From a virus (Duplodnaviria > Caudoviricetes), in the IMG/VR virus record IMGVR_UViG_3300042389_000329, positions 575 through 64,574 of that record: a stretch of DNA of 64,000 bases, one strand, 5' to 3'. This document shows positions 1 to 64,000 of the stretch, in pieces. Within the stretch, counting starts at the first letter, position 1. Each line of letters starts with the position of its first letter. The position numbers and the translations under genes were made by a program. Under the pieces are notes generated by a model. The model was given only the letters and a program-made list of their open reading frames with translations. It ran no database searches and was not told where the DNA came from.

Positions 1-1413
1 AGAAGTTCCAGAGGTTCCAGAGGTTCCAGACGTGGCTGATGTACCCGATGTACCTGTTGTACCAGAAGTTCCTGAAGACCCTGAAGTTCCTGATGTACCA
101 TCAATTCCTGAGCTACCAGAAGTACCTGAGCTACCACTTGTAGCTGAGGTGCCTGACGTACCACTTGTTCCAGTGGTGCCGCTTGATCCACTAGTGCCAT
201 TAATTCCAGACGTACCAGAGGTGCCATTCAACCCTGATGTACCAGATGTACCTGAAGGAGCAGTGAATGTTGTTTGTGCGTAAGAGTAATTACTTATTCC
301 TTCTGTATATAGCGTGATGTTTTGACTTGATGATCCTGTGTGTTCTACATATATTTGACAATATAGTCTGTCTGTAACACTCATTCCAGTTTGAAACAGG
401 AACAGGTCTGTAAAAAACTCTTTTATAACACCAGTTAACATTGACTCAGTGTCAACATTGGTGGTTCCAAGAAGTGTTGCACTTCCTCCTACAGAGTCAC
501 ATTTATATAACTCTACATCCACCTTCAGGTTGTCATTGCTATTTATGGAGAAGTGGGTAACCCACGCCCATAATCCTGAAGGTATACTTATTACTCCTGG
601 AACATTAGAGTCTGTAGCATATGTTGCAAATAGAGTTCTTGTGTTTCCTGGAATACTAGTGGTTATGGTTTGTTCTGCTGCACCTGTTGGAACAGGAGAC
701 CACTGCTTATATGTAGGACTACCAAAAGCACTATTTGTATTAAGTGACTGATTTAGATAGTACACCTGACCACCAGCAATACCATTTTGACCATTCACTC
801 CTGATGTTCCCGAGGTTCCACTGGTGCCTCTTGTACCACTACTACCGCTAGTTCCTGACGTGCCTGTTGTACCAGATGTCCCACTGGTGCCCCTGGTACC
901 ACTAGTACCAGATGTACCTCCTGTACCACTAGTGCCATTTACACCTGATGTTCCACTAGATCCACTAGTTCCTGTGGTTCCGCTAGTACCACTTGTACCT
1001 GTACTGCCACTTGTTCCAGAAGTACCAGACGTACCTGATGTACCTGATATAGATACATTAGCAAAAGCTATGTTTGTTACACCTAGTGAAATAGGGTTTA
1101 CGGTGGTTATGTTAAACCACTGTTGTCCGTTTAAAAGACCATAATTGATGTAGACATAAACACCTGTATAGACATCATCATCCAAAGACATATCCACTGC
1201 TCTGGACCAAACTCCTGCAGCTACTATATAGATACCGTTTTCAGAACCAATGGTTTGATCTTTAACAAGAATTCTATCACCCACTGAAGCAGCATAACCA
1301 TCAATGGTTTGAAGTCCAGACAAAACAATAGGTACTGTAGTGGCAGCATTACAAGGAAGTTTCTGAGGACTTGCCTTCACCTGAGGATATGTACCAATTC
1401 TTGTTATTGGCAT
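1..1413 (-). CDS. Tail/fibre protein with (Gly-Thr-Ser)n repeats, truncated at the window edge (not in ORF track)
   Basis: ATG at 1413 (MPITRIGTYPQVKASPQKLPCNAATTVPIVLSGLQTIDGYAASVGDRILVKDQTIGSENGIY), a typical phage fibre N-terminal domain. It continues with GTS repeats and globular inserts and appears open to position 1. Confidence 0.8.
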   Translation of the reverse strand, partial: MPITRIGTYPQVKASPQKLPCNAATTVPIVLSGLQTIDGYAASVGDRILVKDQTIGSENGIYIVAAGVWSRAVDMSLDDDVYTGVYVYINYGLLNGQQWFNITTVNPISLGVTNIAFANVSISGTSGTSGTSGTSGSTGTSGTSGTTGTSGSSGTSGVNGTSGTGGTSGTSGTRGTSGTSGTTGTSGTSGSSGTRGTSGTSGTSGVNGQNGIAGGQVYYLNQSLNTNSAFGSPTYKQWSPVPTGAAEQTITTSIPGNTRTLFATYATDSNVPGVISIPSGLWAWVTHFSINSNDNLKVDVELYKCDSVGGSATLLGTTNVDTESMLTGVIKEFFTDLFLFQTGMSVTDRLYCQIYVEHTGSSSQNITLYTEGISNYSYAQTTFTAPSGTSGTSGLNGTSGTSGINGTSGSSGTTGTSGTSGTSATSGSSGTSGSSGIDGTSGTSGSSGTSGTTGTSGTSATSGTSGTSGTS

Positions 1414-1450
1414 GACTTATTCATTTAATAATTACAATTATACAGAATAT

Positions 1451-4327
1451 TTAACAACCCCAGTTAGGGTTAACAACAGGAATATAATATGTATTACCAT
1501 TAATTTCTACACAAATCACATCATCAGTAAAAGCTGAAGAAGAGAATATGGGACAGCCTGATGGTGATACATCCCCTAGCTTCCAGGGTTGTGCTGTACA
1601 TCCGCTTGGTGATGCTGTTTTTATAGCTCCGTTCACGCCAAGCTTTGCACCTGGAGATGTTGTGCCTACACCAACATCACCCCCATTAGGATTCAAATAA
1701 AGGTTTCTATACGCTGTTCCCTGATGAACAGGCTGCATTTCTGCATTACCAGATCCATCTATTCCAATTAGCAATTGTTTACCAGTGGAGAATGATTCTT
1801 CTCCAAGAGCTAATATTGAACCAGTGCCTACAACATGGAGTCTGTAGGTGGAAGTGGTTCCGTTAATCACTACATTAGTTCCATTGTCATAAATCTGACT
1901 ATTACCAATTGTACTACCTGATGTAAACTTAGCTACATAATTCGTTGTGCCAGAGAATGTTGGAGAAACACCACTACTACCTGAGGTTCCAGAGGTACCA
2001 TTAGCACCATTTATTCCATTTATTCCACTGGTGCCACTAGTTCCAGACAAACCACTTGTTCCATTTATTCCACTACTACCGCTGGTGCCACTTGTTCCAT
2101 TTACACCATTAAATACCCAAGATATTGTGTAAACACTTCCATTATTTAGGCTTCCGTTGGCTACTAATCCACTAAGATCAATATCCAAATAAGCTCCCTG
2201 ATCAATGATGCTTATTATCTCCCATATACCAATTGTACTATTGTTCCCCACCTCTGTAATTTGTAAATACACAGGGTTGGTAGATGAAATAATAGCTAAA
2301 CCATCCATCCAAACTTTGTAGTCTACTGAATTTGCATCAACGTTATGTATTGATATTTTACTTATGTTACTAATAGTAGTGTCATTAGTAATGAAGTATG
2401 TGGTTCCTGGATTATTAAATGCCGAGTTGGTGCTATCAAATATCCATCTTCCTGAGTTTGATGCATCATTACCACTTGTTCCACCCACACCATCAGTACC
2501 ACTAGTACCGCTAGTACCGCTGGTTCCTGAAGATCCGCTCGATCCACTTGTTCCACTTGACCCACTTGTTCCTCTTGTTCCTGAGGAGCCTGATGTGCCA
2601 CTAGTACCAGTGGTACCAGAGGTTCCAGAAAGTCCAGAGGTTCCAGAACTACCTGAGTTACCAGATGTACCACTAGAACCACTAGTGCCACTAGTCCCTG
2701 TTGTCCCAGAGGTTCCTGTTGTGCCACTCGTTCCGCTGGTTCCTGTAGTTCCTGAAGTGCCAGAAACACCACTTGTTCCAGAGGTTCCTCTTGTTCCACT
2801 ACTACCAGAACTTCCAGATGTCCCTGTTGTTCCAGATGTACCAGCAGTGGCAGATGTACCACTTGTACCCGAGGTACCATCGCTACCATTAGCTCCTGAT
2901 GCCCCAGCCAGATTCACACTCCAAGAGGAATATGTTCCTGCTCCAGTTACATTTGTGGTGTTGAAACTTAGAGATCCAGTTCCACTATTATATGATGTAA
3001 CTGTTGCCTCTTGGTAGTTACTGATGTCATAAACTATGATGATGGGTTGACCCACTGTATAGGCTAAATCAACACCCACAGTGATTGTTCCTGAGTTACC
3101 TGCAGCCTGTAGGGTGTATGATGTACTTGATGTTGTAGCATATCTGTCTCCTGAAATACCAGAAGAACCAGATGTACCTGTAGTGCCTGCAGTGCCCGAT
3201 GTTCCACTAGTGGCACTTGTACCGCTAGTTCCAGATGTTGCAGACGTTCCTGAGGAACCACTAGACCCACTTACACCCGATGTACCAGATGTGCCTCTAG
3301 TTCCCGAAGTTCCTGAGCTACCTGATACACCACTTGATCCACTGGTTCCTGTAGTGCCAGAGGTACCACTGGTAGCGGATGTACCAGAAGTGCCAGAGGT
3401 TCCTCTAGTGCCAGAGGTTCCTGATGTACCGCTTGTAGCAGATGTGCCAGAGGTACCAGAAGTTCCTGTTGTACCAGATACACCCGATGTTCCATTTATA
3501 CCTGATGTGCCAGATGTCCCATTAACTCCCGATGTACCAGAGCTTCCATGTGTACCAGATGTACCGCTGGTTCCAGAGGTGCCTGATGTTCCATATGAAA
3601 ACCCTATGCTTCCGTAGAAAGTTAATAAATCTGAAGCAGTGGGGGCTGGTCTACTAGGAGATATTGTAATAATGTTTCCTGCTAGTGTATAATCCTCTGG
3701 ATTGTCCATCAACTGACCGTTGATGAAAAACTGCTGAGTGATACCTGTTGGAAGTGAGGCTAGTGTAAATGTTTTATTAACCCCATTTTGCACTCCAGAT
3801 ATGGCAATTTCAGTGATGGGGTCTCCAGATAAACCACTAGATCCAGAGGTTCCTGTCGTACCTGATGTACCACTTGAGCCTGACGTACCTGTAGTTCCAC
3901 TGGTTCCCGTTGTACCTGATGTTCCAGAGGTGCCACTTGTACCTGATGTGGTGGCTAATGTGCTAGCAATGTATTCTTCTATTTTCTCAAAGGCCACCTG
4001 AACATTATCGTTCGGGTTAATTCCTGTGTATACAAGTTTGGGTCCTTCGTAGAACACACAGGTGGCATTGAGTATAATGGGGCAAGGGGTGGCTCCACAG
4101 ATAACAGGAGAGCATGATGCTACAGGAGCAACGGATGTAGAGCACGTAGATGTATTAGAAGCAAAAAGCTTCCCTATAAAGGAAGTCTTTTTACCATCAC
4201 CCGTGGTTTCTGTGGCTGGGGCAATTATCCTTTGTTCAGAGCTAAATCTAGACGTGGATGTAGAATGCCCTGAAGTTCCAGAGGAACCAGAGCTTCCATA
4301 ACTTAATATAGAAGGTAATACGTTCAT
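1451..4327 (-). CDS. Tail fibre-like protein with collagen-like (GTS)n segments and globular inserts (958 aa)
   Basis: Long Gly-X-Y runs, N-terminal CVFYEGP..GI...D module, and C-terminal fibre motifs (VGVGTTSPGAKLGVNG; VEINGNTYYIP). Confidence 0.8.
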   Translation of the reverse strand: MNVLPSILSYGSSGSSGTSGHSTSTSRFSSEQRIIAPATETTGDGKKTSFIGKLFASNTSTCSTSVAPVASCSPVICGATPCPIILNATCVFYEGPKLVYTGINPNDNVQVAFEKIEEYIASTLATTSGTSGTSGTSGTTGTSGTTGTSGSSGTSGTTGTSGSSGLSGDPITEIAISGVQNGVNKTFTLASLPTGITQQFFINGQLMDNPEDYTLAGNIITISPSRPAPTASDLLTFYGSIGFSYGTSGTSGTSGTSGTHGSSGTSGVNGTSGTSGINGTSGVSGTTGTSGTSGTSATSGTSGTSGTRGTSGTSGTSATSGTSGTTGTSGSSGVSGSSGTSGTRGTSGTSGVSGSSGSSGTSATSGTSGTSATSGTSGTAGTTGTSGSSGISGDRYATTSSTSYTLQAAGNSGTITVGVDLAYTVGQPIIIVYDISNYQEATVTSYNSGTGSLSFNTTNVTGAGTYSSWSVNLAGASGANGSDGTSGTSGTSATAGTSGTTGTSGSSGSSGTRGTSGTSGVSGTSGTTGTSGTSGTTGTSGTTGTSGTSGSSGTSGNSGSSGTSGLSGTSGTTGTSGTSGSSGTRGTSGSSGTSGSSGSSGTSGTSGTSGTDGVGGTSGNDASNSGRWIFDSTNSAFNNPGTTYFITNDTTISNISKISIHNVDANSVDYKVWMDGLAIISSTNPVYLQITEVGNNSTIGIWEIISIIDQGAYLDIDLSGLVANGSLNNGSVYTISWVFNGVNGTSGTSGSSGINGTSGLSGTSGTSGINGINGANGTSGTSGSSGVSPTFSGTTNYVAKFTSGSTIGNSQIYDNGTNVVINGTTSTYRLHVVGTGSILALGEESFSTGKQLLIGIDGSGNAEMQPVHQGTAYRNLYLNPNGGDVGVGTTSPGAKLGVNGAIKTASPSGCTAQPWKLGDVSPSGCPIFSSSAFTDDVICVEINGNTYYIPVVNPNWGC

Positions 4328-4335
4328 TTCTTAGA

Positions 4336-4731
4336 TTAGTGTACGATTTTCAATACATCTCCTGTGCGATAGACATCCCCTGAGAGTAGGCCACCTGCTA
4401 TAGCAGCAGCATTATCAGCAAACTGAGGAGCTCCTGTGTAGGGTATGGAAAGGACAATCTTCCAATCCAAGGCACCTGTACCTGTTGTTTGGGCATAGTA
4501 GAGGTTCTTAGCTCCTCCTGTTCTTACATAGAACTGGCCTAAATAGATGGCAGCAGCTGTAGGAGCTCCAGATCCTGACTGGGGGGCTAGATTGGTGTTT
4601 ATCTTACCTAACGCAACCTCCAGAGAATCAAGGGGATTGATGTCAGCATTAGCAAGATAGGGGCCATTATAGAGAACACATAGAGCGTTCTCAAATGTGG
4701 CACATGTGGGGCAAATTGCAGCGGTTCTCAT
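4336..4731 (-). CDS. Small fibre/adaptor structural protein (131 aa)
   Basis: CPTC..CVLYNGP module shared with other fibres. C-terminal FADNAAAIAGGL..GDVYRTG motif. Confidence 0.65.
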   Translation of the reverse strand: MRTAAICPTCATFENALCVLYNGPYLANADINPLDSLEVALGKINTNLAPQSGSGAPTAAAIYLGQFYVRTGGAKNLYYAQTTGTGALDWKIVLSIPYTGAPQFADNAAAIAGGLLSGDVYRTGDVLKIVH

Positions 4732-4737
4732 AGCGAG

Positions 4738-4767
4738 CGAAATTAGTTATTAGTTATTAATATTCAA
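4738..4767 (-). promoter_or_regulatory. Bacteroidota-type primary sigma promoter (TTG-N19-TAATTTCG)
   Basis: Near-consensus -33/-7 elements with correct spacing immediately upstream of the 4731 start. Confidence 0.5.
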
Positions 4768-4801
4768 TAAGTTGTACGAAAAATAAAACATAATATAGCA
4801 A

Positions 4802-7800
4802 TTACCTGATACTGCTTTCCTTCTGGATGGTAATGTCCATTTCTTTAGCAAAGTCTTCGCTTAGAATAGCACCATAGGTGAGAGCACTTTTAAGAATAGG
4901 AGCAGCTTTCATAGCGTATTTTACAGGCTTAGCATCTTTCACAACCTCCTCGTAAGATTTAGTGGGGTCTGAAAGGTCAAGACCCGTGGTCTCTAACCAG
5001 AAGTGCGTAGCAAATTTGAGCTGGTCATTCACTAATCCAATAGCTGGGAACATATTACCGCTAAGAATTTTTTCAAACTCAAGAGGATTATAGAAGAAAG
5101 ATAGCTCACTTACAAACTTGTCCACAATCCTTTGGGAGAAGCGGAAGAAGTTCTTGGTTGCTCTATCCTCATCATCATCAGGTGCCATAAACTTCAGGGC
5201 TAGTGCAGCTCCAAGTAAGGCCCCTAAAAGCTGAAGCTCTCTAATCTGGTTCCTAAGACTATCCCTCATCATATCCATAAAGTCTTCTCTGGACATGGTG
5301 AATCTCTCGCCTGTTCTTGTTTTGTACTTTTTGGCATACTCTAGATAGAGCTCATCTAGTGCATTTATACCTCTATCAGTAGCATTTATAATATCAGATA
5401 GGGTGGTAGCTTTGTCTCTGAAGGATTTCATCCAAACATAAGCCAATGCTCTCATCCTACCAATCTCATATCTTTGACCTTCTGCTATACCATCCTCATT
5501 AATAGTCACTGTGAAGTCATCTGTTACACGTTTAAGTTCAGTGAAACGTGTAGCAAAAAGCTTTGGAATCCATCCCTTGAACACCATGGCTGCTCTTAAC
5601 CAAGCATTCATTTGAGCCTGACTTACGTTCCCATCAGATGTACCACCCATTGCGTTTCTTGAAGTGGTCCTAGCAAGATTTGTTAACTTTTGAATTTCTT
5701 CTCTATTACTTAAATCTAGTCCAGGGATTTCAAGTTTACCATCTACAATCTTTTTAGTGGCCCAGATAGATTGAGTCTTCTTCATCTCTTCAATCTCCTT
5801 GTTAATCAAGGGGTCCATCTCAGCAAACTTAGATCCAGAATTGTATCTGTCCTTATATTTGTTTCTTACAAATGCAGGGATGTTTACTATTTTACCATTC
5901 TTGACAAAACTGTTTTCAAGAAGTGTAAGGAAAACAGACTTCTCCATCATCATCTCAGGATAACTCATTGTTATCATGAGTGTGTCTCCAACATTAACAT
6001 TAGTGAGCTTACTCATCCCAGCCTTCTTATACAACTCACGAGAGGGGTCATCTTTCAAAGGCATGAAAAGATTTATCATTTCTACAAACGCTGTCTTCTC
6101 ATCGTTGTTTTCAAACTCAAGAGAGGCTATCTTTCTAAAGTTCTTCTTATACTCAGGAAACTTGAAATAGAAACCTGATTGAGCAGCAAGCTGACGCGTA
6201 CCACCAAAAAGGTTCACAAGTCCTGGTATCATTTCAAATCCTAATGTTTTAATTTGAAACCCTCTGTTAGCAGCATCCATTGTTTCCAATAGTGATATGG
6301 CAGTGGGATTCTCATCAATGGTGTACACAGTTCTACCAGCCACTTTGTTGATAGCATTCTTTATAAAGTTCTTTACATTTCCTATAGGAATTGCTGTATC
6401 TGTAGCTGATGTAACATTTTTTTGACCATAAAACAATACCTTCATATAGTTTTCAAAGAGCTTGGCATTCTCTTTATTTCCTTTCTCTTCAATAGGCTCA
6501 CCATTATCATCAAGGATTACATTTCCAAGATTGTCTGTAGCGTAGTGATTTTTAAACTCCTCAATAGTTTTTACTAGTTTAACCTGACCCTCCGCTTCAG
6601 TTAAGTACTTATAATTATATACGTGTTGTACATACAGGATAAGGTTCTTAAATATATCTTCACTTACATCAGAATAGTCATTAACACCATCTTCACCACG
6701 CGTGAAGTCATAGGTATAGTATTTAGGAACAGCATTCTTCATTTCTCCAGTGATCTGGTCAATAGCTCCACGTCCTATAGCATCAGGTCTGATAATAAGG
6801 TTGTCTCCAAATCTGCTGATTGCAGAAAGAACATTCTCCCATGCTAGCCCCTCAGCCATAGTTTTCCTTACAAAGGGAAGGAATGTCTTGGTTACATTGT
6901 TTTCAATATAACCCACCTCTGTAGCTATTTCATTAAAGTCACTAATAAAGTTGTACAGTTCAAGAAGATCAGGATCTTTACTTATCTCTTTATATTCTTC
7001 AGAGTACCATTTTGGAAGAGGATACCTCTTAACTAAATAGTTATCACCCCCGTTAAAGTCTATTCTAGTGATGTCATATTGACGATACACTTGTTCAATG
7101 TACTTCTTTCTCTGAGCCTCCACCTCCTTCTTATCTCCAGGCAGGCTCTCTTTTTTAATCTGGTCTATCCTCATTTTGATAACCTTCTTTGCTTCAGCCA
7201 TGTAGGCATCCACATCAATGTTGTCAAGCAACCATCTTCTATCTCCTCCTTGTAAGTGTTTGTTATCAACCTCTTTGCGAAAGTCACCGCTAAACTTAAA
7301 CACTAGCTTATTTACCTTTTTATCCTTATCATCCTTTTGATAAATCCTATTAATGGATTCTTTAGGATCGCCTCCTTTCTTCATAATCCTTTCACGAATA
7401 TCCATTATCTGCTTCACCTTAGCAAGTGCGTCCTGAGCAGCATTTCCTAAAGCAGCCCTGTTAACTTTATAAAGAATTTCTAAAGAAGGAAGAGGAATTT
7501 CAGATATACCCTGGAAGAAAGAACCCATACCTTTAACCACTCGCTTGGGATCTAAAAGCCCTGTGGTGGTATTTCTTTGTCCGATATGTTTGTCAGCAAA
7601 AGCCATCGTTGCTTTCTTTATGGCCTTTGATGAACGATAGATAGCACTAGACTCATCAGCTAATTTCTTAGCAAGCTGTTTCCTTTCTTTAATTTCTTCC
7701 TTCTGAGCTTTAGTTTTTGCAGATGCTTCCATCTCCTCAGAATAGATAAGCTCTCCTATATCATTACTCACTCCAGCAAAGATTGAGGCAAGCTCCATAT

Positions 7801-9937
7801 AGTTACGTGCGTCATCTGAAAAGTCAGATAGAGCCCTGTTATCTTTATCTCTTGAGGTGGCAGGCATGTCTTTATAAATGGTTTCGTACTCATTTAATAT
7901 CCTGTCACCTTCTCTTCTCATCACCTCGATGGTATCAATAAGAGGAGAGATGTTACTAGTTGCTTGTATTATACGGATGGTTTGTCTAAGAATATTTAAA
8001 CGTTCTCTTTTAAACTCTCTTTCTTCTTCCGTAACAGTTTCTTCTGATATTCTATCTAATAGAGCATATAGTTTAGAAATCAATATGTCTAGCTCTTCCT
8101 CTCCTGTAGACTCTGTTTTCTCAGGAACAGGAGTGAGACGAAGATCCTCAATTTGAGAGGGGTCTGCAGAACCTGCAACAATACCACCTAGTTTAAATCC
8201 TAAATCAGGATTGAACTTGTTCTTTAATTTGAACTCCATTAGGAAAGGAATGGCTCTTGTCATTCCAAAGTCTTTCACACCATATACATCTTTTAGAATT
8301 TGCTTATATCTTCCAAGCTGTATATTATATGCTTCTTGTTTGTACCAAGCCACATCTGTTCTTTCCTTATTAATGTACATAAACTTCCAGTCCAGAATGT
8401 GCACCTTTCCTGAAGGTTCTATTGCCATAAAGTCCAACGTTCCAGCTTCATCCTCAGCAGGATCATAGATTACTTGTTCAGATAGAATCAATGTATCTTT
8501 TGGAAACATTTTAATGAGGTCCATGTAATACTTCTCCAGCTTATCATAAACCGCATCCATTGTACTATCATTAATTACAGGACGCTTATCAGCTTTGTTT
8601 TTCTTCATCCCGTTAGGTTCGTAGAACCTACCGTGTATGTCTTGAAGCAGTGCGTGCGAGTCAACACCTATCTCTCTTTTTAGCTCATTGAACTTCTTCT
8701 CTTCTTCTGTAAAGGTTTTGTTTCTAAACTTTTCAGCATACCAATCTTTTACACGGTCAGTCACCCTGTTTGCAGCACGTCTAATAGCTCCGTTTGGAAG
8801 AATAACATCGTACCAATTAGAAGCCTCTTCTGTGTCTTGAAGAATAGGATCAACCTTCTCACCACTCTCAGTCTTAATAATTGTATCGCGTGTGATAGCA
8901 AGCTTGTCCATCAAACTTTCCTGAGGATCAGTTACCTTCTGAAGGAAGACATCTCTAGTTTGGATGTTTGTAACATCCCCAGATATGTCCCCTTTTGCAA
9001 TGCTCTCAGCTGCTCTTTCAAATATGTCAACGTTAGAAGACTTAAACCATCCTCTAATCTTGTCCATCACTCTATTCCAAGTGTTCCTCACCCAAGACCT
9101 ATTGGTCTCCTCTCTAAGTTCTGGAAACTCTGTGTCCCCATCATTATCTTTAATGATTAACTCAGTGATCAACTTGTCAACAGCCTCCTTCTTTATCTTA
9201 CGAATGTTAGGCTTGCCATTAGGAAGTTGGTAGCGTTTGTCGTTTTTATATGCGTCTAGTGTTTTTTGGTAAATCTTGAACCTATCAATCTTGGAAATCA
9301 TCTCTGTCATCATTCTAGGTTCCACCTGTTCTATAATTGCTGTAGTAATGTGCACCATCTCTTCAACAAGAGCTCTATCTTCTTTACCTTCAGCTATGGC
9401 AACAATACCATGGATAAGGTCAGCCAGTCCATTTATAGAAGTGACATCATAGTTTTGCTCCTTAGCATATTTGCTAAGTGATTGAAAATCAATACCTATC
9501 TTCTTACCAGCTTCCAGCACTCTTTTGATTGTCTCTTCAGATGCTCTAGAAGAAGGTAGTCCCTCAAGCTGATTATAGATATCAATAGGAGACTCTCCTT
9601 TGTAGAGTTCATCTATCTGTCTTTGGAAGTATAAACCAATAGGTTCCCTACTCTCATAAATACCAAGCTCTTTTCTTTTGTCGTCTATTTGTTTAAATGC
9701 TTCTGGATTACCCACAACATACCACTCATCCCCCATCTTTTCTTTTGTAAACAAGGGTAGTTTTACATTGTAGTTAAAGGATGCATCTGCATTCATCTTG
9801 TTCACCACCTCATCAAACTTTCCCATGGTGGATACAATTCTTCTAATCCCATCAACATCAGGAATCACTCCCTCGTTAATAAGTGTTTGTCTAGCATTTA
9901 ATGATGCTTCCTTGTGTTTTAAGATGTTGCAATTCAT
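4802..9937 (-). CDS. Large ejected cargo protein: degenerate zincin + PD-(D/E)xK nuclease + helical C-terminal region (1711 aa)
   Basis: VEEMVH (degenerate HExxH). RecB/Cas4-like motifs IGVDSH...SEQVIYD..AGTLD...ILDWK...YNIQLGRY. Hydrophobic helix LQLLGALLGAALAL. Lies after the RNAP. Confidence 0.75.
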   Translation of the reverse strand: MNCNILKHKEASLNARQTLINEGVIPDVDGIRRIVSTMGKFDEVVNKMNADASFNYNVKLPLFTKEKMGDEWYVVGNPEAFKQIDDKRKELGIYESREPIGLYFQRQIDELYKGESPIDIYNQLEGLPSSRASEETIKRVLEAGKKIGIDFQSLSKYAKEQNYDVTSINGLADLIHGIVAIAEGKEDRALVEEMVHITTAIIEQVEPRMMTEMISKIDRFKIYQKTLDAYKNDKRYQLPNGKPNIRKIKKEAVDKLITELIIKDNDGDTEFPELREETNRSWVRNTWNRVMDKIRGWFKSSNVDIFERAAESIAKGDISGDVTNIQTRDVFLQKVTDPQESLMDKLAITRDTIIKTESGEKVDPILQDTEEASNWYDVILPNGAIRRAANRVTDRVKDWYAEKFRNKTFTEEEKKFNELKREIGVDSHALLQDIHGRFYEPNGMKKNKADKRPVINDSTMDAVYDKLEKYYMDLIKMFPKDTLILSEQVIYDPAEDEAGTLDFMAIEPSGKVHILDWKFMYINKERTDVAWYKQEAYNIQLGRYKQILKDVYGVKDFGMTRAIPFLMEFKLKNKFNPDLGFKLGGIVAGSADPSQIEDLRLTPVPEKTESTGEEELDILISKLYALLDRISEETVTEEEREFKRERLNILRQTIRIIQATSNISPLIDTIEVMRREGDRILNEYETIYKDMPATSRDKDNRALSDFSDDARNYMELASIFAGVSNDIGELIYSEEMEASAKTKAQKEEIKERKQLAKKLADESSAIYRSSKAIKKATMAFADKHIGQRNTTTGLLDPKRVVKGMGSFFQGISEIPLPSLEILYKVNRAALGNAAQDALAKVKQIMDIRERIMKKGGDPKESINRIYQKDDKDKKVNKLVFKFSGDFRKEVDNKHLQGGDRRWLLDNIDVDAYMAEAKKVIKMRIDQIKKESLPGDKKEVEAQRKKYIEQVYRQYDITRIDFNGGDNYLVKRYPLPKWYSEEYKEISKDPDLLELYNFISDFNEIATEVGYIENNVTKTFLPFVRKTMAEGLAWENVLSAISRFGDNLIIRPDAIGRGAIDQITGEMKNAVPKYYTYDFTRGEDGVNDYSDVSEDIFKNLILYVQHVYNYKYLTEAEGQVKLVKTIEEFKNHYATDNLGNVILDDNGEPIEEKGNKENAKLFENYMKVLFYGQKNVTSATDTAIPIGNVKNFIKNAINKVAGRTVYTIDENPTAISLLETMDAANRGFQIKTLGFEMIPGLVNLFGGTRQLAAQSGFYFKFPEYKKNFRKIASLEFENNDEKTAFVEMINLFMPLKDDPSRELYKKAGMSKLTNVNVGDTLMITMSYPEMMMEKSVFLTLLENSFVKNGKIVNIPAFVRNKYKDRYNSGSKFAEMDPLINKEIEEMKKTQSIWATKKIVDGKLEIPGLDLSNREEIQKLTNLARTTSRNAMGGTSDGNVSQAQMNAWLRAAMVFKGWIPKLFATRFTELKRVTDDFTVTINEDGIAEGQRYEIGRMRALAYVWMKSFRDKATTLSDIINATDRGINALDELYLEYAKKYKTRTGERFTMSREDFMDMMRDSLRNQIRELQLLGALLGAALALKFMAPDDDEDRATKNFFRFSQRIVDKFVSELSFFYNPLEFEKILSGNMFPAIGLVNDQLKFATHFWLETTGLDLSDPTKSYEEVVKDAKPVKYAMKAAPILKSALTYGAILSEDFAKEMDITIQKESSIR

Positions 9938-9941
9938 AATG

Positions 9942-11519
9942 TTAGAATGCTACCCCTCCTTCACAGGGGCTTTTATATTCGGTTCTTTCTAATAATTCAG
10001 GCTCCTCTTCAATGGTTTCCTCAAAAGCATTTAGATCATTCTTCTCATAGTTAATGTGTCTAAATCCTTCGTAGTTAAAGTTGAAGGCATCCTGGGACTT
10101 TACAAAGGCTGTGAAGGCTTTCCAATCGATAAAGTCCTTATCTCTTCCCATCTTAAGCTTTGCAATCATTATCTCTTTCCAGAGCTTAAAGTAGTTTTCA
10201 TGTTCATCCTGACCTGGTTGCAACCTTATGAAGAAGTCTATTACATACCCTGTATCTGGAATAAGGTCGCCTGCTTTGTGAGATACAAGAATGGTTTTCT
10301 TCTTCTTAACAGGTCTACCGTCCTCTTTTACATAATAGGATACTTCCTTTTCATGTGTACCATTTTCTAGATAGAAGTCTCCATCTATTACTGCTTGAGC
10401 AGTGAGAGATTCACGGTTACCATCCCTGTCATAGAAACTGTTAATGAGTCTCATGGATGGATACTTTTGTTTAAACTTCTTATACCATCCAAACTGAGGA
10501 ATAAACTCTTTTGCCATCTCTGCAGAGGCAGCTAAATCAGGACCTACAGCATTCTCAATCTTCTTATAAACGTTTATATTGTCCCCAATAAAGTTGATAT
10601 CATAAGGAACCACCCAGTCTATATCATGAAGGGTTTCGTCTGCAGTTCTATAAATTGGACCAGCTTTACGTAGGGCTAGGCTACCTGTCAAGATTAAACC
10701 ATTATTCTGTCCAAACTCCACAATGTCTTTAGCAAAAGGATCAGAGTCAATGGTGTTCTCATAATACTTCTGTATCTGTCCTTCTGACAACTCGTATTTA
10801 AAATACTCGTAGTTTCTGTTCAGGATTTCATCAGCAATAGAGAGCCCCAAGTCGTTTAGCTTTTCAGCTCTCTTCTTATTTTTATTTGAGAAGCTAGACA
10901 GCAGTTCTTCTATAAAGGCAACAAACTTCTCCCACAGATTCATGTTATCTTTGAAGTCTTTACCTACCCACTTAGTGTCCATTTCCTTTCTGAACTGAGT
11001 TGGGTTGATATAGTATTTCTCGATGTTCTCTTTTAGGAAGTCTAGGATGACAAGGTCTCGTATCTTGTTCTTCCACTTTTTAGCATCTCTGATGTACCCT
11101 ACTCTATCTTTAATAACATCTCTGTGGTGAGCAAATCTTTCATCAAACTTCTCCCAATTGTATATGAAGTATCTGAGGTTGGACTTAATCTTATTGTTTT
11201 GTTTACCAAGCATTTGGTAAGCAAAGTAGGCTACCTCAGGGGTGATGATGTGACCCTTTTCATATGCAATTGCCTTAGCCACCAAGTCAGATGCAGTGTA
11301 AGCATCTATACCTATTTCTTCTTTTAGATCGTTATACTCTGTGGCCGTGATTCCAAAATCCTTTAGAAAGCCATCAACCAGTTGGTCGTTGAGGGACTTC
11401 ATGAATCTATCAGGAACATTACCAGCATACTTATCCCATAGGTAATAGGCAATCTTTTCACCCTGTGCTTCCACAAGGTTTTTCCAAGACTGTAAATTCT
11501 TATTTGGACAAGTTGGCAT
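9942..11519 (-). CDS. Cargo-locus protein with Pol-beta superfamily nucleotidyltransferase domain (525 aa)
   Basis: LILTGSLAL...HDIDWVV signature (hGS..DxD), third Asp in VIDFF, and C-terminal AKLKMGRDKDFID. Confidence 0.7.
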   Translation of the reverse strand: MPTCPNKNLQSWKNLVEAQGEKIAYYLWDKYAGNVPDRFMKSLNDQLVDGFLKDFGITATEYNDLKEEIGIDAYTASDLVAKAIAYEKGHIITPEVAYFAYQMLGKQNNKIKSNLRYFIYNWEKFDERFAHHRDVIKDRVGYIRDAKKWKNKIRDLVILDFLKENIEKYYINPTQFRKEMDTKWVGKDFKDNMNLWEKFVAFIEELLSSFSNKNKKRAEKLNDLGLSIADEILNRNYEYFKYELSEGQIQKYYENTIDSDPFAKDIVEFGQNNGLILTGSLALRKAGPIYRTADETLHDIDWVVPYDINFIGDNINVYKKIENAVGPDLAASAEMAKEFIPQFGWYKKFKQKYPSMRLINSFYDRDGNRESLTAQAVIDGDFYLENGTHEKEVSYYVKEDGRPVKKKKTILVSHKAGDLIPDTGYVIDFFIRLQPGQDEHENYFKLWKEIMIAKLKMGRDKDFIDWKAFTAFVKSQDAFNFNYEGFRHINYEKNDLNAFEETIEEEPELLERTEYKSPCEGGVAF

Positions 11520-11522
11520 ATC

Positions 11523-14500
11523 TTAACAAAGTTTAGTTAGTATTTCTCCAATTTGAGCTCGCGTATATCCAAGTCTTTCCAGGAAGTCTGCTGTAATCTG
11601 ATCCTTCAGATAGTAGTTACCATCCTTGAGTTGAACAGTGAGCTCATCTATTTCCATGGTGGGGAAGTCTTGTACAATTCTTTCCTTGAAGCTTTCTAAG
11701 GCTGGGCTGTTTACAAAGTAGGGAATAATCTTTTCAGGAGCTACCTCTTTCACTTTGATGAACCCATTATCTATCTTTGACTTTCTAGCGTTAGCATAGA
11801 ATTCGTTAGCTCTGAAACTATCTCCCCACGCGTTAATTGCTTGATAGACAAAGTTTTCATACACCTTACCTTTAGATTCTGTGGGATGAATGAGAGGATT
11901 ACCATAAGCATCTCTCACCTTCTTAAACAGACCCTTGTTCATAAAGGAGAAGTCACCTCTTCTCTTCATAGCCCTTCTATCAGCTAAGGGTATACTCTCA
12001 TCTTCCCAAGAGTACACTATAAAATCAGATGTCCCTTCTCTACTTAATACAGGCATTGTCATCACTTGAGGAATCTGACCAGTTTTCACTGCTCTTGATA
12101 CATCCTTGGGAAGGAAGTTAATGTTAGTGTTGTAGAACCAATTGCCATCTTTTGACTGGAAAAGCTTTGCCTTTGAATGGGGGATGATGTCATCATTGTT
12201 CCAATTGTTTCTCTCAAACACGTTGAGTTTGTAAAACAGGTCTAAGTTAGGAACATTTTCTAGATTAGACAACACTGGGTTGTAGATTCTTTTGAAATCA
12301 TCATATGGCAACAGTGATGTGAAGCTGATTGGAGAGTTAGATAGTCCACTCTGTAACACTGCTACAGTGACAATTTTATTAAACAGCTCCTCATTACCTA
12401 TTCCTGCCAGGTGACTCTTAAGTTTCTTGAAGTCATAGATGATTTGATTCTGATCATAAAGCTTACCATCCCTACCCTTCATCTTAAGGTTGTCCACACC
12501 GTTCACTCTATCAGATAACACAGGCTGCAATGCTTTGATAACCAGATTGTTATACAAAGGATGGTTTTCATCTGCCTTAATTTTTTGCAGAAAGTCATCT
12601 ATCTGCCTAACGTAGTTATCATCTGCTAACAGTGCTTTTTCAATATAGGTGTTCAGGCGAACGTTAGACTTTGTTGTAAAGTCATTCTGTACTGCCCAGT
12701 CAAACAAGTCAGCCACCACCTTTTGTGCCACCTTTACAAATTCCCTGTCAGATAGATTCACGTAGGGCAGCAGCACCTTTTGAACAATGTTTCTCACCTT
12801 TGGCTTGTCAGACATGAACACCTCAGCATACGCATTCCTCAATCTTCCTATGTTGATTCTCAATCTCTTAAGGAAGGAGTTATCAAGAACCTTATCTACT
12901 GAAGAAATGATAGTTTCCCTAGCATTGATAAGTTGCATTTCCTTCTTAAACACCAACAATGGATCATTGAAGTTGGAGGTGTCATAGTTTGTACCCTGTG
13001 TAACACGGAACAGGTGTTCGCCCATCTTAGCATATTTCAGGAACTCATCTAAAATGAAGTGCTGTTCTGCTCTTTCATTTGCATCAAACTCCTGTTTACC
13101 AAGGTTTTCTTCTAGCTTGCTTTCAATAGGAATAGCAGTTACGCGTTCAGCTTTATTCTCATCCACCTTATACTTGCTGCTATTCTTCACTTGGTTCACG
13201 AACTTACCATTGAACACCCATGTATAGCCTTCATTTTCAAGGGTTCGTAGATAGTCACGGATGATTGGTTGGTTCATGAAGAACACAACAGAGTCAATAG
13301 GCACCCCTATCTTAGTTAAGAATAGGTAGGTGCTAGCCACATTTGGAGTGGCTCCCATTTGCATAATCCACGGACCCTTGGCAATATCCACATATCCGTC
13401 AATAAACTGACCTATAATATCGGAGATGAACTGACCAGCCTTGTTCTTAATCATGGAAAGGGTAACCACTTCTCTATCACCAATCTTGACAGTGTTAAAG
13501 TTGTTTGTACCATCCTCCTTAAAGAACTTAATCTTGCCATCCTTTAGCCAGCTCCTATCAGTCAAACTAACTGCTTCCAGCTTTTCATCATCTATGAAGA
13601 CATTAGAACGTTGATTCAAAGAGTGGTTAGTCTGGTTAACAGCAGCAATACCAATTGCATATTTACCTGTTACGAATGCATGTCTAAGGTTTGACATGAA
13701 CACTCTATCCAGCATATTATCCACTTGTGTATAGTCAAACTTGGTTAGGCCCAGCTTATCTACAATCTTCTTAGATAAATCCTTTAACTGATCAGCAGAG
13801 TTGGGTTTTACCAGACTCTCAAAGTTCAGCTCGTTTGTTACTAGCTTCTCTAGGGAGTCAATGTAAGCGTTCTCTAATAGCTTCTTATAACTAAATCTGC
13901 TATACTTTTTGTTTAGCTCATAAGGGTCCATACCCTTAGCTTCCAACAGAAACTCGTCAATTGAAGGAACATATTTCAGTTTCAGATCATTAACCAAGCT
14001 TTCTGTAAGGTCTTCTACGCCTAGAACAGACTCTAACAAATCCTGAGCAGCAGTTTCAATAGCTGCTTCTTTTTCGATTTCCTTCATCTTCTTGTATCTG
14101 CCAAGAAGATTATTCTCATAGAAATCTCTAAGTTGACTCTCGCTGTTTGTATTGATAAGCTCTAGCTTCATCAATTTTGGAACCTGATTTCTATCTATGT
14201 AGATGTTTTTCAGGTACATAGAGAGCTTATCTATATCAAAGTCAGATCCCACTTTCTTAACCAGAGCTGAGGGTACAAAAACGTTATCCCCAAACTCCTG
14301 TGGTAGGAAGTCTTTAATTACAAAAACATCGATTGAATTCTGTTTCTGAGTGGGAATACGATAGGCAATACCTCTAAGTATCTCCTGTCCCTCTTTAGTT
14401 TGGTTCAGTGCTTTCAGAAGCTCCTTGTCAGACAAGTCGCTTTTGAACCATCTAGCTACGTATAGCTCACATACACGTTCACCTTTTTCATTTACGTAGA

Positions 14501-17500
14501 ACTTCAATTCATCAGATGCGTAAACGGTTTTATCTCCAACCTGTTTAGCTTCAGCACGTTTAGATTCAAGGAGTGTAACAGGGAGCTGTACCTTTTGGCC
14601 ACCACTGATTTTCTGAGAGATAACATTCTTGTCAGCAATTGAATAGAGAATGTTTCTAATTAACTGATAGGCAGGAGTGGCTTCAAGAACAACCTCCTTA
14701 GACTTTAGTCCTCTGAGTGCACTCAGTACATTGTCATTAACCTCTCTGTTAAGTACTTCTCTTTCAAGCACTTCTACAGTTTTATCAATGTTGTCTAGTG
14801 TATAAGAATATGCACCGTTAGAGAAGGTTTCCTTAATACCAAACTTATCAAGAAGCTGTTCATATCCCTCCTCAATTAGTCTTATCAGAAGATCTTCGTT
14901 TCTCTTAATCTCTTTGTATAGATTGTTGCCACCATTATAAGACTCTTTGTCTTCTAAAGCCACCCAGTTATTATAACGTGTCTCAAAGTCTTCATCTGGT
15001 TGAAAGTCAACAGGCATTCCAGCTTCCATCATATCAAGCGTTACTAGCTTTGTTACCTGGCTACCCCTAGTCACTATCTCATCTTCTTTAGAAGGCACCT
15101 CAGCTTGTACACTCATGATGGCAAATGGAACATTCAATACACCTTGTTCTAGCGACGGGTTATCTATCTCCTGCTGTGTCTCAAAGGGTACACTATTAAA
15201 GTTACCATTGCTGTCATAGATATCAAATACCTTTTCAGCCCCCACCTTTCTACCGCTCTCAAACACAGCATAGTCTACATCTTCTTTCTGCATTTTGTTA
15301 TAAAGCTTGACAGCATTGGAGTTAGGTTTAAACTCCTTCATCATGCGATAGGACAGGGGATAGAGGGCAAACTTATCCAGTAGTACGTCATTGAACGATC
15401 TACCGTTTCCTTTATTTCCAGCTACAATAGGCTTTAGTGTAGTGTAGGCACTCTTGACACGAGGGTTTCCTTTCTCTAAAATCTTCACCTCATTTGCACT
15501 GAGCTTAAGTTTCTTATCTCTCTTCTCCCAAGCTATGTCATATCTGTATTGGCTTTCCTCTCTCTTGTTCCAGTTGTTTGAACGAATCCTGAAGTTACGA
15601 TAGGCCTTGAACATAATAATTCCACCACCATCTGCTTCTTCATAAGGATCATCATATAAAGGTAACTCATTAGTAGAGAACACTTTACCAAGAGTGATTG
15701 ACCTAAAGAAGTCTTGACCAAAGTCAGTTCTTCCAATATCATCAACATCATATCCTTTATTGTAAACATCATTTAGTATGGAGTTTATTTTCTTAGATCC
15801 ATACATAATAGCTTGACGTGGGGACAGGAAGTTCTTAATACGCTTAAGTTCATCTGCATATTGATAAGGATCAGAGTATAGAATCTTGTGAAGCTCTATG
15901 TTATTAATCATGTAATTAATAGTCAGAGCATCCAGTCTTCTTTTTAACATCTCATCCTTTGTAGGTCTGTCTGTTGGGAAGTCTAGATTGTCTAATATCC
16001 ATCCCTCAGATGTAGCCTCAATAATGTTGTAAGTAGATAGAGTTTCCTTAAGCTTCTCAGATTGTTTGTTAATAAAGCTGTCAAGAGCTTCAACTATTTG
16101 ATTCTCATACTTTTTGTAAAGCTGGTCAGAAGTTAATTGACTGTTTTCTTTATTAAGCGTTTTGTTTTTTGTTTGGCTTGTTATTTCATCGTGCAGTTCT
16201 TTTCCTAATATAGGCTTAAAGAAACGAAGATCCTTTTTGTTTCTTCCTTTAACATCAGCAATGTGACGGTCTTTTTCTCTGGACAGATCTACTTCAGATG
16301 TAAAGTATCCTTCAAAAATACTGTGCACTCTGCTTCTTCCATACAACAACATGTCTTCAGTGATGGCATTACCCATCTTCATCATGTGCTCCAAAGAGGC
16401 ATCTCCAGGAACCAGGTTTAGGTAGTAGCCTGCAAGGTTCATGTTAATCTCTTGGATGAAACGTTCTCTATAGTTAAGTCTGGAAGACTCTTTACTTTTA
16501 CCTCTAGAGGTGTCAATTGTACTATCTGCTATAGACACCTTCATATACTCCTGAGCATCAGCCTTTCGTTTACCTGTGTTCAGGTCAAACATCCTATTGA
16601 TAATCACAGAGTTCTGAGCAAATGAGTCTGTGATTAAGTATGCATATTGAGGATATTTTTTAGGTATATCGTAAAAATTGTCCACTTGTGTCAGGGCATC
16701 ATACAGATCACTGGCAGCATTAGTTCCAATGTAGGTTTGTTTTCTTTCTCCAGAGCCACCAATATATGTGCTGTCAAACTCTGGGTTCTCAATAGCAGAC
16801 TTGATTTCTCCAAGCTCCATTAGACGACCATCAATATTTAAGGTTTTACTATTAATAGATGAAACCCTGTCAGCTTTCTTTAAACTGGTTTTCAAGCCAC
16901 CAACAGCATCTCTAAAGATTTCTTGTTTCTCTTTAGATAACTTTTTGATATCAGCCAGTTTAAACTTAATCCCCAGTGATCTCAGGAACTTTACCCTATC
17001 CTCCATGTTGTTCAGTTCCACTCTGTTGATAGCACCCTTGGTAGCAATGTAAGCTTGCTTTGCCTTATCTTCTTTGAAGTAGGGATTCTTTCCTCTAAGC
17101 ACCTTTACCATATCATTCAAGAGCTCCTGCTTAGCTTGTCTAGCAGCTGTAGCAAGATTAGCATCTCCTATCTGAACCTCTCCATTATCACGGATGTAAT
17201 GGTTCTTTACGTCAGGATTTTGTTTCTTAAAGGTGGTCCACAGAGCTGTTAACAAGTCTGCATCATGTGTCTCTTTAAGATTGGACAAATCAATACCAGG
17301 AGTGGTAAAGTTCCTTCTTGTAAGGCGTGTATATATTGTACGATAATTAGGATCACCTTTTGCCATCTGCTTGATTCTGTTCAACATGTCTTCAATGTTG
17401 GCAGAATCATGGGTTTGGTTCATGATTTTAATGAACACTTCAATGGTAGGCAGTAACGTATGTCCTCCAATAGAAGAGGGAATATACTCCGTACTAAGTG

Positions 17501-20500
17501 TGGATCTGCCATTAGGAGATACAGTTTGCTTTTCTTTCACCAAAGGAACAGTGGAAAGGATGAGCTTTATTGCAGCGTTAGCTTTCTTAAAATGGTCAAT
17601 TTTATCTGCTGAATCATATTCTCCTTTTCCAGTATTTTCATCTGCTGTAAGATTAATGACGTCATTTTCATCAAACTCAATAGAATACTTTCTGAGATAT
17701 TCCTCATGTTTATTAACCAGCTGACTCCAAGTGACATCATTCATAATGGACTTTCTCATACTGAGAGACTTAGCCATTTCTCTCTTAGCCTGATTGAGCT
17801 CACCTTTTGTTGTATACTTACCAAGGGTGATGTTGTCCAGATTAGCTTTATAAAGCTTTGTAACTGTGCGTCTTATCTGTACCCTCAACTCTTCATAAAG
17901 CTCTTGTCTGTCCAGGTTTGGAACCTCAAATAGACTCTTGTTTGTTTTAATGAGCTTTCCAAGAGTTTGGTAGGTCATTTCCTGCATGATGTCATTCACC
18001 TCTTGACCTGTAAAATTAGCTATGTCAAGCGCTGCACCATCATCCACCATAGCCTCTTCAATATCAATTATTCCCATCTTGGCATAAGAGAGGGAAGTGT
18101 GATAGGGTGAGTAGGTGTTATAGTAGCCTGTATTAATCTTTTCAAACAGATTAGCAGTGTTCACTGCTGCTTTCTCTCCTGTAAAAAACTCCTTAATAAA
18201 GTTAACAAGATCAGCAAAAAGTCTTTGTATAAAGTTTTTACCTTGTGTAGGTCTGGCAGGAATTTTACCTTTCTGTACATAATCCCTGAACTCTTCAGCC
18301 AATGCTTCTTCTAATTGTCTTTCAGTGGCTGTAGCGTAGGAAACATCTTCTCCAAGTTTTCTGTCATAGAAGGTGCCCTTTCTAGATCTAAGTTCATTTA
18401 TAATAGCCTGACGCTCCTCAGGATCAGAAAACATCCTCCAGACAGCATGGAACACTTCATGGTACACTGTGCCCACCTCAGCATTTCCATAGATGTATAT
18501 TGCACCATCTTTGAACATACCCCAGGCTTGAACACCGTTAGTAGACTGTAAAACATTCTTAACACGATATACAGGAATGTTAGAGAAATACTTAGAAAGC
18601 CATGCTTCAGCTTTCTTCCAGTTCTCTCCTTCAAACTTTTTCACCTGCTCCTCAATGATTAAACGGAAAGGAACATCATCATCCATGCTATCAATGTCAT
18701 CTTTCAAATCATCATCATCTTCTATATTGAAGTCTCCAAAAGTGTCGTCACCATTTTCCTCTTCTGTTTCCTCTTCTATTTCTATTTCTTCTTCTTCCTC
18801 TTCCTCTTTCTTTGCTTTTGGTTTAACACCAAAGAGTGAGCTAGCTACATCTTCACTCATTTCATCTGTATCATCTTCTATAACAGTCTCTGTATCAGAG
18901 CTAATGTCTTTCTTAGCAACGAGTTCTCCTTTAATAGCGTTAAAGATGTTACCTCTAAATTGAGCCAGAGTTTCCTCTTTGGTCATCCCTTTACTAATCA
19001 ACTCCTCTTGAATAGTTTGAGCATCACCCACTCCAAAAGCTGTCTTAATACCATTCTTTACATCCTTCTTAAGGATGAGCTCTCTGTTAGCAACAAAGTA
19101 GATTTTTCTACCCTTGGGATACTTTTCACTAGGAGCAGTGGTAAAGATGTTAAGTGTTTCTCCATCTAGGATAAATTTACCAGGAGGAGCCACTCTATAT
19201 TGTTTCTCTTTTTTCTCTCCTTTTTCTTCCTTCTCTCCAAGTTTACCAGGCTTTATTTTCTTTTTCTTGGTAGTGGAAGTTTTCTCATACTTGAACTTAT
19301 CCTGACCATGGTCTACAATAAAGTAGATGCCCTTTCTATTTACATCATCAGTGTCCCTAAGGGGTCTCATTTGAGTGTACAGGGGAAGTTCCTTGGAGTT
19401 TCTAGCTTCTCCATCCAGTTGACCAGATGCTCCAGGCAGTCTGTTGGAAAGTAGATAGGACTGGTAATTTGGCCACTCTCTAGTGGTCATCTCCCCTTGT
19501 GGGCTAATTGACAGCACCTCAGTGAATGGTTGACTCCATTTAGTGTCAACTAGTTTAGAGTTGATGTTATTGTATAACCCCTCTAACAAACTTATAATCT
19601 CATCCTTCTTAGCCCTAACTGCTGTTGGGGTGAATGGGATGTTATAATCTTTTGCACCAATGTTTAGAGTGAATCTTTTAAATGGTCCTTCTACATCTTC
19701 TTCTAAAAAGAATACACTGTTCTGACCTCTAGGCTTATTGTCTTTAGGTACACCCCAATAGACAATAGATCTTAGATAACTTAGCATACGCTGAGCATCA
19801 TCAGAGTCTATACCATCCTCATTCTCATGAACTGCTGTTACTAAACGCTCAATAGCTTGGTAAACTGTAGCAGCCTCTTGTTTAGTAAGAAGACGATTCT
19901 TTAGTTTGACATAACCGTTCTTTAGAATAAGAAACGGTTTACCTAATGGTTTAGAGAAAGACACAGAACCATTGTCCAGTGCTCCTTCAGATGTAGGAAT
20001 TTCTACAACAGCCCTATTAACTAGATCTTCGTTAGTGATAAGCCCTGCATCTTGTACAGATGTAACAGCGTCTTCTGTAGGAACAAAGTTATTCTTTTCA
20101 TCTAGCTCACCAACCACCTCAGGAATACCAAACGACGCATCAATACTGTATGTATCTGTGGATGGGTTATTTAATGTTTGTGTTCTCCACTCATCATACT
20201 GCTTGGTGAGTTCTTCCACCACTTCAGTTGGAGTGTCCTTTCTGAACATAGAGTCGTTGTTTGACCACTTAAGTTCAGCATTAGGAAATACTTGGAATAT
20301 AGCAGCGTTTAAATCTTTAGAGGCTAAGGGTTTACCATCAATACCCACTAAGCGTTTTACTGACTCATCGTCAGGATCTATCTCTACAATAACCAGTGCA
20401 ATTGTTTCCTTAGGATCGATGTCTGCAGTTTGGTCACCTTTGTCTTTTAAGAACTGTGTTAAGCCAGGAAGTATGCCACCTTCATTTTTAGAAGTGACAA

Positions 20501-23500
20501 TGATACCACGCAGATTTTCTCTGTTAGGCATCTTGTCCATGTTAGCTGCAAACCTGTTAGCTCTTACGTGATGGTCTGCTAATGGTCCTCCTGCAAACTT
20601 CTCACTAGGAGCAGTGGTTCCTGTCACTACATACAGATCAGGTTTCTTAGGATCGGGTTCATAGTCATACTCGTACATTTCTGTTTGAACCCCATCATCT
20701 GCTGTCTTTAAGAAACGCTTTATAAGTTTTTGATTACGAGCAATTTGTTCTTCTTCAGCCACTCTTTTTCTGTACTCTTCAGCAGTCTTTTCTAATGCTT
20801 GTAATGCTTCTAGTTTAGGTTCTCTTTCGCTTAGGATTTTCTCCAACCCTTCTTGAATATCCTTTATGTCAGCCTCAAGCTTCTCAGCTCTTTTGGTCAT
20901 ATCAGGAATCTTCAACTCTTCAGCAAACTCACTAATCTGGTCCTCCAGTTCCATGACAGTTTCTGTCAACCCAAGCTTCTCCTGTATATAGTTTTTAGCT
21001 CCCTGCTCACCAAGATAGGGCTCTATTCTATTCTGAAGATCTTCTAGATATAAAGGAAGATTTGGATTCTCTTCTCTTAGACGTGTAATATAATCATTGA
21101 GAAGAGACATAGCTGTTTGGATGGCACTATCTATACTCTCAAGTAGCTTGTATCCACTATCGAGGGACTCAACACTGGTTTTAATAACCTCACCAGTATC
21201 ATTAATCATAGCCTTTAAATCCTTGATAGCTTCATCAAAGGTGTCAGGTAGATTTTCTCTCTGGTCGTATAAGCTCTTTAGATAGTCTCTGGTTTGCTCA
21301 AGCTCATCTCTTTCCTCTTCTAATTTCTTGATAGCATCCTCTGTACCAATATATGTTCTTCTCAGGTTCTCTAATACTTTCCTCTGAGCTTTAGATATTT
21401 GTTTTTTGGGCTCACCCTTTTTAGTAGTGGTTATCTTCTTAATCTCTTCATCAGCTTTCTGTAAAGTGGCTTTAGCATCTTCAAGCTTTTTATCCACTTC
21501 CTCCCTAGCAGCAGTAACTTTTTGAACTGCTTCAGCCAGGATAGCATCTCTTTCAGCGTATAAAGATGAGAGTTCATCCTCTCCCACCTTTGCAGTTAAT
21601 GCTTCTTTGGCTCGGTCAGATAGCTCTTCTTCAGAATAAATCTTAGCCACCTCATACCCTTCCTTAACCACAAACATGTCTCTTGTTACATTATACTTCT
21701 TCTTACCGTCTAACGTAACAAATACAAGCTTGCCTGTCTTACCCTCATATCGTACATTTCCCTGTACAGTTTTCCCCCTACCTAATTGATAGGTGAATAC
21801 ATTACCAGCCACCTCAGTGTAAAACTTGGCATTAGGTTTGTTTTCAACAGCACTGATTTCTTCAATGTCTTGTCCATCAAAGAAATCTTTCTTCACTGTA
21901 AATATCTCACCATCTTCTTTAGGATCACGACTGCTCACCTGAAGGACCAATTTACCATCAGGACTTTCACCAAGAACAATGAAACGAGAGAACATCTCAT
22001 GCTTCACTCCCTTCTTGGTTCTTTTTACAGGTACACCGATGTAGTATTCCTTTCCTGTTTCAAATTTGATTTCTCCTTTCTGAGTGTCAACAGTTACAGC
22101 ACCTTTATCTTTGGTTCCTTCTGGAGCTTTAGCAGGTCCAGTTTTATACTTAGTTGGGTTTAACTTTATGTCGTTATACTCATCGATGAATGCTTTCTTA
22201 CGCATTGCCATCTCAGTCAAATCCTTAGCATTTGTCTTGAGATCTTCTCTCTCATCGTCAGTTAGTCCAGGCTTGGTGTTTATTTGTTCAGCTAAATCTT
22301 TAATAGCTTCTTCACTAGGTTTACCATCAGTTCCTACAGATTCTAAGATTTCACTAGTGTTTACACCTGAGAGACCAAGTGTTTGATTTACATCGCTTAT
22401 ACGTTGGTCGTAGTTAGCTATCTTAGAACCAGCATATACCATCTTGCTGATTACATCATCTGTGTATGTACGTTCTCCATTAGGTCCTACTACACCCCCA
22501 TACTTAATTTTAAGGTCACCATCTAACTTAGCAGCTACATTTGCATGTGCCTGCAGGTTATCAAGTCTCTTAATAAAAGATGGCTGAGTGTCAGTGGGTG
22601 CAGCATATCCCTCCTGTTGGAGTTTAAGAAACCCTCCATCACTTAACGCCTGGTTCCTCAGGTCATTTATTTCATAATCAACAGCTTCTTTAGCTCTATA
22701 CTTTAGACGAGTTTCAATAAAGGTGTGAGCATAGTCAAACTCTAAGTCCTTGGCTTCCAATATATCACCTCTTCTAATAGCAGCTTCTCTTTCCTCTTGG
22801 ATGATTTCAGCAGCCTTTAGATTAGAATAGGCGCTCTTCATCTTATCCTTAATCAAAGAGTTGTTTAATGCTGTAACAGCTTCATCTCTCAGTTTACCCT
22901 GTTCTCCACCAAAACCAAATATACCTCTTTCTCCAATCTTACCAGTTTTACCAAATACAGGAAGACCACCCTTAACACCTACAAAACCAGCAGATTGTAA
23001 TGCTCCTGCAAATCCACCAGTGAATACATTTAATAATCCCTCATCAGTAGTGAGAGCCTCGTTCAGACCAAATAGTATAGCATCATCTGTAATTGAGGGC
23101 TTTTCACCTTTTGCTTTTTTAGAGAAATAGTTTTGCGTACCTGTTTGAATAGCATACTGAGCACCCTCTTCAAAAGCCTCAGCAGTGTTAAATAATAAGG
23201 ATGCAGCTTTACCCGCTCCATACAGACGCTTCCCAAACCCTTTTTCTGGAAGAGTGGACACATACTTACCCTCTTTAAAAGCCACCTTATTTAAGATGTC
23301 CTTATCACTTTTGAAAGAAGAAGAAAATATTCTGGGTAGTTGGATATAGTTTGTTGCAGTGAGGAGAGCACTATTACCTAGATAGCTCCAGTTTCCTACA
23401 CTTTCTGCAAGTCTGTTAATCTCTTGTAAATCAGCAGGTGTGGGATCATACCCACGAGTTCTCTTGAAATTATCAATCATCTGCTGTCTGAAGTCTTGGG

Positions 23501-24356
23501 AGTTGTTTAATGATTCCAACCCTGCTTCACCCGCAGTACCAAATGTGGCAACAATAGCTCTGTCAGCTTGCATAAGTCCAAGACCAATACTCTTCTGTGC
23601 AGAAGCAGCTAGCCCATTTAGACGAGAATTGATTGTAGCAAGCCTCTCTGCTTGAGGAAGTATAGAGGCCTCAGATATGATAGCGTCTGCTCTAGAGGCC
23701 ATTTTTGCACCAGCTCCCATGATACGGGAAGTGGCACCAAGAGCTTTGAGTGCTCCTCCCCATGCAAAACCTGATGCAAAGGCACCTATGGAAAATCCTA
23801 GGTTCTTTACAATATTGTCCCATAAGAAGTTGCCAGTGAACAAGTTAGCAGGTTCCCACCAGCTTCCGTTTCTTTCTCTTTCTGTTTTGTAATGGGCGTA
23901 TGTATCCTCTAGAGATGTAGTGTATTCATTGAGAGATCTGGTTAGTTCGTTGTCATAAAAGGATGAGAACTTCTGATCTTGGACAGATTTAAGAACACCA
24001 TAAACCAATCCTGCAGTACCATTAATAAATGTGGCACCAGCATTACCAGCCATTTTAACAACACCATTGTACATTTTGTCAAAGCTGCCTTGAGACTGGG
24101 CATACATCTCCTCATTATCCCTTCCAGGAAAATACAGGGGGTATCTACCAGAAAAGTCTACACCAGCAGTGGGAACCGCTGGAAAATCACTTCCTGTTTT
24201 AGGGGCTGCTGTGTTTAACAAGTTTTGAAAAACATCTTGATAATCAGCAGTTTCCTTTTTAGGACTGTACGCATATGCGCTCCTATACTCACCAACTAAA
24301 TCAGGAGGAGTAAAGGGTAGATTTACAGGCTTTATGGGTTGTTGCTCGTCTGCCAT
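11523..24356 (-). CDS. Giant virion-associated DNA-dependent RNA polymerase (crAss-like double-psi barrel) with N-terminal membrane/coiled-coil part and zincin domain (4277 aa)
   Basis: Catalytic GSDFDIDKL (DFDID at 14229-14243), YRIPTQ motif, FESGRKVG and VDIAK motifs, and zincin YHEVFH...EEALAEEF (HEVFH at 18447-18461). Confidence 0.92.
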   Translation of the reverse strand: MADEQQPIKPVNLPFTPPDLVGEYRSAYAYSPKKETADYQDVFQNLLNTAAPKTGSDFPAVPTAGVDFSGRYPLYFPGRDNEEMYAQSQGSFDKMYNGVVKMAGNAGATFINGTAGLVYGVLKSVQDQKFSSFYDNELTRSLNEYTTSLEDTYAHYKTERERNGSWWEPANLFTGNFLWDNIVKNLGFSIGAFASGFAWGGALKALGATSRIMGAGAKMASRADAIISEASILPQAERLATINSRLNGLAASAQKSIGLGLMQADRAIVATFGTAGEAGLESLNNSQDFRQQMIDNFKRTRGYDPTPADLQEINRLAESVGNWSYLGNSALLTATNYIQLPRIFSSSFKSDKDILNKVAFKEGKYVSTLPEKGFGKRLYGAGKAASLLFNTAEAFEEGAQYAIQTGTQNYFSKKAKGEKPSITDDAILFGLNEALTTDEGLLNVFTGGFAGALQSAGFVGVKGGLPVFGKTGKIGERGIFGFGGEQGKLRDEAVTALNNSLIKDKMKSAYSNLKAAEIIQEEREAAIRRGDILEAKDLEFDYAHTFIETRLKYRAKEAVDYEINDLRNQALSDGGFLKLQQEGYAAPTDTQPSFIKRLDNLQAHANVAAKLDGDLKIKYGGVVGPNGERTYTDDVISKMVYAGSKIANYDQRISDVNQTLGLSGVNTSEILESVGTDGKPSEEAIKDLAEQINTKPGLTDDEREDLKTNAKDLTEMAMRKKAFIDEYNDIKLNPTKYKTGPAKAPEGTKDKGAVTVDTQKGEIKFETGKEYYIGVPVKRTKKGVKHEMFSRFIVLGESPDGKLVLQVSSRDPKEDGEIFTVKKDFFDGQDIEEISAVENKPNAKFYTEVAGNVFTYQLGRGKTVQGNVRYEGKTGKLVFVTLDGKKKYNVTRDMFVVKEGYEVAKIYSEEELSDRAKEALTAKVGEDELSSLYAERDAILAEAVQKVTAAREEVDKKLEDAKATLQKADEEIKKITTTKKGEPKKQISKAQRKVLENLRRTYIGTEDAIKKLEEERDELEQTRDYLKSLYDQRENLPDTFDEAIKDLKAMINDTGEVIKTSVESLDSGYKLLESIDSAIQTAMSLLNDYITRLREENPNLPLYLEDLQNRIEPYLGEQGAKNYIQEKLGLTETVMELEDQISEFAEELKIPDMTKRAEKLEADIKDIQEGLEKILSEREPKLEALQALEKTAEEYRKRVAEEEQIARNQKLIKRFLKTADDGVQTEMYEYDYEPDPKKPDLYVVTGTTAPSEKFAGGPLADHHVRANRFAANMDKMPNRENLRGIIVTSKNEGGILPGLTQFLKDKGDQTADIDPKETIALVIVEIDPDDESVKRLVGIDGKPLASKDLNAAIFQVFPNAELKWSNNDSMFRKDTPTEVVEELTKQYDEWRTQTLNNPSTDTYSIDASFGIPEVVGELDEKNNFVPTEDAVTSVQDAGLITNEDLVNRAVVEIPTSEGALDNGSVSFSKPLGKPFLILKNGYVKLKNRLLTKQEAATVYQAIERLVTAVHENEDGIDSDDAQRMLSYLRSIVYWGVPKDNKPRGQNSVFFLEEDVEGPFKRFTLNIGAKDYNIPFTPTAVRAKKDEIISLLEGLYNNINSKLVDTKWSQPFTEVLSISPQGEMTTREWPNYQSYLLSNRLPGASGQLDGEARNSKELPLYTQMRPLRDTDDVNRKGIYFIVDHGQDKFKYEKTSTTKKKKIKPGKLGEKEEKGEKKEKQYRVAPPGKFILDGETLNIFTTAPSEKYPKGRKIYFVANRELILKKDVKNGIKTAFGVGDAQTIQEELISKGMTKEETLAQFRGNIFNAIKGELVAKKDISSDTETVIEDDTDEMSEDVASSLFGVKPKAKKEEEEEEEIEIEEETEEENGDDTFGDFNIEDDDDLKDDIDSMDDDVPFRLIIEEQVKKFEGENWKKAEAWLSKYFSNIPVYRVKNVLQSTNGVQAWGMFKDGAIYIYGNAEVGTVYHEVFHAVWRMFSDPEERQAIINELRSRKGTFYDRKLGEDVSYATATERQLEEALAEEFRDYVQKGKIPARPTQGKNFIQRLFADLVNFIKEFFTGEKAAVNTANLFEKINTGYYNTYSPYHTSLSYAKMGIIDIEEAMVDDGAALDIANFTGQEVNDIMQEMTYQTLGKLIKTNKSLFEVPNLDRQELYEELRVQIRRTVTKLYKANLDNITLGKYTTKGELNQAKREMAKSLSMRKSIMNDVTWSQLVNKHEEYLRKYSIEFDENDVINLTADENTGKGEYDSADKIDHFKKANAAIKLILSTVPLVKEKQTVSPNGRSTLSTEYIPSSIGGHTLLPTIEVFIKIMNQTHDSANIEDMLNRIKQMAKGDPNYRTIYTRLTRRNFTTPGIDLSNLKETHDADLLTALWTTFKKQNPDVKNHYIRDNGEVQIGDANLATAARQAKQELLNDMVKVLRGKNPYFKEDKAKQAYIATKGAINRVELNNMEDRVKFLRSLGIKFKLADIKKLSKEKQEIFRDAVGGLKTSLKKADRVSSINSKTLNIDGRLMELGEIKSAIENPEFDSTYIGGSGERKQTYIGTNAASDLYDALTQVDNFYDIPKKYPQYAYLITDSFAQNSVIINRMFDLNTGKRKADAQEYMKVSIADSTIDTSRGKSKESSRLNYRERFIQEINMNLAGYYLNLVPGDASLEHMMKMGNAITEDMLLYGRSRVHSIFEGYFTSEVDLSREKDRHIADVKGRNKKDLRFFKPILGKELHDEITSQTKNKTLNKENSQLTSDQLYKKYENQIVEALDSFINKQSEKLKETLSTYNIIEATSEGWILDNLDFPTDRPTKDEMLKRRLDALTINYMINNIELHKILYSDPYQYADELKRIKNFLSPRQAIMYGSKKINSILNDVYNKGYDVDDIGRTDFGQDFFRSITLGKVFSTNELPLYDDPYEEADGGGIIMFKAYRNFRIRSNNWNKREESQYRYDIAWEKRDKKLKLSANEVKILEKGNPRVKSAYTTLKPIVAGNKGNGRSFNDVLLDKFALYPLSYRMMKEFKPNSNAVKLYNKMQKEDVDYAVFESGRKVGAEKVFDIYDSNGNFNSVPFETQQEIDNPSLEQGVLNVPFAIMSVQAEVPSKEDEIVTRGSQVTKLVTLDMMEAGMPVDFQPDEDFETRYNNWVALEDKESYNGGNNLYKEIKRNEDLLIRLIEEGYEQLLDKFGIKETFSNGAYSYTLDNIDKTVEVLEREVLNREVNDNVLSALRGLKSKEVVLEATPAYQLIRNILYSIADKNVISQKISGGQKVQLPVTLLESKRAEAKQVGDKTVYASDELKFYVNEKGERVCELYVARWFKSDLSDKELLKALNQTKEGQEILRGIAYRIPTQKQNSIDVFVIKDFLPQEFGDNVFVPSALVKKVGSDFDIDKLSMYLKNIYIDRNQVPKLMKLELINTNSESQLRDFYENNLLGRYKKMKEIEKEAAIETAAQDLLESVLGVEDLTESLVNDLKLKYVPSIDEFLLEAKGMDPYELNKKYSRFSYKKLLENAYIDSLEKLVTNELNFESLVKPNSADQLKDLSKKIVDKLGLTKFDYTQVDNMLDRVFMSNLRHAFVTGKYAIGIAAVNQTNHSLNQRSNVFIDDEKLEAVSLTDRSWLKDGKIKFFKEDGTNNFNTVKIGDREVVTLSMIKNKAGQFISDIIGQFIDGYVDIAKGPWIMQMGATPNVASTYLFLTKIGVPIDSVVFFMNQPIIRDYLRTLENEGYTWVFNGKFVNQVKNSSKYKVDENKAERVTAIPIESKLEENLGKQEFDANERAEQHFILDEFLKYAKMGEHLFRVTQGTNYDTSNFNDPLLVFKKEMQLINARETIISSVDKVLDNSFLKRLRINIGRLRNAYAEVFMSDKPKVRNIVQKVLLPYVNLSDREFVKVAQKVVADLFDWAVQNDFTTKSNVRLNTYIEKALLADDNYVRQIDDFLQKIKADENHPLYNNLVIKALQPVLSDRVNGVDNLKMKGRDGKLYDQNQIIYDFKKLKSHLAGIGNEELFNKIVTVAVLQSGLSNSPISFTSLLPYDDFKRIYNPVLSNLENVPNLDLFYKLNVFERNNWNNDDIIPHSKAKLFQSKDGNWFYNTNINFLPKDVSRAVKTGQIPQVMTMPVLSREGTSDFIVYSWEDESIPLADRRAMKRRGDFSFMNKGLFKKVRDAYGNPLIHPTESKGKVYENFVYQAINAWGDSFRANEFYANARKSKIDNGFIKVKEVAPEKIIPYFVNSPALESFKERIVQDFPTMEIDELTVQLKDGNYYLKDQITADFLERLGYTRAQIGEILTKLC

Positions 24357-24358
24357 TA

Positions 24359-27118
24359 TTATCTCTTCTTTCTAATTTGTTGAATAACTGTTGAATTAAT
24401 TCCACTAGGAAGATAATCCAACTGCATGTCTATTTTTCCATCTGCAGGATTCACTTTAAAAAAGGGAGTGGGATAGACTATAGGTTCTACATTTCCTGCA
24501 TTATCGTGTAAGTAAATTTTAAACCACAGCTTATTAGGATTTTGAGCATCCTCATCTAAGTCTCCTGTAGCTGTAACACCTGGCATGTTTAAATTAGTAA
24601 AATCAGAATCGTTAAACCATCTACTTCCACCAGAGTTACTAGACCCACTTAGATTAGATGTTTTATAGTGATTAATTTGTTCTAACACCTTTGGCATAGG
24701 AACATTTCCAGGTGCTTGCATTCTCATTAAAAACTCATAATCGTCATCATCTATTTGCACACCATAAGTTTTTCCATTCTTGCCTGTTATTTTAAGAACG
24801 TGAGAAGATGGAGAATAAGCAGTGGGTCCTGGTGTAGAGGTCACTTTAATTCCAGCAGCACCCTCTCCAAGTAGAGCAGCTTGCATATCTTCTTCATTAA
24901 AACCAGGAATTTCATTAATGTTTGCTCCGTATTTACCAATCACCGAAGATATGCGATTCTTGTAGTCTTCAGTTTTCATGTCTCCTTTTGGAACAGGGGC
25001 GGTCATTCCTTGTTTAATATATCCTTTATCAAGATACATCTTGGATTCAATCTTTGCAAGCTCTCTGTAATTAGATGTAGATAGGTAGGATGCAGCGTTC
25101 CTAATAAGTGGATGTGCTGATATCCCCCCTTCTAATCCTGATGTATATACAGCATCTACAAGTTTTCCATATGTAACATCTCCAAATCTAGCTTTTAAAC
25201 GTAAAGCAGCTCGTCGAGCTCTTTCTTCTTGTTCTCTACTGGTAAAAGTGTTTCCATAAACATTGAAAGCTGAAGGCATCAAATCAATAAAATCTATAAT
25301 ATCAGCTCTTGAAAGATTCTTACTAGTGCCATCACCAAGAACAATTTGCCCAGGTTTAATATTCTGGTTAATTTCTTCTTGTGTAGGAACTGTTAATCCT
25401 CTTTCTCTTGCTTGTTGTATTGCATCCTTTCTTATGCTTTCTATTCTGCCTTTCTGTAAGGACAAATCCTTTGAAAGAATATCTTGTTGTTCTACTAGTC
25501 CCCTCAGTGTAACAGGCACTCCGTTTTTATCTCTTTTCCAGGTTTCAAGTTGTTTAGCAGCAAACCTCGCTGTAAATGTGTTTACATCACCAGATGTAGG
25601 ATCTACCACTTCACGATTTGCACTTGCATAAGAGTAAATTGCCTGTTTCATTCTGTTTTCATACTGAGAATCAGATTCATCAGGCTTCTTGGGATTTATA
25701 TTTTTGAAGTACTCAAGTGTTAATTGATAGTTAGTTTGGTTTAGAGTTTGTACATTGGCTGAGTAAGCATCTTCAACTATAGCTTTAGCAACACCTTCTC
25801 CAGCAGATGTTTCAATAGGTTCCTTTATAAAATCACCAGGACCAGCAGATGGAAGTGTTAGACCAGGTAGTTTTACACCATATTTATAGAACATCTCAAG
25901 AGCATCTTTCTTCTGAGAGTATTCAAACTCTCTATCTTTTCTTTTCTGTTCTTCAGACCAATGATAGTCTGCAATCTTGTCTCTTTGGATATCTCTATTG
26001 AACCTGTTTTGGTCCATTGTGACAGTCCACATAGGACTTACAGTGTGCTTAGTGTCTACATCTTGGGAAGATAGTCTTTTGGATATATCTACAAGATAGT
26101 TATTTGTATACAGACGTCCACGCACATAGTCAGGATCTGTAGCAACAACACTCAAGTTTTTGTCTCTAGAAGATTCAACAGATGCTTTTAACTTGTCAAA
26201 GTATTGCAACTGTTCTGAAAGAGATTGAATTTTAGCATCATCTCTATCATTCTTGCTTTCTTCGTTTACTAGAGCAGCCTTTATGTTTAATAATTTGCTG
26301 TCAATAAAATCAAGCTGAGGTTTAGATGTTCTTATAATGTCATCCCTCAGAGCGGTTACACTTTTACCTCGATTTAAATATTCACCGTCTATTGCAAGTT
26401 GCTCATACTCAGCGGGTCCTAGTGCAGTTTGGATAGCTCCTAATATTTTATTAGCATCTTTACCCTTTAATGTTTTCTCCACCATTATCGGGTTCCAGTC
26501 TAATGCCATGTTGCCATTCTCATCCTGCTTATATACAGGATTTCCGTTTGCATCTGTTTTAAAGAGCTGCTGAACAGAGGTAGAATCAAGACCCACAGAT
26601 GCTGCAACATCCTTTATCTTTCCCCACACATCCACTGGTGTCATATAGGATGCAGTTAAAGATTGACCTGGTTCACTACTATAGAGCCAGTTTTGACGCC
26701 TTCTGTAATAACGGTCAGCGTTTGCAGGATTGAACTTACCACTTTCTTTATCCTTTTGAATTCTAGCAAGTTCTGCTTTATCTTGAGCAGTTGATTGAAC
26801 AGCTGCTCTAATTTTAGGATCTTGTCCTATTTGACCAATCATTCCCCCTACAGAGGTTACTAATTGAAAATTAGAGAAGTCACCTGCAGCCACCGTCTTG
26901 AGGTTATTACCTAGTTCGTTGAGTTTGGATTGCAAATAAGCTTTATCAACATCAGGCAAAATCTCAAGACCACCAATCTTATCTATCTGAGACTGAATCT
27001 TTTGGATGCCCTCATCATAGCGCTTTTGCTTTTCCATACCCACCATCATCATTGCCTCTACAGGCAACTGCTGCACGTACGGGTTAAACTGGGGTATTAT
27101 GTCGGTAAATGAAGCCAT
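24359..27118 (-). CDS. Ejected cargo / internal virion protein (919 aa)
   Basis: Position directly upstream of the RNAP. N-terminus FNPYVQQLPVEAM..VG..KQ.RYD resembles crAss-like cargo proteins. Helical, with no Cys seen. Confidence 0.6.
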   Translation of the reverse strand: MASFTDIIPQFNPYVQQLPVEAMMMVGMEKQKRYDEGIQKIQSQIDKIGGLEILPDVDKAYLQSKLNELGNNLKTVAAGDFSNFQLVTSVGGMIGQIGQDPKIRAAVQSTAQDKAELARIQKDKESGKFNPANADRYYRRRQNWLYSSEPGQSLTASYMTPVDVWGKIKDVAASVGLDSTSVQQLFKTDANGNPVYKQDENGNMALDWNPIMVEKTLKGKDANKILGAIQTALGPAEYEQLAIDGEYLNRGKSVTALRDDIIRTSKPQLDFIDSKLLNIKAALVNEESKNDRDDAKIQSLSEQLQYFDKLKASVESSRDKNLSVVATDPDYVRGRLYTNNYLVDISKRLSSQDVDTKHTVSPMWTVTMDQNRFNRDIQRDKIADYHWSEEQKRKDREFEYSQKKDALEMFYKYGVKLPGLTLPSAGPGDFIKEPIETSAGEGVAKAIVEDAYSANVQTLNQTNYQLTLEYFKNINPKKPDESDSQYENRMKQAIYSYASANREVVDPTSGDVNTFTARFAAKQLETWKRDKNGVPVTLRGLVEQQDILSKDLSLQKGRIESIRKDAIQQARERGLTVPTQEEINQNIKPGQIVLGDGTSKNLSRADIIDFIDLMPSAFNVYGNTFTSREQEERARRAALRLKARFGDVTYGKLVDAVYTSGLEGGISAHPLIRNAASYLSTSNYRELAKIESKMYLDKGYIKQGMTAPVPKGDMKTEDYKNRISSVIGKYGANINEIPGFNEEDMQAALLGEGAAGIKVTSTPGPTAYSPSSHVLKITGKNGKTYGVQIDDDDYEFLMRMQAPGNVPMPKVLEQINHYKTSNLSGSSNSGGSRWFNDSDFTNLNMPGVTATGDLDEDAQNPNKLWFKIYLHDNAGNVEPIVYPTPFFKVNPADGKIDMQLDYLPSGINSTVIQQIRKKR

Positions 27119-27133
27119 GGCATATCAAGTTAG

Positions 27134-27164
27134 CAAATGTAATATGAATAATTAGATTTTCCAA
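27134..27164 (-). promoter_or_regulatory. Bacteroidota-type promoter (TTG-N20-TACATTTG) for the cargo/RNAP operon
   Basis: Exact TAnnTTTG at 27134-27141 on the minus strand, with TTG 20 nt upstream. Confidence 0.65.
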
Positions 27165-27205
27165 GAGGTATAACGAATTCTGGTAATTCGCTATAACTGA
27201 GTTAG

Positions 27206-30200
27206 TTAGAGATTTTTAAAAGCTTTTACAACTGAACTATTTATACCCTTTTTCTTGCTTACCTTTTTACCATCTTTACCAGACGTACGATACATTTCTT
27301 TTATCTCATCAGGGGTAAGCATTCTATTTTCCATGTCTGGAAATAAATCTTCCATATATGAAGGAAGGGTAGTCTGAGATGTAGGTTGTGGAGGAGCAAC
27401 AGGCACCTGTCTATTAATTGGAGCTGTATTTTGACTTACAGGAGGTATAGGTGTGCCCATTCTATCTACAGGAGTTAAATCTTGATCTCCCGTGTACATC
27501 GTAGGCATCTGAGGTTGGAAAGGTGCGTTGACATTAAATGTTCTGAAACGAGGATCAAAACGGAAACCGTATAGATTTTGTGCAGTAGCTAATGTTCTGT
27601 TTTCCAATTGGTTACGCATAAATTTATCACCAATAGACTTCAGAGCTTCTATATTAGTTCCTTTTGTAATAGATTTAGCCTTCTCTTGTCTTTCGTATTG
27701 TCTGTCCAGAATAGCTAGATTTTGTAAACCGAACTGGTTTAGAAGATTTCTGTTTTGCTCATACACACGTTGCTTTTCAGCCTGGTTCAATCTAAACTGC
27801 TCACCTAGCACTTTTTGGTTAGCCTGGTATTTCTGAGCGTTTAACATAGATTGAGCAGCAGGATTGTATCCCAACATTCTTTGCTGTGATCTGAAGGTAG
27901 CCTCATTCTCATTTAATATATCCTGTAGAGATATATCATAAGGTGTGGATAATTGAGGCTGCATGGTTTGAGCCTGTACAGGTTCTAACTGATTGGTAGC
28001 CAATGCGTACATCTCTCCAATCAACTGTCTTGGATCAAGGTCCTCCTGATCTGGACGTACAACATATGGAAGTGCTGCTCCTATAGCATCAAGTATTTGA
28101 GACCTTTTGTAATTTGACGTCACATCAAATGACTTCCTAAGACCTGTAGGTGGAACATAAGTTTCCATTGAAGGCAGTACTGGAACAAGTTCATCCTTTG
28201 TAGAAGTAGTGGGTGTAGTTTTAGCAGCATCTGTTGAGTATAAAGACGCAGCGCTTGCAGTTTGTCTACCAAAGTCACCATCCACTCTCAAACGAGTGGG
28301 AACACCTAGTTTCTCAGCTTCTCTATTAAACGCCATTTGGAAATCTTCAACATCACTCTCACTAGAAGGATCAAAGTCTTCCCAATTGTACCAAGGATTT
28401 CTAGCCTTCATTGCCTCAAAATCTGCTTGAGTTACACCTCCATAGAATACATCACCTTTTGTCTGTCCCTTAGGTACAGTGGGAAGAGCCTTTATTGTCT
28501 TCAGTTTCTTACCATCTTGAGCTGTTTCTTTGAATGCCTCTTTGTCCACCTTCACCTTACCTCTAGCCAAATCATCAGCAACCAATCCCATTTCTTCAGC
28601 TGTATCATTGATGGCATTCTGCAAGGATGCAGCAGTCATCTTCTTATCTGCAAGTTCTTTGAGTTTTTGATTAGCTCCTAACATAGTGTATTGCAAAGAG
28701 TTAAGTGTCATTTTATCTATAGGACTGCTCACCTCAAAGTCTTCTAACATCTGCGTTGCTTTATCAAGCTTTTTGTTCTGCTTGTTCTCTTTCTTAGATA
28801 GATCAGCTACATAGGTTTTGAACTTCTTACCCTTAGCCTCTTCTCCAAGCATTGGAATATAAGACTTAGGTATCTTGAGATTACCAAACACTACAAGGTT
28901 AGAATCACCACTTGTGCCATCTTGTAGCTTTACAGCAGGTTCACCTCTTTCTACCTCTACAGGGTTCTCACCATAGGTGATACCAATACCAGTGTTTCCT
29001 CTTCCATCAGACTCATCGTGGGATTGACCTCTGAACATGATAGTTTCACCACCATCTGGTAGATAGGGATTCTGAGACATTGTTTCTGCATATCCACCCC
29101 AGTGTGTCTGGAGCTCTCCACCCATTTGCATAGCTGGTCTTTCTGTAGACATAGCTCGTGCACTAGGAGGAGTGTAGGCTTTTAGGTGACCACCAGCTCT
29201 AAGCATATCTGCATCATGAGGAGGCTTAAGAAGGTCTTTTACATTGTGCCCTCCAAAGGATACAATCTTCTGTGGTTGCCATGTATGACTTACCCATTTG
29301 TATGGAGATGTCATTCCACCATCTTCCATGTTAGCACCAAACTGTTGCTGAACACCTATTCCAAAGTTTTGTCCTATGATTTTATTTATATTTTGTCTAG
29401 ACAGGTCTTGTTGATTTTCAATTTTATCTTCTTGCAGTTTGTCAATAGCAGATCCTATAAATGTAGCCGCAGTACCAATAGGTCCACCAAATAAACCACC
29501 AACACTACCAAGCACCTGACTATAACCACTTGTTTGACCTCCTCCAACAATATTAGCAAGTTGTTGGCCTTGTGAACTTCCCAAAGCATCCATAAATGCT
29601 CCACCACCAGCAGCTTTGTGCATCTTACCACCATGATAGAATTGCTTGTAGCGTTCACTATCATTCAATGGTTCATATCCAAGGTTGTCATAAAGTGTAC
29701 CAGGAGCATAGGTGTTAGCAATTTCTCCACCCCCTACAGAAGCTCCAAATTCAGCAAGCACATTTGTACCTACGCCATAAGAAGGAAACATTTGTTCTGG
29801 TTGAAATGCCATATCTTCTGGTCTAAGATATTGTCTTCTAGGCTGTTGTACAGGTCTGCTAGCAGCAGCATCACCCATTACATTTGTTAGAGCAGTTTGT
29901 TGTTGTGCTTCCTTATACCTTCTTTTTTGGTCCTTGATGTTTTGAATACCACCAATCACCTGACCCAGAACAGGAATACCTTTTGCAAGATCAGGTTTCT
30001 TTTTTGTTGATGCTGCTGGCATAGCTGGAGGATTGTAATTTGTTCCCCAGTTAAACTGTTGTTGCTGAAGGTTTTGTGTACTAGGGGTGAGCTGAGGACC
30101 AGTAGGACCTAGTCCAGGAATCTCATTTCCTACCTGAGATTTTGCAACTTTCTTTCCTTTCTTAGCACCAGCCATTTCTGCAAACTGTGCCATTTGACTC

Positions 30201-30514
30201 ATATCCATTCCACCACCACCACTGTCATCACCACCACTCTGAGCTAACTCAGCTGCAGCCTGTTGAATAGCAGCTAATTTTCTGCGTTCAGCATCCGTAG
30301 TTCCCGTAAGCTGATAATCAAGCTCATCATACATACCACGAACATCAGCAGGCTGATACATCGTAGCGGGTGCTTCACTGGTCATATACGTACCTATCTG
30401 AGCCTTCTTAAGCTCCTTACCGTGCTTAGCCATGAATGCTTCTTCTGTAGGAAACTTCTTGTAGAATTCCTTTTCAGACTTAACACCAGCGATTTTGAGG
30501 ATCTGTTTTTTCAT
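27206..30514 (-). CDS. Cargo protein with repeated xxxG(G) motifs and peptidoglycan-binding-like motif (1102 aa)
   Basis: AQIG, SQVG, AEFG, YHGG, MEDGG, MQMGG and AQDG motifs. GQSHDE..VEVERGE conserved-looking block. DVEDFQ...VDGDFGRQT. Confidence 0.6.
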   Translation of the reverse strand: MKKQILKIAGVKSEKEFYKKFPTEEAFMAKHGKELKKAQIGTYMTSEAPATMYQPADVRGMYDELDYQLTGTTDAERRKLAAIQQAAAELAQSGGDDSGGGGMDMSQMAQFAEMAGAKKGKKVAKSQVGNEIPGLGPTGPQLTPSTQNLQQQQFNWGTNYNPPAMPAASTKKKPDLAKGIPVLGQVIGGIQNIKDQKRRYKEAQQQTALTNVMGDAAASRPVQQPRRQYLRPEDMAFQPEQMFPSYGVGTNVLAEFGASVGGGEIANTYAPGTLYDNLGYEPLNDSERYKQFYHGGKMHKAAGGGAFMDALGSSQGQQLANIVGGGQTSGYSQVLGSVGGLFGGPIGTAATFIGSAIDKLQEDKIENQQDLSRQNINKIIGQNFGIGVQQQFGANMEDGGMTSPYKWVSHTWQPQKIVSFGGHNVKDLLKPPHDADMLRAGGHLKAYTPPSARAMSTERPAMQMGGELQTHWGGYAETMSQNPYLPDGGETIMFRGQSHDESDGRGNTGIGITYGENPVEVERGEPAVKLQDGTSGDSNLVVFGNLKIPKSYIPMLGEEAKGKKFKTYVADLSKKENKQNKKLDKATQMLEDFEVSSPIDKMTLNSLQYTMLGANQKLKELADKKMTAASLQNAINDTAEEMGLVADDLARGKVKVDKEAFKETAQDGKKLKTIKALPTVPKGQTKGDVFYGGVTQADFEAMKARNPWYNWEDFDPSSESDVEDFQMAFNREAEKLGVPTRLRVDGDFGRQTASAASLYSTDAAKTTPTTSTKDELVPVLPSMETYVPPTGLRKSFDVTSNYKRSQILDAIGAALPYVVRPDQEDLDPRQLIGEMYALATNQLEPVQAQTMQPQLSTPYDISLQDILNENEATFRSQQRMLGYNPAAQSMLNAQKYQANQKVLGEQFRLNQAEKQRVYEQNRNLLNQFGLQNLAILDRQYERQEKAKSITKGTNIEALKSIGDKFMRNQLENRTLATAQNLYGFRFDPRFRTFNVNAPFQPQMPTMYTGDQDLTPVDRMGTPIPPVSQNTAPINRQVPVAPPQPTSQTTLPSYMEDLFPDMENRMLTPDEIKEMYRTSGKDGKKVSKKKGINSSVVKAFKNL

Positions 30515-30515
30515 A

Positions 30516-33500
30516 TTATTGGTATTTATCTAACCAGCCGCCCTTGGTTGGTTTGTTATAGTTTGTAAAGTTAAGCAATTGATCCAACTTCTTAAGTGGT
30601 TGAGCATCAGCATTATTCACCCCACCATTCCTCTGTTTAACATTTATCTTAGGTTTCTTTCCTGTCTTAGATGTTATAAAATTTGAAAGTTTTTCCTGGT
30701 CAGCAAGCAAATCTATATCAGGCTGATTAACCTTCTTTCTTCCAGCCAGATTTTCATAGTCTGGATAGAAGGTGTTTGTTGACTCATCGTATTCACCTAT
30801 TCTTGTATTTCCTGGTCCAAATATTCCAACACCTCCACTAGGCACTGTAGAGAGAATTGTTTTTCTTACAGCCTCTGGTGTTACTGGTACCACTTTAGAT
30901 TCTTTTACAGGCTCAGGAGCTGGTGTCACCACTTTCTTCTTTGCAGGAGGAGTTGGTGTTACTACCTTCTTCTTTGCAGGAGGAGGGGTAGGTTTAGGTG
31001 TAACTGGTTTTGCTTTTGTTGTTTCATTCTTACCATACTTTTTCTCCCACTCAATCTTTTCCTGAGGGGTTCTCATGTTATACGGCTTAATAGAAAGAGG
31101 ATCATATCCATAAAAATCAACAATGTCACCATAAAGTGAACCTAATTTATGTCTATTATCACGATCTATATTTTCAAAAGTATATCGTTTAGTGGGTGTT
31201 ATTCTCGTATCATATAATATAAAAGGAGCATTTAAGTCAATTAGCATATTAGCACTTTCTCTCTTTCTATATTTCCATGGTTGATTTGTAAAACGACCAT
31301 AATAGTCTGCCATTGTAAAATCTTTGTCAACACCGCTTACTTCTCTACTAGTATAAGGATAGGTTCCACCTTTTAATTCATCAGTTAAAGTTTTTACATC
31401 CCACATGTTACTTCTAGTAATAGCATCTGAATTAGATTCTCTAACATCTGTAGCTTCATTAAGATTGTACTTTTTTTTATTTCCATAGTATTTCATTAAT
31501 TCTATGGAATTGTTATACAAAGCAAGACTATCAGCTGTTGTAGGGGCAGGGATAGTTTTACCCTTCTGAGCCACAGGGTATTCTGTAACGTATTCACCAT
31601 CAAACTCATAGTCTTCTCCTGGTTCCATGTATTGGACATCTCCTGTGTCAGAGATACCGAGAAGGGGTTGATCTACACCCTCCATAGTGATTATGTTGGA
31701 TGGGATGATGACAGGCTCACCTACATTCTCAGGGTTCCAATATCCCATAGGATCTACAGGAATATCACCACCATCTTGTAGGGTACCTGTAGCAGATGCA
31801 TAATCAGCACCCTCCTGATAACTAGCGTCTCTAATACTTCCTACGAAAGATTTAAGAGCAGCTTTGCTAGGGAAGTACATAGTCTTCTGCTCATTGTATT
31901 TGCCTGTAGGATAGGTAAAGGTGTATTTAGTTGGCTTGTTTTCAAACTGACTAGCTTTGAGAGGACTAGGCGCATTTGGTACAGGAAGTTCATATCCTAA
32001 GTCTATTGCTTCTCTAGGAATAGGGATAGGTTTTGCTAGTTTCTTACTTTCAGGAAGAGGAAAAGGTCCAATTGTTCTTGAAGTTTGTTGCTTCTTTACA
32101 GGTGGTTGTTTCTTTACAGGTGGTTGATACTTAAGACTTTTTCTTACAGGAGGATGATATATTTCTACAGCAGCACTATAAGGAAGAACATTTGTTTCTG
32201 TTAAATTTTTATTTTCCTCTAACGCTTCTGTTAACCCTTTAATTTTTCTAGATGTAGCAAAACCAGGATCTCCAACCACTATAACATCTTTAGGCACCTG
32301 AGGATATTGGGATGGACCCCAATACTGTCTAGGAAGAGATTGCTCTGTGTATTTAGGAAGAAATCTTCTTTTTCCTTGATAGTCCCCCTGTATAAGATTA
32401 CTGAATGCACCAACTAGACCAGACCCGCTCATTAAAGAAAAGTTACTAAGGTTCTTTTTTACATCAGCTCTAGCTTTAGCAAGATCTTTCTGTCCTCTTA
32501 TGTAGTTTCTAACGCTATCCTGCCAACGTCTGTAATCATTTATATCTGTTGTAATAGCGCTACCATTCTGACTAATAGTCTTAGGTTTGAAGTCTAGTCC
32601 TGCTTGGTAGTATTTCATCTCCTGTCCATTCTGTGCTGTTGTAGCTGCTTTACCTTTACCCTTTACAATTCTATTGTTAAGCTCAGAAAGTTTCTCAGGA
32701 TCATTGCCCATCACATCAAGAAGATTCTTAATCTGTAGGTTCATAGTTCCTTCCTTAGTCCTAGGGTTAAGCTCCTTTTCCCCAAGGTTTTTATACTTGT
32801 CGATGATTGACTTCATCTGATTAGGAGTGGTGGGTTGGTTACCCTTCAATCCTTCAGCTTGTCTTAGGCCATATAGAACAGCATTCACCTCAGTTTTTGT
32901 ACCAGGAAATGCACCACTTGTAATCCATGAATATTCTGGTCTAGACATTCCTGAAGCCTTCTCACTTACAAAGTCCACCTTTGGATAGGAAGGAACATCT
33001 CTTCCAGACTGAGGAGCCATGTAATCAAGAGCGTGTATCATTTCGTGACCAAGAACATAAGGAGAAACCCCTAGTTCAGGATCATAACCTTCCATCATAG
33101 TGGAAGGATCTGCAGCAATAATAGACTGTTTAGCAGGAATATATGCTGCAAGCATTCCCCTTTTTCTCATTTCAGGAGCTGGTTCTAGCTGTACAGCAGG
33201 AACCTTCTCTAATGCTTCAATTCTTTTACTAGCTATATTCTCAAACTCAGGAAGAGTTTTTCTTTCTTCATACCAGTTCTTGAGCCACTCCTTAGCAACC
33301 TTTTCACCATCCTGTGCACTAGCCTTTGTCTTCTTAGCATAGGGACCATTGGCAGGAGCAGCCCCAGCTGTACGTGCGTACGTGAATCCTACAGCACCAG
33401 GGAGAACACCACCCATTTGCATTGTTCCACCCCATGCACCGTTGTAGTTGAATCCAACATCCGTTAGACCTCCCATAGTTCCTTCTATGCCATTCTGTGC

Positions 33501-34457
33501 TTGGGGAGCATCATACTTGTCTAACCATCCACCATCTTGTTTCTTCTTAGGTGGTTTTACTTGTTTGTATCCTCTTAGCCAATCTTGCGTATAAAATTTA
33601 AAGTTTTCAAGATTTCTTAGACTAGGGTTTGGTTTGAGAATAGCAGTTTGTCCAACTTCAGTTGGTACACCTAAACCCATACCTTTTACATAAGCAGGTT
33701 GAAAAGATTCATTTGGTAAATCTGTCTCAATAAGATAATCAGCAGATCCTTTTCCTGCTGGATTTTTACTTATTTTTCCAGTTCTTTTACTTACTGTAGG
33801 TTTTCTACCCATGGGATAAAATAGTTCTCCCTTTGCAAAATATGGTGATGCAGGTTTTCTGCCAGCAAATGCAGCCTCTAGTCCTGAACCTTGCATTCTA
33901 ACTAATTGGTTTTCAAATTCTTGTAACATTCTAGGAGATACTTCTTCTCCAGCTTCTCTTACCAAACCTGTTTCAAAAGCATCATCTATCGCAGACTTTC
34001 CAACTTGTCTATACCAATTAGCTTCATTGGGTTTAAATGCCAAGGGGTTTAACTTATGAGCTTTACTTAATACACCAGTCTTTGTACTTTGTTTTACAGC
34101 TCTTGCAGCTTTAGAAGCACCAGCTCCACCTCCTAGAAAACTTAATGGATCAAGAAGTATGTCTGCAGCTATAGCCCCTGCAGGACTTTGAATATTCATT
34201 GCTTCTGAAGGAGTTTGGTATTTCCCTGTAACCAGTTTTGTTACAGCCTTTTGAGGAAAGCCAAGAGCATCTGATAATCTATCCATCATATTAGATGGAA
34301 GAGCTGTTAGCATTGTTCCTATCTGTGCCTTATAGGGCTCAGCACCACCAGCAATAGCTCCAAAGAACTTACGTTGTTGTTCTGTCAGGGGATGCCCATG
34401 CACCTCCTTATCGTGAAGGATTTTCCTTGCTTTTGTGGATGTGAGTTTCTTTGCCAT
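30516..34457 (-). CDS. Modular cargo protein with cassettes bounded by AQxG/QxGG motifs, including a zincin (1313 aa)
   Basis: About ten AQxG/QxGG motifs, GGWLDKY twice, and HEMIH...EVNA metalloprotease motif. Confidence 0.6.
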   Translation of the reverse strand: MAKKLTSTKARKILHDKEVHGHPLTEQQRKFFGAIAGGAEPYKAQIGTMLTALPSNMMDRLSDALGFPQKAVTKLVTGKYQTPSEAMNIQSPAGAIAADILLDPLSFLGGGAGASKAARAVKQSTKTGVLSKAHKLNPLAFKPNEANWYRQVGKSAIDDAFETGLVREAGEEVSPRMLQEFENQLVRMQGSGLEAAFAGRKPASPYFAKGELFYPMGRKPTVSKRTGKISKNPAGKGSADYLIETDLPNESFQPAYVKGMGLGVPTEVGQTAILKPNPSLRNLENFKFYTQDWLRGYKQVKPPKKKQDGGWLDKYDAPQAQNGIEGTMGGLTDVGFNYNGAWGGTMQMGGVLPGAVGFTYARTAGAAPANGPYAKKTKASAQDGEKVAKEWLKNWYEERKTLPEFENIASKRIEALEKVPAVQLEPAPEMRKRGMLAAYIPAKQSIIAADPSTMMEGYDPELGVSPYVLGHEMIHALDYMAPQSGRDVPSYPKVDFVSEKASGMSRPEYSWITSGAFPGTKTEVNAVLYGLRQAEGLKGNQPTTPNQMKSIIDKYKNLGEKELNPRTKEGTMNLQIKNLLDVMGNDPEKLSELNNRIVKGKGKAATTAQNGQEMKYYQAGLDFKPKTISQNGSAITTDINDYRRWQDSVRNYIRGQKDLAKARADVKKNLSNFSLMSGSGLVGAFSNLIQGDYQGKRRFLPKYTEQSLPRQYWGPSQYPQVPKDVIVVGDPGFATSRKIKGLTEALEENKNLTETNVLPYSAAVEIYHPPVRKSLKYQPPVKKQPPVKKQQTSRTIGPFPLPESKKLAKPIPIPREAIDLGYELPVPNAPSPLKASQFENKPTKYTFTYPTGKYNEQKTMYFPSKAALKSFVGSIRDASYQEGADYASATGTLQDGGDIPVDPMGYWNPENVGEPVIIPSNIITMEGVDQPLLGISDTGDVQYMEPGEDYEFDGEYVTEYPVAQKGKTIPAPTTADSLALYNNSIELMKYYGNKKKYNLNEATDVRESNSDAITRSNMWDVKTLTDELKGGTYPYTSREVSGVDKDFTMADYYGRFTNQPWKYRKRESANMLIDLNAPFILYDTRITPTKRYTFENIDRDNRHKLGSLYGDIVDFYGYDPLSIKPYNMRTPQEKIEWEKKYGKNETTKAKPVTPKPTPPPAKKKVVTPTPPAKKKVVTPAPEPVKESKVVPVTPEAVRKTILSTVPSGGVGIFGPGNTRIGEYDESTNTFYPDYENLAGRKKVNQPDIDLLADQEKLSNFITSKTGKKPKINVKQRNGGVNNADAQPLKKLDQLLNFTNYNKPTKGGWLDKYQ

Positions 34458-35323
34458 TACTTGTAAGAGATTTGGGCTGGTGTAATAATGAACTGACTAA
34501 CCAGGTGAGCATCATAGCGGTTGTCCAATATGTGTCTCACCTTCAACTCTTTAGCACGTAGGGGTTCTTTCTTAAATGATCTCTTGCCATAGTCCATATT
34601 AGCCTGGTTTACCACCTTATCCAAAGATAGGGATTCACATGTACGTATGAATAATGGTTCATGCTTATGTTTAACCAATGACCAGAATGTGTTGTATTGG
34701 TAGAAGTTGTCACTCTTGGTGAATGTAATTGTCTTACTATCAGTGTTGTATATAGGATACTTTAAGTAGTCCTTCAGGTTGTTGATTGGTTTGGGAACCA
34801 GCTCAAGCACACCTGTACTCTGTTGACCATTGTAAAGGACAGCCTTATTAAACCAAGCATTATCGGTTTCTATCTTGCGGTTGTCATCAGACACACCATC
34901 TGGATCAGAGAAGTATCTATATGCCTTAGTGTAATCTTGTACACTCTGAAGGATTTCATCTCTGTATTGATAGGCAAAAGGATACTCAATGATGTAAGGT
35001 TCAATGTTTCCGTAGAAGTAGTTATACACCACTGGATTCTTCAGGTGCCTCCAGATACATGCACTATAAGATTGAGTGTAAGTGGCTGCCACTTGTTCAT
35101 TTGGTGTCACCTCTGATATGGGGAAGTTGATAGACTTTTTGCAGCGACCAGTAGATGTAATAATAATTACACTAGCAGCGCTGTCTACACTATACACCAC
35201 CCCTTGAATCAATGTAGCCTTAGGTACACCTGTAGCTATAACATTTCCGAGGTTGTCAGAAATATCAAAAGGTCCACTCCTTGGAGAGGCTTTCACTAGC
35301 TTTATGAATACGTTTTGAGGCAT
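34457..35323 (-). CDS. C-terminal part of the tail stabilisation/muzzle protein encoded as a separate gene, with an N-terminal Ig-like domain (288 aa)
   Basis: IWRH...YNYFYG.IEPYIIEYP and WFNKAVLYNGQQSTG motifs look like the muzzle C-terminus. The N-terminal GPFDIS...GVPKATL domain is shared with 44238-44744. Confidence 0.6.
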   Translation of the reverse strand: MPQNVFIKLVKASPRSGPFDISDNLGNVIATGVPKATLIQGVVYSVDSAASVIIITSTGRCKKSINFPISEVTPNEQVAATYTQSYSACIWRHLKNPVVYNYFYGNIEPYIIEYPFAYQYRDEILQSVQDYTKAYRYFSDPDGVSDDNRKIETDNAWFNKAVLYNGQQSTGVLELVPKPINNLKDYLKYPIYNTDSKTITFTKSDNFYQYNTFWSLVKHKHEPLFIRTCESLSLDKVVNQANMDYGKRSFKKEPLRAKELKVRHILDNRYDAHLVSQFIITPAQISYK

Positions 35324-35333
35324 TTATATCTTT

Positions 35334-38300
35334 TTATAATGGAGCAGTTGTAGTGGTGGTTGTAGTTCCACATGTATTTCCACAATAAGCACCTTTTGTA
35401 ATTGTAACAGCACCACCTGTGGTGATGATGCTATTCTCCACAGCACATGTAATTACAAAAGGAGTGGTGTCACTAAGCACAGCTTCTCCTGTACTTCCGT
35501 TACAGTTAATCCACTGAATTGTTGCAGTGGGGTTAGCTGTAACTGTATATTCATAACAATTATCACATGTCACTGTAGTGGTGGTAGTAGTAGTTGGTGG
35601 AACAGTGGTTGTAGTGGTGGTTGTTGTACATTCTATACAATCGTCTTCACTTGTACAAGATGTACCACACAAGGTGATAATCACCCCTGGATCAGAATAT
35701 GGAACAGCTTCAGTGCTAAAGCACAAGTTTATAAGAGCTCCTGGATCAACAGGAATGAATGAAATGCTCTTGCTTCCACATAGATATCCAGCTACATTAT
35801 GAAAATCCTCTGTTGAGTTGTAAATAACATAACACTCACAGGGATAGGCAGTTGTGGTGGTACTTGTTGTACTACTAGTAGTAGTGGTTGTTGTAATCAC
35901 CTCACAAGCTTCACCCTCCAGATCGCAGCCTGTATATGCTGTTGTTGTAGTGGATGTTGTAGAGGTAGAGGTTGTAGTGGTGCTACTAGTGGTAGTGGTT
36001 GTAGTGTTTGGAACAGGATTAGCTACAATAGCATCAAAGTCACCACAGCAATCATTGAGCCCTGAATAGAAGAAATTGTTCTCACCAATGTACCAGTTAG
36101 GGATATAGCTGTGGAAGCTTATCCAGCTTTTGGTATTGAAGTTGAAAGACACTGTCCAGCTCTTGTTACAGAAGTAGTCTGTATCTGTAAGGAACACTTC
36201 TGTTTTGGTTAGCTTTTCTGCACCACAGCATTCTACAGGTTTTTCTAAGTAGAACTTCTTATCCGCATCATCATATATGATACCGTCCACTTTTGGAACA
36301 TAGTCAAGCTTGGTGATGATCACCCTGTCATACTTGCTATCATATACACCATGCAGTCCTACACCATTAAAGTGATTATCCACATCCACCTTAGGGAAGT
36401 AACGTAATATCTCAAATGCTAAATGGTCTGTAAAGAACCTGTTCATTCCAGAACCAAATCCTGATAGGTCAACAGCTTCTGTACCAGTGATGAGGAACAC
36501 CTGACCACGCTTAGCATCTATAGTCACTTGTCCTTGTGGTATCTTAAGGAGCACCTTGTTCTGTGTTCCTACATATCCCAAATCAGTTTCGGCAAAATCA
36601 ATTGGAGGAGCTCCTCTGAACAGCGATGGGTTACCAACATATGCTGCCTGAGGGTTGCTAGTATCAATGGTTAACAAGTTGTTGTACATCAACGTCTTGT
36701 TCTCAAATCTAGCCAGAATAGCTCTGTTTTGAATTCCATCTAAAGAGATAAGGTCTCCAAAGTTTTGAGGAAAGTCAAAATAAGATATGGCTCTGTAAAT
36801 TAACCAGTTGTTCACTCTATTATCAGCATCTATGTTTTGAGGATCTGAGTAGATGGTTCTAAACGGATACTGTGTATAACATATTGCCTTCCAATCAAAT
36901 GGTAGGTGAGTGAATGTATTCTCTCTATTTTGTTTAGAGAATGTTACATTATAGTAGTAGGTGTTGTCCTGAGCAATAGGGACATAACTTTCTTGTACCC
37001 AGTCATCAGGAATACTTGTACTTACATGTGGCCAGAAGTCACCCTCTCTGTTGTTGAAAGCTTGACGTAGATCTACGTTATATGAACTCTCACAATAGAA
37101 ATAAGGAATACCATAAGCAAACTGATACATCTTACCATTATAATATGTTCTGCCAGAACTGGTAATTGGAGTTTGCTCATTAGGACAATCAAGATTGTTT
37201 GCCTTAATTGAGAAGAAGTTTGTTAATACAGCTGTCTCAATTGACGCATCTACAAGGATGGAACGTGCTGAGTGCCAGTATTCTGGGTAGGCCACATTAC
37301 CAATCTCATCATAGAATATATCACTGTCATCAGGAGCATTTACACGATTGTCAATAAAGAAGGGTAATTTGGTCTTAAAGGCAAACTTACCGATGAACGT
37401 ATCACCACCAAAGAATGTAGCTGTAGTACCAGTTGAAGGAACCAGATCTCTTTGGAATCCTGTATCCACTGTATCATAAGAGTATATCTGTCCATACTGA
37501 TTGACAAATATGTTCTTAAGAGATCCGTAATAAGAGACAACACTTATATATTCATCCTTAGCAGGAACAGGACAATTGTCTAGATTTCCATCAACACCCG
37601 CCTCACTAAGAGTCATTCTAGACCTATCGTTTACAGTGCCTGATATAGTGGGAGTTTGATTGGGGAATGGAAGAGGAGATCTAGGACCACCTGTATAGGT
37701 TTCTTTAGTCTTTAGATATACAGAACTCTCTCTGTTCCAATTGTTTACATCCTTGTTATCGTTAACACCCTGTACACCAGGAATCAGATATTGCTTGAGC
37801 TCAAGCTCACGTTGCTTAACTCCTAGTCCATTAGCAATTGAATTACTATAGTCATAGCTAGCAATTGAGTTGTAGGAATAAGCAAAGTTCTGTCTAGTGA
37901 TACCATTTATATAGATGGTGAGGTAGGCTTGGTAGGCAGCAAACAAAGCACTGGCATTATAAGCACCAGTGGTAATAAGTGCTATCTGATTAGCGCTATC
38001 TAATGCATCCTGTTGAGCCTCAAGACTTACCAGTCTATACATAGCGTTATCTCTCACTTGTGTAAAGTGAGCCCTACCAGCACCAAATATTACGTTCTCC
38101 AGCTTCAGAACATTACCTAAGAATGGTTGCCCAAAGGATGTTTCAGGGGAGTTAAATACATGTCTGTACTTTGCACCCTCCTCATCAAACGCATTTAGTT
38201 GAGCTGGGGCACACAGATCATATCCAATTTCGTCTACTAATTCAATACTATAACCACCATCACCACTTTCATAAGTGGGAGGACTAAGAGAGGGTATAGT

Positions 38301-40619
38301 TCTAACACCACCAAATGTAGACCCATCCACTGTAAAGGTGGTTTGCTCTAGGGCTGCTTGAGGAGTGTTACAACACCCGTTTGTAGGATTCTGAGCACAA
38401 TATTCTGCCCAGTTAGCATATCCTACAGGAGGAAGTAATATAGATCCTATAAGTGCATCTATTCCACAAAGTGAACCTGCAGAAACAGGTGGATAGTAGT
38501 TAAATGTAGCAAGATCACCAGGTGCCACTGTAATTTTATACCAACTGTATGTGTTAGATATAATTGACCCAGCTGCTCCTCCACCAAATATAGGAGATGG
38601 GAAGTTTAGTGCACACAGATTAAATGATGTGTTTAGAGGAAAGTCACCACTAGCACCAATTGTTTTTTCAACAGCTTCTCCCGAATAACAGTCAATATAC
38701 TTTATAGTGCCAGGCTGTGTTGCATATATAGTGAACTGTCTACATACAGAGGATGTACTTCTAGAAGCAAGAGGAATAGTGAACGCATTGCTTTTCTCTA
38801 ACAAGAATGGGTCTTGTCTAAGATCGTTGTAAGGATAGTTGGGGAAGTAATACTCTTGACCCTCACGCTCATACTTACCCACGTTTCTAAGTATACCCTT
38901 AGCTACGATGGACTTATTGGTGCTTCTGTCACCACGGATAATCTTGAATCCAGCAATCTGACTCTTTTGTTCAGTTGTAAGATTGGAAGAGTTGATGAGA
39001 GATTGTACCTGTTGTACATCTATTTTAACACCTAGTGGGAATATAGCGTCCTTTTGGATAGCCATAGAGTTTTGGCCTGCGAAGATTGCAGACTCAAATA
39101 TGGGACTCACCAGGACATCTGGAAACTTGTGATGTCTAATAGGTTGCCCAGCAAGGTCTCCCCATAATTCATCATTACAGGGATATTCTTCTGTAGACTG
39201 CCAATAGCTAAACTCACCAAATTGGTAAGGTCCTTTGTACTCTGTTGCTGGAGAATAGCCAGGAGAGAACCCTGTCACTACAGCTGTGTTATATATCTTC
39301 CAATAAGGACTGGTTCCAGAAATAGGATCTTCTGGGTCACCTATAAAGTCATCGTTTGTTTGAGGAACAGGAGATAGGTCTAGAATGTTTGCAAGTCTAC
39401 CAGGAATATGGAATCCATCAGTTTGCTTACCGTTAGTGAGCAAGAACACTATCTCAAAAGCATACACCTCATCCCTTAGATATCCTCTAAGGTTGGTGGC
39501 ATTGAATGCATCAGCATAGGTTTCTGTATTAGGAATACGATAGGTTTCCCACTGCAGAGCGATACCGTTAGCTATCTTCTGGTAATTAATTCTTTCTACA
39601 GAAGTGAGTTGGTCCCACACCAGAATATCACGTACCGCTGTTATATCTTGAGCAATCTCGTAATATGGAAACTTCTCAAGTATGTCATTAATTGTCAGAC
39701 GAACATTGGTTTTGTTCTGACCTGTGTAAGTAATCACCTGACTAGGACCATCAATAAAATAGGTGCCTACTAACTCAACAGAGGTGATAGCATTTACAGT
39801 TCTGATAACTGCTACATTAAAATAATCGTACAGTCCTGTATTATCTAAGTTGCTGACAGTGAGCTCAATAGATCTACCCACCTGATAATTAAAATTAACA
39901 GTGGTGATACTGGGATCAGCAATAGGAGTGGGATTGGTAACAGAGTAGTAGGAAGTGAAAGGGTTTCCAGCAGGATCGGAATACTGAATAGCAAACTGAT
40001 ATGTACCTGCTTGAAGGTCACCCCCTGTGGTTATTCTAGTGACATCTAGCTGAGGAATAACAAAATCAGGCTGGACATTTAACCCGTTGCAATCTATCTC
40101 ATTGCTGTACACAGGGTCGCACGCAGGTGTACCTCCTATGAGAACATAGGGTAGGTTTTCTGGGTTGAGATCAATATATCTACGAGGATTGATTCCATCT
40201 GTCCAGTACACCTCTGTTGTGCACTCTGTAATTCTGTGGACAGCCTTATGGATGGGATGATTAATGTTGAAATTGAGACAAGGGGCACTTACATAGGTGC
40301 GATAGATACAGTCGTTATTATCCATGTAGCCAATCTCAGAAGCACCTGTTTCTGGATTGGTGATGAAGAATACATGTTTACTTCTCTCTTGGATGAAATG
40401 AGTACCTATAAGCACAAAGCCAGAAGGGAACGTAACACAAAGTTCGTTCCCTGGCTCATTCTGATAGTTTACAGAATTAGCATCAAAGTTTTCTACAGCA
40501 GCATTCAGCGCATACGTTAGCTTACCCTTAGGAATCTGGTTGAGGGTCTGATCGAGGTTTAAGCCAGTGGTAGCGTTATTATACTCCTGTCTAATATTGC
40601 CTTGTTCTTGCTCAGCCAT
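35334..40619 (-). CDS. Tail stabilisation / muzzle protein (P22 gp10-like) with Cys-rich and poly-Thr extensions (1761 aa)
   Basis: GLNLD..YALNA..YQNEPGN start, VYWTDG.NP.RYID, GY.RDEVYAF, IRHHKFPD, FFGGDTFI and WISFHSYIP motifs, plus position after the tail tube gene. Confidence 0.82.
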   Translation of the reverse strand: MAEQEQGNIRQEYNNATTGLNLDQTLNQIPKGKLTYALNAAVENFDANSVNYQNEPGNELCVTFPSGFVLIGTHFIQERSKHVFFITNPETGASEIGYMDNNDCIYRTYVSAPCLNFNINHPIHKAVHRITECTTEVYWTDGINPRRYIDLNPENLPYVLIGGTPACDPVYSNEIDCNGLNVQPDFVIPQLDVTRITTGGDLQAGTYQFAIQYSDPAGNPFTSYYSVTNPTPIADPSITTVNFNYQVGRSIELTVSNLDNTGLYDYFNVAVIRTVNAITSVELVGTYFIDGPSQVITYTGQNKTNVRLTINDILEKFPYYEIAQDITAVRDILVWDQLTSVERINYQKIANGIALQWETYRIPNTETYADAFNATNLRGYLRDEVYAFEIVFLLTNGKQTDGFHIPGRLANILDLSPVPQTNDDFIGDPEDPISGTSPYWKIYNTAVVTGFSPGYSPATEYKGPYQFGEFSYWQSTEEYPCNDELWGDLAGQPIRHHKFPDVLVSPIFESAIFAGQNSMAIQKDAIFPLGVKIDVQQVQSLINSSNLTTEQKSQIAGFKIIRGDRSTNKSIVAKGILRNVGKYEREGQEYYFPNYPYNDLRQDPFLLEKSNAFTIPLASRSTSSVCRQFTIYATQPGTIKYIDCYSGEAVEKTIGASGDFPLNTSFNLCALNFPSPIFGGGAAGSIISNTYSWYKITVAPGDLATFNYYPPVSAGSLCGIDALIGSILLPPVGYANWAEYCAQNPTNGCCNTPQAALEQTTFTVDGSTFGGVRTIPSLSPPTYESGDGGYSIELVDEIGYDLCAPAQLNAFDEEGAKYRHVFNSPETSFGQPFLGNVLKLENVIFGAGRAHFTQVRDNAMYRLVSLEAQQDALDSANQIALITTGAYNASALFAAYQAYLTIYINGITRQNFAYSYNSIASYDYSNSIANGLGVKQRELELKQYLIPGVQGVNDNKDVNNWNRESSVYLKTKETYTGGPRSPLPFPNQTPTISGTVNDRSRMTLSEAGVDGNLDNCPVPAKDEYISVVSYYGSLKNIFVNQYGQIYSYDTVDTGFQRDLVPSTGTTATFFGGDTFIGKFAFKTKLPFFIDNRVNAPDDSDIFYDEIGNVAYPEYWHSARSILVDASIETAVLTNFFSIKANNLDCPNEQTPITSSGRTYYNGKMYQFAYGIPYFYCESSYNVDLRQAFNNREGDFWPHVSTSIPDDWVQESYVPIAQDNTYYYNVTFSKQNRENTFTHLPFDWKAICYTQYPFRTIYSDPQNIDADNRVNNWLIYRAISYFDFPQNFGDLISLDGIQNRAILARFENKTLMYNNLLTIDTSNPQAAYVGNPSLFRGAPPIDFAETDLGYVGTQNKVLLKIPQGQVTIDAKRGQVFLITGTEAVDLSGFGSGMNRFFTDHLAFEILRYFPKVDVDNHFNGVGLHGVYDSKYDRVIITKLDYVPKVDGIIYDDADKKFYLEKPVECCGAEKLTKTEVFLTDTDYFCNKSWTVSFNFNTKSWISFHSYIPNWYIGENNFFYSGLNDCCGDFDAIVANPVPNTTTTTTSSTTTTSTSTTSTTTTAYTGCDLEGEACEVITTTTTTSSTTSTTTTAYPCECYVIYNSTEDFHNVAGYLCGSKSISFIPVDPGALINLCFSTEAVPYSDPGVIITLCGTSCTSEDDCIECTTTTTTTTVPPTTTTTTTVTCDNCYEYTVTANPTATIQWINCNGSTGEAVLSDTTPFVITCAVENSIITTGGAVTITKGAYCGNTCGTTTTTTTAPL

Positions 40620-40624
40620 TAGTA

Positions 40625-41596
40625 TTAGTTATTGCGTCTCCAACCATACCTATTAGTGCGATTGGGTAGTTCGTACATGTTAAATCTGTTCAGGTCATTC
40701 TTAATCCTACGTTGCTTAGCCCAAGGATCTTGCTTCTTAATCTCGATATCAGCCATGATGAAGGCTTCCTCAGCCTGCTGTTTGTAATATGCAAGCTTCT
40801 GTTGGAGCTGATTAAAGGTTTCATCATTAGTCTGATTGGTGAGAGTTTCCATCATTTTAAACTTGATGAAAGCCTCAATGTACTCCCTGATACGGAAGTT
40901 GTTGGGAATCAATTGATTACCAGCAGCATCGTATTCTGTAGCATAGAAAATCAGGTGTACAACACCATTACGGAAGTTGGTAACAAACTTATTATCTCTA
41001 ATGTCAAATGAGTCATACCCAGCAGAACCAGGAGTGAACTCACGAAGAGGGGGAGCTTCTGAATAGAACTCCCAGTTATTGGTATATTCCACACCACAAT
41101 TCTTTTGTGCGGAGATATTACCAGGCTTGAGTAGATATTCCCTACGATATAGTACAGGGGCTTGGTTGTTTGTTTTGTACACTGTCTGAATAATCTCAGG
41201 CATACAAGATCCATCACATCCCACATTACCGCAACAAGGGCTAGGAATGGGACAGTCTGTAGTGATGGGACTCACCTGTATAGTTGTGGCTGTTGCAGCC
41301 TGTGAATAGAATGAGTTAGCCTGTTGATAGGGAAAACCATTTACAGCTGTACAAAGCCATGCTTCACGAACAGCATAAAAGTTATCTGGGAGCCTAGCTT
41401 CGTAGTCACAGATGTTCAACACCTCCTCCTGAATAACATACGTTGCTCTACCCAACTTTCTGAGACACTTGTCTAGATAGGTGGGGAAAATAAGGTCATC
41501 AATAGCCCCTGTATCGAAGTAGCTTTTAAACTCTTCCTTTACAGTGGAATAGACAACATCAGGAGAGATGAAGTTATATTTGTAATAGTATGACAT
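40625..41596 (-). CDS. Tail tubular / ring protein (P22 gp4-like, 323 aa)
   Basis: Position between the IHF-like gene and the muzzle. ARLPDNF..V and FVTNF..G.V.LI.Y...D..G..LIP motifs. Confidence 0.7.
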   Translation of the reverse strand: MSYYYKYNFISPDVVYSTVKEEFKSYFDTGAIDDLIFPTYLDKCLRKLGRATYVIQEEVLNICDYEARLPDNFYAVREAWLCTAVNGFPYQQANSFYSQAATATTIQVSPITTDCPIPSPCCGNVGCDGSCMPEIIQTVYKTNNQAPVLYRREYLLKPGNISAQKNCGVEYTNNWEFYSEAPPLREFTPGSAGYDSFDIRDNKFVTNFRNGVVHLIFYATEYDAAGNQLIPNNFRIREYIEAFIKFKMMETLTNQTNDETFNQLQQKLAYYKQQAEEAFIMADIEIKKQDPWAKQRRIKNDLNRFNMYELPNRTNRYGWRRNN

Positions 41597-41601
41597 CTAG
41601 T

Positions 41602-42078
41602 TTACTTTTTCCATTCGTTATAGACGTGCTGATATCTATCATCCGTCATTAAATAGTGAGATAACAACCTTGATGTGGTTCTGGAGGGTTTAAAATACCA
41701 CAGTTGTGAATGTCTAAATCTTGCTGTTTTCTTAAACCACATCCAACCAAAGAAATAACCTTCTGTATGAAAGTTGAAATTGTAGATACGCTTACCCTTC
41801 TCTTTTGTCTTCTTCCAGTCTATAGGTAGATTAACAAACTCTTTACCATCCACCCCCTTCATCTTTCTACGCTTCTTTTTGTTAATAGAGAACTCACCAA
41901 ACCCATATGGAAGTCTTGCTCTTTCTCCTGTCTCAAGGATGTATTCTTTGAAAGCCTCGTTATAGGTGTAGACAATGTTTCGCCATTCGTCAAACGTAAG
42001 TTTGATAGATGGGTTCTTTTTGCAGAAGTGATTGTAGTTATCTTTGCTGGCGCTTCTCCAGTCTATTTTAACTCGCAT
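41602..42078 (-). CDS. IHF/HU-like DNA-binding protein of the crAss-like tail block (158 aa)
   Basis: ILETGERARLPYGFGEFSI, PIDWKKTK and N.HTEGY motifs; basic protein. Confidence 0.75.
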   Translation of the reverse strand: MRVKIDWRSASKDNYNHFCKKNPSIKLTFDEWRNIVYTYNEAFKEYILETGERARLPYGFGEFSINKKKRRKMKGVDGKEFVNLPIDWKKTKEKGKRIYNFNFHTEGYFFGWMWFKKTARFRHSQLWYFKPSRTTSRLLSHYLMTDDRYQHVYNEWKK

Positions 42079-42080
42079 TA

Positions 42081-42809
42081 TTATCTAGTGTTTGGAACAT
42101 TAGGTGCTTGACCATCAACTCCATCACTTGTAATATCTGTCTTCAATTTGAAGTAGGTGGATAGTAACTTCTGAGAAGTTAGCTCTAACACTTGCTTTTC
42201 TAGGTAACCAGGAACAGGAGACTCTTTATCAAGAGGGTTCTTGCAAAGTTCTTCTGTTGTATATTCTGGTGTGCCACAGCCACATTCTGGGAACATAATG
42301 GAATTTGGAACATCCTCCTCGAACAAAGCAACAAGTCTGATGGCTTTCAGAAGGGGGTTGTTCACATAAAGGTACCCATTAGTAATCCAGTAGTATTCTT
42401 CCTTCTTGATGATAGGAAGCTTAAGCAAGTTAATATATCTATTGATGGTTATTTCCTTTAGTTTCTTTCCTTGCCCGCTCATTGCATTGATTGAGTAGAC
42501 ACCCTGAATAACATACTGATAGTTACCCTCTGTGATGCGAGGAAGCTTGAATTTAGTTCTAGCTACGGAACAAGGATCAGAATATTCACAACATTCAGAA
42601 ATAGGAACCTCCACCATCTCCAGACAGGGAATGGTGGTGAACACTGTATCAGTGGCCCAAAGCTTCCTCAGATTAGTCTCACGTTTGATAAGGAGGAAGG
42701 CATTGTTCTTAATCTCAGACATGACAGCCCTATCCGTGATCAAGTTGTCTGTAGACAGCAACTTGTGCATGGAGCGCACATCTGAAACTAATTTCCTAAA
42801 AGTTGACAT
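42081..42809 (-). CDS. Tail ring / adaptor protein (242 aa)
   Basis: Position in the tail block. IPCLEM.EV...ECC, RTK.KLP and YYWITNGYLY motifs. Confidence 0.6.
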   Translation of the reverse strand: MSTFRKLVSDVRSMHKLLSTDNLITDRAVMSEIKNNAFLLIKRETNLRKLWATDTVFTTIPCLEMVEVPISECCEYSDPCSVARTKFKLPRITEGNYQYVIQGVYSINAMSGQGKKLKEITINRYINLLKLPIIKKEEYYWITNGYLYVNNPLLKAIRLVALFEEDVPNSIMFPECGCGTPEYTTEELCKNPLDKESPVPGYLEKQVLELTSQKLLSTYFKLKTDITSDGVDGQAPNVPNTR

Positions 42810-44059
42810 TATAAATACTGTTTGAATATGTTTGTTATTCCATAATCAAAGTCTATGAGGAATCCAGTCACTTCACCTTTAGCTATTGTGTAGCCATTCT
42901 TATCATCCCAACCACTTTTGGCTGTAGAGAAAGCAGGAAGCTGGAAGAACTTAATACCGTTAAAATCCAAGCTCACCTCGTGGTGTTTGTCTCCTGTGAA
43001 GATGTAGAAGTTATCATGGTCAGACCATGCTTCTTTATACTCCATAGGAAACAGACCAGCTAGTTTGGCAGGTTTCAAAGCATCCCCATGATTGAACATC
43101 ATGGCTGAGTTTCCGTAGCTAACATACTTTCTATATCTTGGAGATATATCAAAGAAGACACGATCTTCATTTCTAAAGTAGGTTTCTAACCAGCTAGCTA
43201 AGTGCCATCCTACAAACTCATCGTGGTTACCAGCTACAAATATCACATCTACATCCCCACCCTTCTGAAGCAGAAGATTTATCACACTCACTTCATGGTC
43301 ACATATTGCTTGGAAAGCAGTGTGATAGGAAAGGATGTTCTGTTGGGGTGTACCCTTTGTAGTTGTATTGGTGAACTCACTATTGAATTCGTCAGACCCA
43401 ATTATGTATTTAATATCTGTAACATTGTTAGAAAGAGCAGCTTGATTAAGGATTGTTTCTACCTTCTGAATGTAGGTGGCAAATCTTTCCTCAATATCGT
43501 TGTTCCCTTCTATATCTAACTTGTTCAGATGGGAGTCTTGTTTATTGATTACCAAACAAGCCTCTGCTTTAGATGACTCAAACTTAGGAGCCATTATTTC
43601 GGGAGATACTGGTTGGTAAGTCTTTAAAAACGAAATGAACGAGTCTTGGAAAACTTGTTCATTCTTCTTCTTACCCAACCAGGCCTTCACCTGGTAATAA
43701 GGGTGTTCAATATTCCCCCAGTAGTTTTGGACGTATTTAGTTATCTCCCACTTGTCTGTATCAATCTTACACTTTTCAATTAAATCCTCTAAACTCTTAA
43801 TCTCTTCTTTAGTGTTTACCACTATCTCACCTGTCCCTTTCTGCACATCCTCAATAAACCTAACAATTGTATCCTCTAGCTCTCCGATATAGTTTCCAAC
43901 CTCTGCCTCATTTTCCACAGCTTCTGCATTTCTTAGTTCTCTAATCAATGCATCCACCTCATCCTCAGTGATTTGTAGTTTGTCTGCATAGAACTTCTTG
44001 CTCTTTTTCCAGTGAAGCATTTGCTCCAGCTGGTGCAGAAGGGATTGATTTTCAGGCAT
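42809..44059 (-). CDS. Calcineurin-like metallophosphoesterase with N-terminal HTH-like region (416 aa)
   Basis: DSH, GSD.FN, VAGNHD, FNHGD and TGDKHH motifs. Confidence 0.8.
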   Translation of the reverse strand: MPENQSLLHQLEQMLHWKKSKKFYADKLQITEDEVDALIRELRNAEAVENEAEVGNYIGELEDTIVRFIEDVQKGTGEIVVNTKEEIKSLEDLIEKCKIDTDKWEITKYVQNYWGNIEHPYYQVKAWLGKKKNEQVFQDSFISFLKTYQPVSPEIMAPKFESSKAEACLVINKQDSHLNKLDIEGNNDIEERFATYIQKVETILNQAALSNNVTDIKYIIGSDEFNSEFTNTTTKGTPQQNILSYHTAFQAICDHEVSVINLLLQKGGDVDVIFVAGNHDEFVGWHLASWLETYFRNEDRVFFDISPRYRKYVSYGNSAMMFNHGDALKPAKLAGLFPMEYKEAWSDHDNFYIFTGDKHHEVSLDFNGIKFFQLPAFSTAKSGWDDKNGYTIAKGEVTGFLIDFDYGITNIFKQYL

Positions 44060-44087
44060 TTATGATTTAGTTTAGTTAAAATTACCG

Positions 44088-44119
44088 TAAAGGTACGAAA
44101 GTTTTTAATAATTTCCAAA
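44088..44119 (-). promoter_or_regulatory. Bacteroidota-type promoter (TTTG-N20-TACCTTTA)
   Basis: One mismatch to TAnnTTTG, exact -33 TTTG, and located just after a terminator. Confidence 0.55.
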
Positions 44120-44167
44120 TTATTTTAACCACTCTGGTTAGTGTGGATAACTAAGTTAGTTATAAAT

Positions 44168-44199
44168 AAAAAACTCCCAGGGGTAGAAACCCCCAGGAG
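44168..44199 (-). terminator. Intrinsic terminator
   Basis: Minus strand CTCCTGGGGG-TTTCTA-CCCCTGGGAG followed by T6. Confidence 0.8.
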
Positions 44200-44237
44200 A
44201 AACCCTGAAAACCAACAAACAGGGCTTTTTGATATCA

Positions 44238-44744
44238 TTAAGAACAACCCTCACACTCACCACTGCTGGTGCAATTGGTGGTTGATGTACATGGATATAT
44301 GGTTAGAGAAAATCCTGTTGGAATGGATGGTGAACACACTTGTGTATTCAACCCAGCTCCCAGTGAATATGTTTCAGGTTCCACCTTACCACAATCCACA
44401 TAGGTATAATTTAGAGGACCGCCAGTCTCATTCAAGATGTGGTAGCACAAACACTCAAGAGGAGCAGCTGTGGTAGTAGTGGTGGTTGTACTACTTGATG
44501 TAGTGGTAGTTGTACTACAATCACCTCCAACTGTAATATCTATGTAATTGGTACACAACCCATTATCAGACATCACTCTTATAATAGTGGTTCCATTTGG
44601 AACTGAGGATGTTAAATATCCTGCTAGGAGAGACGCCTTACTCACCCCTGTTTCAAAAGCTGATACAAACCCATCAACATCTGAGTAGAGATTGAATGGG
44701 CCTGTATCAGTTCCAGCTGTTGTTAATGTTATTATTACAATCAC
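44238..44744 (-). CDS. Virion surface protein: Ig-like domain + poly-Thr linker + Cys-rich module (168 aa)
   Basis: GTG start, TGPFNLYSD...GVSKASL domain, T-tract, and CLCY..N.T...Y.DC module. Confidence 0.65.
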   Translation of the reverse strand: MIVIITLTTAGTDTGPFNLYSDVDGFVSAFETGVSKASLLAGYLTSSVPNGTTIIRVMSDNGLCTNYIDITVGGDCSTTTTTSSSTTTTTTTAAPLECLCYHILNETGGPLNYTYVDCGKVEPETYSLGAGLNTQVCSPSIPTGFSLTIYPCTSTTNCTSSGECEGCS

Positions 44745-44750
44745 AAGTTA

Positions 44751-45251
44751 TTAGATTAACGTTGTTGTTGTAGTGGTGGTTGGACATGCTCCAACATTTG
44801 CAAGGCTAACACCAGGCACTGGAGGCACAACTACTGTTCCTGTGCAAGCACAGATGTAGATGGTGCTAGGACCAGCAACAGATGTTTGTACAAACACTCC
44901 ACCACATGCATAATATGTAATATCAACACTAGAAACAGTGGAATTTGTTACAGAGTAGAACTCACAAGAAGGACATGCAATTGTTGTTGTAGTGGTAGTT
45001 GTAGAGCTAGTGCTTGTGGTAGTGGTAGTGGTTGTTAAACTATTTACCAGTGTTTGAAGAGCTGTAATTTGACTCTGCAAATCACAAACCTCTTCATCTA
45101 TTTTTTGTAAAGACACAGTCACTGTATCACATGCATGAATTCCTGTACAAGGCAGATTAGGGCCACTATAGCACACATTATCTGTTGGTGTACATGGAAC
45201 ATTACAAGGATCTACAACAGGAGCGTAGTTAGGTTGATTGCAACAAGACAT
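44751..45251 (-). CDS. Cys-rich fibre/adaptor with poly-Thr tracts (166 aa)
   Basis: VCYSGPNLPCTGI..D..SLQKID module, short coiled coil, T-tracts and Cys module. Confidence 0.65.
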   Translation of the reverse strand: MSCCNQPNYAPVVDPCNVPCTPTDNVCYSGPNLPCTGIHACDTVTVSLQKIDEEVCDLQSQITALQTLVNSLTTTTTTTSTSSTTTTTTTIACPSCEFYSVTNSTVSSVDITYYACGGVFVQTSVAGPSTIYICACTGTVVVPPVPGVSLANVGACPTTTTTTTLI

Positions 45252-45271
45252 TATATAATTATTTTAAACTA

Positions 45272-46396
45272 TTAAGGAATATACATGATGTAGTAACAAC
45301 CAAGACCAGGTTGGAAGTTAGAGTGAGCTAATCCTCCTCCTGTAGAAGAAATTGCTTTATCAGTAATGGTGATACCAGTTGTTTTGGAGTTAGTGATTCC
45401 AATATCAGGAGTTCCTGCTGCACCAGCTAAAAGATAACTAGAATTATCACCATAAGTCTTTTCTTTGGCAATTGGAGTGGTTGCTGTAATAGTTACACCA
45501 GTTCCTGATAATACTGTAAAGTGGGTGTGTCCAGGATCACTAATTTGAGGATCTGTTGTGTGCGTGTGAGCAGGAATCTGAGCAGTGGTGAGTACAATAG
45601 AGTTAGCTCCTTGTGCCCCTAATAATGTATAAGTGGGATTTCCAGCAACCGAAGGATTAACAGCAGGGTTCATAGGTCCTCCACCCATGGTGTTATCTGT
45701 AACACCAACACCTACACGCCCTCTTTTATCAGGGGTACCATTGTTACCATTACAGAGGTAGATTTTATCCCAAGCACCAAGACCTTTACCACTGGTATCA
45801 AAGTTACCACTTATTGTACCATAGTATTCAACAACAGTGAAAGGCACCATTCTATCCTTGTAGGAAGCAGGAGGAGCAGGTGGTGTACAAGCTGCCACCA
45901 AAGCACAGAGCTCTGACTTCTTTACATAATTAGTTTCAACATCCAACACAAATGCATCAAAATCAACAATGTGTGCACAAAGCTTTGTAATTACTGCCTG
46001 AAGGATGGCATGAGTTCCAGAATTAGAATCTACACCAGTGAGACATCCCACCGTGTAAGGTCCTTCTAGTGCAGCAAAGTCACCTTCTAGTGTAGTGAGT
46101 CGTGTGTCAAGCTCACAAACAGCCTTGATGATGGCACTAATTACATTGGGAAGTGTAAGGTCTTCACAAGCAACCAGGTTTTTATTTACAATATCACATA
46201 TGATTGCGGGGTTGATGGTCAAGTTGATTCCTGTACCATCTAGTGTAGAGGTGAGAAACTCAATCAGTGCTTGTTCAACATACGAAAGAGAATCACCATT
46301 TTTGATTCCTAGAATGGCAACATCAACTCCTGTATATCGTACGCATTGATCGGAAACAATCTCTGCACATCCATTAAAACAATTAGAACAAGACAT
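45272..46396 (-). CDS. Fibre protein with tail-collar domain (374 aa)
   Basis: YLCNGNNGTPDKRGRV.VG...GA...LT..QIPAHTH...TGGG.AH.N.QP collar-domain signature. Confidence 0.8.
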   Translation of the reverse strand: MSCSNCFNGCAEIVSDQCVRYTGVDVAILGIKNGDSLSYVEQALIEFLTSTLDGTGINLTINPAIICDIVNKNLVACEDLTLPNVISAIIKAVCELDTRLTTLEGDFAALEGPYTVGCLTGVDSNSGTHAILQAVITKLCAHIVDFDAFVLDVETNYVKKSELCALVAACTPPAPPASYKDRMVPFTVVEYYGTISGNFDTSGKGLGAWDKIYLCNGNNGTPDKRGRVGVGVTDNTMGGGPMNPAVNPSVAGNPTYTLLGAQGANSIVLTTAQIPAHTHTTDPQISDPGHTHFTVLSGTGVTITATTPIAKEKTYGDNSSYLLAGAAGTPDIGITNSKTTGITITDKAISSTGGGLAHSNFQPGLGCYYIMYIP

Positions 46397-46663
46397 TTAT
46401 TTAGAATTTAGAATTTTAACTCTGCTTGCAATCATGTTTACAGTGAATGCAGCGGCATAATTTGGATTACAAAGTTTGTAAACAAGAATTCTCCTGTAGT
46501 TGAGCAAGTCTAACATTGCTCCTCCAGGTACGGGTTGGTTCAGAATGTAAACAATATTGTTGTATAGATTACCTGCTAGATTGGCTAGCTTACAATCTAT
46601 TTCAGCAATAAGTGCAGGAATACTAGCGCACTCTGGACAGCTGGTAAGCCTTGGTGATAACAT
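46397..46663 (-). CDS. Small structural protein (88 aa)
   Basis: ATG start, abuts the downstream gene, and sits in the structural operon. Confidence 0.6.
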   Translation of the reverse strand: MLSPRLTSCPECASIPALIAEIDCKLANLAGNLYNNIVYILNQPVPGGAMLDLLNYRRILVYKLCNPNYAAAFTVNMIASRVKILNSK

Positions 46664-46775
46664 TTGTTATAATTTTTCGTCCTTGTTTAGTAGCTGCATT
46701 ACACAGTCCACAAAGACCGTTAATCAATTGACATCCACACCCAACGTTAGCTCCACAATTTCGACACTTTGCCAT
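46623..46775 (-). CDS. Small Cys-rich protein, 50 aa (not in ORF track)
   Basis: MAKCRNCGANVGCGCQLINGLCGLCNAATKQGRKIITNVITKAYQLSRVR*. Its ATG lies 1 nt after the upstream stop and it fills the gap. Confidence 0.7.
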   Translation of the reverse strand: MAKCRNCGANVGCGCQLINGLCGLCNAATKQGRKIITNVITKAYQLSRVR

Positions 46776-46776
46776 A

Positions 46777-47340
46777 TTAGTAGAAGTTTATTACGTAGTT
46801 ATTTCCAGAGCATCCGCAGTTGTTCTTGAGGAAGTTGTTAAGCATCATGTCAGCTTGATTATACAACTTCATAGCCTCATTCGTAGCACAATTGTTAGCT
46901 GCAGCTATAGATCCTTGGATGAAGAAGTATATGGAGGTGAGGTCCACCTTAGCTTGGGTTTTGATAGCTCTATCACATTCCATCATATCAAGCTTCATGA
47001 AAGCGTTATCAAATTTCTCTTGTAGCTTATCCACACGCATGATGGACTTCTCTACGAAGTTTTTATATGCAGGGGCTACAGAATACCTTAAATGATAAAC
47101 CCCGTCAGGTAGTGGTTGGTCCACTCCTACAGGGCTAAGTCCTAGATTTGATGTAGTGAATACATTAAAGTCATTAACACTGAACGGTTTAATCACCACT
47201 CCAAAACCAGGAACATTGATTTCAATAGTTGCTCCAGAAACAACAGGGGGATCTGTAGGATAGACAGATGCATCAGCAACACCTAGTGTTTGTACATTGT
47301 ACGTAGGAATTACTAATATATCTAATTTTATATCTGTCAT
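46777..47340 (-). CDS. Structural protein, possible tail hub / fibre-attachment protein (187 aa)
   Basis: LPDGVY.LRYSV motif followed by a helical Cys-containing tail; position after the auxiliary capsid gene. Confidence 0.5.
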   Translation of the reverse strand: MTDIKLDILVIPTYNVQTLGVADASVYPTDPPVVSGATIEINVPGFGVVIKPFSVNDFNVFTTSNLGLSPVGVDQPLPDGVYHLRYSVAPAYKNFVEKSIMRVDKLQEKFDNAFMKLDMMECDRAIKTQAKVDLTSIYFFIQGSIAAANNCATNEAMKLYNQADMMLNNFLKNNCGCSGNNYVINFY

Positions 47341-47348
47341 GTTGCTTC

Positions 47349-47398
47349 AAATAAATAAGCCAGAGGATCTGAGTTTGTATCCTCTCACCTCTGGCTTA
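47349..47398 (-). terminator. Intrinsic terminator / hairpin after auxiliary capsid gene
   Basis: 11-bp stem TAAGCCAGAGG (47356-47366) / CCTCTGGCTTA (47388-47398), followed by TTTATTT on the minus strand. Confidence 0.7.
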
Positions 47399-47429
47399 GG
47401 TTAATATAATATTTGTATCTATTCTACTA

Positions 47430-48617
47430 TTACGGAATCAGAGTTGATGTGGTAGTAGTAGAAGGCCATACAGTGGTGGTGGTAGATGTAGTGGTGATAC
47501 AAGAGTTATCAGCAGTTACAGCGCCCAGACCAGCAACAAGAACAGCCTCAATGAGTCCACCGATAGGATTAGCAGAACCATTGCTTTGTGTTTGAGGAAC
47601 AGCAAGGATTACAGTGCTATCTTCATAGATGTAGTCACCCCACTGATACTCAGACTTGTTATACTCGTTGAACTTGATGTAATAACTGTCATAAGTAACA
47701 CCGTCACTTACCCAGCTTTCAAAGTTCTCGTTGTAGCCATTCATTCTGTAGAGGTGCTTCAAGTAACCAGCTTGGTAGCTGTAGAAGTTCTTCTCCAGTT
47801 GAGCAATCTCAGCAGAAGTACCAACAGCGTAAGAAGAACGCTGGATAATCACTGGATCAGCTACAGTGTTACAAGGATCTGCTACAATGAAGTCAGCAGT
47901 TGTTGCAGGTCCACTAAACACGAATGTACGGAACCACATACGGTCATACTCGAAAGGAAACGCTGCTACATCACAAGGCTGACCATATTTGGTAAGAGGC
48001 TTACCAGTGATACGCAAGAAAGCGTTTTGGTCGTTACCAATTCTCTGGAACTGATAGAAGTCAGAGAAAGTGATGTTGTCAGGATTGTTACCAGGAGCTT
48101 GATAGTTCAAATGAATGATGATGTCATCAATCAAAGCAGGTACATCCACGATATCACAAGGATCACCACCGCAATCGCAACAAGGTGCATTTACAGTTAC
48201 TGAACGAGTGAAACCGTTGAAATACAGGGTATCCAGGTAGCTAGAGTGAGCACGAAGTGTTAAGGTAACAATGTCACCACACTGTACGTTCCAGTTTACC
48301 ACATCTGTAACCTGAGTTACAGGAGTAGGACAACCTTGTACTTTGTACCACTGAGTCACGTTGCTGTTGCAACCAGTTCCTGAGGGGCAGCCTTTAATTT
48401 TATCTGAACGCTTAGAGCCTTGCAGATAAGTGTTTGTACGGCCCTGCGCAATATAGAAATAGGGAGCTGCAGCGATATTCGCAGCAGTGGCAAGTGTGTA
48501 ATCATTTCTGAAGATACCCACCTGGCCAGCGCTCAAGTTTTGCGTAGATCCAGAGCTAGGAAGCGCAGTTTGTCCTACTGGTACTACGAAGAGCGTAGTT
48601 AATGAAAAATCAGCCAT
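47430..48617 (-). CDS. Probable auxiliary capsid / decoration protein with poly-Thr C-terminal tail (395 aa)
   Basis: Position three genes after the MCP, own terminator suggesting high expression, and beta-rich composition. Confidence 0.6.
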   Translation of the reverse strand: MADFSLTTLFVVPVGQTALPSSGSTQNLSAGQVGIFRNDYTLATAANIAAAPYFYIAQGRTNTYLQGSKRSDKIKGCPSGTGCNSNVTQWYKVQGCPTPVTQVTDVVNWNVQCGDIVTLTLRAHSSYLDTLYFNGFTRSVTVNAPCCDCGGDPCDIVDVPALIDDIIIHLNYQAPGNNPDNITFSDFYQFQRIGNDQNAFLRITGKPLTKYGQPCDVAAFPFEYDRMWFRTFVFSGPATTADFIVADPCNTVADPVIIQRSSYAVGTSAEIAQLEKNFYSYQAGYLKHLYRMNGYNENFESWVSDGVTYDSYYIKFNEYNKSEYQWGDYIYEDSTVILAVPQTQSNGSANPIGGLIEAVLVAGLGAVTADNSCITTTSTTTTVWPSTTTTSTLIP

Positions 48618-48647
48618 TTTGCTTTATTTTAGGTGATTAAAAAATAT

Positions 48648-49379
48648 TTATTCGTTTGTCTGAATTCTGTATATCGAGTTTTGTACAGCGGATTGATTCT
48701 CAGTGTACATTGCTAGGTTTTGTACTGTTAAGTCTAACAGTTCATCCTCCAGATAAAGTTCAAGTTCGCAATCTTCGTCAAATGATGGTTGGCCATCTAA
48801 CATTACATATCCTGTCTTATTGATATACTTAGGATATCTCATGTAAGACATATATATCTTACTAGGAGTGAAGGTACCATCTGTGAAGATGGATATTTCA
48901 TCTGTCGAAAGGAAGTTGAAAGTCTCTTGATATTCAAAAGAAGGCTTATAGTGAGTGTTGTTCAAAATGAACTGTAAGTCACCGTGCTTAGCCAAGTCCC
49001 TGTTAATCCAGATCTTTCTGTCCTTACACACCCCTTTGTCAGCTAGTACATATGCATCAATATAGAACATGTACTTAGGAACAAGTAGGTGCAGATTAGC
49101 AAACCATTGATTTAGTTCAGCGTTCTTGAGGGTGAGATCAAGAGGTTGACTGTTGTAAGTGACCACTAAGCTTTGGAGGTCCTCATAACGCTTCTTAAAA
49201 GCATCGAGTCCCATCCCACTCACCACACTAAAACCATCAACCTTTTGTTTTATCAGCTTAATCTGGGCCTCATTGAGAGCCAGAATTTTATCTTCTAAGT
49301 TTATTTGCTGGTGTATGTTGGTCGATAGTTTATTTAGTTTTTGGTCAATCTTATATAATAAACTATCTACTGGTATCAT
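48648..49379 (-). CDS. Head-tail ring/adaptor protein (243 aa)
   Basis: LNEAQ..LIK, KR.EDLQ.LV, Y.RYP and CEL...L.DE..DL.V motifs; crAss-like position after the MCP block. Confidence 0.65.
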   Translation of the reverse strand: MIPVDSLLYKIDQKLNKLSTNIHQQINLEDKILALNEAQIKLIKQKVDGFSVVSGMGLDAFKKRYEDLQSLVVTYNSQPLDLTLKNAELNQWFANLHLLVPKYMFYIDAYVLADKGVCKDRKIWINRDLAKHGDLQFILNNTHYKPSFEYQETFNFLSTDEISIFTDGTFTPSKIYMSYMRYPKYINKTGYVMLDGQPSFDEDCELELYLEDELLDLTVQNLAMYTENQSAVQNSIYRIQTNE

Positions 49380-50344
49380 AGAGCAGCTAATTTCTTAGTT
49401 TTCAACTTACCTTCGAGAGTGAGGAGCAAGTCCTGGTTATCATCGTCAGCAAGCAGCTTAATCAAATCATCTTCGTCCTTAGCTACTTCAAACTCACCCT
49501 CATAAATTTTACCATTTGGTCTTGCCCTATAGATAGAATGTGTGAGAGCTTGTTTCACTAAGTCCTTGATATGGAGTAAGTTATCCTTCATATCTGCAAA
49601 GCGTGTGAACACTTCGACAGGATTTAACCCTTGATACTTACCGTTTTTAAACTCGGTTTGTTTGAGGACATTATCTACAAGGTTGTAAACAGCTTCCTCT
49701 TTAGTATCATCAGTTACAGGTAAGCCCAACAAGCGAGCCACTTTTCTTTTTCTCTCAGGCGTCATAGTGTCAAACTTGACAATAGCCTTGTTGATAAGTT
49801 GCTTCTTCTTGAACATCACTGCGTTTTCAATATCCTCGTCAGCCACATAAAACTGTGTATCTGCAGGAAACTCACCACGCTCCCAAGCTTGATAAGAGCT
49901 TGCAATTGTGGGGTGAACACGCAACCAAGAGAAGGCTAATTCCTGAAGAGGAATAGAAAGATCAAAGAAGTTGTCTCCATCTAACAGCTTTACAGGCTGT
50001 ACGTGCAATGAATCATTTGAAGATGTAGACATTCCATAGTTCCAGAAACTAGAACGAGGACCTAAATCAACATCACCAAGTGCAGCTTGTAGCTTATTTT
50101 TAAGATTTGTTACACGCTCAGTTTCCATCTCTCTTTCAAGAGGATCAGAGATTCTGCGTATGTAAGCAGCCTCAGGATCAATACCTGTACGATACTTACC
50201 ATCAAGTTCTTTGTAAGGATACTTAAATACCCCTGTTCCAGGGATACGTGTAAGCCCTCTTAAAGAAAGGCCACCTTGCATTGTTTGAAGTTGAGAGTTG
50301 TTATACTCCTTCTTAAGTGTTGAGATTTTACCTAACTTACCCAT
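49376..50344 (-). CDS. Conserved crAss-like protein following the MCP (322 aa)
   Basis: Position. SSFW, L.DGDN.FDLS.P and HP.IA motifs. Confidence 0.6.
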   Translation of the reverse strand: MGKLGKISTLKKEYNNSQLQTMQGGLSLRGLTRIPGTGVFKYPYKELDGKYRTGIDPEAAYIRRISDPLEREMETERVTNLKNKLQAALGDVDLGPRSSFWNYGMSTSSNDSLHVQPVKLLDGDNFFDLSIPLQELAFSWLRVHPTIASSYQAWERGEFPADTQFYVADEDIENAVMFKKKQLINKAIVKFDTMTPERKRKVARLLGLPVTDDTKEEAVYNLVDNVLKQTEFKNGKYQGLNPVEVFTRFADMKDNLLHIKDLVKQALTHSIYRARPNGKIYEGEFEVAKDEDDLIKLLADDDNQDLLLTLEGKLKTKKLAAL

Positions 50345-50370
50345 ATGTAGTTTATTTATTTGGTTTATTT

Positions 50371-50515
50371 GCAGAGATGTGAGGACCGAACCTCATGGCA
50401 ATTAAGAATTCTCCTAATTCCCATCTCTGTAGTTTGAGAAGAGCACCCCCACCCTGAAAGTGGGGGGCGATCTCTTCTCGGTAGGTTATAAGAACAGCGT
50501 GAGCTGTAGTCTTAT
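50371..50515. other. Multi-hairpin structured intergenic region downstream of the MCP (possible attenuator or mRNA stabiliser)
   Basis: Stems GCAGAGATG/CATCTCTGT, GAGAAGAG..CCCCCAC/GTGGGGG..CTCTTCTC (50436-50479), and ATAAGA-ACAGC/GCTGT-TCTTAT. Confidence 0.55.
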
Positions 50516-52068
50516 TAGAATTGTGGGATTTCTTCAATCAACACTGTACGAGACAGGTCCTCAATGAATACATCACAACGATCCTTCATCCAGATTTCGT
50601 ATCCTGGGAATTTGTTCGCAGAGCTCATACCCTGAGACTTAGCAAAGCCTAAGTGGTGGCGAGTTCCATCGATATATCCCCAAGTCATAGAAGGAGCACC
50701 CTTCATACGCACCTCACGGATGTTATTAACCATAGAGCCATCAGACATAGGACTTACGTCAAACACCATGAATACAGGAGTTGACTTCTTGTTCTGTCCA
50801 AACTCTAGGTTAGATTGAGGAAGGTCAAGTTCCTTCAGGTGAATCAGTTCAACACGACCAGTCTCACGAGTTACCATTGCATCGAATGCAAAGTTGTAAG
50901 TGATGTGTTGTCCTTCTCCCTGCATGTAACGGTTTCCGCTATCAGCCATGAAGGTAAGACCGCTATTCAAAGCGTCTGTCTTCAAAGCTTGTTGGAACAC
51001 GTCAAAACCTGCTTCGTTAGTGTACATTTTAACACGACGGTCTTTAACATCCACACGACGATAGAACAGGTCACCAAACACAGAACGAATCAGGTTGGCA
51101 GTAAATTCACCACGGTTGTATTGAACCAGGTTACCGTTGTTACGCATGCGGTGATAAACACCAGCAGATGTACGCTTAAGTTCTTGCTTAGATCCGTTGG
51201 TCTTTACAGTACCAGGACGAGACCAAATCATACGCTTAACTTTCAACTCAAGCATAGACTTACGCATCCAGAACTCAATAAATGGCTCCCACTTAACATC
51301 GTTACGAGTTAAGGGAAGTTGGTTACGACGCTGAGGTGCATATACAAGGATATCCAAAGGACGTCCTGCAGAGTCACGCATCATTTTGTCATCAGCCCAC
51401 TCAGTGATTTTGTGCTCAAAACCATATGCAGAACCCAAAGATTCAAACATAGTGATTTGCTCACCCAAACGAGGAAGACCTAACAAATCTTGATCGAACT
51501 CACCAATTGCAGCATCAACCAACTCAAGCTCGATACCTACTTGTAAGAAGGTAGAACTTACGAAGTCTACAGTTGGGTTGTCTGTAACAAGTGTGAAGCT
51601 ATAAAGGAATCCCATGTTCCAAGGAACGGGGTCCTTAATAACATAGAAGCGAGGACCATACTGACGAGAACCTACAGACACAATAGCGTTCTTAGAGAAC
51701 TCATTAGTGTCGAGGACCAGTTGGAACTCTTGACCATCGATACCAGGCTTGCTCAACTCAAGAGTTGAGTTAGGTACGTCGATGATTTTGGGGAATTTGT
51801 AGGGAACAGCTACTTGCCATTTCCAAGCATCGCTATTATTATCAATGTAATAAGGCGTGCTTTTGTTGATCATGTCGAGAAAGTCATTGCTGTACAGAGA
51901 GCTCTGTGTATAGAGGCTGATGATTTTCTTGTCGTAATCAGCAGGCTCAGTTGAGTGAAAGCTCTCCAGGTGGTTAGCGTCAGTTAGCTTACCTACAGCA
52001 CGCTTGTCCATAGAAGCGACACGAGCATACGTGAAGCCAGTTAGACCTGGGATTGTTTGAATTGCCAT
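50515..52068 (-). CDS. Major capsid protein (517 aa)
   Basis: Size, position after portal and scaffold, strong codon bias, and A-rich leader. Confidence 0.88.
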   Translation of the reverse strand: MAIQTIPGLTGFTYARVASMDKRAVGKLTDANHLESFHSTEPADYDKKIISLYTQSSLYSNDFLDMINKSTPYYIDNNSDAWKWQVAVPYKFPKIIDVPNSTLELSKPGIDGQEFQLVLDTNEFSKNAIVSVGSRQYGPRFYVIKDPVPWNMGFLYSFTLVTDNPTVDFVSSTFLQVGIELELVDAAIGEFDQDLLGLPRLGEQITMFESLGSAYGFEHKITEWADDKMMRDSAGRPLDILVYAPQRRNQLPLTRNDVKWEPFIEFWMRKSMLELKVKRMIWSRPGTVKTNGSKQELKRTSAGVYHRMRNNGNLVQYNRGEFTANLIRSVFGDLFYRRVDVKDRRVKMYTNEAGFDVFQQALKTDALNSGLTFMADSGNRYMQGEGQHITYNFAFDAMVTRETGRVELIHLKELDLPQSNLEFGQNKKSTPVFMVFDVSPMSDGSMVNNIREVRMKGAPSMTWGYIDGTRHHLGFAKSQGMSSANKFPGYEIWMKDRCDVFIEDLSRTVLIEEIPQF

Positions 52069-52097
52069 TTTGTTATCCTTTTGTGTTTATGAAAAAA

Positions 52098-53387
52098 TTA
52101 TAAAAACCATGAATTTTGTTTAGAAGGCTGAGAGCCACCGCTAGTTGTTGACTTAGTTTTAGTCACTTGTCTAGCCACTTCCCCAAACAGCTCGTTTGAT
52201 TTCTTAGAAACGCCTGTTCTTTGGATGGTAGATAGTGTAGGATCTTTTTCCAAGATCTTAAGTAGCAATGCAACCTTCACTTTAGTTGCATGGTTTTCAG
52301 GTCTTTTCAACTCTAAGATGGTACGATCAAAATCTGTGAGAGTTTCTCCTGATGCTGTTTTATACTTATCTACCAGCAGGAAGTCTTGTAGTTCGTTTGC
52401 CAACTTAGGGTTGATGGGTATTCCGTCAAACTCCTTAGATTTCAGTTTATCCTGAAGGACTTGCTGAACGTTATTAATATACTGATTCTTGACAGCTTGT
52501 TTCTGTTGTAGCTCCATTTCAGCCTTCTGCTCCATTTGGGCAAGCTTTTGGGCTTCCTTCTTAACCAACACCTTGTGGTGTTTTGTTGCTACACTTTCCA
52601 GATCACCGTAGTTTTTGAGTCTTTCAACTTCTGTATTGATGTCTTCAGGCTCAAACCCTTGATCAGCTAGAGCTTGCTTAATGACTGACACTTGATTGTT
52701 CTCTTGTGACAAGTCCATATCAGCGAAGCTTACAACATTGTTATATGTACCAAAGTATTCCTTTGGATTAACACCTTTTACGAATATAGCATCGAACGCT
52801 TGTTGATAGTCTTCACCAAACTGACCAATGAAGCTCTGTACCATTTCAACAGCTCCTTTCTTCTTCTCACTTTGGAAGCGTTCAAGGAACTCTTCAGGAG
52901 TGGAGATGTTAATCTCTTCTTCATCCTCATCCTGTGAAAAGACACCTAGTTTGAAGAGGTCACGAGACAGAGCTGTGAATTGACTCACTTGCTCATCTAC
53001 TTCTGTATTTTCATCAGCGTTAGCTTCTTCTGTTGTAACAGGTTTAGCTTCTGCAGCAGGTTTCTTCTTAACTGGTTGAGGATCAGCTTCTTCTGCATCA
53101 CCCTCATCCCCAGCGTTATCTCCTAGGAAGCTAGAAATCAGGTCTTGACCTGAAAGGTCTTTACCATCTTCTTTAGGGACAATCTCTTTACCCTTTGGAA
53201 CATCTGATGTTTTTGGAGCTTCAGGGGGTGTAGCCTCTTTTACAATTTCCTGAAGTTGATCAGGACTGCTTGTAGAGGTTTCAGGAGCTAAAAGGTCATT
53301 CAGAAGCTCCGTACCACCAGGTCCCATCTCCATAGTGTTCTCAATACTAAAGTTGCCAAATGATGGCGTCTCAAGGTTCTCAGCCAT
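52098..53387 (-). CDS. Capsid scaffolding-like protein (429 aa)
   Basis: Acidic disordered N-terminus and helical C-terminus, directly upstream of the MCP. Confidence 0.7.
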   Translation of the reverse strand: MAENLETPSFGNFSIENTMEMGPGGTELLNDLLAPETSTSSPDQLQEIVKEATPPEAPKTSDVPKGKEIVPKEDGKDLSGQDLISSFLGDNAGDEGDAEEADPQPVKKKPAAEAKPVTTEEANADENTEVDEQVSQFTALSRDLFKLGVFSQDEDEEEINISTPEEFLERFQSEKKKGAVEMVQSFIGQFGEDYQQAFDAIFVKGVNPKEYFGTYNNVVSFADMDLSQENNQVSVIKQALADQGFEPEDINTEVERLKNYGDLESVATKHHKVLVKKEAQKLAQMEQKAEMELQQKQAVKNQYINNVQQVLQDKLKSKEFDGIPINPKLANELQDFLLVDKYKTASGETLTDFDRTILELKRPENHATKVKVALLLKILEKDPTLSTIQRTGVSKKSNELFGEVARQVTKTKSTTSGGSQPSKQNSWFL

Positions 53388-53418
53388 ATGTAGTTGTTTT
53401 TGATTGGTTTATGTAATG

Positions 53419-53449
53419 TAAAAGTATATAAAGGTTATTGAATAACAAA
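53419..53449 (-). promoter_or_regulatory. Bacteroidota-type promoter (TTTG-N19-TACTTTTA) for the scaffold/MCP operon
   Basis: One mismatch to the -7 consensus, exact -33 element. Confidence 0.55.
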
Positions 53450-53516
53450 GAGTTATGCCTCTATATCAGCCATTTTTGCAGATAATATAGCATTAATGTA
53501 ATTCACTCTAACTAAA

Positions 53517-53771
53517 TCACTTTAATTCCACCCACCTAAAACCCATCTTCCATAGAAATCTAGCTGTTTTGGAAGACTCTTTATTCACCTTGGTCTCTGA
53601 CCAATCAGGGTGTTTTAAATGGAAATGCTCATGGAGGGCAGTGAGTAAATACCTATATCCAGTGAGTCTTACATCTAATTCTATTTTGTTTTCATCATCC
53701 CAAGCAAGTCCATGGGCTTTTTCTCTACCTAATTTACGATGTTCTACCTTGTGTGGGTTCTTTATTTCCAT
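53517..53771 (-). CDS. Minimal zincin-like metallopeptidase (84 aa from ATG)
   Basis: AHGLA...IELD.RL...LTALHEHFHL...WSETKV (HExxH plus downstream Glu). Confidence 0.65.
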   Translation of the reverse strand: MEIKNPHKVEHRKLGREKAHGLAWDDENKIELDVRLTGYRYLLTALHEHFHLKHPDWSETKVNKESSKTARFLWKMGFRWVELK

Positions 53772-53982
53772 ATTGACTTGCTTCAAATATTTCTTTAAGT
53801 GCTTGATAAGTAATGAGTAATGACATCCTTTTTATCTTTTCCACCATCTCAGCCTCATCCTCAGACAGCAAGACAGTGTCCATGTCCTCAATCACACCCA
53901 TAGCCTGTATGCAGGCTGTGATGTCTTCATGAGGGGTGGGGTCAAACTCTAGGGTGTCATCCAATATCTCGTTGATATCCAT
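53734..53982 (-). CDS. Hypothetical acidic protein (82 aa)
   Basis: TAATG coupling to the portal stop. Confidence 0.6.
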   Translation of the reverse strand: MDINEILDDTLEFDPTPHEDITACIQAMGVIEDMDTVLLSEDEAEMVEKIKRMSLLITYQALKEIFEASQYGNKEPTQGRTS

Positions 53983-56576
53983 TATTCTTTCTTAGGTTTC
54001 TTTGCTCTTCCCTTTGCGTTTTCTTTAGCTATGGCCAGGTCATTTTTCTGATTCTCTCTAGCCACTTGTAGTTTTTCTCTTTCTATAGTTAACTTATCTG
54101 CAGCTAGTCTATTTTTAGTATTAATCTCAGCCATTTTAACATCAAACTCTTTTGTGGCTTTTGATTGTTCATTAGCTAACTTACTGATTTCCAATACGTC
54201 AGGAACACCACTTTCATCTACGTCTGTAAGTCCCATACCCATAGATTTAGCCTCAGCATTTATCAAAGCAATCTCTTTCTTATTGATACGGTCTAGTTCA
54301 TTCTGATAATTCTCGTTAGCTATCTCTTGCTCTTTTTGTAATTGAGCTTGTTGAATCTGGGCTTGTGCAATCTGACCCTGTTGTTCCACCTGCTGCTGTT
54401 GAATTTGCAGCTGTTGCTCTTGCATAGCCTGTTGTCTGTCACGGAGCTCCTTAAACACTTTCTTCATTTGTCTCATGGACTTAGTGCTATACAGCTCAAT
54501 CACATCATACAGAGATCCACCGTTCTGCATCAAAGGCTGGGCCAACTGACGAAGCTCATTGAACATCTGTGTATCTTCAGGACGATTTGTCAAGAATACC
54601 TTCAGGTCACGGAACTTTAAGTCAGTTCCATTAACAGATACAAAAGCTGATTCACCCTCGCTAGTGATATAGCTAAGGGTGGACTGGGGCTTCTTGCTTT
54701 CTACATACAGGGCAGCATCAATAATGGCTTGATAGAGCTGACCCATTATATATTCATGAGCTACAAACCAAGGTTCTGTTTGAGCATAAGATTGTTGAAT
54801 AGCTGTTTGTGTACCTGTTGCAGATTCACTTGCTGTTACAGATCCTAAACGTTGTCTACTCATACCTACAAGCTCCCAACATTCATTCTTTAGCTGTTGC
54901 GCTAAGGTGTAACGAGACTGGATCTCCTGAGTTCTGGTGAGGTCAATGTCCCTAAACTGATTGAATGAGCTGGGGCTCTTTAGGTTTTCAGGACTGTCAT
55001 CAATAAACACAACACCACGGTTGCGAGCTTCCATTTCCCAGATGTCTAATGCATCCTGAGCATCACCATCCTTAGGAACAGGAACGTGTCTGATGGATGT
55101 CAAATACACCTTACCCACTTCCTTCTCAAGAAGTTTGTAAAGCTGGTTCATACATACATTGTACAGCACCTGGAAGGGTTTCATCAAATCTACCAGAGAT
55201 TTAGCCTCTGTATTCTTCACTTCGTAAGTAATACCAATAATAGGGCAATAATTAAGAAGCTTGAATGGTTTAACATGGTAGATGTCTGGACCAATCTTTG
55301 TACCCTGATACCATTGATTAATCCATCCCCACTCTAAACTCTGTTGTGTAGGAATGGTTCCAGACTTATAGTTCTCATCTACTAATATTGATTGCTCATT
55401 ACCTATTTCATCTAAATAGATTAATTTACCAATCTTCTTCTTACTCAGCCAATAACAACGAACAACAACATACTTATATCCAAAGGAGCTCACATTAGAT
55501 GTAAGTCCTAAGAAGTCTTTTAAACCATCACTATTCTCCTTCATTTCTGATTCAATAATCATACGTGTCTGGAGGACAAGAGGGTCAAATGTATCATACA
55601 TTACAGAGTCTATACCAGGAATAGCGTTAGGATTACCTAGATTGGACTCACGTACATTAATTAATCCATAGTCTTGAAGAGATGAACGAAGGTGATCAAT
55701 CTCTTCTTTGGTGAGGTCAGGGATGCTTTCAATGATTTCTGAAAGCTCCATAACTTGTACTGTACCAGCGGCATAAGCCCCCTGAGCTCTACCTGTAGGA
55801 TCAGAGATATACTTTCTATCAGGAGTTGTAAGAAACCAAGTGTTCTTAGGGTTAGCCACCTCAACGTTAAATCCAAGTTTTGAGTTGTCTTCATATATAT
55901 GATAGAATTCTCTTCCAGAAATTAGCATATCACGAAATGCATCTTCTGATTTCTCCTTCAGATTGAATTCAGCCTTTTGACATGTAAGAACGTGATTAGC
56001 CCACTTCTCAGCTACAGATGTATAGCTGTCAAGAACATCTTTAACATCTTCAAAACTCATCTCTTCAACTTCCTCTTCAGAGAGCTCTTCTCCTTTTAGA
56101 GAAGCCTTCATCAGAATCTGTTCTCTTGCTTTACCAATAATGTATTGTTGAAGAAGTTCTGTTTTAAATTGTAACTCTTCAGACTTACTATCATCATCAA
56201 ATGCTTTCACCCTGAATGTATCAGGACGCTTGCTTATTTCACCCACTAATTCGTTGACAGGTGTGGTGATGATGGAATACATCTTTACATATGCAGGAAG
56301 TTGTAAGTCAGCTGTAAGCACGTCTGTAAATGAACGCACTTGTGGCTCCTGATAGAAATCTTCCATCCTTAGGATACCTTTCATTAAGTCGTAGTTCTTT
56401 ACAAACGTGTCACGGTTCTTTACAAACTCAGCATAAGCCTTGTTTGCAAAGTAGTCCATGGTGTTTTTGATCCAGCTCTCGTCTTGCTTCTCTTTATCAG
56501 TTTTGAACTGGTCAGGGAAGATATTAAGATAGGCATACCTAATGGTAGCATCTTTGGTATATCTAATAATAGCCAT
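53982..56576 (-). CDS. Portal protein (864 aa)
   Basis: Follows TerL. EL.GE.SKRP, W.NQWYQGTKIG, SLVDLMKPFQVLYN and GMSRQRLG motifs, with a Gln-rich C-terminal barrel. Confidence 0.9.
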   Translation of the reverse strand: MAIIRYTKDATIRYAYLNIFPDQFKTDKEKQDESWIKNTMDYFANKAYAEFVKNRDTFVKNYDLMKGILRMEDFYQEPQVRSFTDVLTADLQLPAYVKMYSIITTPVNELVGEISKRPDTFRVKAFDDDSKSEELQFKTELLQQYIIGKAREQILMKASLKGEELSEEEVEEMSFEDVKDVLDSYTSVAEKWANHVLTCQKAEFNLKEKSEDAFRDMLISGREFYHIYEDNSKLGFNVEVANPKNTWFLTTPDRKYISDPTGRAQGAYAAGTVQVMELSEIIESIPDLTKEEIDHLRSSLQDYGLINVRESNLGNPNAIPGIDSVMYDTFDPLVLQTRMIIESEMKENSDGLKDFLGLTSNVSSFGYKYVVVRCYWLSKKKIGKLIYLDEIGNEQSILVDENYKSGTIPTQQSLEWGWINQWYQGTKIGPDIYHVKPFKLLNYCPIIGITYEVKNTEAKSLVDLMKPFQVLYNVCMNQLYKLLEKEVGKVYLTSIRHVPVPKDGDAQDALDIWEMEARNRGVVFIDDSPENLKSPSSFNQFRDIDLTRTQEIQSRYTLAQQLKNECWELVGMSRQRLGSVTASESATGTQTAIQQSYAQTEPWFVAHEYIMGQLYQAIIDAALYVESKKPQSTLSYITSEGESAFVSVNGTDLKFRDLKVFLTNRPEDTQMFNELRQLAQPLMQNGGSLYDVIELYSTKSMRQMKKVFKELRDRQQAMQEQQLQIQQQQVEQQGQIAQAQIQQAQLQKEQEIANENYQNELDRINKKEIALINAEAKSMGMGLTDVDESGVPDVLEISKLANEQSKATKEFDVKMAEINTKNRLAADKLTIEREKLQVARENQKNDLAIAKENAKGRAKKPKKE

Positions 56577-58600
56577 TATATAAACAATTTACTTTTTTTC
56601 CTTGGGAATAGTCCTCTTGATTCTGTGAATAGCTGGTTTTTCTTATTTGGTCTAAAGAACGCTTTCATTCTTTCATCTCCTGATCCCCCCACCTTTCCAA
56701 GTATGGGATCCATTTTAAGAGCTTGTGCAATAGCTAGTTCTGCAGCTACAATACGGTCAAAGTTACCCTGGTCATTATACTGAATTATCTCTTCTAGTAG
56801 AACAGGATCAAATATCTTTGACACGCCTAACACCTCTTTAATAATGTCACCATCTTCGTTCTTCTCTTGATACACAATAGCCTCCATATACTTCTTGAGA
56901 CAGTTGTGCAGATAGTCTCTTATCTTATCTGCTGAGCGGTGCACCCCATACTCACGTTTGACGGTGGTACCAGGCACCACTTCTTTCAACCATTCAGGTT
57001 GTTTCTCAAGGTAGTGTGCATCTCCTTTAGCTTTCATATATTCAATAAAGGAGATGTCATCATTTTCACAAAGTGTACGTGCATTGTAATACTTAATAAG
57101 AAGTCGAGCTTGTTCTTCCCAGGTTTCCTTCTTATCAGGTCGAGCACAATACGAAGCTACGAACATATCTTGGTATTTCTCACCAGTTATGTCGTGCATT
57201 CTTTTATAAACGTACACAGACCCTAATGATGTAGAATAAGCAGCTTGTCCTTGTCTATAAGGGTCAACCCCTGCTACATAGAGTCCGTATGGTGGGTTTT
57301 CTAAAGGAAACTCATATATCACTACAGGAGCATCCTTCAAATCACTGTTTTTAAGAGGGAAGTTGGTGATGGGTTGTTTATCTGTAAACTCATGACTAAG
57401 TTTCTCTCCATCATGAAACAGTATAACAGGTGTACCTGTGCGTTCTTGACCAATGAGTCTAGCTTTTTGACGTTTAGCTGCCTCAATATCAAATATGTTT
57501 GTGTCCTCATTTAGGAAGATGTCATCCACCTCAAGTGGGTAGTACATCTTCTCTTTTAGATAGGCCACCCTATCTCCAGCCTTCTTAAGGCGTTCTAGAT
57601 TACCCTCTGTGATTTCTTTAGCCTTATCCTCATTACTCACCAGCATCCTTACATTATGTAGGTCGCTGTCTTTGGGCTGATCTAGGAATGCTCCAAGTGT
57701 ACTTTCTTCCTTAGCCTCCATTCGATATTTATACGAAATAAACAGGCCATGAATACGTTTCTCATCCTTTTCATTGTTGTATGTAAGGAAGTTAAAGTTG
57801 TCTACATCAAACATCAGACTCTTGGCATCCATGAATCGCTTCATATCACCACCAGTACCTGTAAGAATTGGAGAGCACCCCCATCCATAAGGGGTGGTAA
57901 AACCTGGCACAGCTGCCTGAAAACCACGAAGAAAGTTACCCTTTCCAATCTCATCTATAATTAGTTTACGTGGTTTAGTACCAGCAATAGCTTCCTCGTT
58001 ATTTCCCTCATCTAGGTTACGGATGAGTATCTGGGAGAACGGTATACGCTCTCCTGATTTGGTCTTAATACCTAGGGTGACTTGGTTTTTCCAGTTATCC
58101 TCAACCCTTTGCCATCTCCATGCTTCAGGCAAAAAGTTAAGGCCCTTGTCCAGCTTATCTGTGATCAGCTTTATATCGGGGGCATTCAACCCAGCGATCA
58201 CATTCTGGGAATTCTCATCAAATGTAGCGCCCCACCCTATGTAAGAAGCCTCTAGTACAGACTTAGCAAAACGTCGAATTCCTAGTATCACTAGTCCTTT
58301 CTTATCTTGCTGAGCCCTTTCTATTTCGTTTGTCACAATCCACTCATTATCACGAAGGAGTGGGTTGGCATATTTCTGTGATATTCTTCCGCGGTCATCA
58401 ATAACATCCACCTCAGTGTGCCAGATGTTAAGGTGCCAATACAGAAAGGGGTTGATAAACACCCCATTCATCATAGCACCGTTCAAGCATATATCTCTAT
58501 GGAAATCAAAGAAGGGTTTGTATTCAACTGAGTCACGGTCAGGAATACGCCCCTGGTTTAAATACCAGTCTTTGTAGTCTATGCTTTTAATTTCGTTCAT
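56576..58600 (-). CDS. terL: Terminase large subunit (674 aa)
   Basis: Walker A variant GIRRFAKS, Walker B LIIDEIGK, coupling motif TGTGG, and nuclease motifs AGVDPY and NFDRIVA. Confidence 0.92.
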   Translation of the reverse strand: MNEIKSIDYKDWYLNQGRIPDRDSVEYKPFFDFHRDICLNGAMMNGVFINPFLYWHLNIWHTEVDVIDDRGRISQKYANPLLRDNEWIVTNEIERAQQDKKGLVILGIRRFAKSVLEASYIGWGATFDENSQNVIAGLNAPDIKLITDKLDKGLNFLPEAWRWQRVEDNWKNQVTLGIKTKSGERIPFSQILIRNLDEGNNEEAIAGTKPRKLIIDEIGKGNFLRGFQAAVPGFTTPYGWGCSPILTGTGGDMKRFMDAKSLMFDVDNFNFLTYNNEKDEKRIHGLFISYKYRMEAKEESTLGAFLDQPKDSDLHNVRMLVSNEDKAKEITEGNLERLKKAGDRVAYLKEKMYYPLEVDDIFLNEDTNIFDIEAAKRQKARLIGQERTGTPVILFHDGEKLSHEFTDKQPITNFPLKNSDLKDAPVVIYEFPLENPPYGLYVAGVDPYRQGQAAYSTSLGSVYVYKRMHDITGEKYQDMFVASYCARPDKKETWEEQARLLIKYYNARTLCENDDISFIEYMKAKGDAHYLEKQPEWLKEVVPGTTVKREYGVHRSADKIRDYLHNCLKKYMEAIVYQEKNEDGDIIKEVLGVSKIFDPVLLEEIIQYNDQGNFDRIVAAELAIAQALKMDPILGKVGGSGDERMKAFFRPNKKNQLFTESRGLFPRKKSKLFI

Positions 58601-58935
58601 TATCTTCTGCTCCTGAGGAAGTCTTCAGCCATTGAGCTCAACTCTCCATTACCTCTCACCTCCACCTTAGCTTCTTCTTTCTCACGCAGTTTTTCCACAA
58701 CCTCCAGAAGAGCCAAATAATTCTTCATTGTTTCTTGGATGAACTTGCCCTGTGCTTCAATACTTGCTATCACCATGGGTATCATTCCTCCTTTAGAGGT
58801 TGGTTTCCATTCTACACGGTCTTTTAGTTCGTGCAAAGGATTAGCATCCACATATGCCTTCCAGCTTTGGAGCTGTTGTTCAGCCCAGTCTAGTTCAGCA
58901 TTTATATATGTAGTTTTTTTAATAGTCTTCGCCAT
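58600..58935 (-). CDS. Possible terminase small subunit (111 aa)
   Basis: Translationally coupled directly upstream of TerL; helical with C-terminal VRG motif. Confidence 0.45.
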   Translation of the reverse strand: MAKTIKKTTYINAELDWAEQQLQSWKAYVDANPLHELKDRVEWKPTSKGGMIPMVIASIEAQGKFIQETMKNYLALLEVVEKLREKEEAKVEVRGNGELSSMAEDFLRSRR

Positions 58936-59203
58936 TATCTTCTTCTTTTAAAATGTCCTCCAGATTCATGCCATCCTTTATAATCTGGTCAAGCTCATTG
59001 TCATCTGTATGAGGAACATCTAGTTCTAATTGAGACTTATACTTTTCTAAAGCAAACAATATCTCTTTATCCGTCAGTCCCCACATATCTCCATATTCAT
59101 CAAGAGCTGTAGCTATATGTCTTCCCATATTATAATTAGGGAAGTTTGTATGTAGCTGTTGAAGAAGTGTGAGTATCTGACTATAATAACTTGCCTTTCT
59201 CAT
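58919..59203 (-). CDS. Hypothetical protein (94 aa)
   Basis: ATG start, overlapping operon arrangement. Confidence 0.65.
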   Translation of the reverse strand: MRKASYYSQILTLLQQLHTNFPNYNMGRHIATALDEYGDMWGLTDKEILFALEKYKSQLELDVPHTDDNELDQIIKDGMNLEDILKEEDNGEDY

Positions 59204-59207
59204 TAGC

Positions 59208-59390
59208 TTATTTTACTATCAAGCCAGCGCTTGCAGCAGATAGCTTATCTAATCCTGGTGAAACAACACTCTTAATTAGTTTAGCTATCTCTTCATTAGC
59301 TAGCGTTTTTACGTCTTCTGAAATACCTGGTGTGGCTACTAGGGCTCCTAGCTTTTCAATAACCACCCATGCTTCTACTACTGGGTTCAT
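59208..59390 (-). CDS. Hypothetical protein (60 aa)
   Basis: ATGA overlap with the upstream gene. Confidence 0.6.
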   Translation of the reverse strand: MNPVVEAWVVIEKLGALVATPGISEDVKTLANEEIAKLIKSVVSPGLDKLSAASAGLIVK

Positions 59391-59644
59391 ATTAGTTGGT
59401 TTAAGTCTTCTTCATCAAGTTTTTTAGAGGGATCAATATCTACATCCACATCAAAATCGTTTTCTTCTTTATCTCCCTTGGTATAATAGTCTTCCTTAAC
59501 AGCAATTCCTATGTTATCTTGTAACTCGTCAGGAACACCTATAATATCCACAAAATCAGCGCCTTTGTTCCAGGCATCTGTCAGCACCTCAATGAATATC
59601 TTCAGAGGTATCTTCTTGAGGGTTATTTCTTGTCTATTTTCCAT
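59387..59644 (-). CDS. Hypothetical acidic protein (85 aa)
   Basis: ATG start, operon packing. Confidence 0.65.
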   Translation of the reverse strand: MENRQEITLKKIPLKIFIEVLTDAWNKGADFVDIIGVPDELQDNIGIAVKEDYYTKGDKEENDFDVDVDIDPSKKLDEEDLNQLI

Positions 59645-59927
59645 CAGGATTCATTTCATCTTCTTGGTCTGGTGTCATCAAAGCCACCCACTTTTCTAAC
59701 GGGCAGGCACAAGATAGACACTTGGTCTTGGCAGACAGGGTGCATCCACAATGTGTGCAATGATCGTCTGGTCTGACAGTTTTGTAATTCTTTCTGTTTT
59801 TGGAATGATATTCACATCCAGCACAGATGGCCAGTCTTTGCTCACTGGTCTCCTGTATTGTACTCCTCAACTTCTTGGGCGGAATTAGGTTGTTCCTCCA
59901 GCCCTCGTAAATTTGGGAAACTATCAT
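59634..59927 (-). CDS. Zn-binding Cys-rich protein (97 aa)
   Basis: RLAICAGC...CTHCGC.L.AKT.C..C.CP..KW pattern. Confidence 0.75.
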   Translation of the reverse strand: MIVSQIYEGWRNNLIPPKKLRSTIQETSEQRLAICAGCEYHSKNRKNYKTVRPDDHCTHCGCTLSAKTKCLSCACPLEKWVALMTPDQEDEMNPDGK

Positions 59928-60303
59928 ATATCTTTGGTTTTAAATCTCTCATCCCATCCAACGCTGTTTGCAGCTTCAATTTAGCCGCCTGCCTTTTGGC
60001 TTCTGGCAATGTTTCGTCAGCCACCCATTTTTCAAACAACGCTTTTTGGCTCAAGAACTTCTCCATCATCTTATGCGCCTTCTTCTCGTTAAAGAAGAAC
60101 TTCCCAAACCCACTGATTTCCAAGCTCTTGTGTTGACCTAGCGCCTCATGTGCACTCTGGAACTGGTGATTCACCACAGCCTCTAGCACCTTTTCACTAA
60201 TCATCATTTTCACAGCCATTCTCCTAATTAGGTAGTCCTTAACAGAAAGGCTAATAGGCTTATCAGTGAACAAGTCTGATTTCAAGGGTGATGTCATTAT
60301 CAA
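59842..60303 (-). CDS. HU/IHF-like DNA-binding protein (start codon uncertain)
   Basis: Helix-helix then EALGQHKSLEISGFGKF histone-like fold signature. Confidence 0.75.
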   Translation of the reverse strand: MIMTSPLKSDLFTDKPISLSVKDYLIRRMAVKMMISEKVLEAVVNHQFQSAHEALGQHKSLEISGFGKFFFNEKKAHKMMEKFLSQKALFEKWVADETLPEAKRQAAKLKLQTALDGMRDLKPKIYDSFPNLRGLEEQPNSAQEVEEYNTGDQ

Positions 60304-60613
60304 AATTTAACACGATTTGTGGATTCACCTTCACCTTTGTTCCATCCTTCACCAGCACCCCTATCTTCTTGAGCCTAGAAATGATGTTATTTATGGAGGC
60401 ATTGGTGGTGCCATATTTCTCACAGAAATCCTTGCGTATGTTGGCGTAAGATATGTTACCCCTTACAGCAGCAAAGGCTAGGAGCTGTAGTTCCCTTTGT
60501 GTCAGCTTTAAATCGTTTACAGCAGACAGGATGGTATAATACCTCTCCGCTAAGAGGGCATTATCCTTCTCTATTTTCCTAAGCTTCTGTAAAACGATGT
60601 TAGTGGTTTTCAT
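60263..60613 (-). CDS. Winged-HTH DNA-binding protein (RepL/MarR-like, 116 aa), first gene of the late operon
   Basis: LTQRELQLL...TTNASINNIISRLKKIGVLVK...VNP pattern. Confidence 0.65.
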   Translation of the reverse strand: MKTTNIVLQKLRKIEKDNALLAERYYTILSAVNDLKLTQRELQLLAFAAVRGNISYANIRKDFCEKYGTTNASINNIISRLKKIGVLVKDGTKVKVNPQIVLNFDNDITLEIRLVH

Positions 60614-60627
60614 AGATTTAGTTAGTA

Positions 60628-60659
60628 CAAAGATAGGAACTATTTATAACATATTCAAA
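60628..60659 (-). promoter_or_regulatory. Consensus Bacteroidota promoter (TTTG-N20-TATCTTTG)
   Basis: Exact -33 and -7 elements ending 14 nt upstream of the ATG at 60613. Confidence 0.8.
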
Positions 60660-60779
60660 TACAATCTTTTACCCTATTGCTATATTATGTCTTATTTCCC
60701 TTATCTCTGTCCACCAGAAGGGGATGAAAAAGCTTATATATAAAGGAAGGAGATATAAGAATAACCCACCCAACCACCC

Positions 60780-60812
60780 CAAAGTTACAACATCCTCTAT
60801 ATAGATTCCAAA
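60780..60812 (-). promoter_or_regulatory. Second consensus Bacteroidota promoter (TTTG-N21-TAACTTTG)
   Basis: Exact elements, in tandem about 150 nt upstream of the first promoter. Confidence 0.65.
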
Positions 60813-60900
60813 TTTATTTTTTGCACAAGGTAGCGTGAAACACTACTTTATGCAAAATTCTACTATACCCCTATGTCCATATAAACACTCCCCCCTACCA

Positions 60901-60916
60901 GGTTTCACGTGGAACA
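60901..60916. promoter_or_regulatory. parS-like palindrome GGTTTCACGTGGAACA
   Basis: Reverse complement TGTTCCACGTGAAACC matches 15/16 of the parS consensus TGTTNCACGTGAAACA. Confidence 0.55.
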
Positions 60917-61061
60917 AGCCCCCCTGGTAAACTAACCTATTGAAAATCAATTGTGTGCATGGGAGGGGAGGGTACTTCCAACCAATACCCCTCTTATAAT
61001 TTGCAAAGTTGGGGGTGCCCCCGCACCTTCGACAATTATTAATCACTTAAACTTTTGTAAA

Positions 61062-61490
61062 ATGCCAGTAGCATTTAAAAAGTATCAGCGTGACACTACC
61101 GAGGTTAAGGAACTCGGTACTGTCAAAACCCTTGCAGGCAAGGGCGGTCGTGTAAAGTTCTTAAGAAAGAACTTTAAAGACAAGAGCAAGCAAGTTGCTC
61201 TCATTGTTGAGCGGAAAGACGGTGCTTCCGCTGTAATTCCCTGTTCAGTACAAGTTAGTCAACTTGTCCGTGAAGCAGAGATTACGATGCCTCAACTCAT
61301 TGGACTACAAGTCATTGAGTTTGACCATCGCGATAAAGTTGACCCTAAAACAGGTAAACCTGTTCGGGTTGCTGTTATCGCTGCACCACAGGGTGGTGGC
61401 ATTCAGGAATTCAACACTGACGAGTTGCAAGCAGAAGCTTTGGAACTGTCAGCAGAATTCCTGCCAGAAGGTTTGGTTACACTTGCGTGA
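61062..61490 (+). CDS. Hypothetical protein, first gene of the divergent plus-strand region (142 aa from ATG)
   Basis: ATG after an A-rich leader, biased codons, and a downstream terminator. The track's TTG start at 60951 is unlikely. Confidence 0.8.
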   Translation: MPVAFKKYQRDTTEVKELGTVKTLAGKGGRVKFLRKNFKDKSKQVALIVERKDGASAVIPCSVQVSQLVREAEITMPQLIGLQVIEFDHRDKVDPKTGKPVRVAVIAAPQGGGIQEFNTDELQAEALELSAEFLPEGLVTLA

Positions 61491-61512
61491 TAACCAATTC
61501 CTTCTGATAAGA

Positions 61513-61543
61513 AGAAAAAGGGACACAAATCCCTTTTTCTCTT
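61513..61543 (+). terminator. Intrinsic, possibly bidirectional, terminator
   Basis: AGAAAAAGGGA-CACAAA-TCCCTTTTTCT, an 11-bp stem. Confidence 0.7.
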
Positions 61544-61701
61544 ATATATATCTGCTACCTGAACACCGAAAACCAACGAAACACTGTTATAACTGATTGT
61601 GTTTCAGTGTGTTAGAGAGTGGTTGTGTGACCCATCACCACTTATAAGGGGTAAAACCAGACATCACTAAAACGCATGTCTACAGAGAATATATATAGCA
61701 T

Positions 61702-61898
61702 TAAATGTCTCTCTGGAAGCAAAATAATCGTCAACTGTAGTAAATATGCACGTTAGGGTTATTATGGCTATACAACACTGAGAGACATTTATTTTATTAC
61801 TAGCAGGTGTTAGGGCTAGTGCGTTCTATGTATACAGTATATACCATGTGAGAGGGTACAGTCTGCATCATCACGTCAGACATACTGGTATACATAGA
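61702..61898 (+). ncRNA. Candidate structured non-coding element (two long multi-branch stems)
   Basis: TAAATGTCTCTC/GAGAGACATTTA (12 bp), and TCTATGTATACAGTAT/ATACTGGTATACATAGA (16 bp, one bulge) enclosing two hairpins. Confidence 0.45.
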
Positions 61899-61920
61899 GG
61901 TCACCAAAAAAACGATTGTT

Positions 61921-62199
61921 ATGACAAAGACAGAGTTATTCAAGCTTATAGTTGATACATCTAGTGAGCTTGAAGAAGCCAAAGCTGAGATTAATAATGC
62001 CTCAGCACCAAGAGTTACCTATTCAGATATAGAAGATGTCAGCGATAGATATCAGTCTGCATTGGAATATCAATGGTGGTTAAGGGACCAAACAGAGCTC
62101 ATAGAGCATTTACAGAACCGTTTGGATGATCTAAGGGCTCAAATGGATAACTATGAGCACAAGGGGTATGAATTTGTTGTTGTTAATAAGAGCCTGTAA
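61921..62199 (+). CDS. Hypothetical coiled-coil protein (92 aa)
   Basis: ATG with AAAACGATTGTT leader, followed by a terminator. Confidence 0.75.
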   Translation: MTKTELFKLIVDTSSELEEAKAEINNASAPRVTYSDIEDVSDRYQSALEYQWWLRDQTELIEHLQNRLDDLRAQMDNYEHKGYEFVVVNKSL

Positions 62200-62216
62200 C
62201 AGGGCTCTTTTGTTTT
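62188..62216 (+). terminator. Intrinsic terminator
   Basis: AAGAGCC-TGTAACAG-GGCTCTT followed by a T-rich tail. Confidence 0.7.
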
Positions 62217-62218
62217 AA

Positions 62219-62345
62219 TGCACCATCCTAGCTTCCCAAGGGCTAGCGGTTGTAATAGATGAACAGTGAGATATCGTTACACAATACAGACTATGCTAGA
62301 CATAGGAACTTGTGTTATATCTATTACAACTGAGTGCAGAGGGAA
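62219..62345 (+). ncRNA. Candidate pseudoknotted three-way-junction RNA
   Basis: TGCAC/GTGCA, CTAGC/GCTAG and 12-bp GTTGTAATAGAT/ATCTATTACAAC stems. Loop TTCCC is complementary to 3' GGGAA. Confidence 0.55.
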
Positions 62346-62531
62346 ACATTAACCGTGGTTTCTTTACTGAAAAACGCATAACTAAAACAAAAGCTGCTAG
62401 AGTTAAATACGGATGCATACGTAAGGCATATGTCTGTAACAGCTTTGTTTATTGAACCTTCATAAAAACGGAAATCAATCAGAGTTGTAGGTTCTGTAGA
62501 TTAAACAGTTAATATATTAAATAAATTTGTT

Positions 62532-62801
62532 ATGAGTACAAACAACAAACATCTGTTCATATTTGACAATTCAATATGGACAGACGGGGCTATACTATCT
62601 ATGCCTAATGGGGATGTGATGGATTTTGGTAAATGTGCAGGCTTACATTGTAAGTTTAGGCTTATTGTATTTCCTACAATAGATCCTCAATATATAGAAG
62701 ATTATATTAATCAGAAGCTTATTGGATATGATAAGCAGATGGTTATCAACATAGTATCCTTAATAAACAATTACGTTAACAATTTAAAACAAAAAAGATG
62801 A
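62532..62801 (+). CDS. Hypothetical protein (89 aa)
   Basis: ATG with AT-rich leader; ATGA overlap with the next gene. Confidence 0.6.
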   Translation: MSTNNKHLFIFDNSIWTDGAILSMPNGDVMDFGKCAGLHCKFRLIVFPTIDPQYIEDYINQKLIGYDKQMVINIVSLINNYVNNLKQKR

Positions 62802-63118
62802 AACGTCAGCTTTTGGTAGAATTGGGCCTTGTATTGCCCAGATTGGTAAATGGTAGAGTGTGTGTAGTGGATGAAGAAAACTACACTTACCAAACTATTG
62901 CAATTGGTAGATACACCTATCTTAATCCAAACAATTGGAATCCAGAGGATTATGCAGTTCTTACAACACCTAAATACAGATGTGTTGTAATGGCAAAACC
63001 ATCTGATAAAGAGAGCTATTTGGTTAATAAAATGTATAGGAACATGCGTGGTCAGGATAGTGTATATCTTTCAAAGGACTATGCTAATACACAACATTTT
63101 GATGGATATAGTTTGTGA
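62798..63118 (+). CDS. Hypothetical protein (106 aa)
   Basis: ATG preceded by AACAATTTAAAAC motif. Confidence 0.7.
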   Translation: MKRQLLVELGLVLPRLVNGRVCVVDEENYTYQTIAIGRYTYLNPNNWNPEDYAVLTTPKYRCVVMAKPSDKESYLVNKMYRNMRGQDSVYLSKDYANTQHFDGYSL

Positions 63119-63233
63119 TTATAACCTTTGCAGGACTTTATCTATTAGACGTCATATAATAGAGGCTTTTTGGTGATGCAAAACCATATTTTTTTTCTAA
63201 TTCCTTAGTAATCAATCACTTAAAACGATTTCT

Positions 63234-63392
63234 ATGACATTTGAAGAAGCAAAAGATATGTATATGTTACATAGCATATCTCCAGAACTTACATGCACAT
63301 GTGATGAGCTTCATATGTGTCAGCAGTGTTCAGAAGACTTGAAGAACGAGTGTGATTTAAACTCGTTTGAATGTCAGTCACCTGAACAATAA
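63234..63392 (+). CDS. Small Cys-rich protein, 52 aa (not in ORF track)
   Basis: MTFEEAKDMYMLHSISPELTCTCDELHMCQQCSEDLKNECDLNSFECQSPEQ*, starting at the repeat's ATG. Confidence 0.7.
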   Translation: MTFEEAKDMYMLHSISPELTCTCDELHMCQQCSEDLKNECDLNSFECQSPEQ

Positions 63393-63426
63393 ATCCTTAT
63401 TAATCAACAATTTAAAACGATTTGCT

Positions 63427-63789
63427 ATGAAATTAGAACTTATTCGTAATGCTGACAATAAGATTGTTGGCTACAAGCTTCTTAAAGAGGCTACAGATGA
63501 CACATTTGCCATTGAATATGTTAGAGATATGATATTCTTTGGAATGGATGAGTGGGAGCTCACATATGATGGTAGAACAACAGATGATAATAATAACACT
63601 GTTGAGCTTAGATGGGCTACAAGAGAGCATAAAAGAAGGAAAAAAGAAGAAGAGGATGCAGGGTATGAAATGAGAAGGCCTTTATACGGTCATATTAGAC
63701 AATATGAGCCTGATAATAGATCCATCTATGGAATGCCGCATGAGGAATTGGTAGAACTGGCTGAAAAGTATGGTTATAAGAGCTCTTAA
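63427..63789 (+). CDS. Hypothetical protein (120 aa from ATG)
   Basis: The repeat motif defines the ATG at 63427 rather than the track's TTG at 63367. Confidence 0.75.
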   Translation: MKLELIRNADNKIVGYKLLKEATDDTFAIEYVRDMIFFGMDEWELTYDGRTTDDNNNTVELRWATREHKRRKKEEEDAGYEMRRPLYGHIRQYEPDNRSIYGMPHEELVELAEKYGYKSS

Positions 63790-63803
63790 TTGAGCTCTTT
63801 TTT
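63778..63803 (+). terminator. Intrinsic terminator
   Basis: AAGAGCTC-TTAATT-GAGCTCTT followed by TTTT. Confidence 0.75.
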
Positions 63804-63844
63804 CATATAATTCCTTATTAATCAACAATTTAAATTCATTTAAC

Positions 63845-64000
63845 ATGGTTGCACTCGCACTTTTTATTATCGTTGTGTGGACGCTAATGTTCACATTGGC
63901 CATCAGTAGAATGAGTGGTATTAATATTCGCTCAACATGGCAAGTTGTAGGCTTCTTTATTATTGCACCTCTCCTTAACATCGTTGTTCTCATTGGATGG
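63845..64000 (+). CDS. Small membrane protein, truncated at the window end
   Basis: MVALALFIIVVWTLMFTLAISRMSGINIRSTWQVVGFFIIAPLLNIVVLIGW..., with two hydrophobic segments; starts at the repeat's ATG. Confidence 0.65.
   Translation, partial: MVALALFIIVVWTLMFTLAISRMSGINIRSTWQVVGFFIIAPLLNIVVLIGW

What the first reader, a model, noticed from the sequence alone, without database searches (positions are those of the whole stretch)
9929..11528. Head-to-tail terminal cysteines on otherwise nearly Cys-free cargo proteins: a disulfide daisy chain?
Seen, by manual scan: the three consecutive cargo proteins total about 6500 aa but contain only five Cys, and four sit at gene junctions. The RNAP ends ...LTKLC (11526-11528; its only other Cys is in ERVCEL). 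The 525-aa protein has Cys only at residue 4 (11508-11510) and residue 519 (9963-9965). The 1711-aa protein has only Cys3 (9929-9931). I see no Cys in the 919-, 1102- and 1313-aa cargo proteins, whereas external virion proteins are Cys-rich. The middle gene has a Cys at both ends, as a link inserted into a chain would need. Inference: C-terminal-to-N-terminal disulfides (or shared metal sites) join separately translated cargo into one string that threads through the tail in order and is released in the reducing cytoplasm.
Basis: partly seen in the sequence, partly recalled or inferred. Interest (0 to 1): 0.82.

Follow-up and report, generated by a model that had tools for sequence, protein, structure and literature searches.

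The report
Terminal cysteines chain crAss cargo proteins
Three giant proteins that this crAss-like phage packs into its particle, one of them its RNA polymerase, are almost free of cysteine except at the ends that face the next protein, which points to untested end-to-end disulfide bonds joining them into one thread.

Summary
Observation confirmed at every stated coordinate. The 4277-, 525- and 1711-aa proteins (6513 aa) hold 5 Cys. Four sit at the four facing termini; the fifth lies in a semi-conserved RNAP motif. Three further cargo proteins have none, against 1.54% Cys in the other window ORFs.

The pattern is under selection. Of 79 distinct junctions between Cys-poor ORFs in 81 loci plus the window, 60 have both facing Cys and 14 have neither. 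Among 110 homologs of the 525-aa link, 48 of 50 separate pieces end in Cys and 0 of 60 fused forms do. phi14:2, crAss001 and crAssphage follow the rule, in crAss001 between genes on opposite strands.

One structural precedent is in print. In cyanopodophage A4, cryo-EM shows a gp27 Cys1715-gp26 Cys5 disulfide, and those are the only Cys in the two proteins.

No disulfide has been shown in any crassvirus. Ordered threading through the tail and reductive release are inference.

This scan has reported the same rule several times on other genomes. New here: the middle link has a nucleotidyltransferase fold, the RNAP gene is a gp47-like/RNAP fusion with no Cys between the two homologous parts, and one relative is split by a homing endonuclease.

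The parts
11523..24356 (-). 4277-aa cargo protein. The N-terminal part is crAss001 gp47-like (residues 98-734 and 1904-2091 align). It is fused to the virion RNA polymerase (residues 2640-3705 align to phi14:2 g066 and crAss001 gp50). Only Cys: 3296 (semi-conserved motif) and 4277 (last residue).
11526..11639 (-). Conserved C-terminal module of the RNAP protein (last 38 residues, TVQLKDG...LGY..QIGEILTKLC), ending in Cys4277 (codon 11526-11528). The last Cys is the only invariant column in 25 aligned C-termini. The 160 residues before this module are variable.
   Evidence: alignment A2
9942..11519 (-). 525-aa middle link with Cys4 (11508-11510) and Cys519 (9963-9965). In 43 of 47 near-length homologs, exactly these two ends carry Cys.
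11412..11519 (-). Conserved N-terminal module of the link (residues 1-36, M..CPNKN...W..L). It is 62-72% identical even in loci where the rest of the protein does not align. Proposed docking partner of the RNAP C-terminal module.
   Evidence: co-fold weak support
10101..10754 (-). Probable nucleotidyltransferase-fold domain of the link (residues 256-473). Invariant G279 S280 ... H298 D299 D301.
4802..9937 (-). 1711-aa last member of the chain. Only Cys is Cys3 (9929-9931), and there is no C-terminal Cys. It ends ...IQKESSIR, an ending shared by homologs.
24359..34457 (-). Three upstream cargo-like proteins (919, 1102, 1313 aa) with no Cys at all. They are not part of the proposed chain. Their junctions have no facing Cys.

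Best explanation
The window is most of a 64.6-kb fragment of a crAss-like (Crassvirales-type) phage.

Its RNAP block is a split 'polyprotein' of three parts:
- a 4277-aa fusion of a gp47-like protein with the virion RNAP;
- a 525-aa link protein with a nucleotidyltransferase fold;
- a 1711-aa terminal protein.

All internal Cys have been purged, as in other ejected phage proteins. One near-terminal Cys is kept on each end that faces the next protein.

Proposed mechanism, step by step:
1. Shown: these Cys are under selection as facing pairs.
2. Inferred, with weak co-fold support: short terminal modules dock the C-terminus of one protein onto the N-terminus of the next.
3. Inferred from phage A4: inside the particle the two thiols form an intermolecular disulfide, so that three separately translated proteins behave as one head-to-tail thread of about 6500 residues. 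The thread has no internal cross-links and can still be unfolded and extruded through the tail.
4. Inferred: the links are reduced in the host cytoplasm, freeing the RNAP and the effector-like proteins.
For: **Window.** Four of 5 Cys in 6513 aa lie at the four facing ends.

**Junction survey.** In 81 loci plus the window I found 99 junctions between Cys-poor ORFs of at least 400 aa, 79 of them distinct. Both facing Cys are present in 60, neither in 14, the C-terminal one only in 3, the N-terminal one only in 2 (Fisher p = 6e-11, not corrected for kinship). Four of the 5 mismatches dissolve on inspection:
- L021 is a start-codon artefact.
- L037 accounts for two; an unrelated 573-aa gene lies between the partners.
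- L069 has its Cys 17 residues from the end.

**Split versus fused.**
- 43 of 47 near-length homologs of the link have Cys at both ends. The other 4 (291-376 aa, from 1.2-5.9 kb contigs) carry one.
- Of 110 homologs with an intact N-terminus, 0 of 60 long forms (1500 aa or more) and 48 of 50 pieces have a C-terminal Cys.
- The piece/long state changes at least 15 times on the tree, 8 of them forced by starred branches.
- In 8 independent pairs the Cys follows the split about 7 times and opposes it 0 times (sign test median p = 0.016).
- The window's nearest relative, P0048 (76% identity), is fused and has only Cys4.

**End of the chain.** 0 of 113 homologs of the 1711-aa protein have a C-terminal Cys and 106 of 113 have the N-terminal one. 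They hold 117 Cys in 206,883 aa.

**Reference phages.**
- phi14:2: g067 (Cys1797 of 1797) | g066 (Cys3, Cys2179 of 2180) | g065 (Cys3).
- crAss001: gp47 (Cys2339 of 2341), gp50 (Cys5, 1334, 2404 of 2412), gp49 (Cys5). gp47 lies on the opposite strand from gp50.
- crAssphage: gp45 (Cys1956 of 1957) | gp44 (Cys3).

**Deep fusion.** The window's 4277-aa protein aligns to crAss001 gp47 over residues 98-2091 and to the RNAP proteins (phi14:2 g066, crAss001 gp50) over residues 2640-3705. There is no Cys between the two homologous parts.

**Selection acts on the protein, not the DNA.** Both Cys codons are used (TGT 103, TGC 17). Stop codons vary (TAA 52, TGA 5, TAG 3), as do the gaps between genes. 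At the second junction only the Cys is conserved.

[quoted passage not shown] In the A-4L record these are the only Cys of the 1717-aa and 1114-aa proteins. crAss001 virions contain disulfides in the tail hubs, rings and gp57 (PMC10172136, passages).

**Co-fold of the RNAP last 70 aa with link residues 1-240: weak support.** Score 0.40, best of 3 controls 0.01. The mark was reached by 58 of 80 solved complexes and 2 of 110 mismatched pairs, but at 0.60 or under by only 7 of those 80 and by both mismatches that passed. The runs agree in at least 95% of contacts and the partner's pLDDT is at least 66.
Against: - No disulfide, and no physical contact, between these proteins has been observed in any crassvirus. 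The crAss001 reconstruction did not resolve the cargo (passages).
- Phage assembly takes place in a reducing cytoplasm and many crassviruses live in anoxic habitats, so when and whether the bond forms is unknown.
- The co-fold pass is only weak, and no contacts were reported.
- At the second junction (525|1711) nothing but the Cys is conserved, so docking there has no sequence support.
- Exceptions remain. crAssphage gp47 has Cys856 of 857 but its neighbour gp46 has no Cys, and crAssphage gp44 has 7 internal Cys. Two of 50 pieces (P0090, P0107) lack a C-terminal Cys, and 7 of 113 homologs of the 1711-aa protein lack the N-terminal Cys. Some of these may be truncated gene calls.
- The A4 proteins show no BLASTP similarity to the window's proteins at E <= 0.01, so the precedent is an analogy, not homology.
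Confidence: 0.6

Rival explanations
1. The facing Cys do pair the proteins, but through a shared metal ion or another thiol chemistry rather than a disulfide.
For: This reading fits the same comparative data. It would work in a reducing cytoplasm, before lysis.
Against: Each terminus offers a single Cys. No conserved His or second Cys accompanies it (alignments A1 and A2; junction list), so a complete metal site would need more chains or other ligands. The one solved analogue, A4, shows a disulfide.
Confidence: 0.1
2. Each terminal Cys acts on its own. It either bonds to the same Cys of a second copy (homodimers) or anchors the protein to another virion component such as portal, capsid interior or muzzle. 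There is no head-to-tail chain.
For: Several copies of each cargo protein are thought to be packed in crAss001 (about 6 of each RNAP-associated protein, passages). crAssphage gp47 has a C-terminal Cys with no Cys in the next protein. Other crAss001 virion proteins use disulfides, including the gp57 homodimer.
Against: This does not explain why only facing ends carry Cys. The N-terminus of the first member and the C-terminus of the last (0 of 113) never do. It also does not explain why both Cys appear together at each split and vanish together on fusion.
Confidence: 0.15
3. The Cys codons are by-products of a nucleotide signal at gene junctions (translational coupling, promoter or terminator), or simply chance.
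For: The genes are tightly packed, with a 3-4 nt gap in the window. A GGAGG-like stretch lies within the last codons of the 525-aa gene.
Against: Pairing holds between genes on opposite strands (crAss001 gp47/gp50) and across an intervening gene (L037; L026). Both Cys codons, three stop codons and gaps from -4 to +130 nt occur at junctions where both facing Cys are present. Cys offsets from the ends vary. Chance is excluded at P about 1e-8 in the window alone.
Confidence: 0.02

Closest known systems
Cyanopodophage A4 (Anabaena phage A-4L) pre-ejectosome proteins gp27 and gp26, with the Cys1715-Cys5 disulfide (PNAS 2025, PMC12002296; passages read)
   Same: Two consecutive, giant, separately translated ejection proteins. 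Their only Cys are 3 residues from the C-terminus of the first (1715 of 1717) and at residue 5 of the second. The link is head-to-tail and has been seen as a disulfide in the virion.
   Different: A different phage group (Saffermanviridae, a T7-like ejectosome with no RNAP). It has one link, not a chain of two or more. There is no detectable sequence similarity. In the passages I read the paper treats the bond as a structural detail, not as a rule that covaries with gene fission.
RNAP-associated cargo of cultured crassviruses: phi14:2 g067-g066-g065 and crAss001 gp47-gp50-gp49 (Bayfield 2023, PMC10172136, passages read; Drobysheva 2021 not held, recalled only)
   Same: Homologous RNAP core and gp47-like region. 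Same near-absence of Cys with facing terminal Cys. The proteins were detected in virions by mass spectrometry in crAss001.
   Different: In the window the gp47-like and RNAP proteins are one 4277-aa polypeptide, and the protein after the RNAP is split into a 525-aa link and a 1711-aa body. The word 'cysteine' occurs 0 times in the main text of Bayfield 2023, and the 7 'disulfide' occurrences I saw concern the tail, rings and gp57.
Cysteine suppression in the ejection operon of Schitoviridae (N4 gp50, DEV gp71-73; PMC11445570, passages read)
   Same: Giant virion RNAP and co-ejected proteins with Cys frequencies orders of magnitude below the proteome. The explanation offered there is passage through the periplasm.
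   Different: In Schitoviridae Cys is absent altogether (gp71 homologs 0.00075%). The crAss-type proteins keep exactly the facing terminal Cys.
Polyvalent proteins of phages and conjugative elements (Iyer et al. 2017, PMC5512222; search listing and start of abstract only)
   Same: Homologs of the 1711-aa protein carry swappable N-terminal modules named for this class or typical of it: ART-PolyVal, Kinase-PolyVal, MuF_C, GNAT, histidine phosphatase.
   Different: The window's own 1711-aa protein has no Pfam hit. Here one module (the nucleotidyltransferase fold) is a separate gene product with a Cys at each end.
Docking domains that order the subunits of modular polyketide and non-ribosomal peptide synthases (recalled, not tested)
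   Same: Short C-terminal and N-terminal modules that join separately translated giant proteins head-to-tail in a fixed order.
   Different: Those contacts are non-covalent and serve catalysis, not packaging or ejection. This is a functional analogy only.

Membership tests
Crassvirales virion and RNAP module | Giant protein homologous to the phi14:2 g066 / crAss001 gp50 RNAP | tested here: met
   tblastn found 75 records, all listed rows crass-type. BLASTP: g066 E = 3e-21, gp50 E = 3e-21, gp47 E = 7e-22.
Crassvirales virion and RNAP module | Crass-type structural genes in synteny (ring protein, portal, major head protein, terminase) | tested here: met
   Pfam CrAss_Ring_1, E = 7.6e-12, 45.6 bits against a cut-off of 27. 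PHROG portal 4.6e-103, terminase 1.1e-87, major head protein 2.6e-31.
Crassvirales virion and RNAP module | The proteins are packed in the particle | not testable with these tools
   Shown by mass spectrometry only for crAss001 gp45-47, 49 and 50 (passages) and annotated for phi14:2.
A4-type head-to-tail disulfide between consecutive ejection proteins | Near-C-terminal Cys on the first protein and near-N-terminal Cys on the next, in otherwise (nearly) Cys-free giant proteins | tested here: met
   Window. A4 gp27 and gp26.
A4-type head-to-tail disulfide between consecutive ejection proteins | S-S bond present in the virion | not testable with these tools
   Needs biochemistry or a structure. 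Seen so far only in A4.
A4-type head-to-tail disulfide between consecutive ejection proteins | Sequence homology to A4 gp27 and gp26 | tested here: inconclusive
   No BLASTP hit at E <= 0.01 to any of the six window cargo proteins. Remote homology was not tested.
Cys-suppressed ejection proteins (Schitoviridae type) | Cys frequency far below that of the phage's other proteins | tested here: met
   0.051% against 1.54%.
Cys-suppressed ejection proteins (Schitoviridae type) | Cys essentially absent from the ejected proteins | tested here: not met
   Four terminal Cys and one internal Cys are kept.
Pol-beta-superfamily nucleotidyltransferase (525-aa link, residues 256-473) | G-[GS] ... D-x-D signature (motif recalled) conserved across homologs | tested here: met
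   Invariant G279, S280, D299, D301 in 25 sequences.
Pol-beta-superfamily nucleotidyltransferase (525-aa link, residues 256-473) | Fold or profile match to known members | tested here: inconclusive
   VIA-align: LnuA 4wh5 Z 8.0, rmsd 3.1, 127 residues aligned; ANT(2'') Z 7.4; MenT1 Z 7.0, in the range the tool calls middling. Foldseek gave no hit at E <= 0.001. Pfam gave no nucleotidyltransferase hit. Model mean pLDDT 69.6.
Polyvalent proteins | Several effector domains in one giant polypeptide | tested here: inconclusive
   PolyVal-type and other enzyme domains occur in 5 of 5 homologs chosen because they had precomputed Pfam hits. The window's 1711-aa protein has none.

The most novel reading that the evidence does not exclude
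Crassviruses, and independently A4-like podophages, use a general 'disulfide-stitched polyprotein'. Short terminal modules dock separately translated cargo proteins. Single facing Cys then lock them covalently in the particle into one linear, cross-link-free thread that carries the RNA polymerase and swappable effector modules.

The thread would fix stoichiometry and ejection order, and host reductants would unstitch it on arrival, giving a redox switch for polymerase and effector release.

Because a Cys pair can replace a peptide bond, the genes can be split freely, for example by homing endonucleases as in L026, and re-fused. That would explain at least 8 to 15 split/fusion changes in one protein family.
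Probability: 0.35. Interest if true: 0.8.

Novelty: new variant of a known kind. Interest (0 to 1): 0.68.

Why it matters
How crassviruses pack and eject several megadaltons of protein, including a giant RNA polymerase, is an open question. [quoted passage not shown] The facing-Cys rule gives a concrete model. It predicts which protein follows which (crAss001: gp47, then gp50, then gp49). It names the residue pairs to look for, and it can be tested with existing cultured phages on a non-reducing gel.

It also explains why these genes can be split and fused so freely. It gives annotators a simple marker for chain membership and for true gene ends, including in stop-codon-recoded genomes such as L004.

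Tried and rejected
- **Nucleotide-level junction signal: rejected.** See the third rival explanation.
- **Chance: rejected**.
- **PHROGs and Pfam on the three chain proteins: nothing useful.** PHROGs found 0 families for the 1711-, 525- and 4277-aa proteins. Pfam gave only sub-threshold noise (Astro_capsid_p2 at 17.4 bits against a cut-off of 25; Frankia_peptide at 17.2 against 48).
- **Foldseek of the 525-aa model against the PDB:** no match at E <= 0.001.
- **Thioredoxin (PF00085) in the window's own record:** 0 matches, but the record is only about 56% complete, so this says little.
- **tRNA scan of the window:** 0 genes.
- **BLASTP of A4 gp27 and gp26, phi14:2 g067 and g065, crAss001 gp49 and crAssphage gp45 against the six window cargo proteins:** no hit at E <= 0.01.
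- **Alignment of the window's junction to its fused nearest relative P0048.** The link's domain aligns up to an acidic linker. The first 90 residues of the 1711-aa protein have no counterpart, so the exact change that made the split could not be traced.
- **Literature.** No mention of terminal or paired Cys in crassvirus cargo turned up in the searches 'Crassvirales + cargo + disulfide' (1 paper, Bayfield 2023), 'crAss-like + cysteine + virion RNA polymerase' (1 paper, on DEV) and 'Crassvirales + cysteines' (2 unrelated papers). The first search, with 'crAss', was swamped by Neurospora crassa. Drobysheva 2021 is not held, and supplements were not consulted, so a remark there cannot be excluded.
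Full report
**What is there.**

All long ORFs of the region lie on the minus strand. The window is bases 575-64574 of a 64,574-base virus record judged about 56% complete.

It carries a crass-type structural block:
- terminase, portal and major head protein (PHROGs);
- a tail ring protein (Pfam CrAss_Ring_1);
- a Cys-rich 1761-aa virion protein;
- then six very large, Cys-poor proteins of 1313, 1102, 919, 4277, 525 and 1711 aa;
- then a collagen-like tail-fibre gene.

The 4277-aa protein aligns to crAss001 gp47 over residues 98-734 and 1904-2091. It aligns to the RNAP proteins phi14:2 g066 and crAss001 gp50 over residues 2640-3705. It is therefore a fusion of two proteins that are separate in the cultured crassviruses.

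**The observation.**

- The three proteins of the finding total 6513 aa and contain five Cys: RNAP 3296 and 4277 (the last residue), link 4 and 519, last protein 3.
- The three upstream proteins have none.
- Cys frequency is 0.051% in the six cargo proteins and 1.54% in the 20 other ORFs tallied.
- The chance that at least four of five Cys fall into the terminal zones is about 2e-8.

The fifth Cys sits in a motif (L.FY...G.R.[C]E...WF) that recurs with a Cys in about a dozen relatives and without one in others.

**Is it selected? The relatives.**

*Loci and the junction survey.* Two scans of viral contigs gave 77 loci. I added four reference records.

A script listed every junction between consecutive plus-strand ORFs of at least 400 aa that have at most 3 Cys or at most 0.3% Cys. 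It found 99 junctions, 79 of them distinct.

| Facing Cys | Distinct junctions |
|---|---|
| both present | 60 |
| neither | 14 |
| C-terminal only | 3 |
| N-terminal only | 2 |

Fisher p = 6e-11. This is not corrected for kinship.

Of the five mismatches:
- L021 is a start-codon artefact. The Cys is at residue 4 from the next ATG.
- L037 gives two, because a 573-aa gene without terminal Cys lies between the two partners.
- L069 has its Cys 17 residues from the end, outside my 10-residue zone.
- crAssphage gp47 (Cys856 of 857) next to Cys-free gp46 is a real exception.

L004 and L005 looked fragmented. They have in-frame TGA codons, and read through, the ORF after ...KQICQ begins MPVTC.

*The middle link as a natural experiment.* Among 47 homologs of similar length, 43 have one Cys at residues 3-6 and one within the last 7 residues. 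The other four are short fragments with one of the two. Only two proteins have a third Cys.

Among 92 longer homologs, forms of about 2000-2500 aa, in which the link is fused to the body, have the N-terminal Cys only. Pieces of 920-1468 aa again have both.

On a tree of the first 480 residues of 110 homologs:
- 0 of 60 long forms and 48 of 50 pieces end in Cys;
- the piece/long state needs at least 15 changes, 8 of them forced by well-supported branches;
- in 8 phylogenetically independent pairs, the C-terminal Cys goes with the split in about 7 and against it in none (sign test median p = 0.016).

The window's closest relative (P0048, 76% identity) is fused and has only Cys4. The split lies in an acidic, variable linker after the conserved domain.

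*The last member.* Of 113 homologs of the 1711-aa protein, 106 have the N-terminal Cys and none has a C-terminal Cys. One hundred have exactly that one Cys.

*Cultured and reference crassviruses obey the rule.*
- phi14:2: g067 Cys1797 (last residue) | g066 Cys3 and Cys2179 of 2180 | g065 Cys3.
- crAss001: gp47 Cys2339 of 2341; gp50 Cys5, 1334 and 2404 of 2412; gp49 Cys5.
- crAssphage: gp45 Cys1956 of 1957 | gp44 Cys3.

In crAss001, gp47 lies on the opposite strand from gp50. Several facts together rule out a junction signal in the DNA:
- that strand arrangement;
- the intervening genes in L037 and L026;
- the use of both Cys codons (103 TGT, 17 TGC);
- three different stop codons;
- gaps from -4 to +130 nt.

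**How it probably works.**

The RNAP C-terminus ends in a conserved module of about 38 residues, following 160 residues that do not align. Its last Cys is the only invariant column of 25 sequences.

The first 36 residues or so of the next protein (M..CPNKN...W) are 62-72% identical even where the rest of the protein is unrelated. I read these two modules as docking pieces.

A co-fold of the RNAP's last 70 residues with link residues 1-240 gave weak support:
- score 0.40, best of three controls 0.01;
- the mark was reached by 58 of 80 solved complexes and 2 of 110 mismatched pairs;
- at 0.60 or under it was reached by only 7 of those 80 and by both mismatches that passed;
- the runs agree in at least 95% of contacts, and the partner's pLDDT is at least 66.

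The chemistry is inferred from a solved case. In cyanopodophage A4, cryo-EM shows the C-terminal helix of gp27 inserted into gp26 and a disulfide between Cys1715 and Cys5 (PMC12002296, passages read). I checked the A-4L record: gp27 (1717 aa) and gp26 (1114 aa) each contain only that one Cys.

Disulfides do form in crassvirus particles, in the crAss001 tail hubs, rings and gp57 (PMC10172136, passages).

Purging of Cys from ejected proteins is itself known from Schitoviridae (PMC11445570, passages). The crass-type proteins differ in keeping exactly the facing terminal Cys.

A single end-to-end bond keeps the chain linear. That is compatible with the partial unfolding and extrusion proposed for crAss001 cargo.

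Formation of the bond in the particle, ordered threading and reductive release are all inference.

**What the link protein is.**

AlphaFold2 on 25 homologs gave a mean pLDDT of 69.6, with residues 250-470 the most confident.

The best structural matches of residues 256-473 are small nucleotidyltransferases:
- LnuA: Z 8.0, rmsd 3.1, 127 residues aligned;
- ANT(2''): Z 7.4;
- MenT1: Z 7.0.

The weak Foldseek rows are likewise dominated by Pol-beta-family enzymes. G279, S280, D299 and D301 are invariant. The Z values are in the range the tool calls middling and Pfam finds nothing, so this is a probable assignment, not a firm one.

Homologs of the 1711-aa protein carry other enzymes at the same N-terminal position: ART-PolyVal, Kinase-PolyVal, MuF_C, GNAT and histidine phosphatase. 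The block after the RNAP therefore looks like a polyvalent effector protein with a swappable head. In this phage the head is a separate polypeptide with a Cys at each end.

In L026 the two halves...IKCS and MACK..., are separated by a GIY-YIG homing endonuclease gene. This suggests one way such splits arise.

**Novelty and standing.**

The scan's own records show at least eight earlier follow-ups of the same rule on other genomes. They gave me the lead to the A4 paper, which I then checked.

In the searchable literature I found no statement of the rule for crassviruses ('cysteine' occurs 0 times in the main text of Bayfield 2023). Drobysheva 2021 and all supplements were not available to me.

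I rate it a new variant of a known kind. The known parts are Cys suppression in ejected proteins and one observed head-to-tail disulfide. The new parts are the order-wide chain that includes the RNAP, and its covariation with gene fission and fusion.

Noticed in passing
window 10101-10754 (-), residues 256-473 of the 525-aa protein: Probable nucleotidyltransferase fold (best matches LnuA, ANT(2''), MenT1) with invariant G279 S280 ... D299 D301. This would be an injected enzyme whose substrate is unknown.
   Followed up: partly
homologs P0153, P0160, P0192, P0163, P0225 of window 4802-9937: The first 300 residues or so of homologs carry different enzymes (ART-PolyVal, Kinase-PolyVal, MuF_C, GNAT, histidine phosphatase) ahead of a conserved body of about 1500 aa. 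The N-terminal head appears to be swappable.
   Followed up: partly
L026 12094-12879 (+): A GIY-YIG homing endonuclease gene (Pfam E = 1.9e-11) lies between the two Cys-ended halves of the split protein. The split is at a different place from the window's.
   Followed up: partly
L004/L005 (in-frame TGA at 5865, 6294, 10424); L001 = cr114_1; L081: Some relatives have in-frame TGA or TAG codons within these giant genes, which suggests stop-codon recoding. The facing-Cys rule helped to place the true gene start in L004 (MPVTC...).
   Followed up: partly
window 1451-4327 (-), and the genes after the chain in L002, L010, L012, L017, L018, L022, L023, L027: The tail-fibre-like genes that follow the chain begin with a Cys triad at residues 5, 10 and 18 in many loci. 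The window's 958-aa collagen-like protein has Cys at 62, 72, 77, 82 and 90, a cluster at 910-939, and a Cys as its last residue.
   Followed up: no
window 14467-14469 (-), Cys3296 of the 4277-aa protein: The single internal Cys lies in a motif (L.FY...G.R.[C]E...WF) inside the region that aligns to the RNAP of phi14:2 and crAssphage. About a dozen relatives keep the Cys and others lack it.
   Followed up: partly
window 4802-4830 (-), and the C-termini of homologs: The last chain member ends in a conserved ...[IV]Q[KR]E..[IV]R-type tail (IQKESSIR here) across many homologs. This is a possible end-of-chain or packaging signal.
   Followed up: no
window 9945-9962 (-): A GAAGGAGGGG stretch lies inside the last codons of the 525-aa gene, about 17 nt upstream of the ATG of the 1711-aa gene. 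Whether it acts as a ribosome-binding site in this host group is unknown.
   Followed up: no
L035 (crAssphage BK010471.1) gp47/gp46 and gp37/gp39: crAssphage gp47 has a near-C-terminal Cys (856 of 857) with no Cys in the next protein, an unexplained exception. The same record annotates two thioredoxin-like genes near the RNAP block.
   Followed up: no

Follow-up and report, generated by a model that had tools for sequence, protein, structure and literature searches.

In the 64,000-nt stretch of viral DNA analysed here (the window), the slot gene encodes a single protein, P0001, for which no PHROG match was found. The terminase, portal, capsid, ring and muzzle genes all lie on the same strand as the slot gene, Pfam matches include the crAss muzzle, Ring_1 and Ring_2, and the portal shares about 26% identity with those of crassviruses. 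A muzzle protein gene and a 288-aa ORF precede the slot gene and a further gene in cargo position follows it (Table 1), an order found in 80 of 80 related viral loci. Across these loci the slot gene product ranged from 186 to 1522 aa, compared with 179-326 aa for its upstream neighbour, and in nine of them it was fused to the next cargo gene. The latter has a conserved leader of ~41 aa that also ends on KKAQIG (Q.G is present in 41 of its 46 distinct N-termini), and in the fusions the carrier part of the slot protein (see below) replaces everything upstream of this leader motif. Small endonuclease-like ORFs adjoin the slot gene in loci L049, L059, L071, and L075, as judged by eye only.

Table 1 Features of the slot gene and its neighbours (nt, positions in the window; aa, residues of P0001).
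Feature	Position (nt)	Strand	Residues (aa)	Remarks
Muzzle protein gene	35334..40619	-		1761 aa; Pfam crAss_MUZ, 6.9e-35
288-aa ORF	34457..35323	-		directly upstream of slot gene; matches C-terminal end of muzzle-type PHROG
Slot gene (P0001)	30516..34457	-		1313 aa plus stop; whole ORF
S0, N-terminal leader	34317..34457	-	1-47	ends KAQIG; optional in relatives
Cassette A	33540..34316	-	48-306	ends KPPKKKQDGG; missing from L034
S1, carrier segment	33306..33539	-	307-384	GGWLDKY ... AQNG ... MQMGG ... KASAQDG
Cassette B	32637..33305	-	385-607	confidently folded zincin-like domain (predicted); ends TTAQNG
HEMIH of cassette B	33033-33047	-	471-475	
S2, carrier segment	32562..32636	-	608-632	AQNGQEMKYYQAGLDFKPKTISQNG
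Cassette C	31779..32561	-	633-893	also present in L034
S3, carrier segment	31560..31778	-	894-966	QDGG, small all-beta domain, AQKG
Cassette D	30633..31559	-	967-1275	ends KQRNGG; missing from L034
S4, carrier tail	30519..30632	-	1276-1313	ends ..VNNADAQPLKKLDQLLNFTNYNKPTKGGWLDKYQ
AQIG			44	
QDGG, first copy			307	
AQNG, first copy			320	
(M)QMGG			346-350	
AQDG			381	
AQNG, second copy			608	
SQNG			629	
(L)QDGG, second copy			893-897	
AQKG			963	
RNGG			1276	
GGWLDKY			309 and 1306	one residue, the final Gln, follows the second copy
Next cargo-position gene	27206..30514	-		1102 aa; PHROG 'virion structural protein'

A preliminary description of this DNA had listed ten AQxG- or QxGG-type motifs and two copies of GGWLDKY in P0001, all of which proved to be correctly placed. 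These joint motifs are far commoner than expected by chance: Q.G occurs 13 times (mean of residue shuffles 4.94; reached in 5 of 20,000 shuffles), [AS]Q.G six times (mean 0.67; 3 of 20,000), and [AS]Q.G or Q.GG nine times (mean 1.09; 0 of 20,000). In the window's other 26 ORFs, [AS]Q.G was about as frequent as expected, the one exception being the next gene (4 versus 1.16), and W[LIVM]D[KR]Y was found in none of them. Five residues past the Gln or Arg, 8 of the 10 motifs show L, I, V, M, or F (background 0.22; binomial 1.6e-4, post hoc test). As a general grammar, each carrier segment or cassette ends on [A/S/K]-Q-x-G(-G), with x-x-hydrophobic as the usual continuation.

The motifs had also been taken as block boundaries, and both homologue coverage and BLAST segment ends back this. 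Among the best 120 homologues, about 80-118 cover the spacers (aa 301-387, 603-640, 894-969, and 1273-1313), with S3 as the best-conserved part of P0001 (117-118), compared with ~55 for cassette A and ~22-35 for cassettes B-D. Ends of BLAST segments accumulate at aa 50 (23), 387 (39), and 969 (60), segment starts accumulate at aa 603 (56), 880/894 (29/27), and 1273/1280 (26/17), and different blocks retrieve different homologue sets. In an AF2 model of aa 300-1313, block B, S3, and the N- and C-parts of D appear as separate confident units, and of the six joints that the folded stretch contains, five (AQNG, SQNG, QDGG, AQKG, RNGG) lie where pLDDT drops below 50. S1 is rich in Gly and aromatic residues and predicted to be coil; cassette C was modelled largely at low confidence, its middle part being rich in Pro and Lys and only a small end part folded; and cassette D shows a folded N-domain, a Pro/Lys linker, and a small folded C-domain. 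The view of the four blocks as unrelated needs qualification: pairwise comparison of C with D gave no significant similarity, but both are laid out as a helical part, a Pro/Lys-rich linker, and a small C-terminal part.

The spacer segments are conserved, as suspected, but are not mere linkers, since comparison of homologous sequences indicates that they jointly make up one conserved carrier protein of about 225-300 aa, cassette-free in other phages, in which the four blocks are insertions. At least 11 of the 120 short homologues listed are an uninterrupted carrier of exactly 225 aa, and P0195 (303 aa) corresponds to S0 plus carrier with no insert. Other relatives have a Cys-rich leader in place of S0 or no leader at all (MNNWLDKY...). 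In P0001, the carrier comprises the S0 leader, the Gly/aromatic-rich S1, the short S2, the small beta domain S3, and the S4 tail ending GGWLDKY, with four domain-sized cassettes plugged into it: A, B (the putative zincin-fold metallopeptidase), C, and D. Identity of the carrier members to P0195 in alignment A1 was 50-86% (median 83%), comparable to that of the portal (81-84%). The predicted structure of the carrier alone is mostly coil (mean pLDDT 38); because this model is of low confidence and its alignment shallow (Neff 1.6), an 'unfolded' carrier is not established. With clustering at 50% identity, the family numbers 3034 clusters at a cut-off of E<=1e-3 and 944 when this is tightened to E<=1e-30.

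Alignment of relatives, set beforehand as the test of a modular build, revealed a conserved carrier and conserved motifs, with cassettes gained, lost, or moved exactly at the motifs. Gain or loss exactly at the joints occurs even between near-identical phages: locus L034 is 92-97% identical to this phage in DNA across the region, and its slot protein (513 aa; 96.3% identity, 494 of 513 aligned columns) has no counterpart to aa 45-306, 381-607, and 969-1279 of P0001, corresponding to cassettes A, B, and D. Likewise, the same cassette family is found at different joints. For family A, 15 of 49 matches lie at site A, 4 at site C, and 2 at site B; for family D, 8 of 24 lie at site D and 7 within S1; and for family B, 10 of 14 lie at site B and 2 at site C. 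In all, 208 of 241 proteins contained 391 inserts with a length of 60 aa or more, and the left ends of these cluster after the carrier motifs AEDG, QDGG, AQLG, AQNG, SQDG, A[KR]xG, and TKGG. Q.G was present within +-10 aa of 184 of 300 left and 121 of 300 right junctions, compared with 70 of 1425 control windows; the left-junction logo reads A (71%) or S (15%), Q, x, G, and the right-junction logo [K/A]-Q-[N/D/E]-G with a second G in 52%. Cassettes bring their own 5' AQxG and 3' QxGG even beside a carrier motif or another cassette (P0202, P0013). The earlier picture of a cassette-built payload protein is supported, as is cassette exchange at the motifs, and we consider, with a probability of roughly 0.7, that the source is a distant, uncultured crAss-like phage and P0001 its variable payload protein, built as a carrier with slots.

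In relatives, the cassettes include ART-PolyVal (slot-family proteins P0043, P0175, and P0059), ADPrib_exo_Tox, GNAT, His_Phos_1, LysM+Amidase_2, and SLT, and none of the hallmark polyvalent domains (ART-PolyVal, MPTase-PolyVal, LPDs) was detected in P0001. These enzymes lend weight to the idea of effector-type cassettes; for A, C, and D, 'effector' is an analogy, since comparison with Pfam, PDB sequences, and the atlas yielded no assignment for them. Block B had been called a zincin, in agreement with both its HEMIH motif and the zincin fold match of its model (pLDDT 78-94). Fold matches were mostly zinc metallopeptidases (Z 4-6.2), those found by VIA-align including PepO (Z 6.2, rmsd 5.0, 168 aligned), Zmp1 (6.0), neprilysin (6.0), and PPEP-2 (5.4). 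Eleven chains reached Z>=5 and none Z>=8; these values are modest, and the model is multi-domain. Ten of the top 12 rows cover model residues 71-303, all ten being zinc peptidases or metal-dependent hydrolases. Foldseek gave no match at E<=0.001, and Peptidase_M91 matched block B weakly (19.5 bits, cut-off 25; E 0.0013). Block B was found in 0 of 5 relatives that keep the motifs. In the HExxH of a 4277-aa protein, the second His is kept in just two of six sequences.

In line with the proposed role as a payload protein, the P0001 gene occupies the position at which crAss001 has the genes for cargo proteins detected in its virions, as described in the accessible text of the crAss001 study (PMC10172136). 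Judged purely from synteny, the slot protein would be packaged and injected: the chain would be made late, loaded into the particle via its conserved carrier segments, and, in the manner suggested for crAss001 cargo, threaded through the tail on its way out together with the DNA. The host cell would then receive a strain-specific enzyme cocktail, and the joints would serve for sequence-specific recognition and be maintained by selection at the protein level.

For the joints themselves, our leading reading, at somewhat below even odds, is that of a polyprotein: a protease from either phage or host would cut the Q-x-G(G) joints, within the particle or following ejection, freeing the cassettes and small carrier peptides. 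The same tetrapeptide ends every unit whatever its fold or successor, small residues lie at and around it and the hydrophobic residue at +5 follows in most motifs, most joints fall in linkers of low predicted confidence, and leaderless variants begin exactly at a joint (M-x-x-WLDKY). Both the KKAQxG-ending leader of the next cargo gene and the fusions at this motif fit cutting as well, and Iyer et al. 2017 predicted that polyvalent proteins are processed (PMC5512222, in the part available). However, the suggestion of a protease site or capsid-loading tag found no support here: no maturation protease was recognised in five related genomes (two >=90% complete), with Peptidase_C48, S78, MPTase-PolyVal, S77, and ClpP each at 0 of 5 in a search limited to these five families, and the zincin in cis is dispensable, as it is missing from L034 and all five relatives. 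Moreover, a 225-aa carrier cut at its own motifs would yield only peptides of ~20-100 aa, despite its strong conservation, and neither 'cleav' nor 'proteoly' occurs in the available text of the crAss001 paper (PMC10172136). Nearly as likely is a chain that stays intact, with carrier segments docked inside the tail or portal in the manner of crAss001 gp45. The Gly joints would then be exits of the chain from the docking surface, tolerant of insertions, and the motif copies at cassette ends would preserve both flanking docking peptides. Indeed, gp45 is described as an extended chain with short ordered pieces on portal, tail barrel, and muzzle (PMC10172136, accessible text), the carrier is mostly predicted coil yet conserved like the portal, and the failure to find a protease of the five families in the 5 genomes points the same way. 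Against docking, cassettes retain their own motifs without an adjoining carrier segment (P0013, P0202), and the carrier has no detectable similarity to gp45 (hhalign with alignment A1: probability 0.5%, E 0.11). Slightly less likely than cutting as such is a code for the proteolytic maturation of tailed-phage cargo, made up of the [A/S/K]-Q-x-G(-G) x-x-hydrophobic joints, at which a yet-unrecognised phage or host protease would cut after every unit.

LysM+Amidase_2 or SLT cassettes in some relatives and the adjoining muzzle (tail-tip) genes would suit an external or tail-tip display scaffold, rather than internal cargo, with cassettes acting on the cell surface, for example as wall or capsule enzymes. 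We regard this as quite improbable, because podovirus ejection proteins can carry wall hydrolases too (T7 gp16), relatives also contain ADP-ribosyltransferase, GNAT, and phosphatase cassettes, which need cytoplasmic substrates such as NAD and acetyl-CoA, and the gene position is that of the crAss001 cargo genes. Scarcely credible is a role of the motifs as mere DNA-level recombination signals or scars (recombinase or homing endonuclease sites) without function in the protein. The endonuclease-like ORFs seen by eye beside the slot gene in four loci would favour it, but the residues are kept while their A, Q, and G codons vary synonymously over 175 distinct contexts, DNA repeats at cassette ends are microhomologies only (best 10/11 nt) and match in just 14-20 of 45 nt, and a conserved nucleotide site across all junctions was not seen.

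crAss-like phages count among the most abundant of all known viruses, and the carrier is matched by at least 944 protein clusters at E<=1e-30. A fixed carrier with standard joints that holds different enzymes in near-identical phages would mark a fast-evolving host-takeover or anti-defence locus, and provides a search rule for candidate injected effectors, namely anything that comes after the muzzle gene and is flanked by two joints. Should the joints be cut, tailed-phage biology would gain polyprotein maturation, together with a natural design for putting foreign proteins into phage particles. If they form a maturation code, a polyprotein strategy of a kind that is, to our knowledge, known so far only from eukaryotic viruses would operate in a very large crAss-like clade (3034 protein clusters), releasing a strain-specific cocktail of injected enzymes and small conserved peptides.

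As a cassette-built chain in a fixed slot, with enzyme cassettes in relatives and the predicted zincin fold of B, P0001 can be classed as a phage 'polyvalent' cargo protein. According to prediction, polyvalent proteins enter the particle, are injected, and may be processed (Iyer, Burroughs, Anand, de Souza, Aravind 2017; PMC5512222, available text), and like the phage-type ones P0001 combines several unrelated domains in one polypeptide among late/virion genes; ART-PolyVal cassettes, moreover, occur in orthologues of the slot gene. In contrast to these proteins, the slot protein has a defined 225-300-aa carrier in which insertions fall at fixed joints and units end on a Q-x-G(G) motif, and P0001 is without a hallmark Pfam domain of the class (MPTase-PolyVal, 0 of 5 genomes; ART-PolyVal, present in other slot-family proteins). 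Neither 'linker' nor 'crAss' occurs in the part of Iyer et al. 2017 available (PMC5512222), and the carrier-and-slot grammar of polyvalent cargo is apparently undescribed. The cargo proteins C1 (gp45) and C2 (gp46) of Bacteroides phage crAss001 reside as extended chains in the tail and capsid and are believed to leave in unfolded form upon ejection, and the accessible text describes neither cassette polymorphism nor a joint motif for them, unlike the slot protein (Bayfield et al. 2023, PMC10172136). Like gp45/gp46, the slot gene lies behind the muzzle and before giant RNA-polymerase-type genes, whereas here, unlike in crAss001, the 288-aa ORF comes first after the muzzle.

MARTX toxins of Vibrio have a conserved carrier and a strain-variable mosaic of effectors, which are freed by cleavage between them. 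They are secreted bacterial toxins with their own cysteine protease domain, whereas the slot protein is a putative phage particle protein, with no protease found in the families searched. T4 internal proteins and Alt are head-packaged, injected enzymes whose short N-terminal leader is removed by the prohead protease. With their capsid targeting sequence, as given in the available part of PMC9503650, they are among the nearest known systems to the slot protein. Unlike the slotted carrier, T4 internal proteins are single-domain, and Peptidase_S77 (T4-type prohead protease) was found in 0 of 5 genomes here. In adenovirus, ASFV, and poxvirus, CE-clan proteases cut the virion polyproteins at Gly-Gly or Ala-Gly. 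These are eukaryotic viruses with a known cognate protease, whereas Peptidase_C48, the CE family searched for, was not found here (0 of 5 genomes), but like their polyproteins P0001 carries Gly-ending motifs between its units.

The spacer consensus sequences of P0001, the 1313-aa slot gene product of this crAss-like phage, continue one into the next, and a search for shorter relatives of the protein they compose, hereafter the carrier (segments S0 to S4), returned 249 matches. At least 11 of the 120 matches listed were exactly 225 aa long, insert-free and running from MNNWLDKYEQGG... to ...KGGWLDKYN, and P0195 (303 aa) consists of the insert-free carrier plus the S0 leader. Because the spacers run on as one protein, which is present uninterrupted in relatives, P0001 is, judged by sequence comparison, a carrier with four insertions, termed blocks or cassettes A to D. 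The conservation that the preliminary description expected of the spacers holds, but they are not separate spacers; they form one protein that exists insert-free in relatives. A full HMMER scan with P0195 matched 3034 clusters (50% identity) at E<=1e-3; tightening the threshold to 1e-10 left 1530 of them, and 1e-30 left 944. With P0195 as ruler, inserts of 60 aa or more were detected in 208 of 241 proteins, 391 in all, and their starts clustered past the Gly-ending motifs of the carrier itself. P0199 and the slot genes of two related viral loci (L059, L075) have a different leader in place of S0; it is Cys-rich (CxC...CxxC, by eye resembling a zinc ribbon) and likewise ends in xGG right before WLD.Y.

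The units, that is carrier segments and cassettes, end in Q-x-G(G)-type tetrapeptides, here called joints. Ten such motifs, two copies of GGWLDKY and an HEMIH had been listed for P0001, and all were found where they had been placed; after the second GGWLDKY the final Gln alone remains. Compared with 20000 shuffles of the P0001 protein, Q.G was enriched (13 versus a shuffle mean of 4.94, reached by 5/20000 shuffles), as were [AS]Q.G (6 versus 0.67 expected; 3/20000) and the union of [AS]Q.G and Q.GG (9 versus 1.09; 0/20000). No comparable excess was found in the window's other 26 ORFs except the next gene after P0001 (4 versus 1.16 expected), and none of these 26 ORFs contains a WLDKY-type motif. 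A hydrophobic residue occupies position +5 in 8 of the 10 P0001 motifs (P 1.6e-4, post hoc).

Comparison of P0001 with the best 120 of 338 homologues showed that aa 301-387, 603-640, 894-969 and 1273-1313 are covered by ~80-118 of these 120, block A by ~55 and blocks B-D by ~22-35, with homologue segment ends piling up directly past the motifs. As had been anticipated for orthologues, blocks are gained and lost exactly at the motifs and the spacers are conserved, the clearest case being L034, a related viral locus whose DNA is 92-97% identical to the window over the ring, muzzle and 288-aa genes and the shared parts. Its slot protein of 513 aa, 96.3% identical to P0001 over 513 aligned columns, is without aa 45-306, 381-607 and 969-1279, corresponding to blocks A, B and D, and the breakpoints fall within the repeated motifs. 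Across junctions, Q.G occurred within +-10 aa in 184/300 cases on the left and 121/300 on the right, compared with 70/1425 control windows. Ahead of a cassette, Q-x-G is preceded by A in 71% and by S in 15%, and a cassette ends in [K/A]-Q-[N/D/E]-G, followed by G in 52%. Families recurred at different positions: of 49 matches to family A, 15 followed S0, 4 occupied site C and 2 site B; of 24 to family D, 8 occupied site D and 7 lay within S1; and of 14 to family B, 10 occupied site B and 2 site C. Cassettes move between joints, bringing their own tags. Cassette A carries 'QAQFG' even right behind the carrier's 'SRDGSEI', and a tandem cassette junction reads '...KKQRNGG NLPT AQKG...'.

The A, Q and G codons of the motif vary synonymously in 175 distinct contexts, and DNA repeats at cassette ends match at only 14-20 of 45 nt, so that the motif as a DNA site was ruled out and selection on the protein keeps it. 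Single-linkage clustering placed most inserts in one cluster, since multi-cassette inserts and Pro/Lys linkers merge them; stricter clustering gave 185 clusters, yet joined the pairwise-dissimilar blocks C and D and gives no firm family count.

The window comprises nearly an entire 64.6-kb viral contig (completeness estimate 56%), with all large genes on the minus strand. A complete relative, G003, measures 115 kb and has terminal repeats. Terminase, portal and major head protein were named by PHROGs matches, the portal being ~26% identical to crassvirus portals (138 matching records), and Pfam matches comprised Ring_2, Ring_1 and the muzzle protein (6.9e-35). Past the muzzle gene follow the 288-aa ORF, P0001, a 1102-aa 'virion structural protein', a 919-aa ORF and a 4277-aa ORF. 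The muzzle protein appears to be split over the 1761-aa and 288-aa ORFs, a two-gene arrangement that recurs in 80 related loci. In all 80, ring 1 is followed in turn by muzzle, an optional ~200-aa ORF, the 288-aa gene (179-326 aa) and the slot gene (186-1522 aa, median 597, some copies being cut by contig ends); loci that reach far enough then carry homologues of the 1102-aa gene, the 919-aa gene and the giant gene. The next cargo-position gene encodes a conserved ~41-aa leader ending in KKAQxG, beyond which sequences diverge; 41 of 46 distinct N-termini contain Q.G inside their initial 70 aa. Slot and next gene are fused in frame in 9 of the 80 loci (L006, L017, L023, L044-L047, L051, L067), and the sequence across the fusion reads ...NFTNYN[DET]MAKAKxGKK..KAQxG. 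Extra small ORFs lie beside the slot gene at L049:11067-11741, L075:10927-11547, L059:9228-9890 and L071:6422-6943, which we take by eye to be homing endonuclease-like (GIY-YIG-like and HNH/NUMOD-like N-termini). Elsewhere in the window, a 416-aa ORF with a 'DNA repair exonuclease' PHROG match (8.5e-47; 42809-44059, minus) sits between tail-fibre-like and ring genes, and a 958-aa ORF (1451-4327, minus) matches 24 PHROG families of collagen-like and tail-fibre type.

Positions, annotation and model confidence of the cargo-region ORFs and of the units of P0001
Feature	Position	Strand	Annotation	pLDDT
Muzzle ORF, 1761 aa	35334-40619	minus	Pfam crAss_MUZ	
288-aa ORF	34457-35323	minus	matches last ~200 positions (C-terminal end) of a muzzle-type PHROG	
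P0001 ORF, 1313 aa	30516-34457	minus		
Next cargo-position gene, 1102 aa	27206-30514	minus	PHROG 'virion structural protein'	
4277-aa ORF	11523-24356	minus	HEVFH at aa 1966, DFDID at aa 3372	
Block B	aa ~380-599			78-94
S3				56-80
Block D, N-part				64-88
Block D, C-part				82-89
S1, S2, most of block C, Pro/Lys linkers, S4				under 50
Joints in AF2 model				5 of 6 under 50

An AF2 model of aa 300-1313 (36-row alignment) reached a mean pLDDT of 56. In VIA-align searches, block B retrieved mostly zinc metallopeptidases at modest Z (PepO 6.2, Zmp1 6.0, neprilysin 6.0, PPEP-2 5.4), and its single Pfam match, M91, was below threshold. S3 retrieved 3pjy_B and 3m7a_B, two small beta proteins whose function is unknown, with 69 aligned residues at Z 5.2-5.3. 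Foldseek against the PDB gave no match at E<=0.001 for the 1014-residue model, a poor query owing to its multiple domains. A model of the carrier, from a shallow alignment, had a mean pLDDT of 38, with the S0 helices and S3 strands alone reaching ~55, and a complex prediction of portal aa 1-720 with S3 and S4 scored 0.00, which says nothing either way. Block A retrieved only unnamed viral clusters in the ESM Atlas (best score 0.83), blocks A, C and D nothing meaningful in Pfam at E<=10, and P0001 no PHROGs family; P0001 and the carrier profile matched PDB sequences at chance level only (E 0.0097, in a Pro/Lys linker, and E 0.086). Domains identified in slot-family relatives were ART-PolyVal (3 proteins), ADPrib_exo_Tox, GNAT, His_Phos_1, LysM with Amidase_2, and SLT.

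Cutting at the joints, one of the roles proposed for the motifs in the preliminary description, is a reading to which we assign a probability of about 0.4. The same tag ends every unit, the joints sit in flexible linkers, the leaders of two adjacent cargo-position proteins end in the motif and leaderless forms begin exactly at a joint, all of which argue for a cutting code. However, C48, S78, MPTase-PolyVal, S77 and ClpP were each found in 0/5 genomes searched, two of which are at least 90% complete, and block B, the zincin cassette, was found in 0/5 relatives and is absent from L034. The 4277-aa protein, which has no Pfam or PHROG match and whose DFDID is a crAss-type polymerase motif, was rejected as a conserved processing zincin: its HEVFH region is not similar to block B, and the second His is kept in only 2/6 sequences and is Glu in 4/6. 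In addition, the crAss001 article, in the text covered, reports no processing (PMC10172136). The alternative, joints that stay uncut and act as docking seams, is a tentative reading to which we assign the same probability as to cutting.

A cultured cyanophage, Leptolyngbya phage Lbo-JY46 (L092, PP438436.1, 120-7461), carries a crAss Ring_1 gene followed by a 1654-aa ORF and a 495-aa protein, whose N-terminal S3-like domain is 50% identical to P0001 aa 897-962. This protein also contains QAGG and QNGG and, near its C-terminus, has a weak transglycosylase-like Pfam match (E 0.0011, 20 bits versus a cut-off of 27). Lbo-JY46 is a possible laboratory model.

The feature in P0001 is genuine; it is both large and tidy. 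Literature searches at the level of main texts turned up no account of the carrier or of its joint grammar, and no homology between the carrier and crAss001 gp45 was detectable. In crAss001, the muzzle gene (gp44) is followed by those of the cargo proteins gp45 and gp46 and then of polymerase-type giants, and mass spectrometry of virions detected gp45, gp46 and the giants, as stated in the article text covered (PMC10172136). P0001 occupies this same crassvirus cargo position, and in class it corresponds to the phage polyvalent proteins as set out in the covered part of PMC5512222, so that it would belong with the polyvalent, injected phage proteins.
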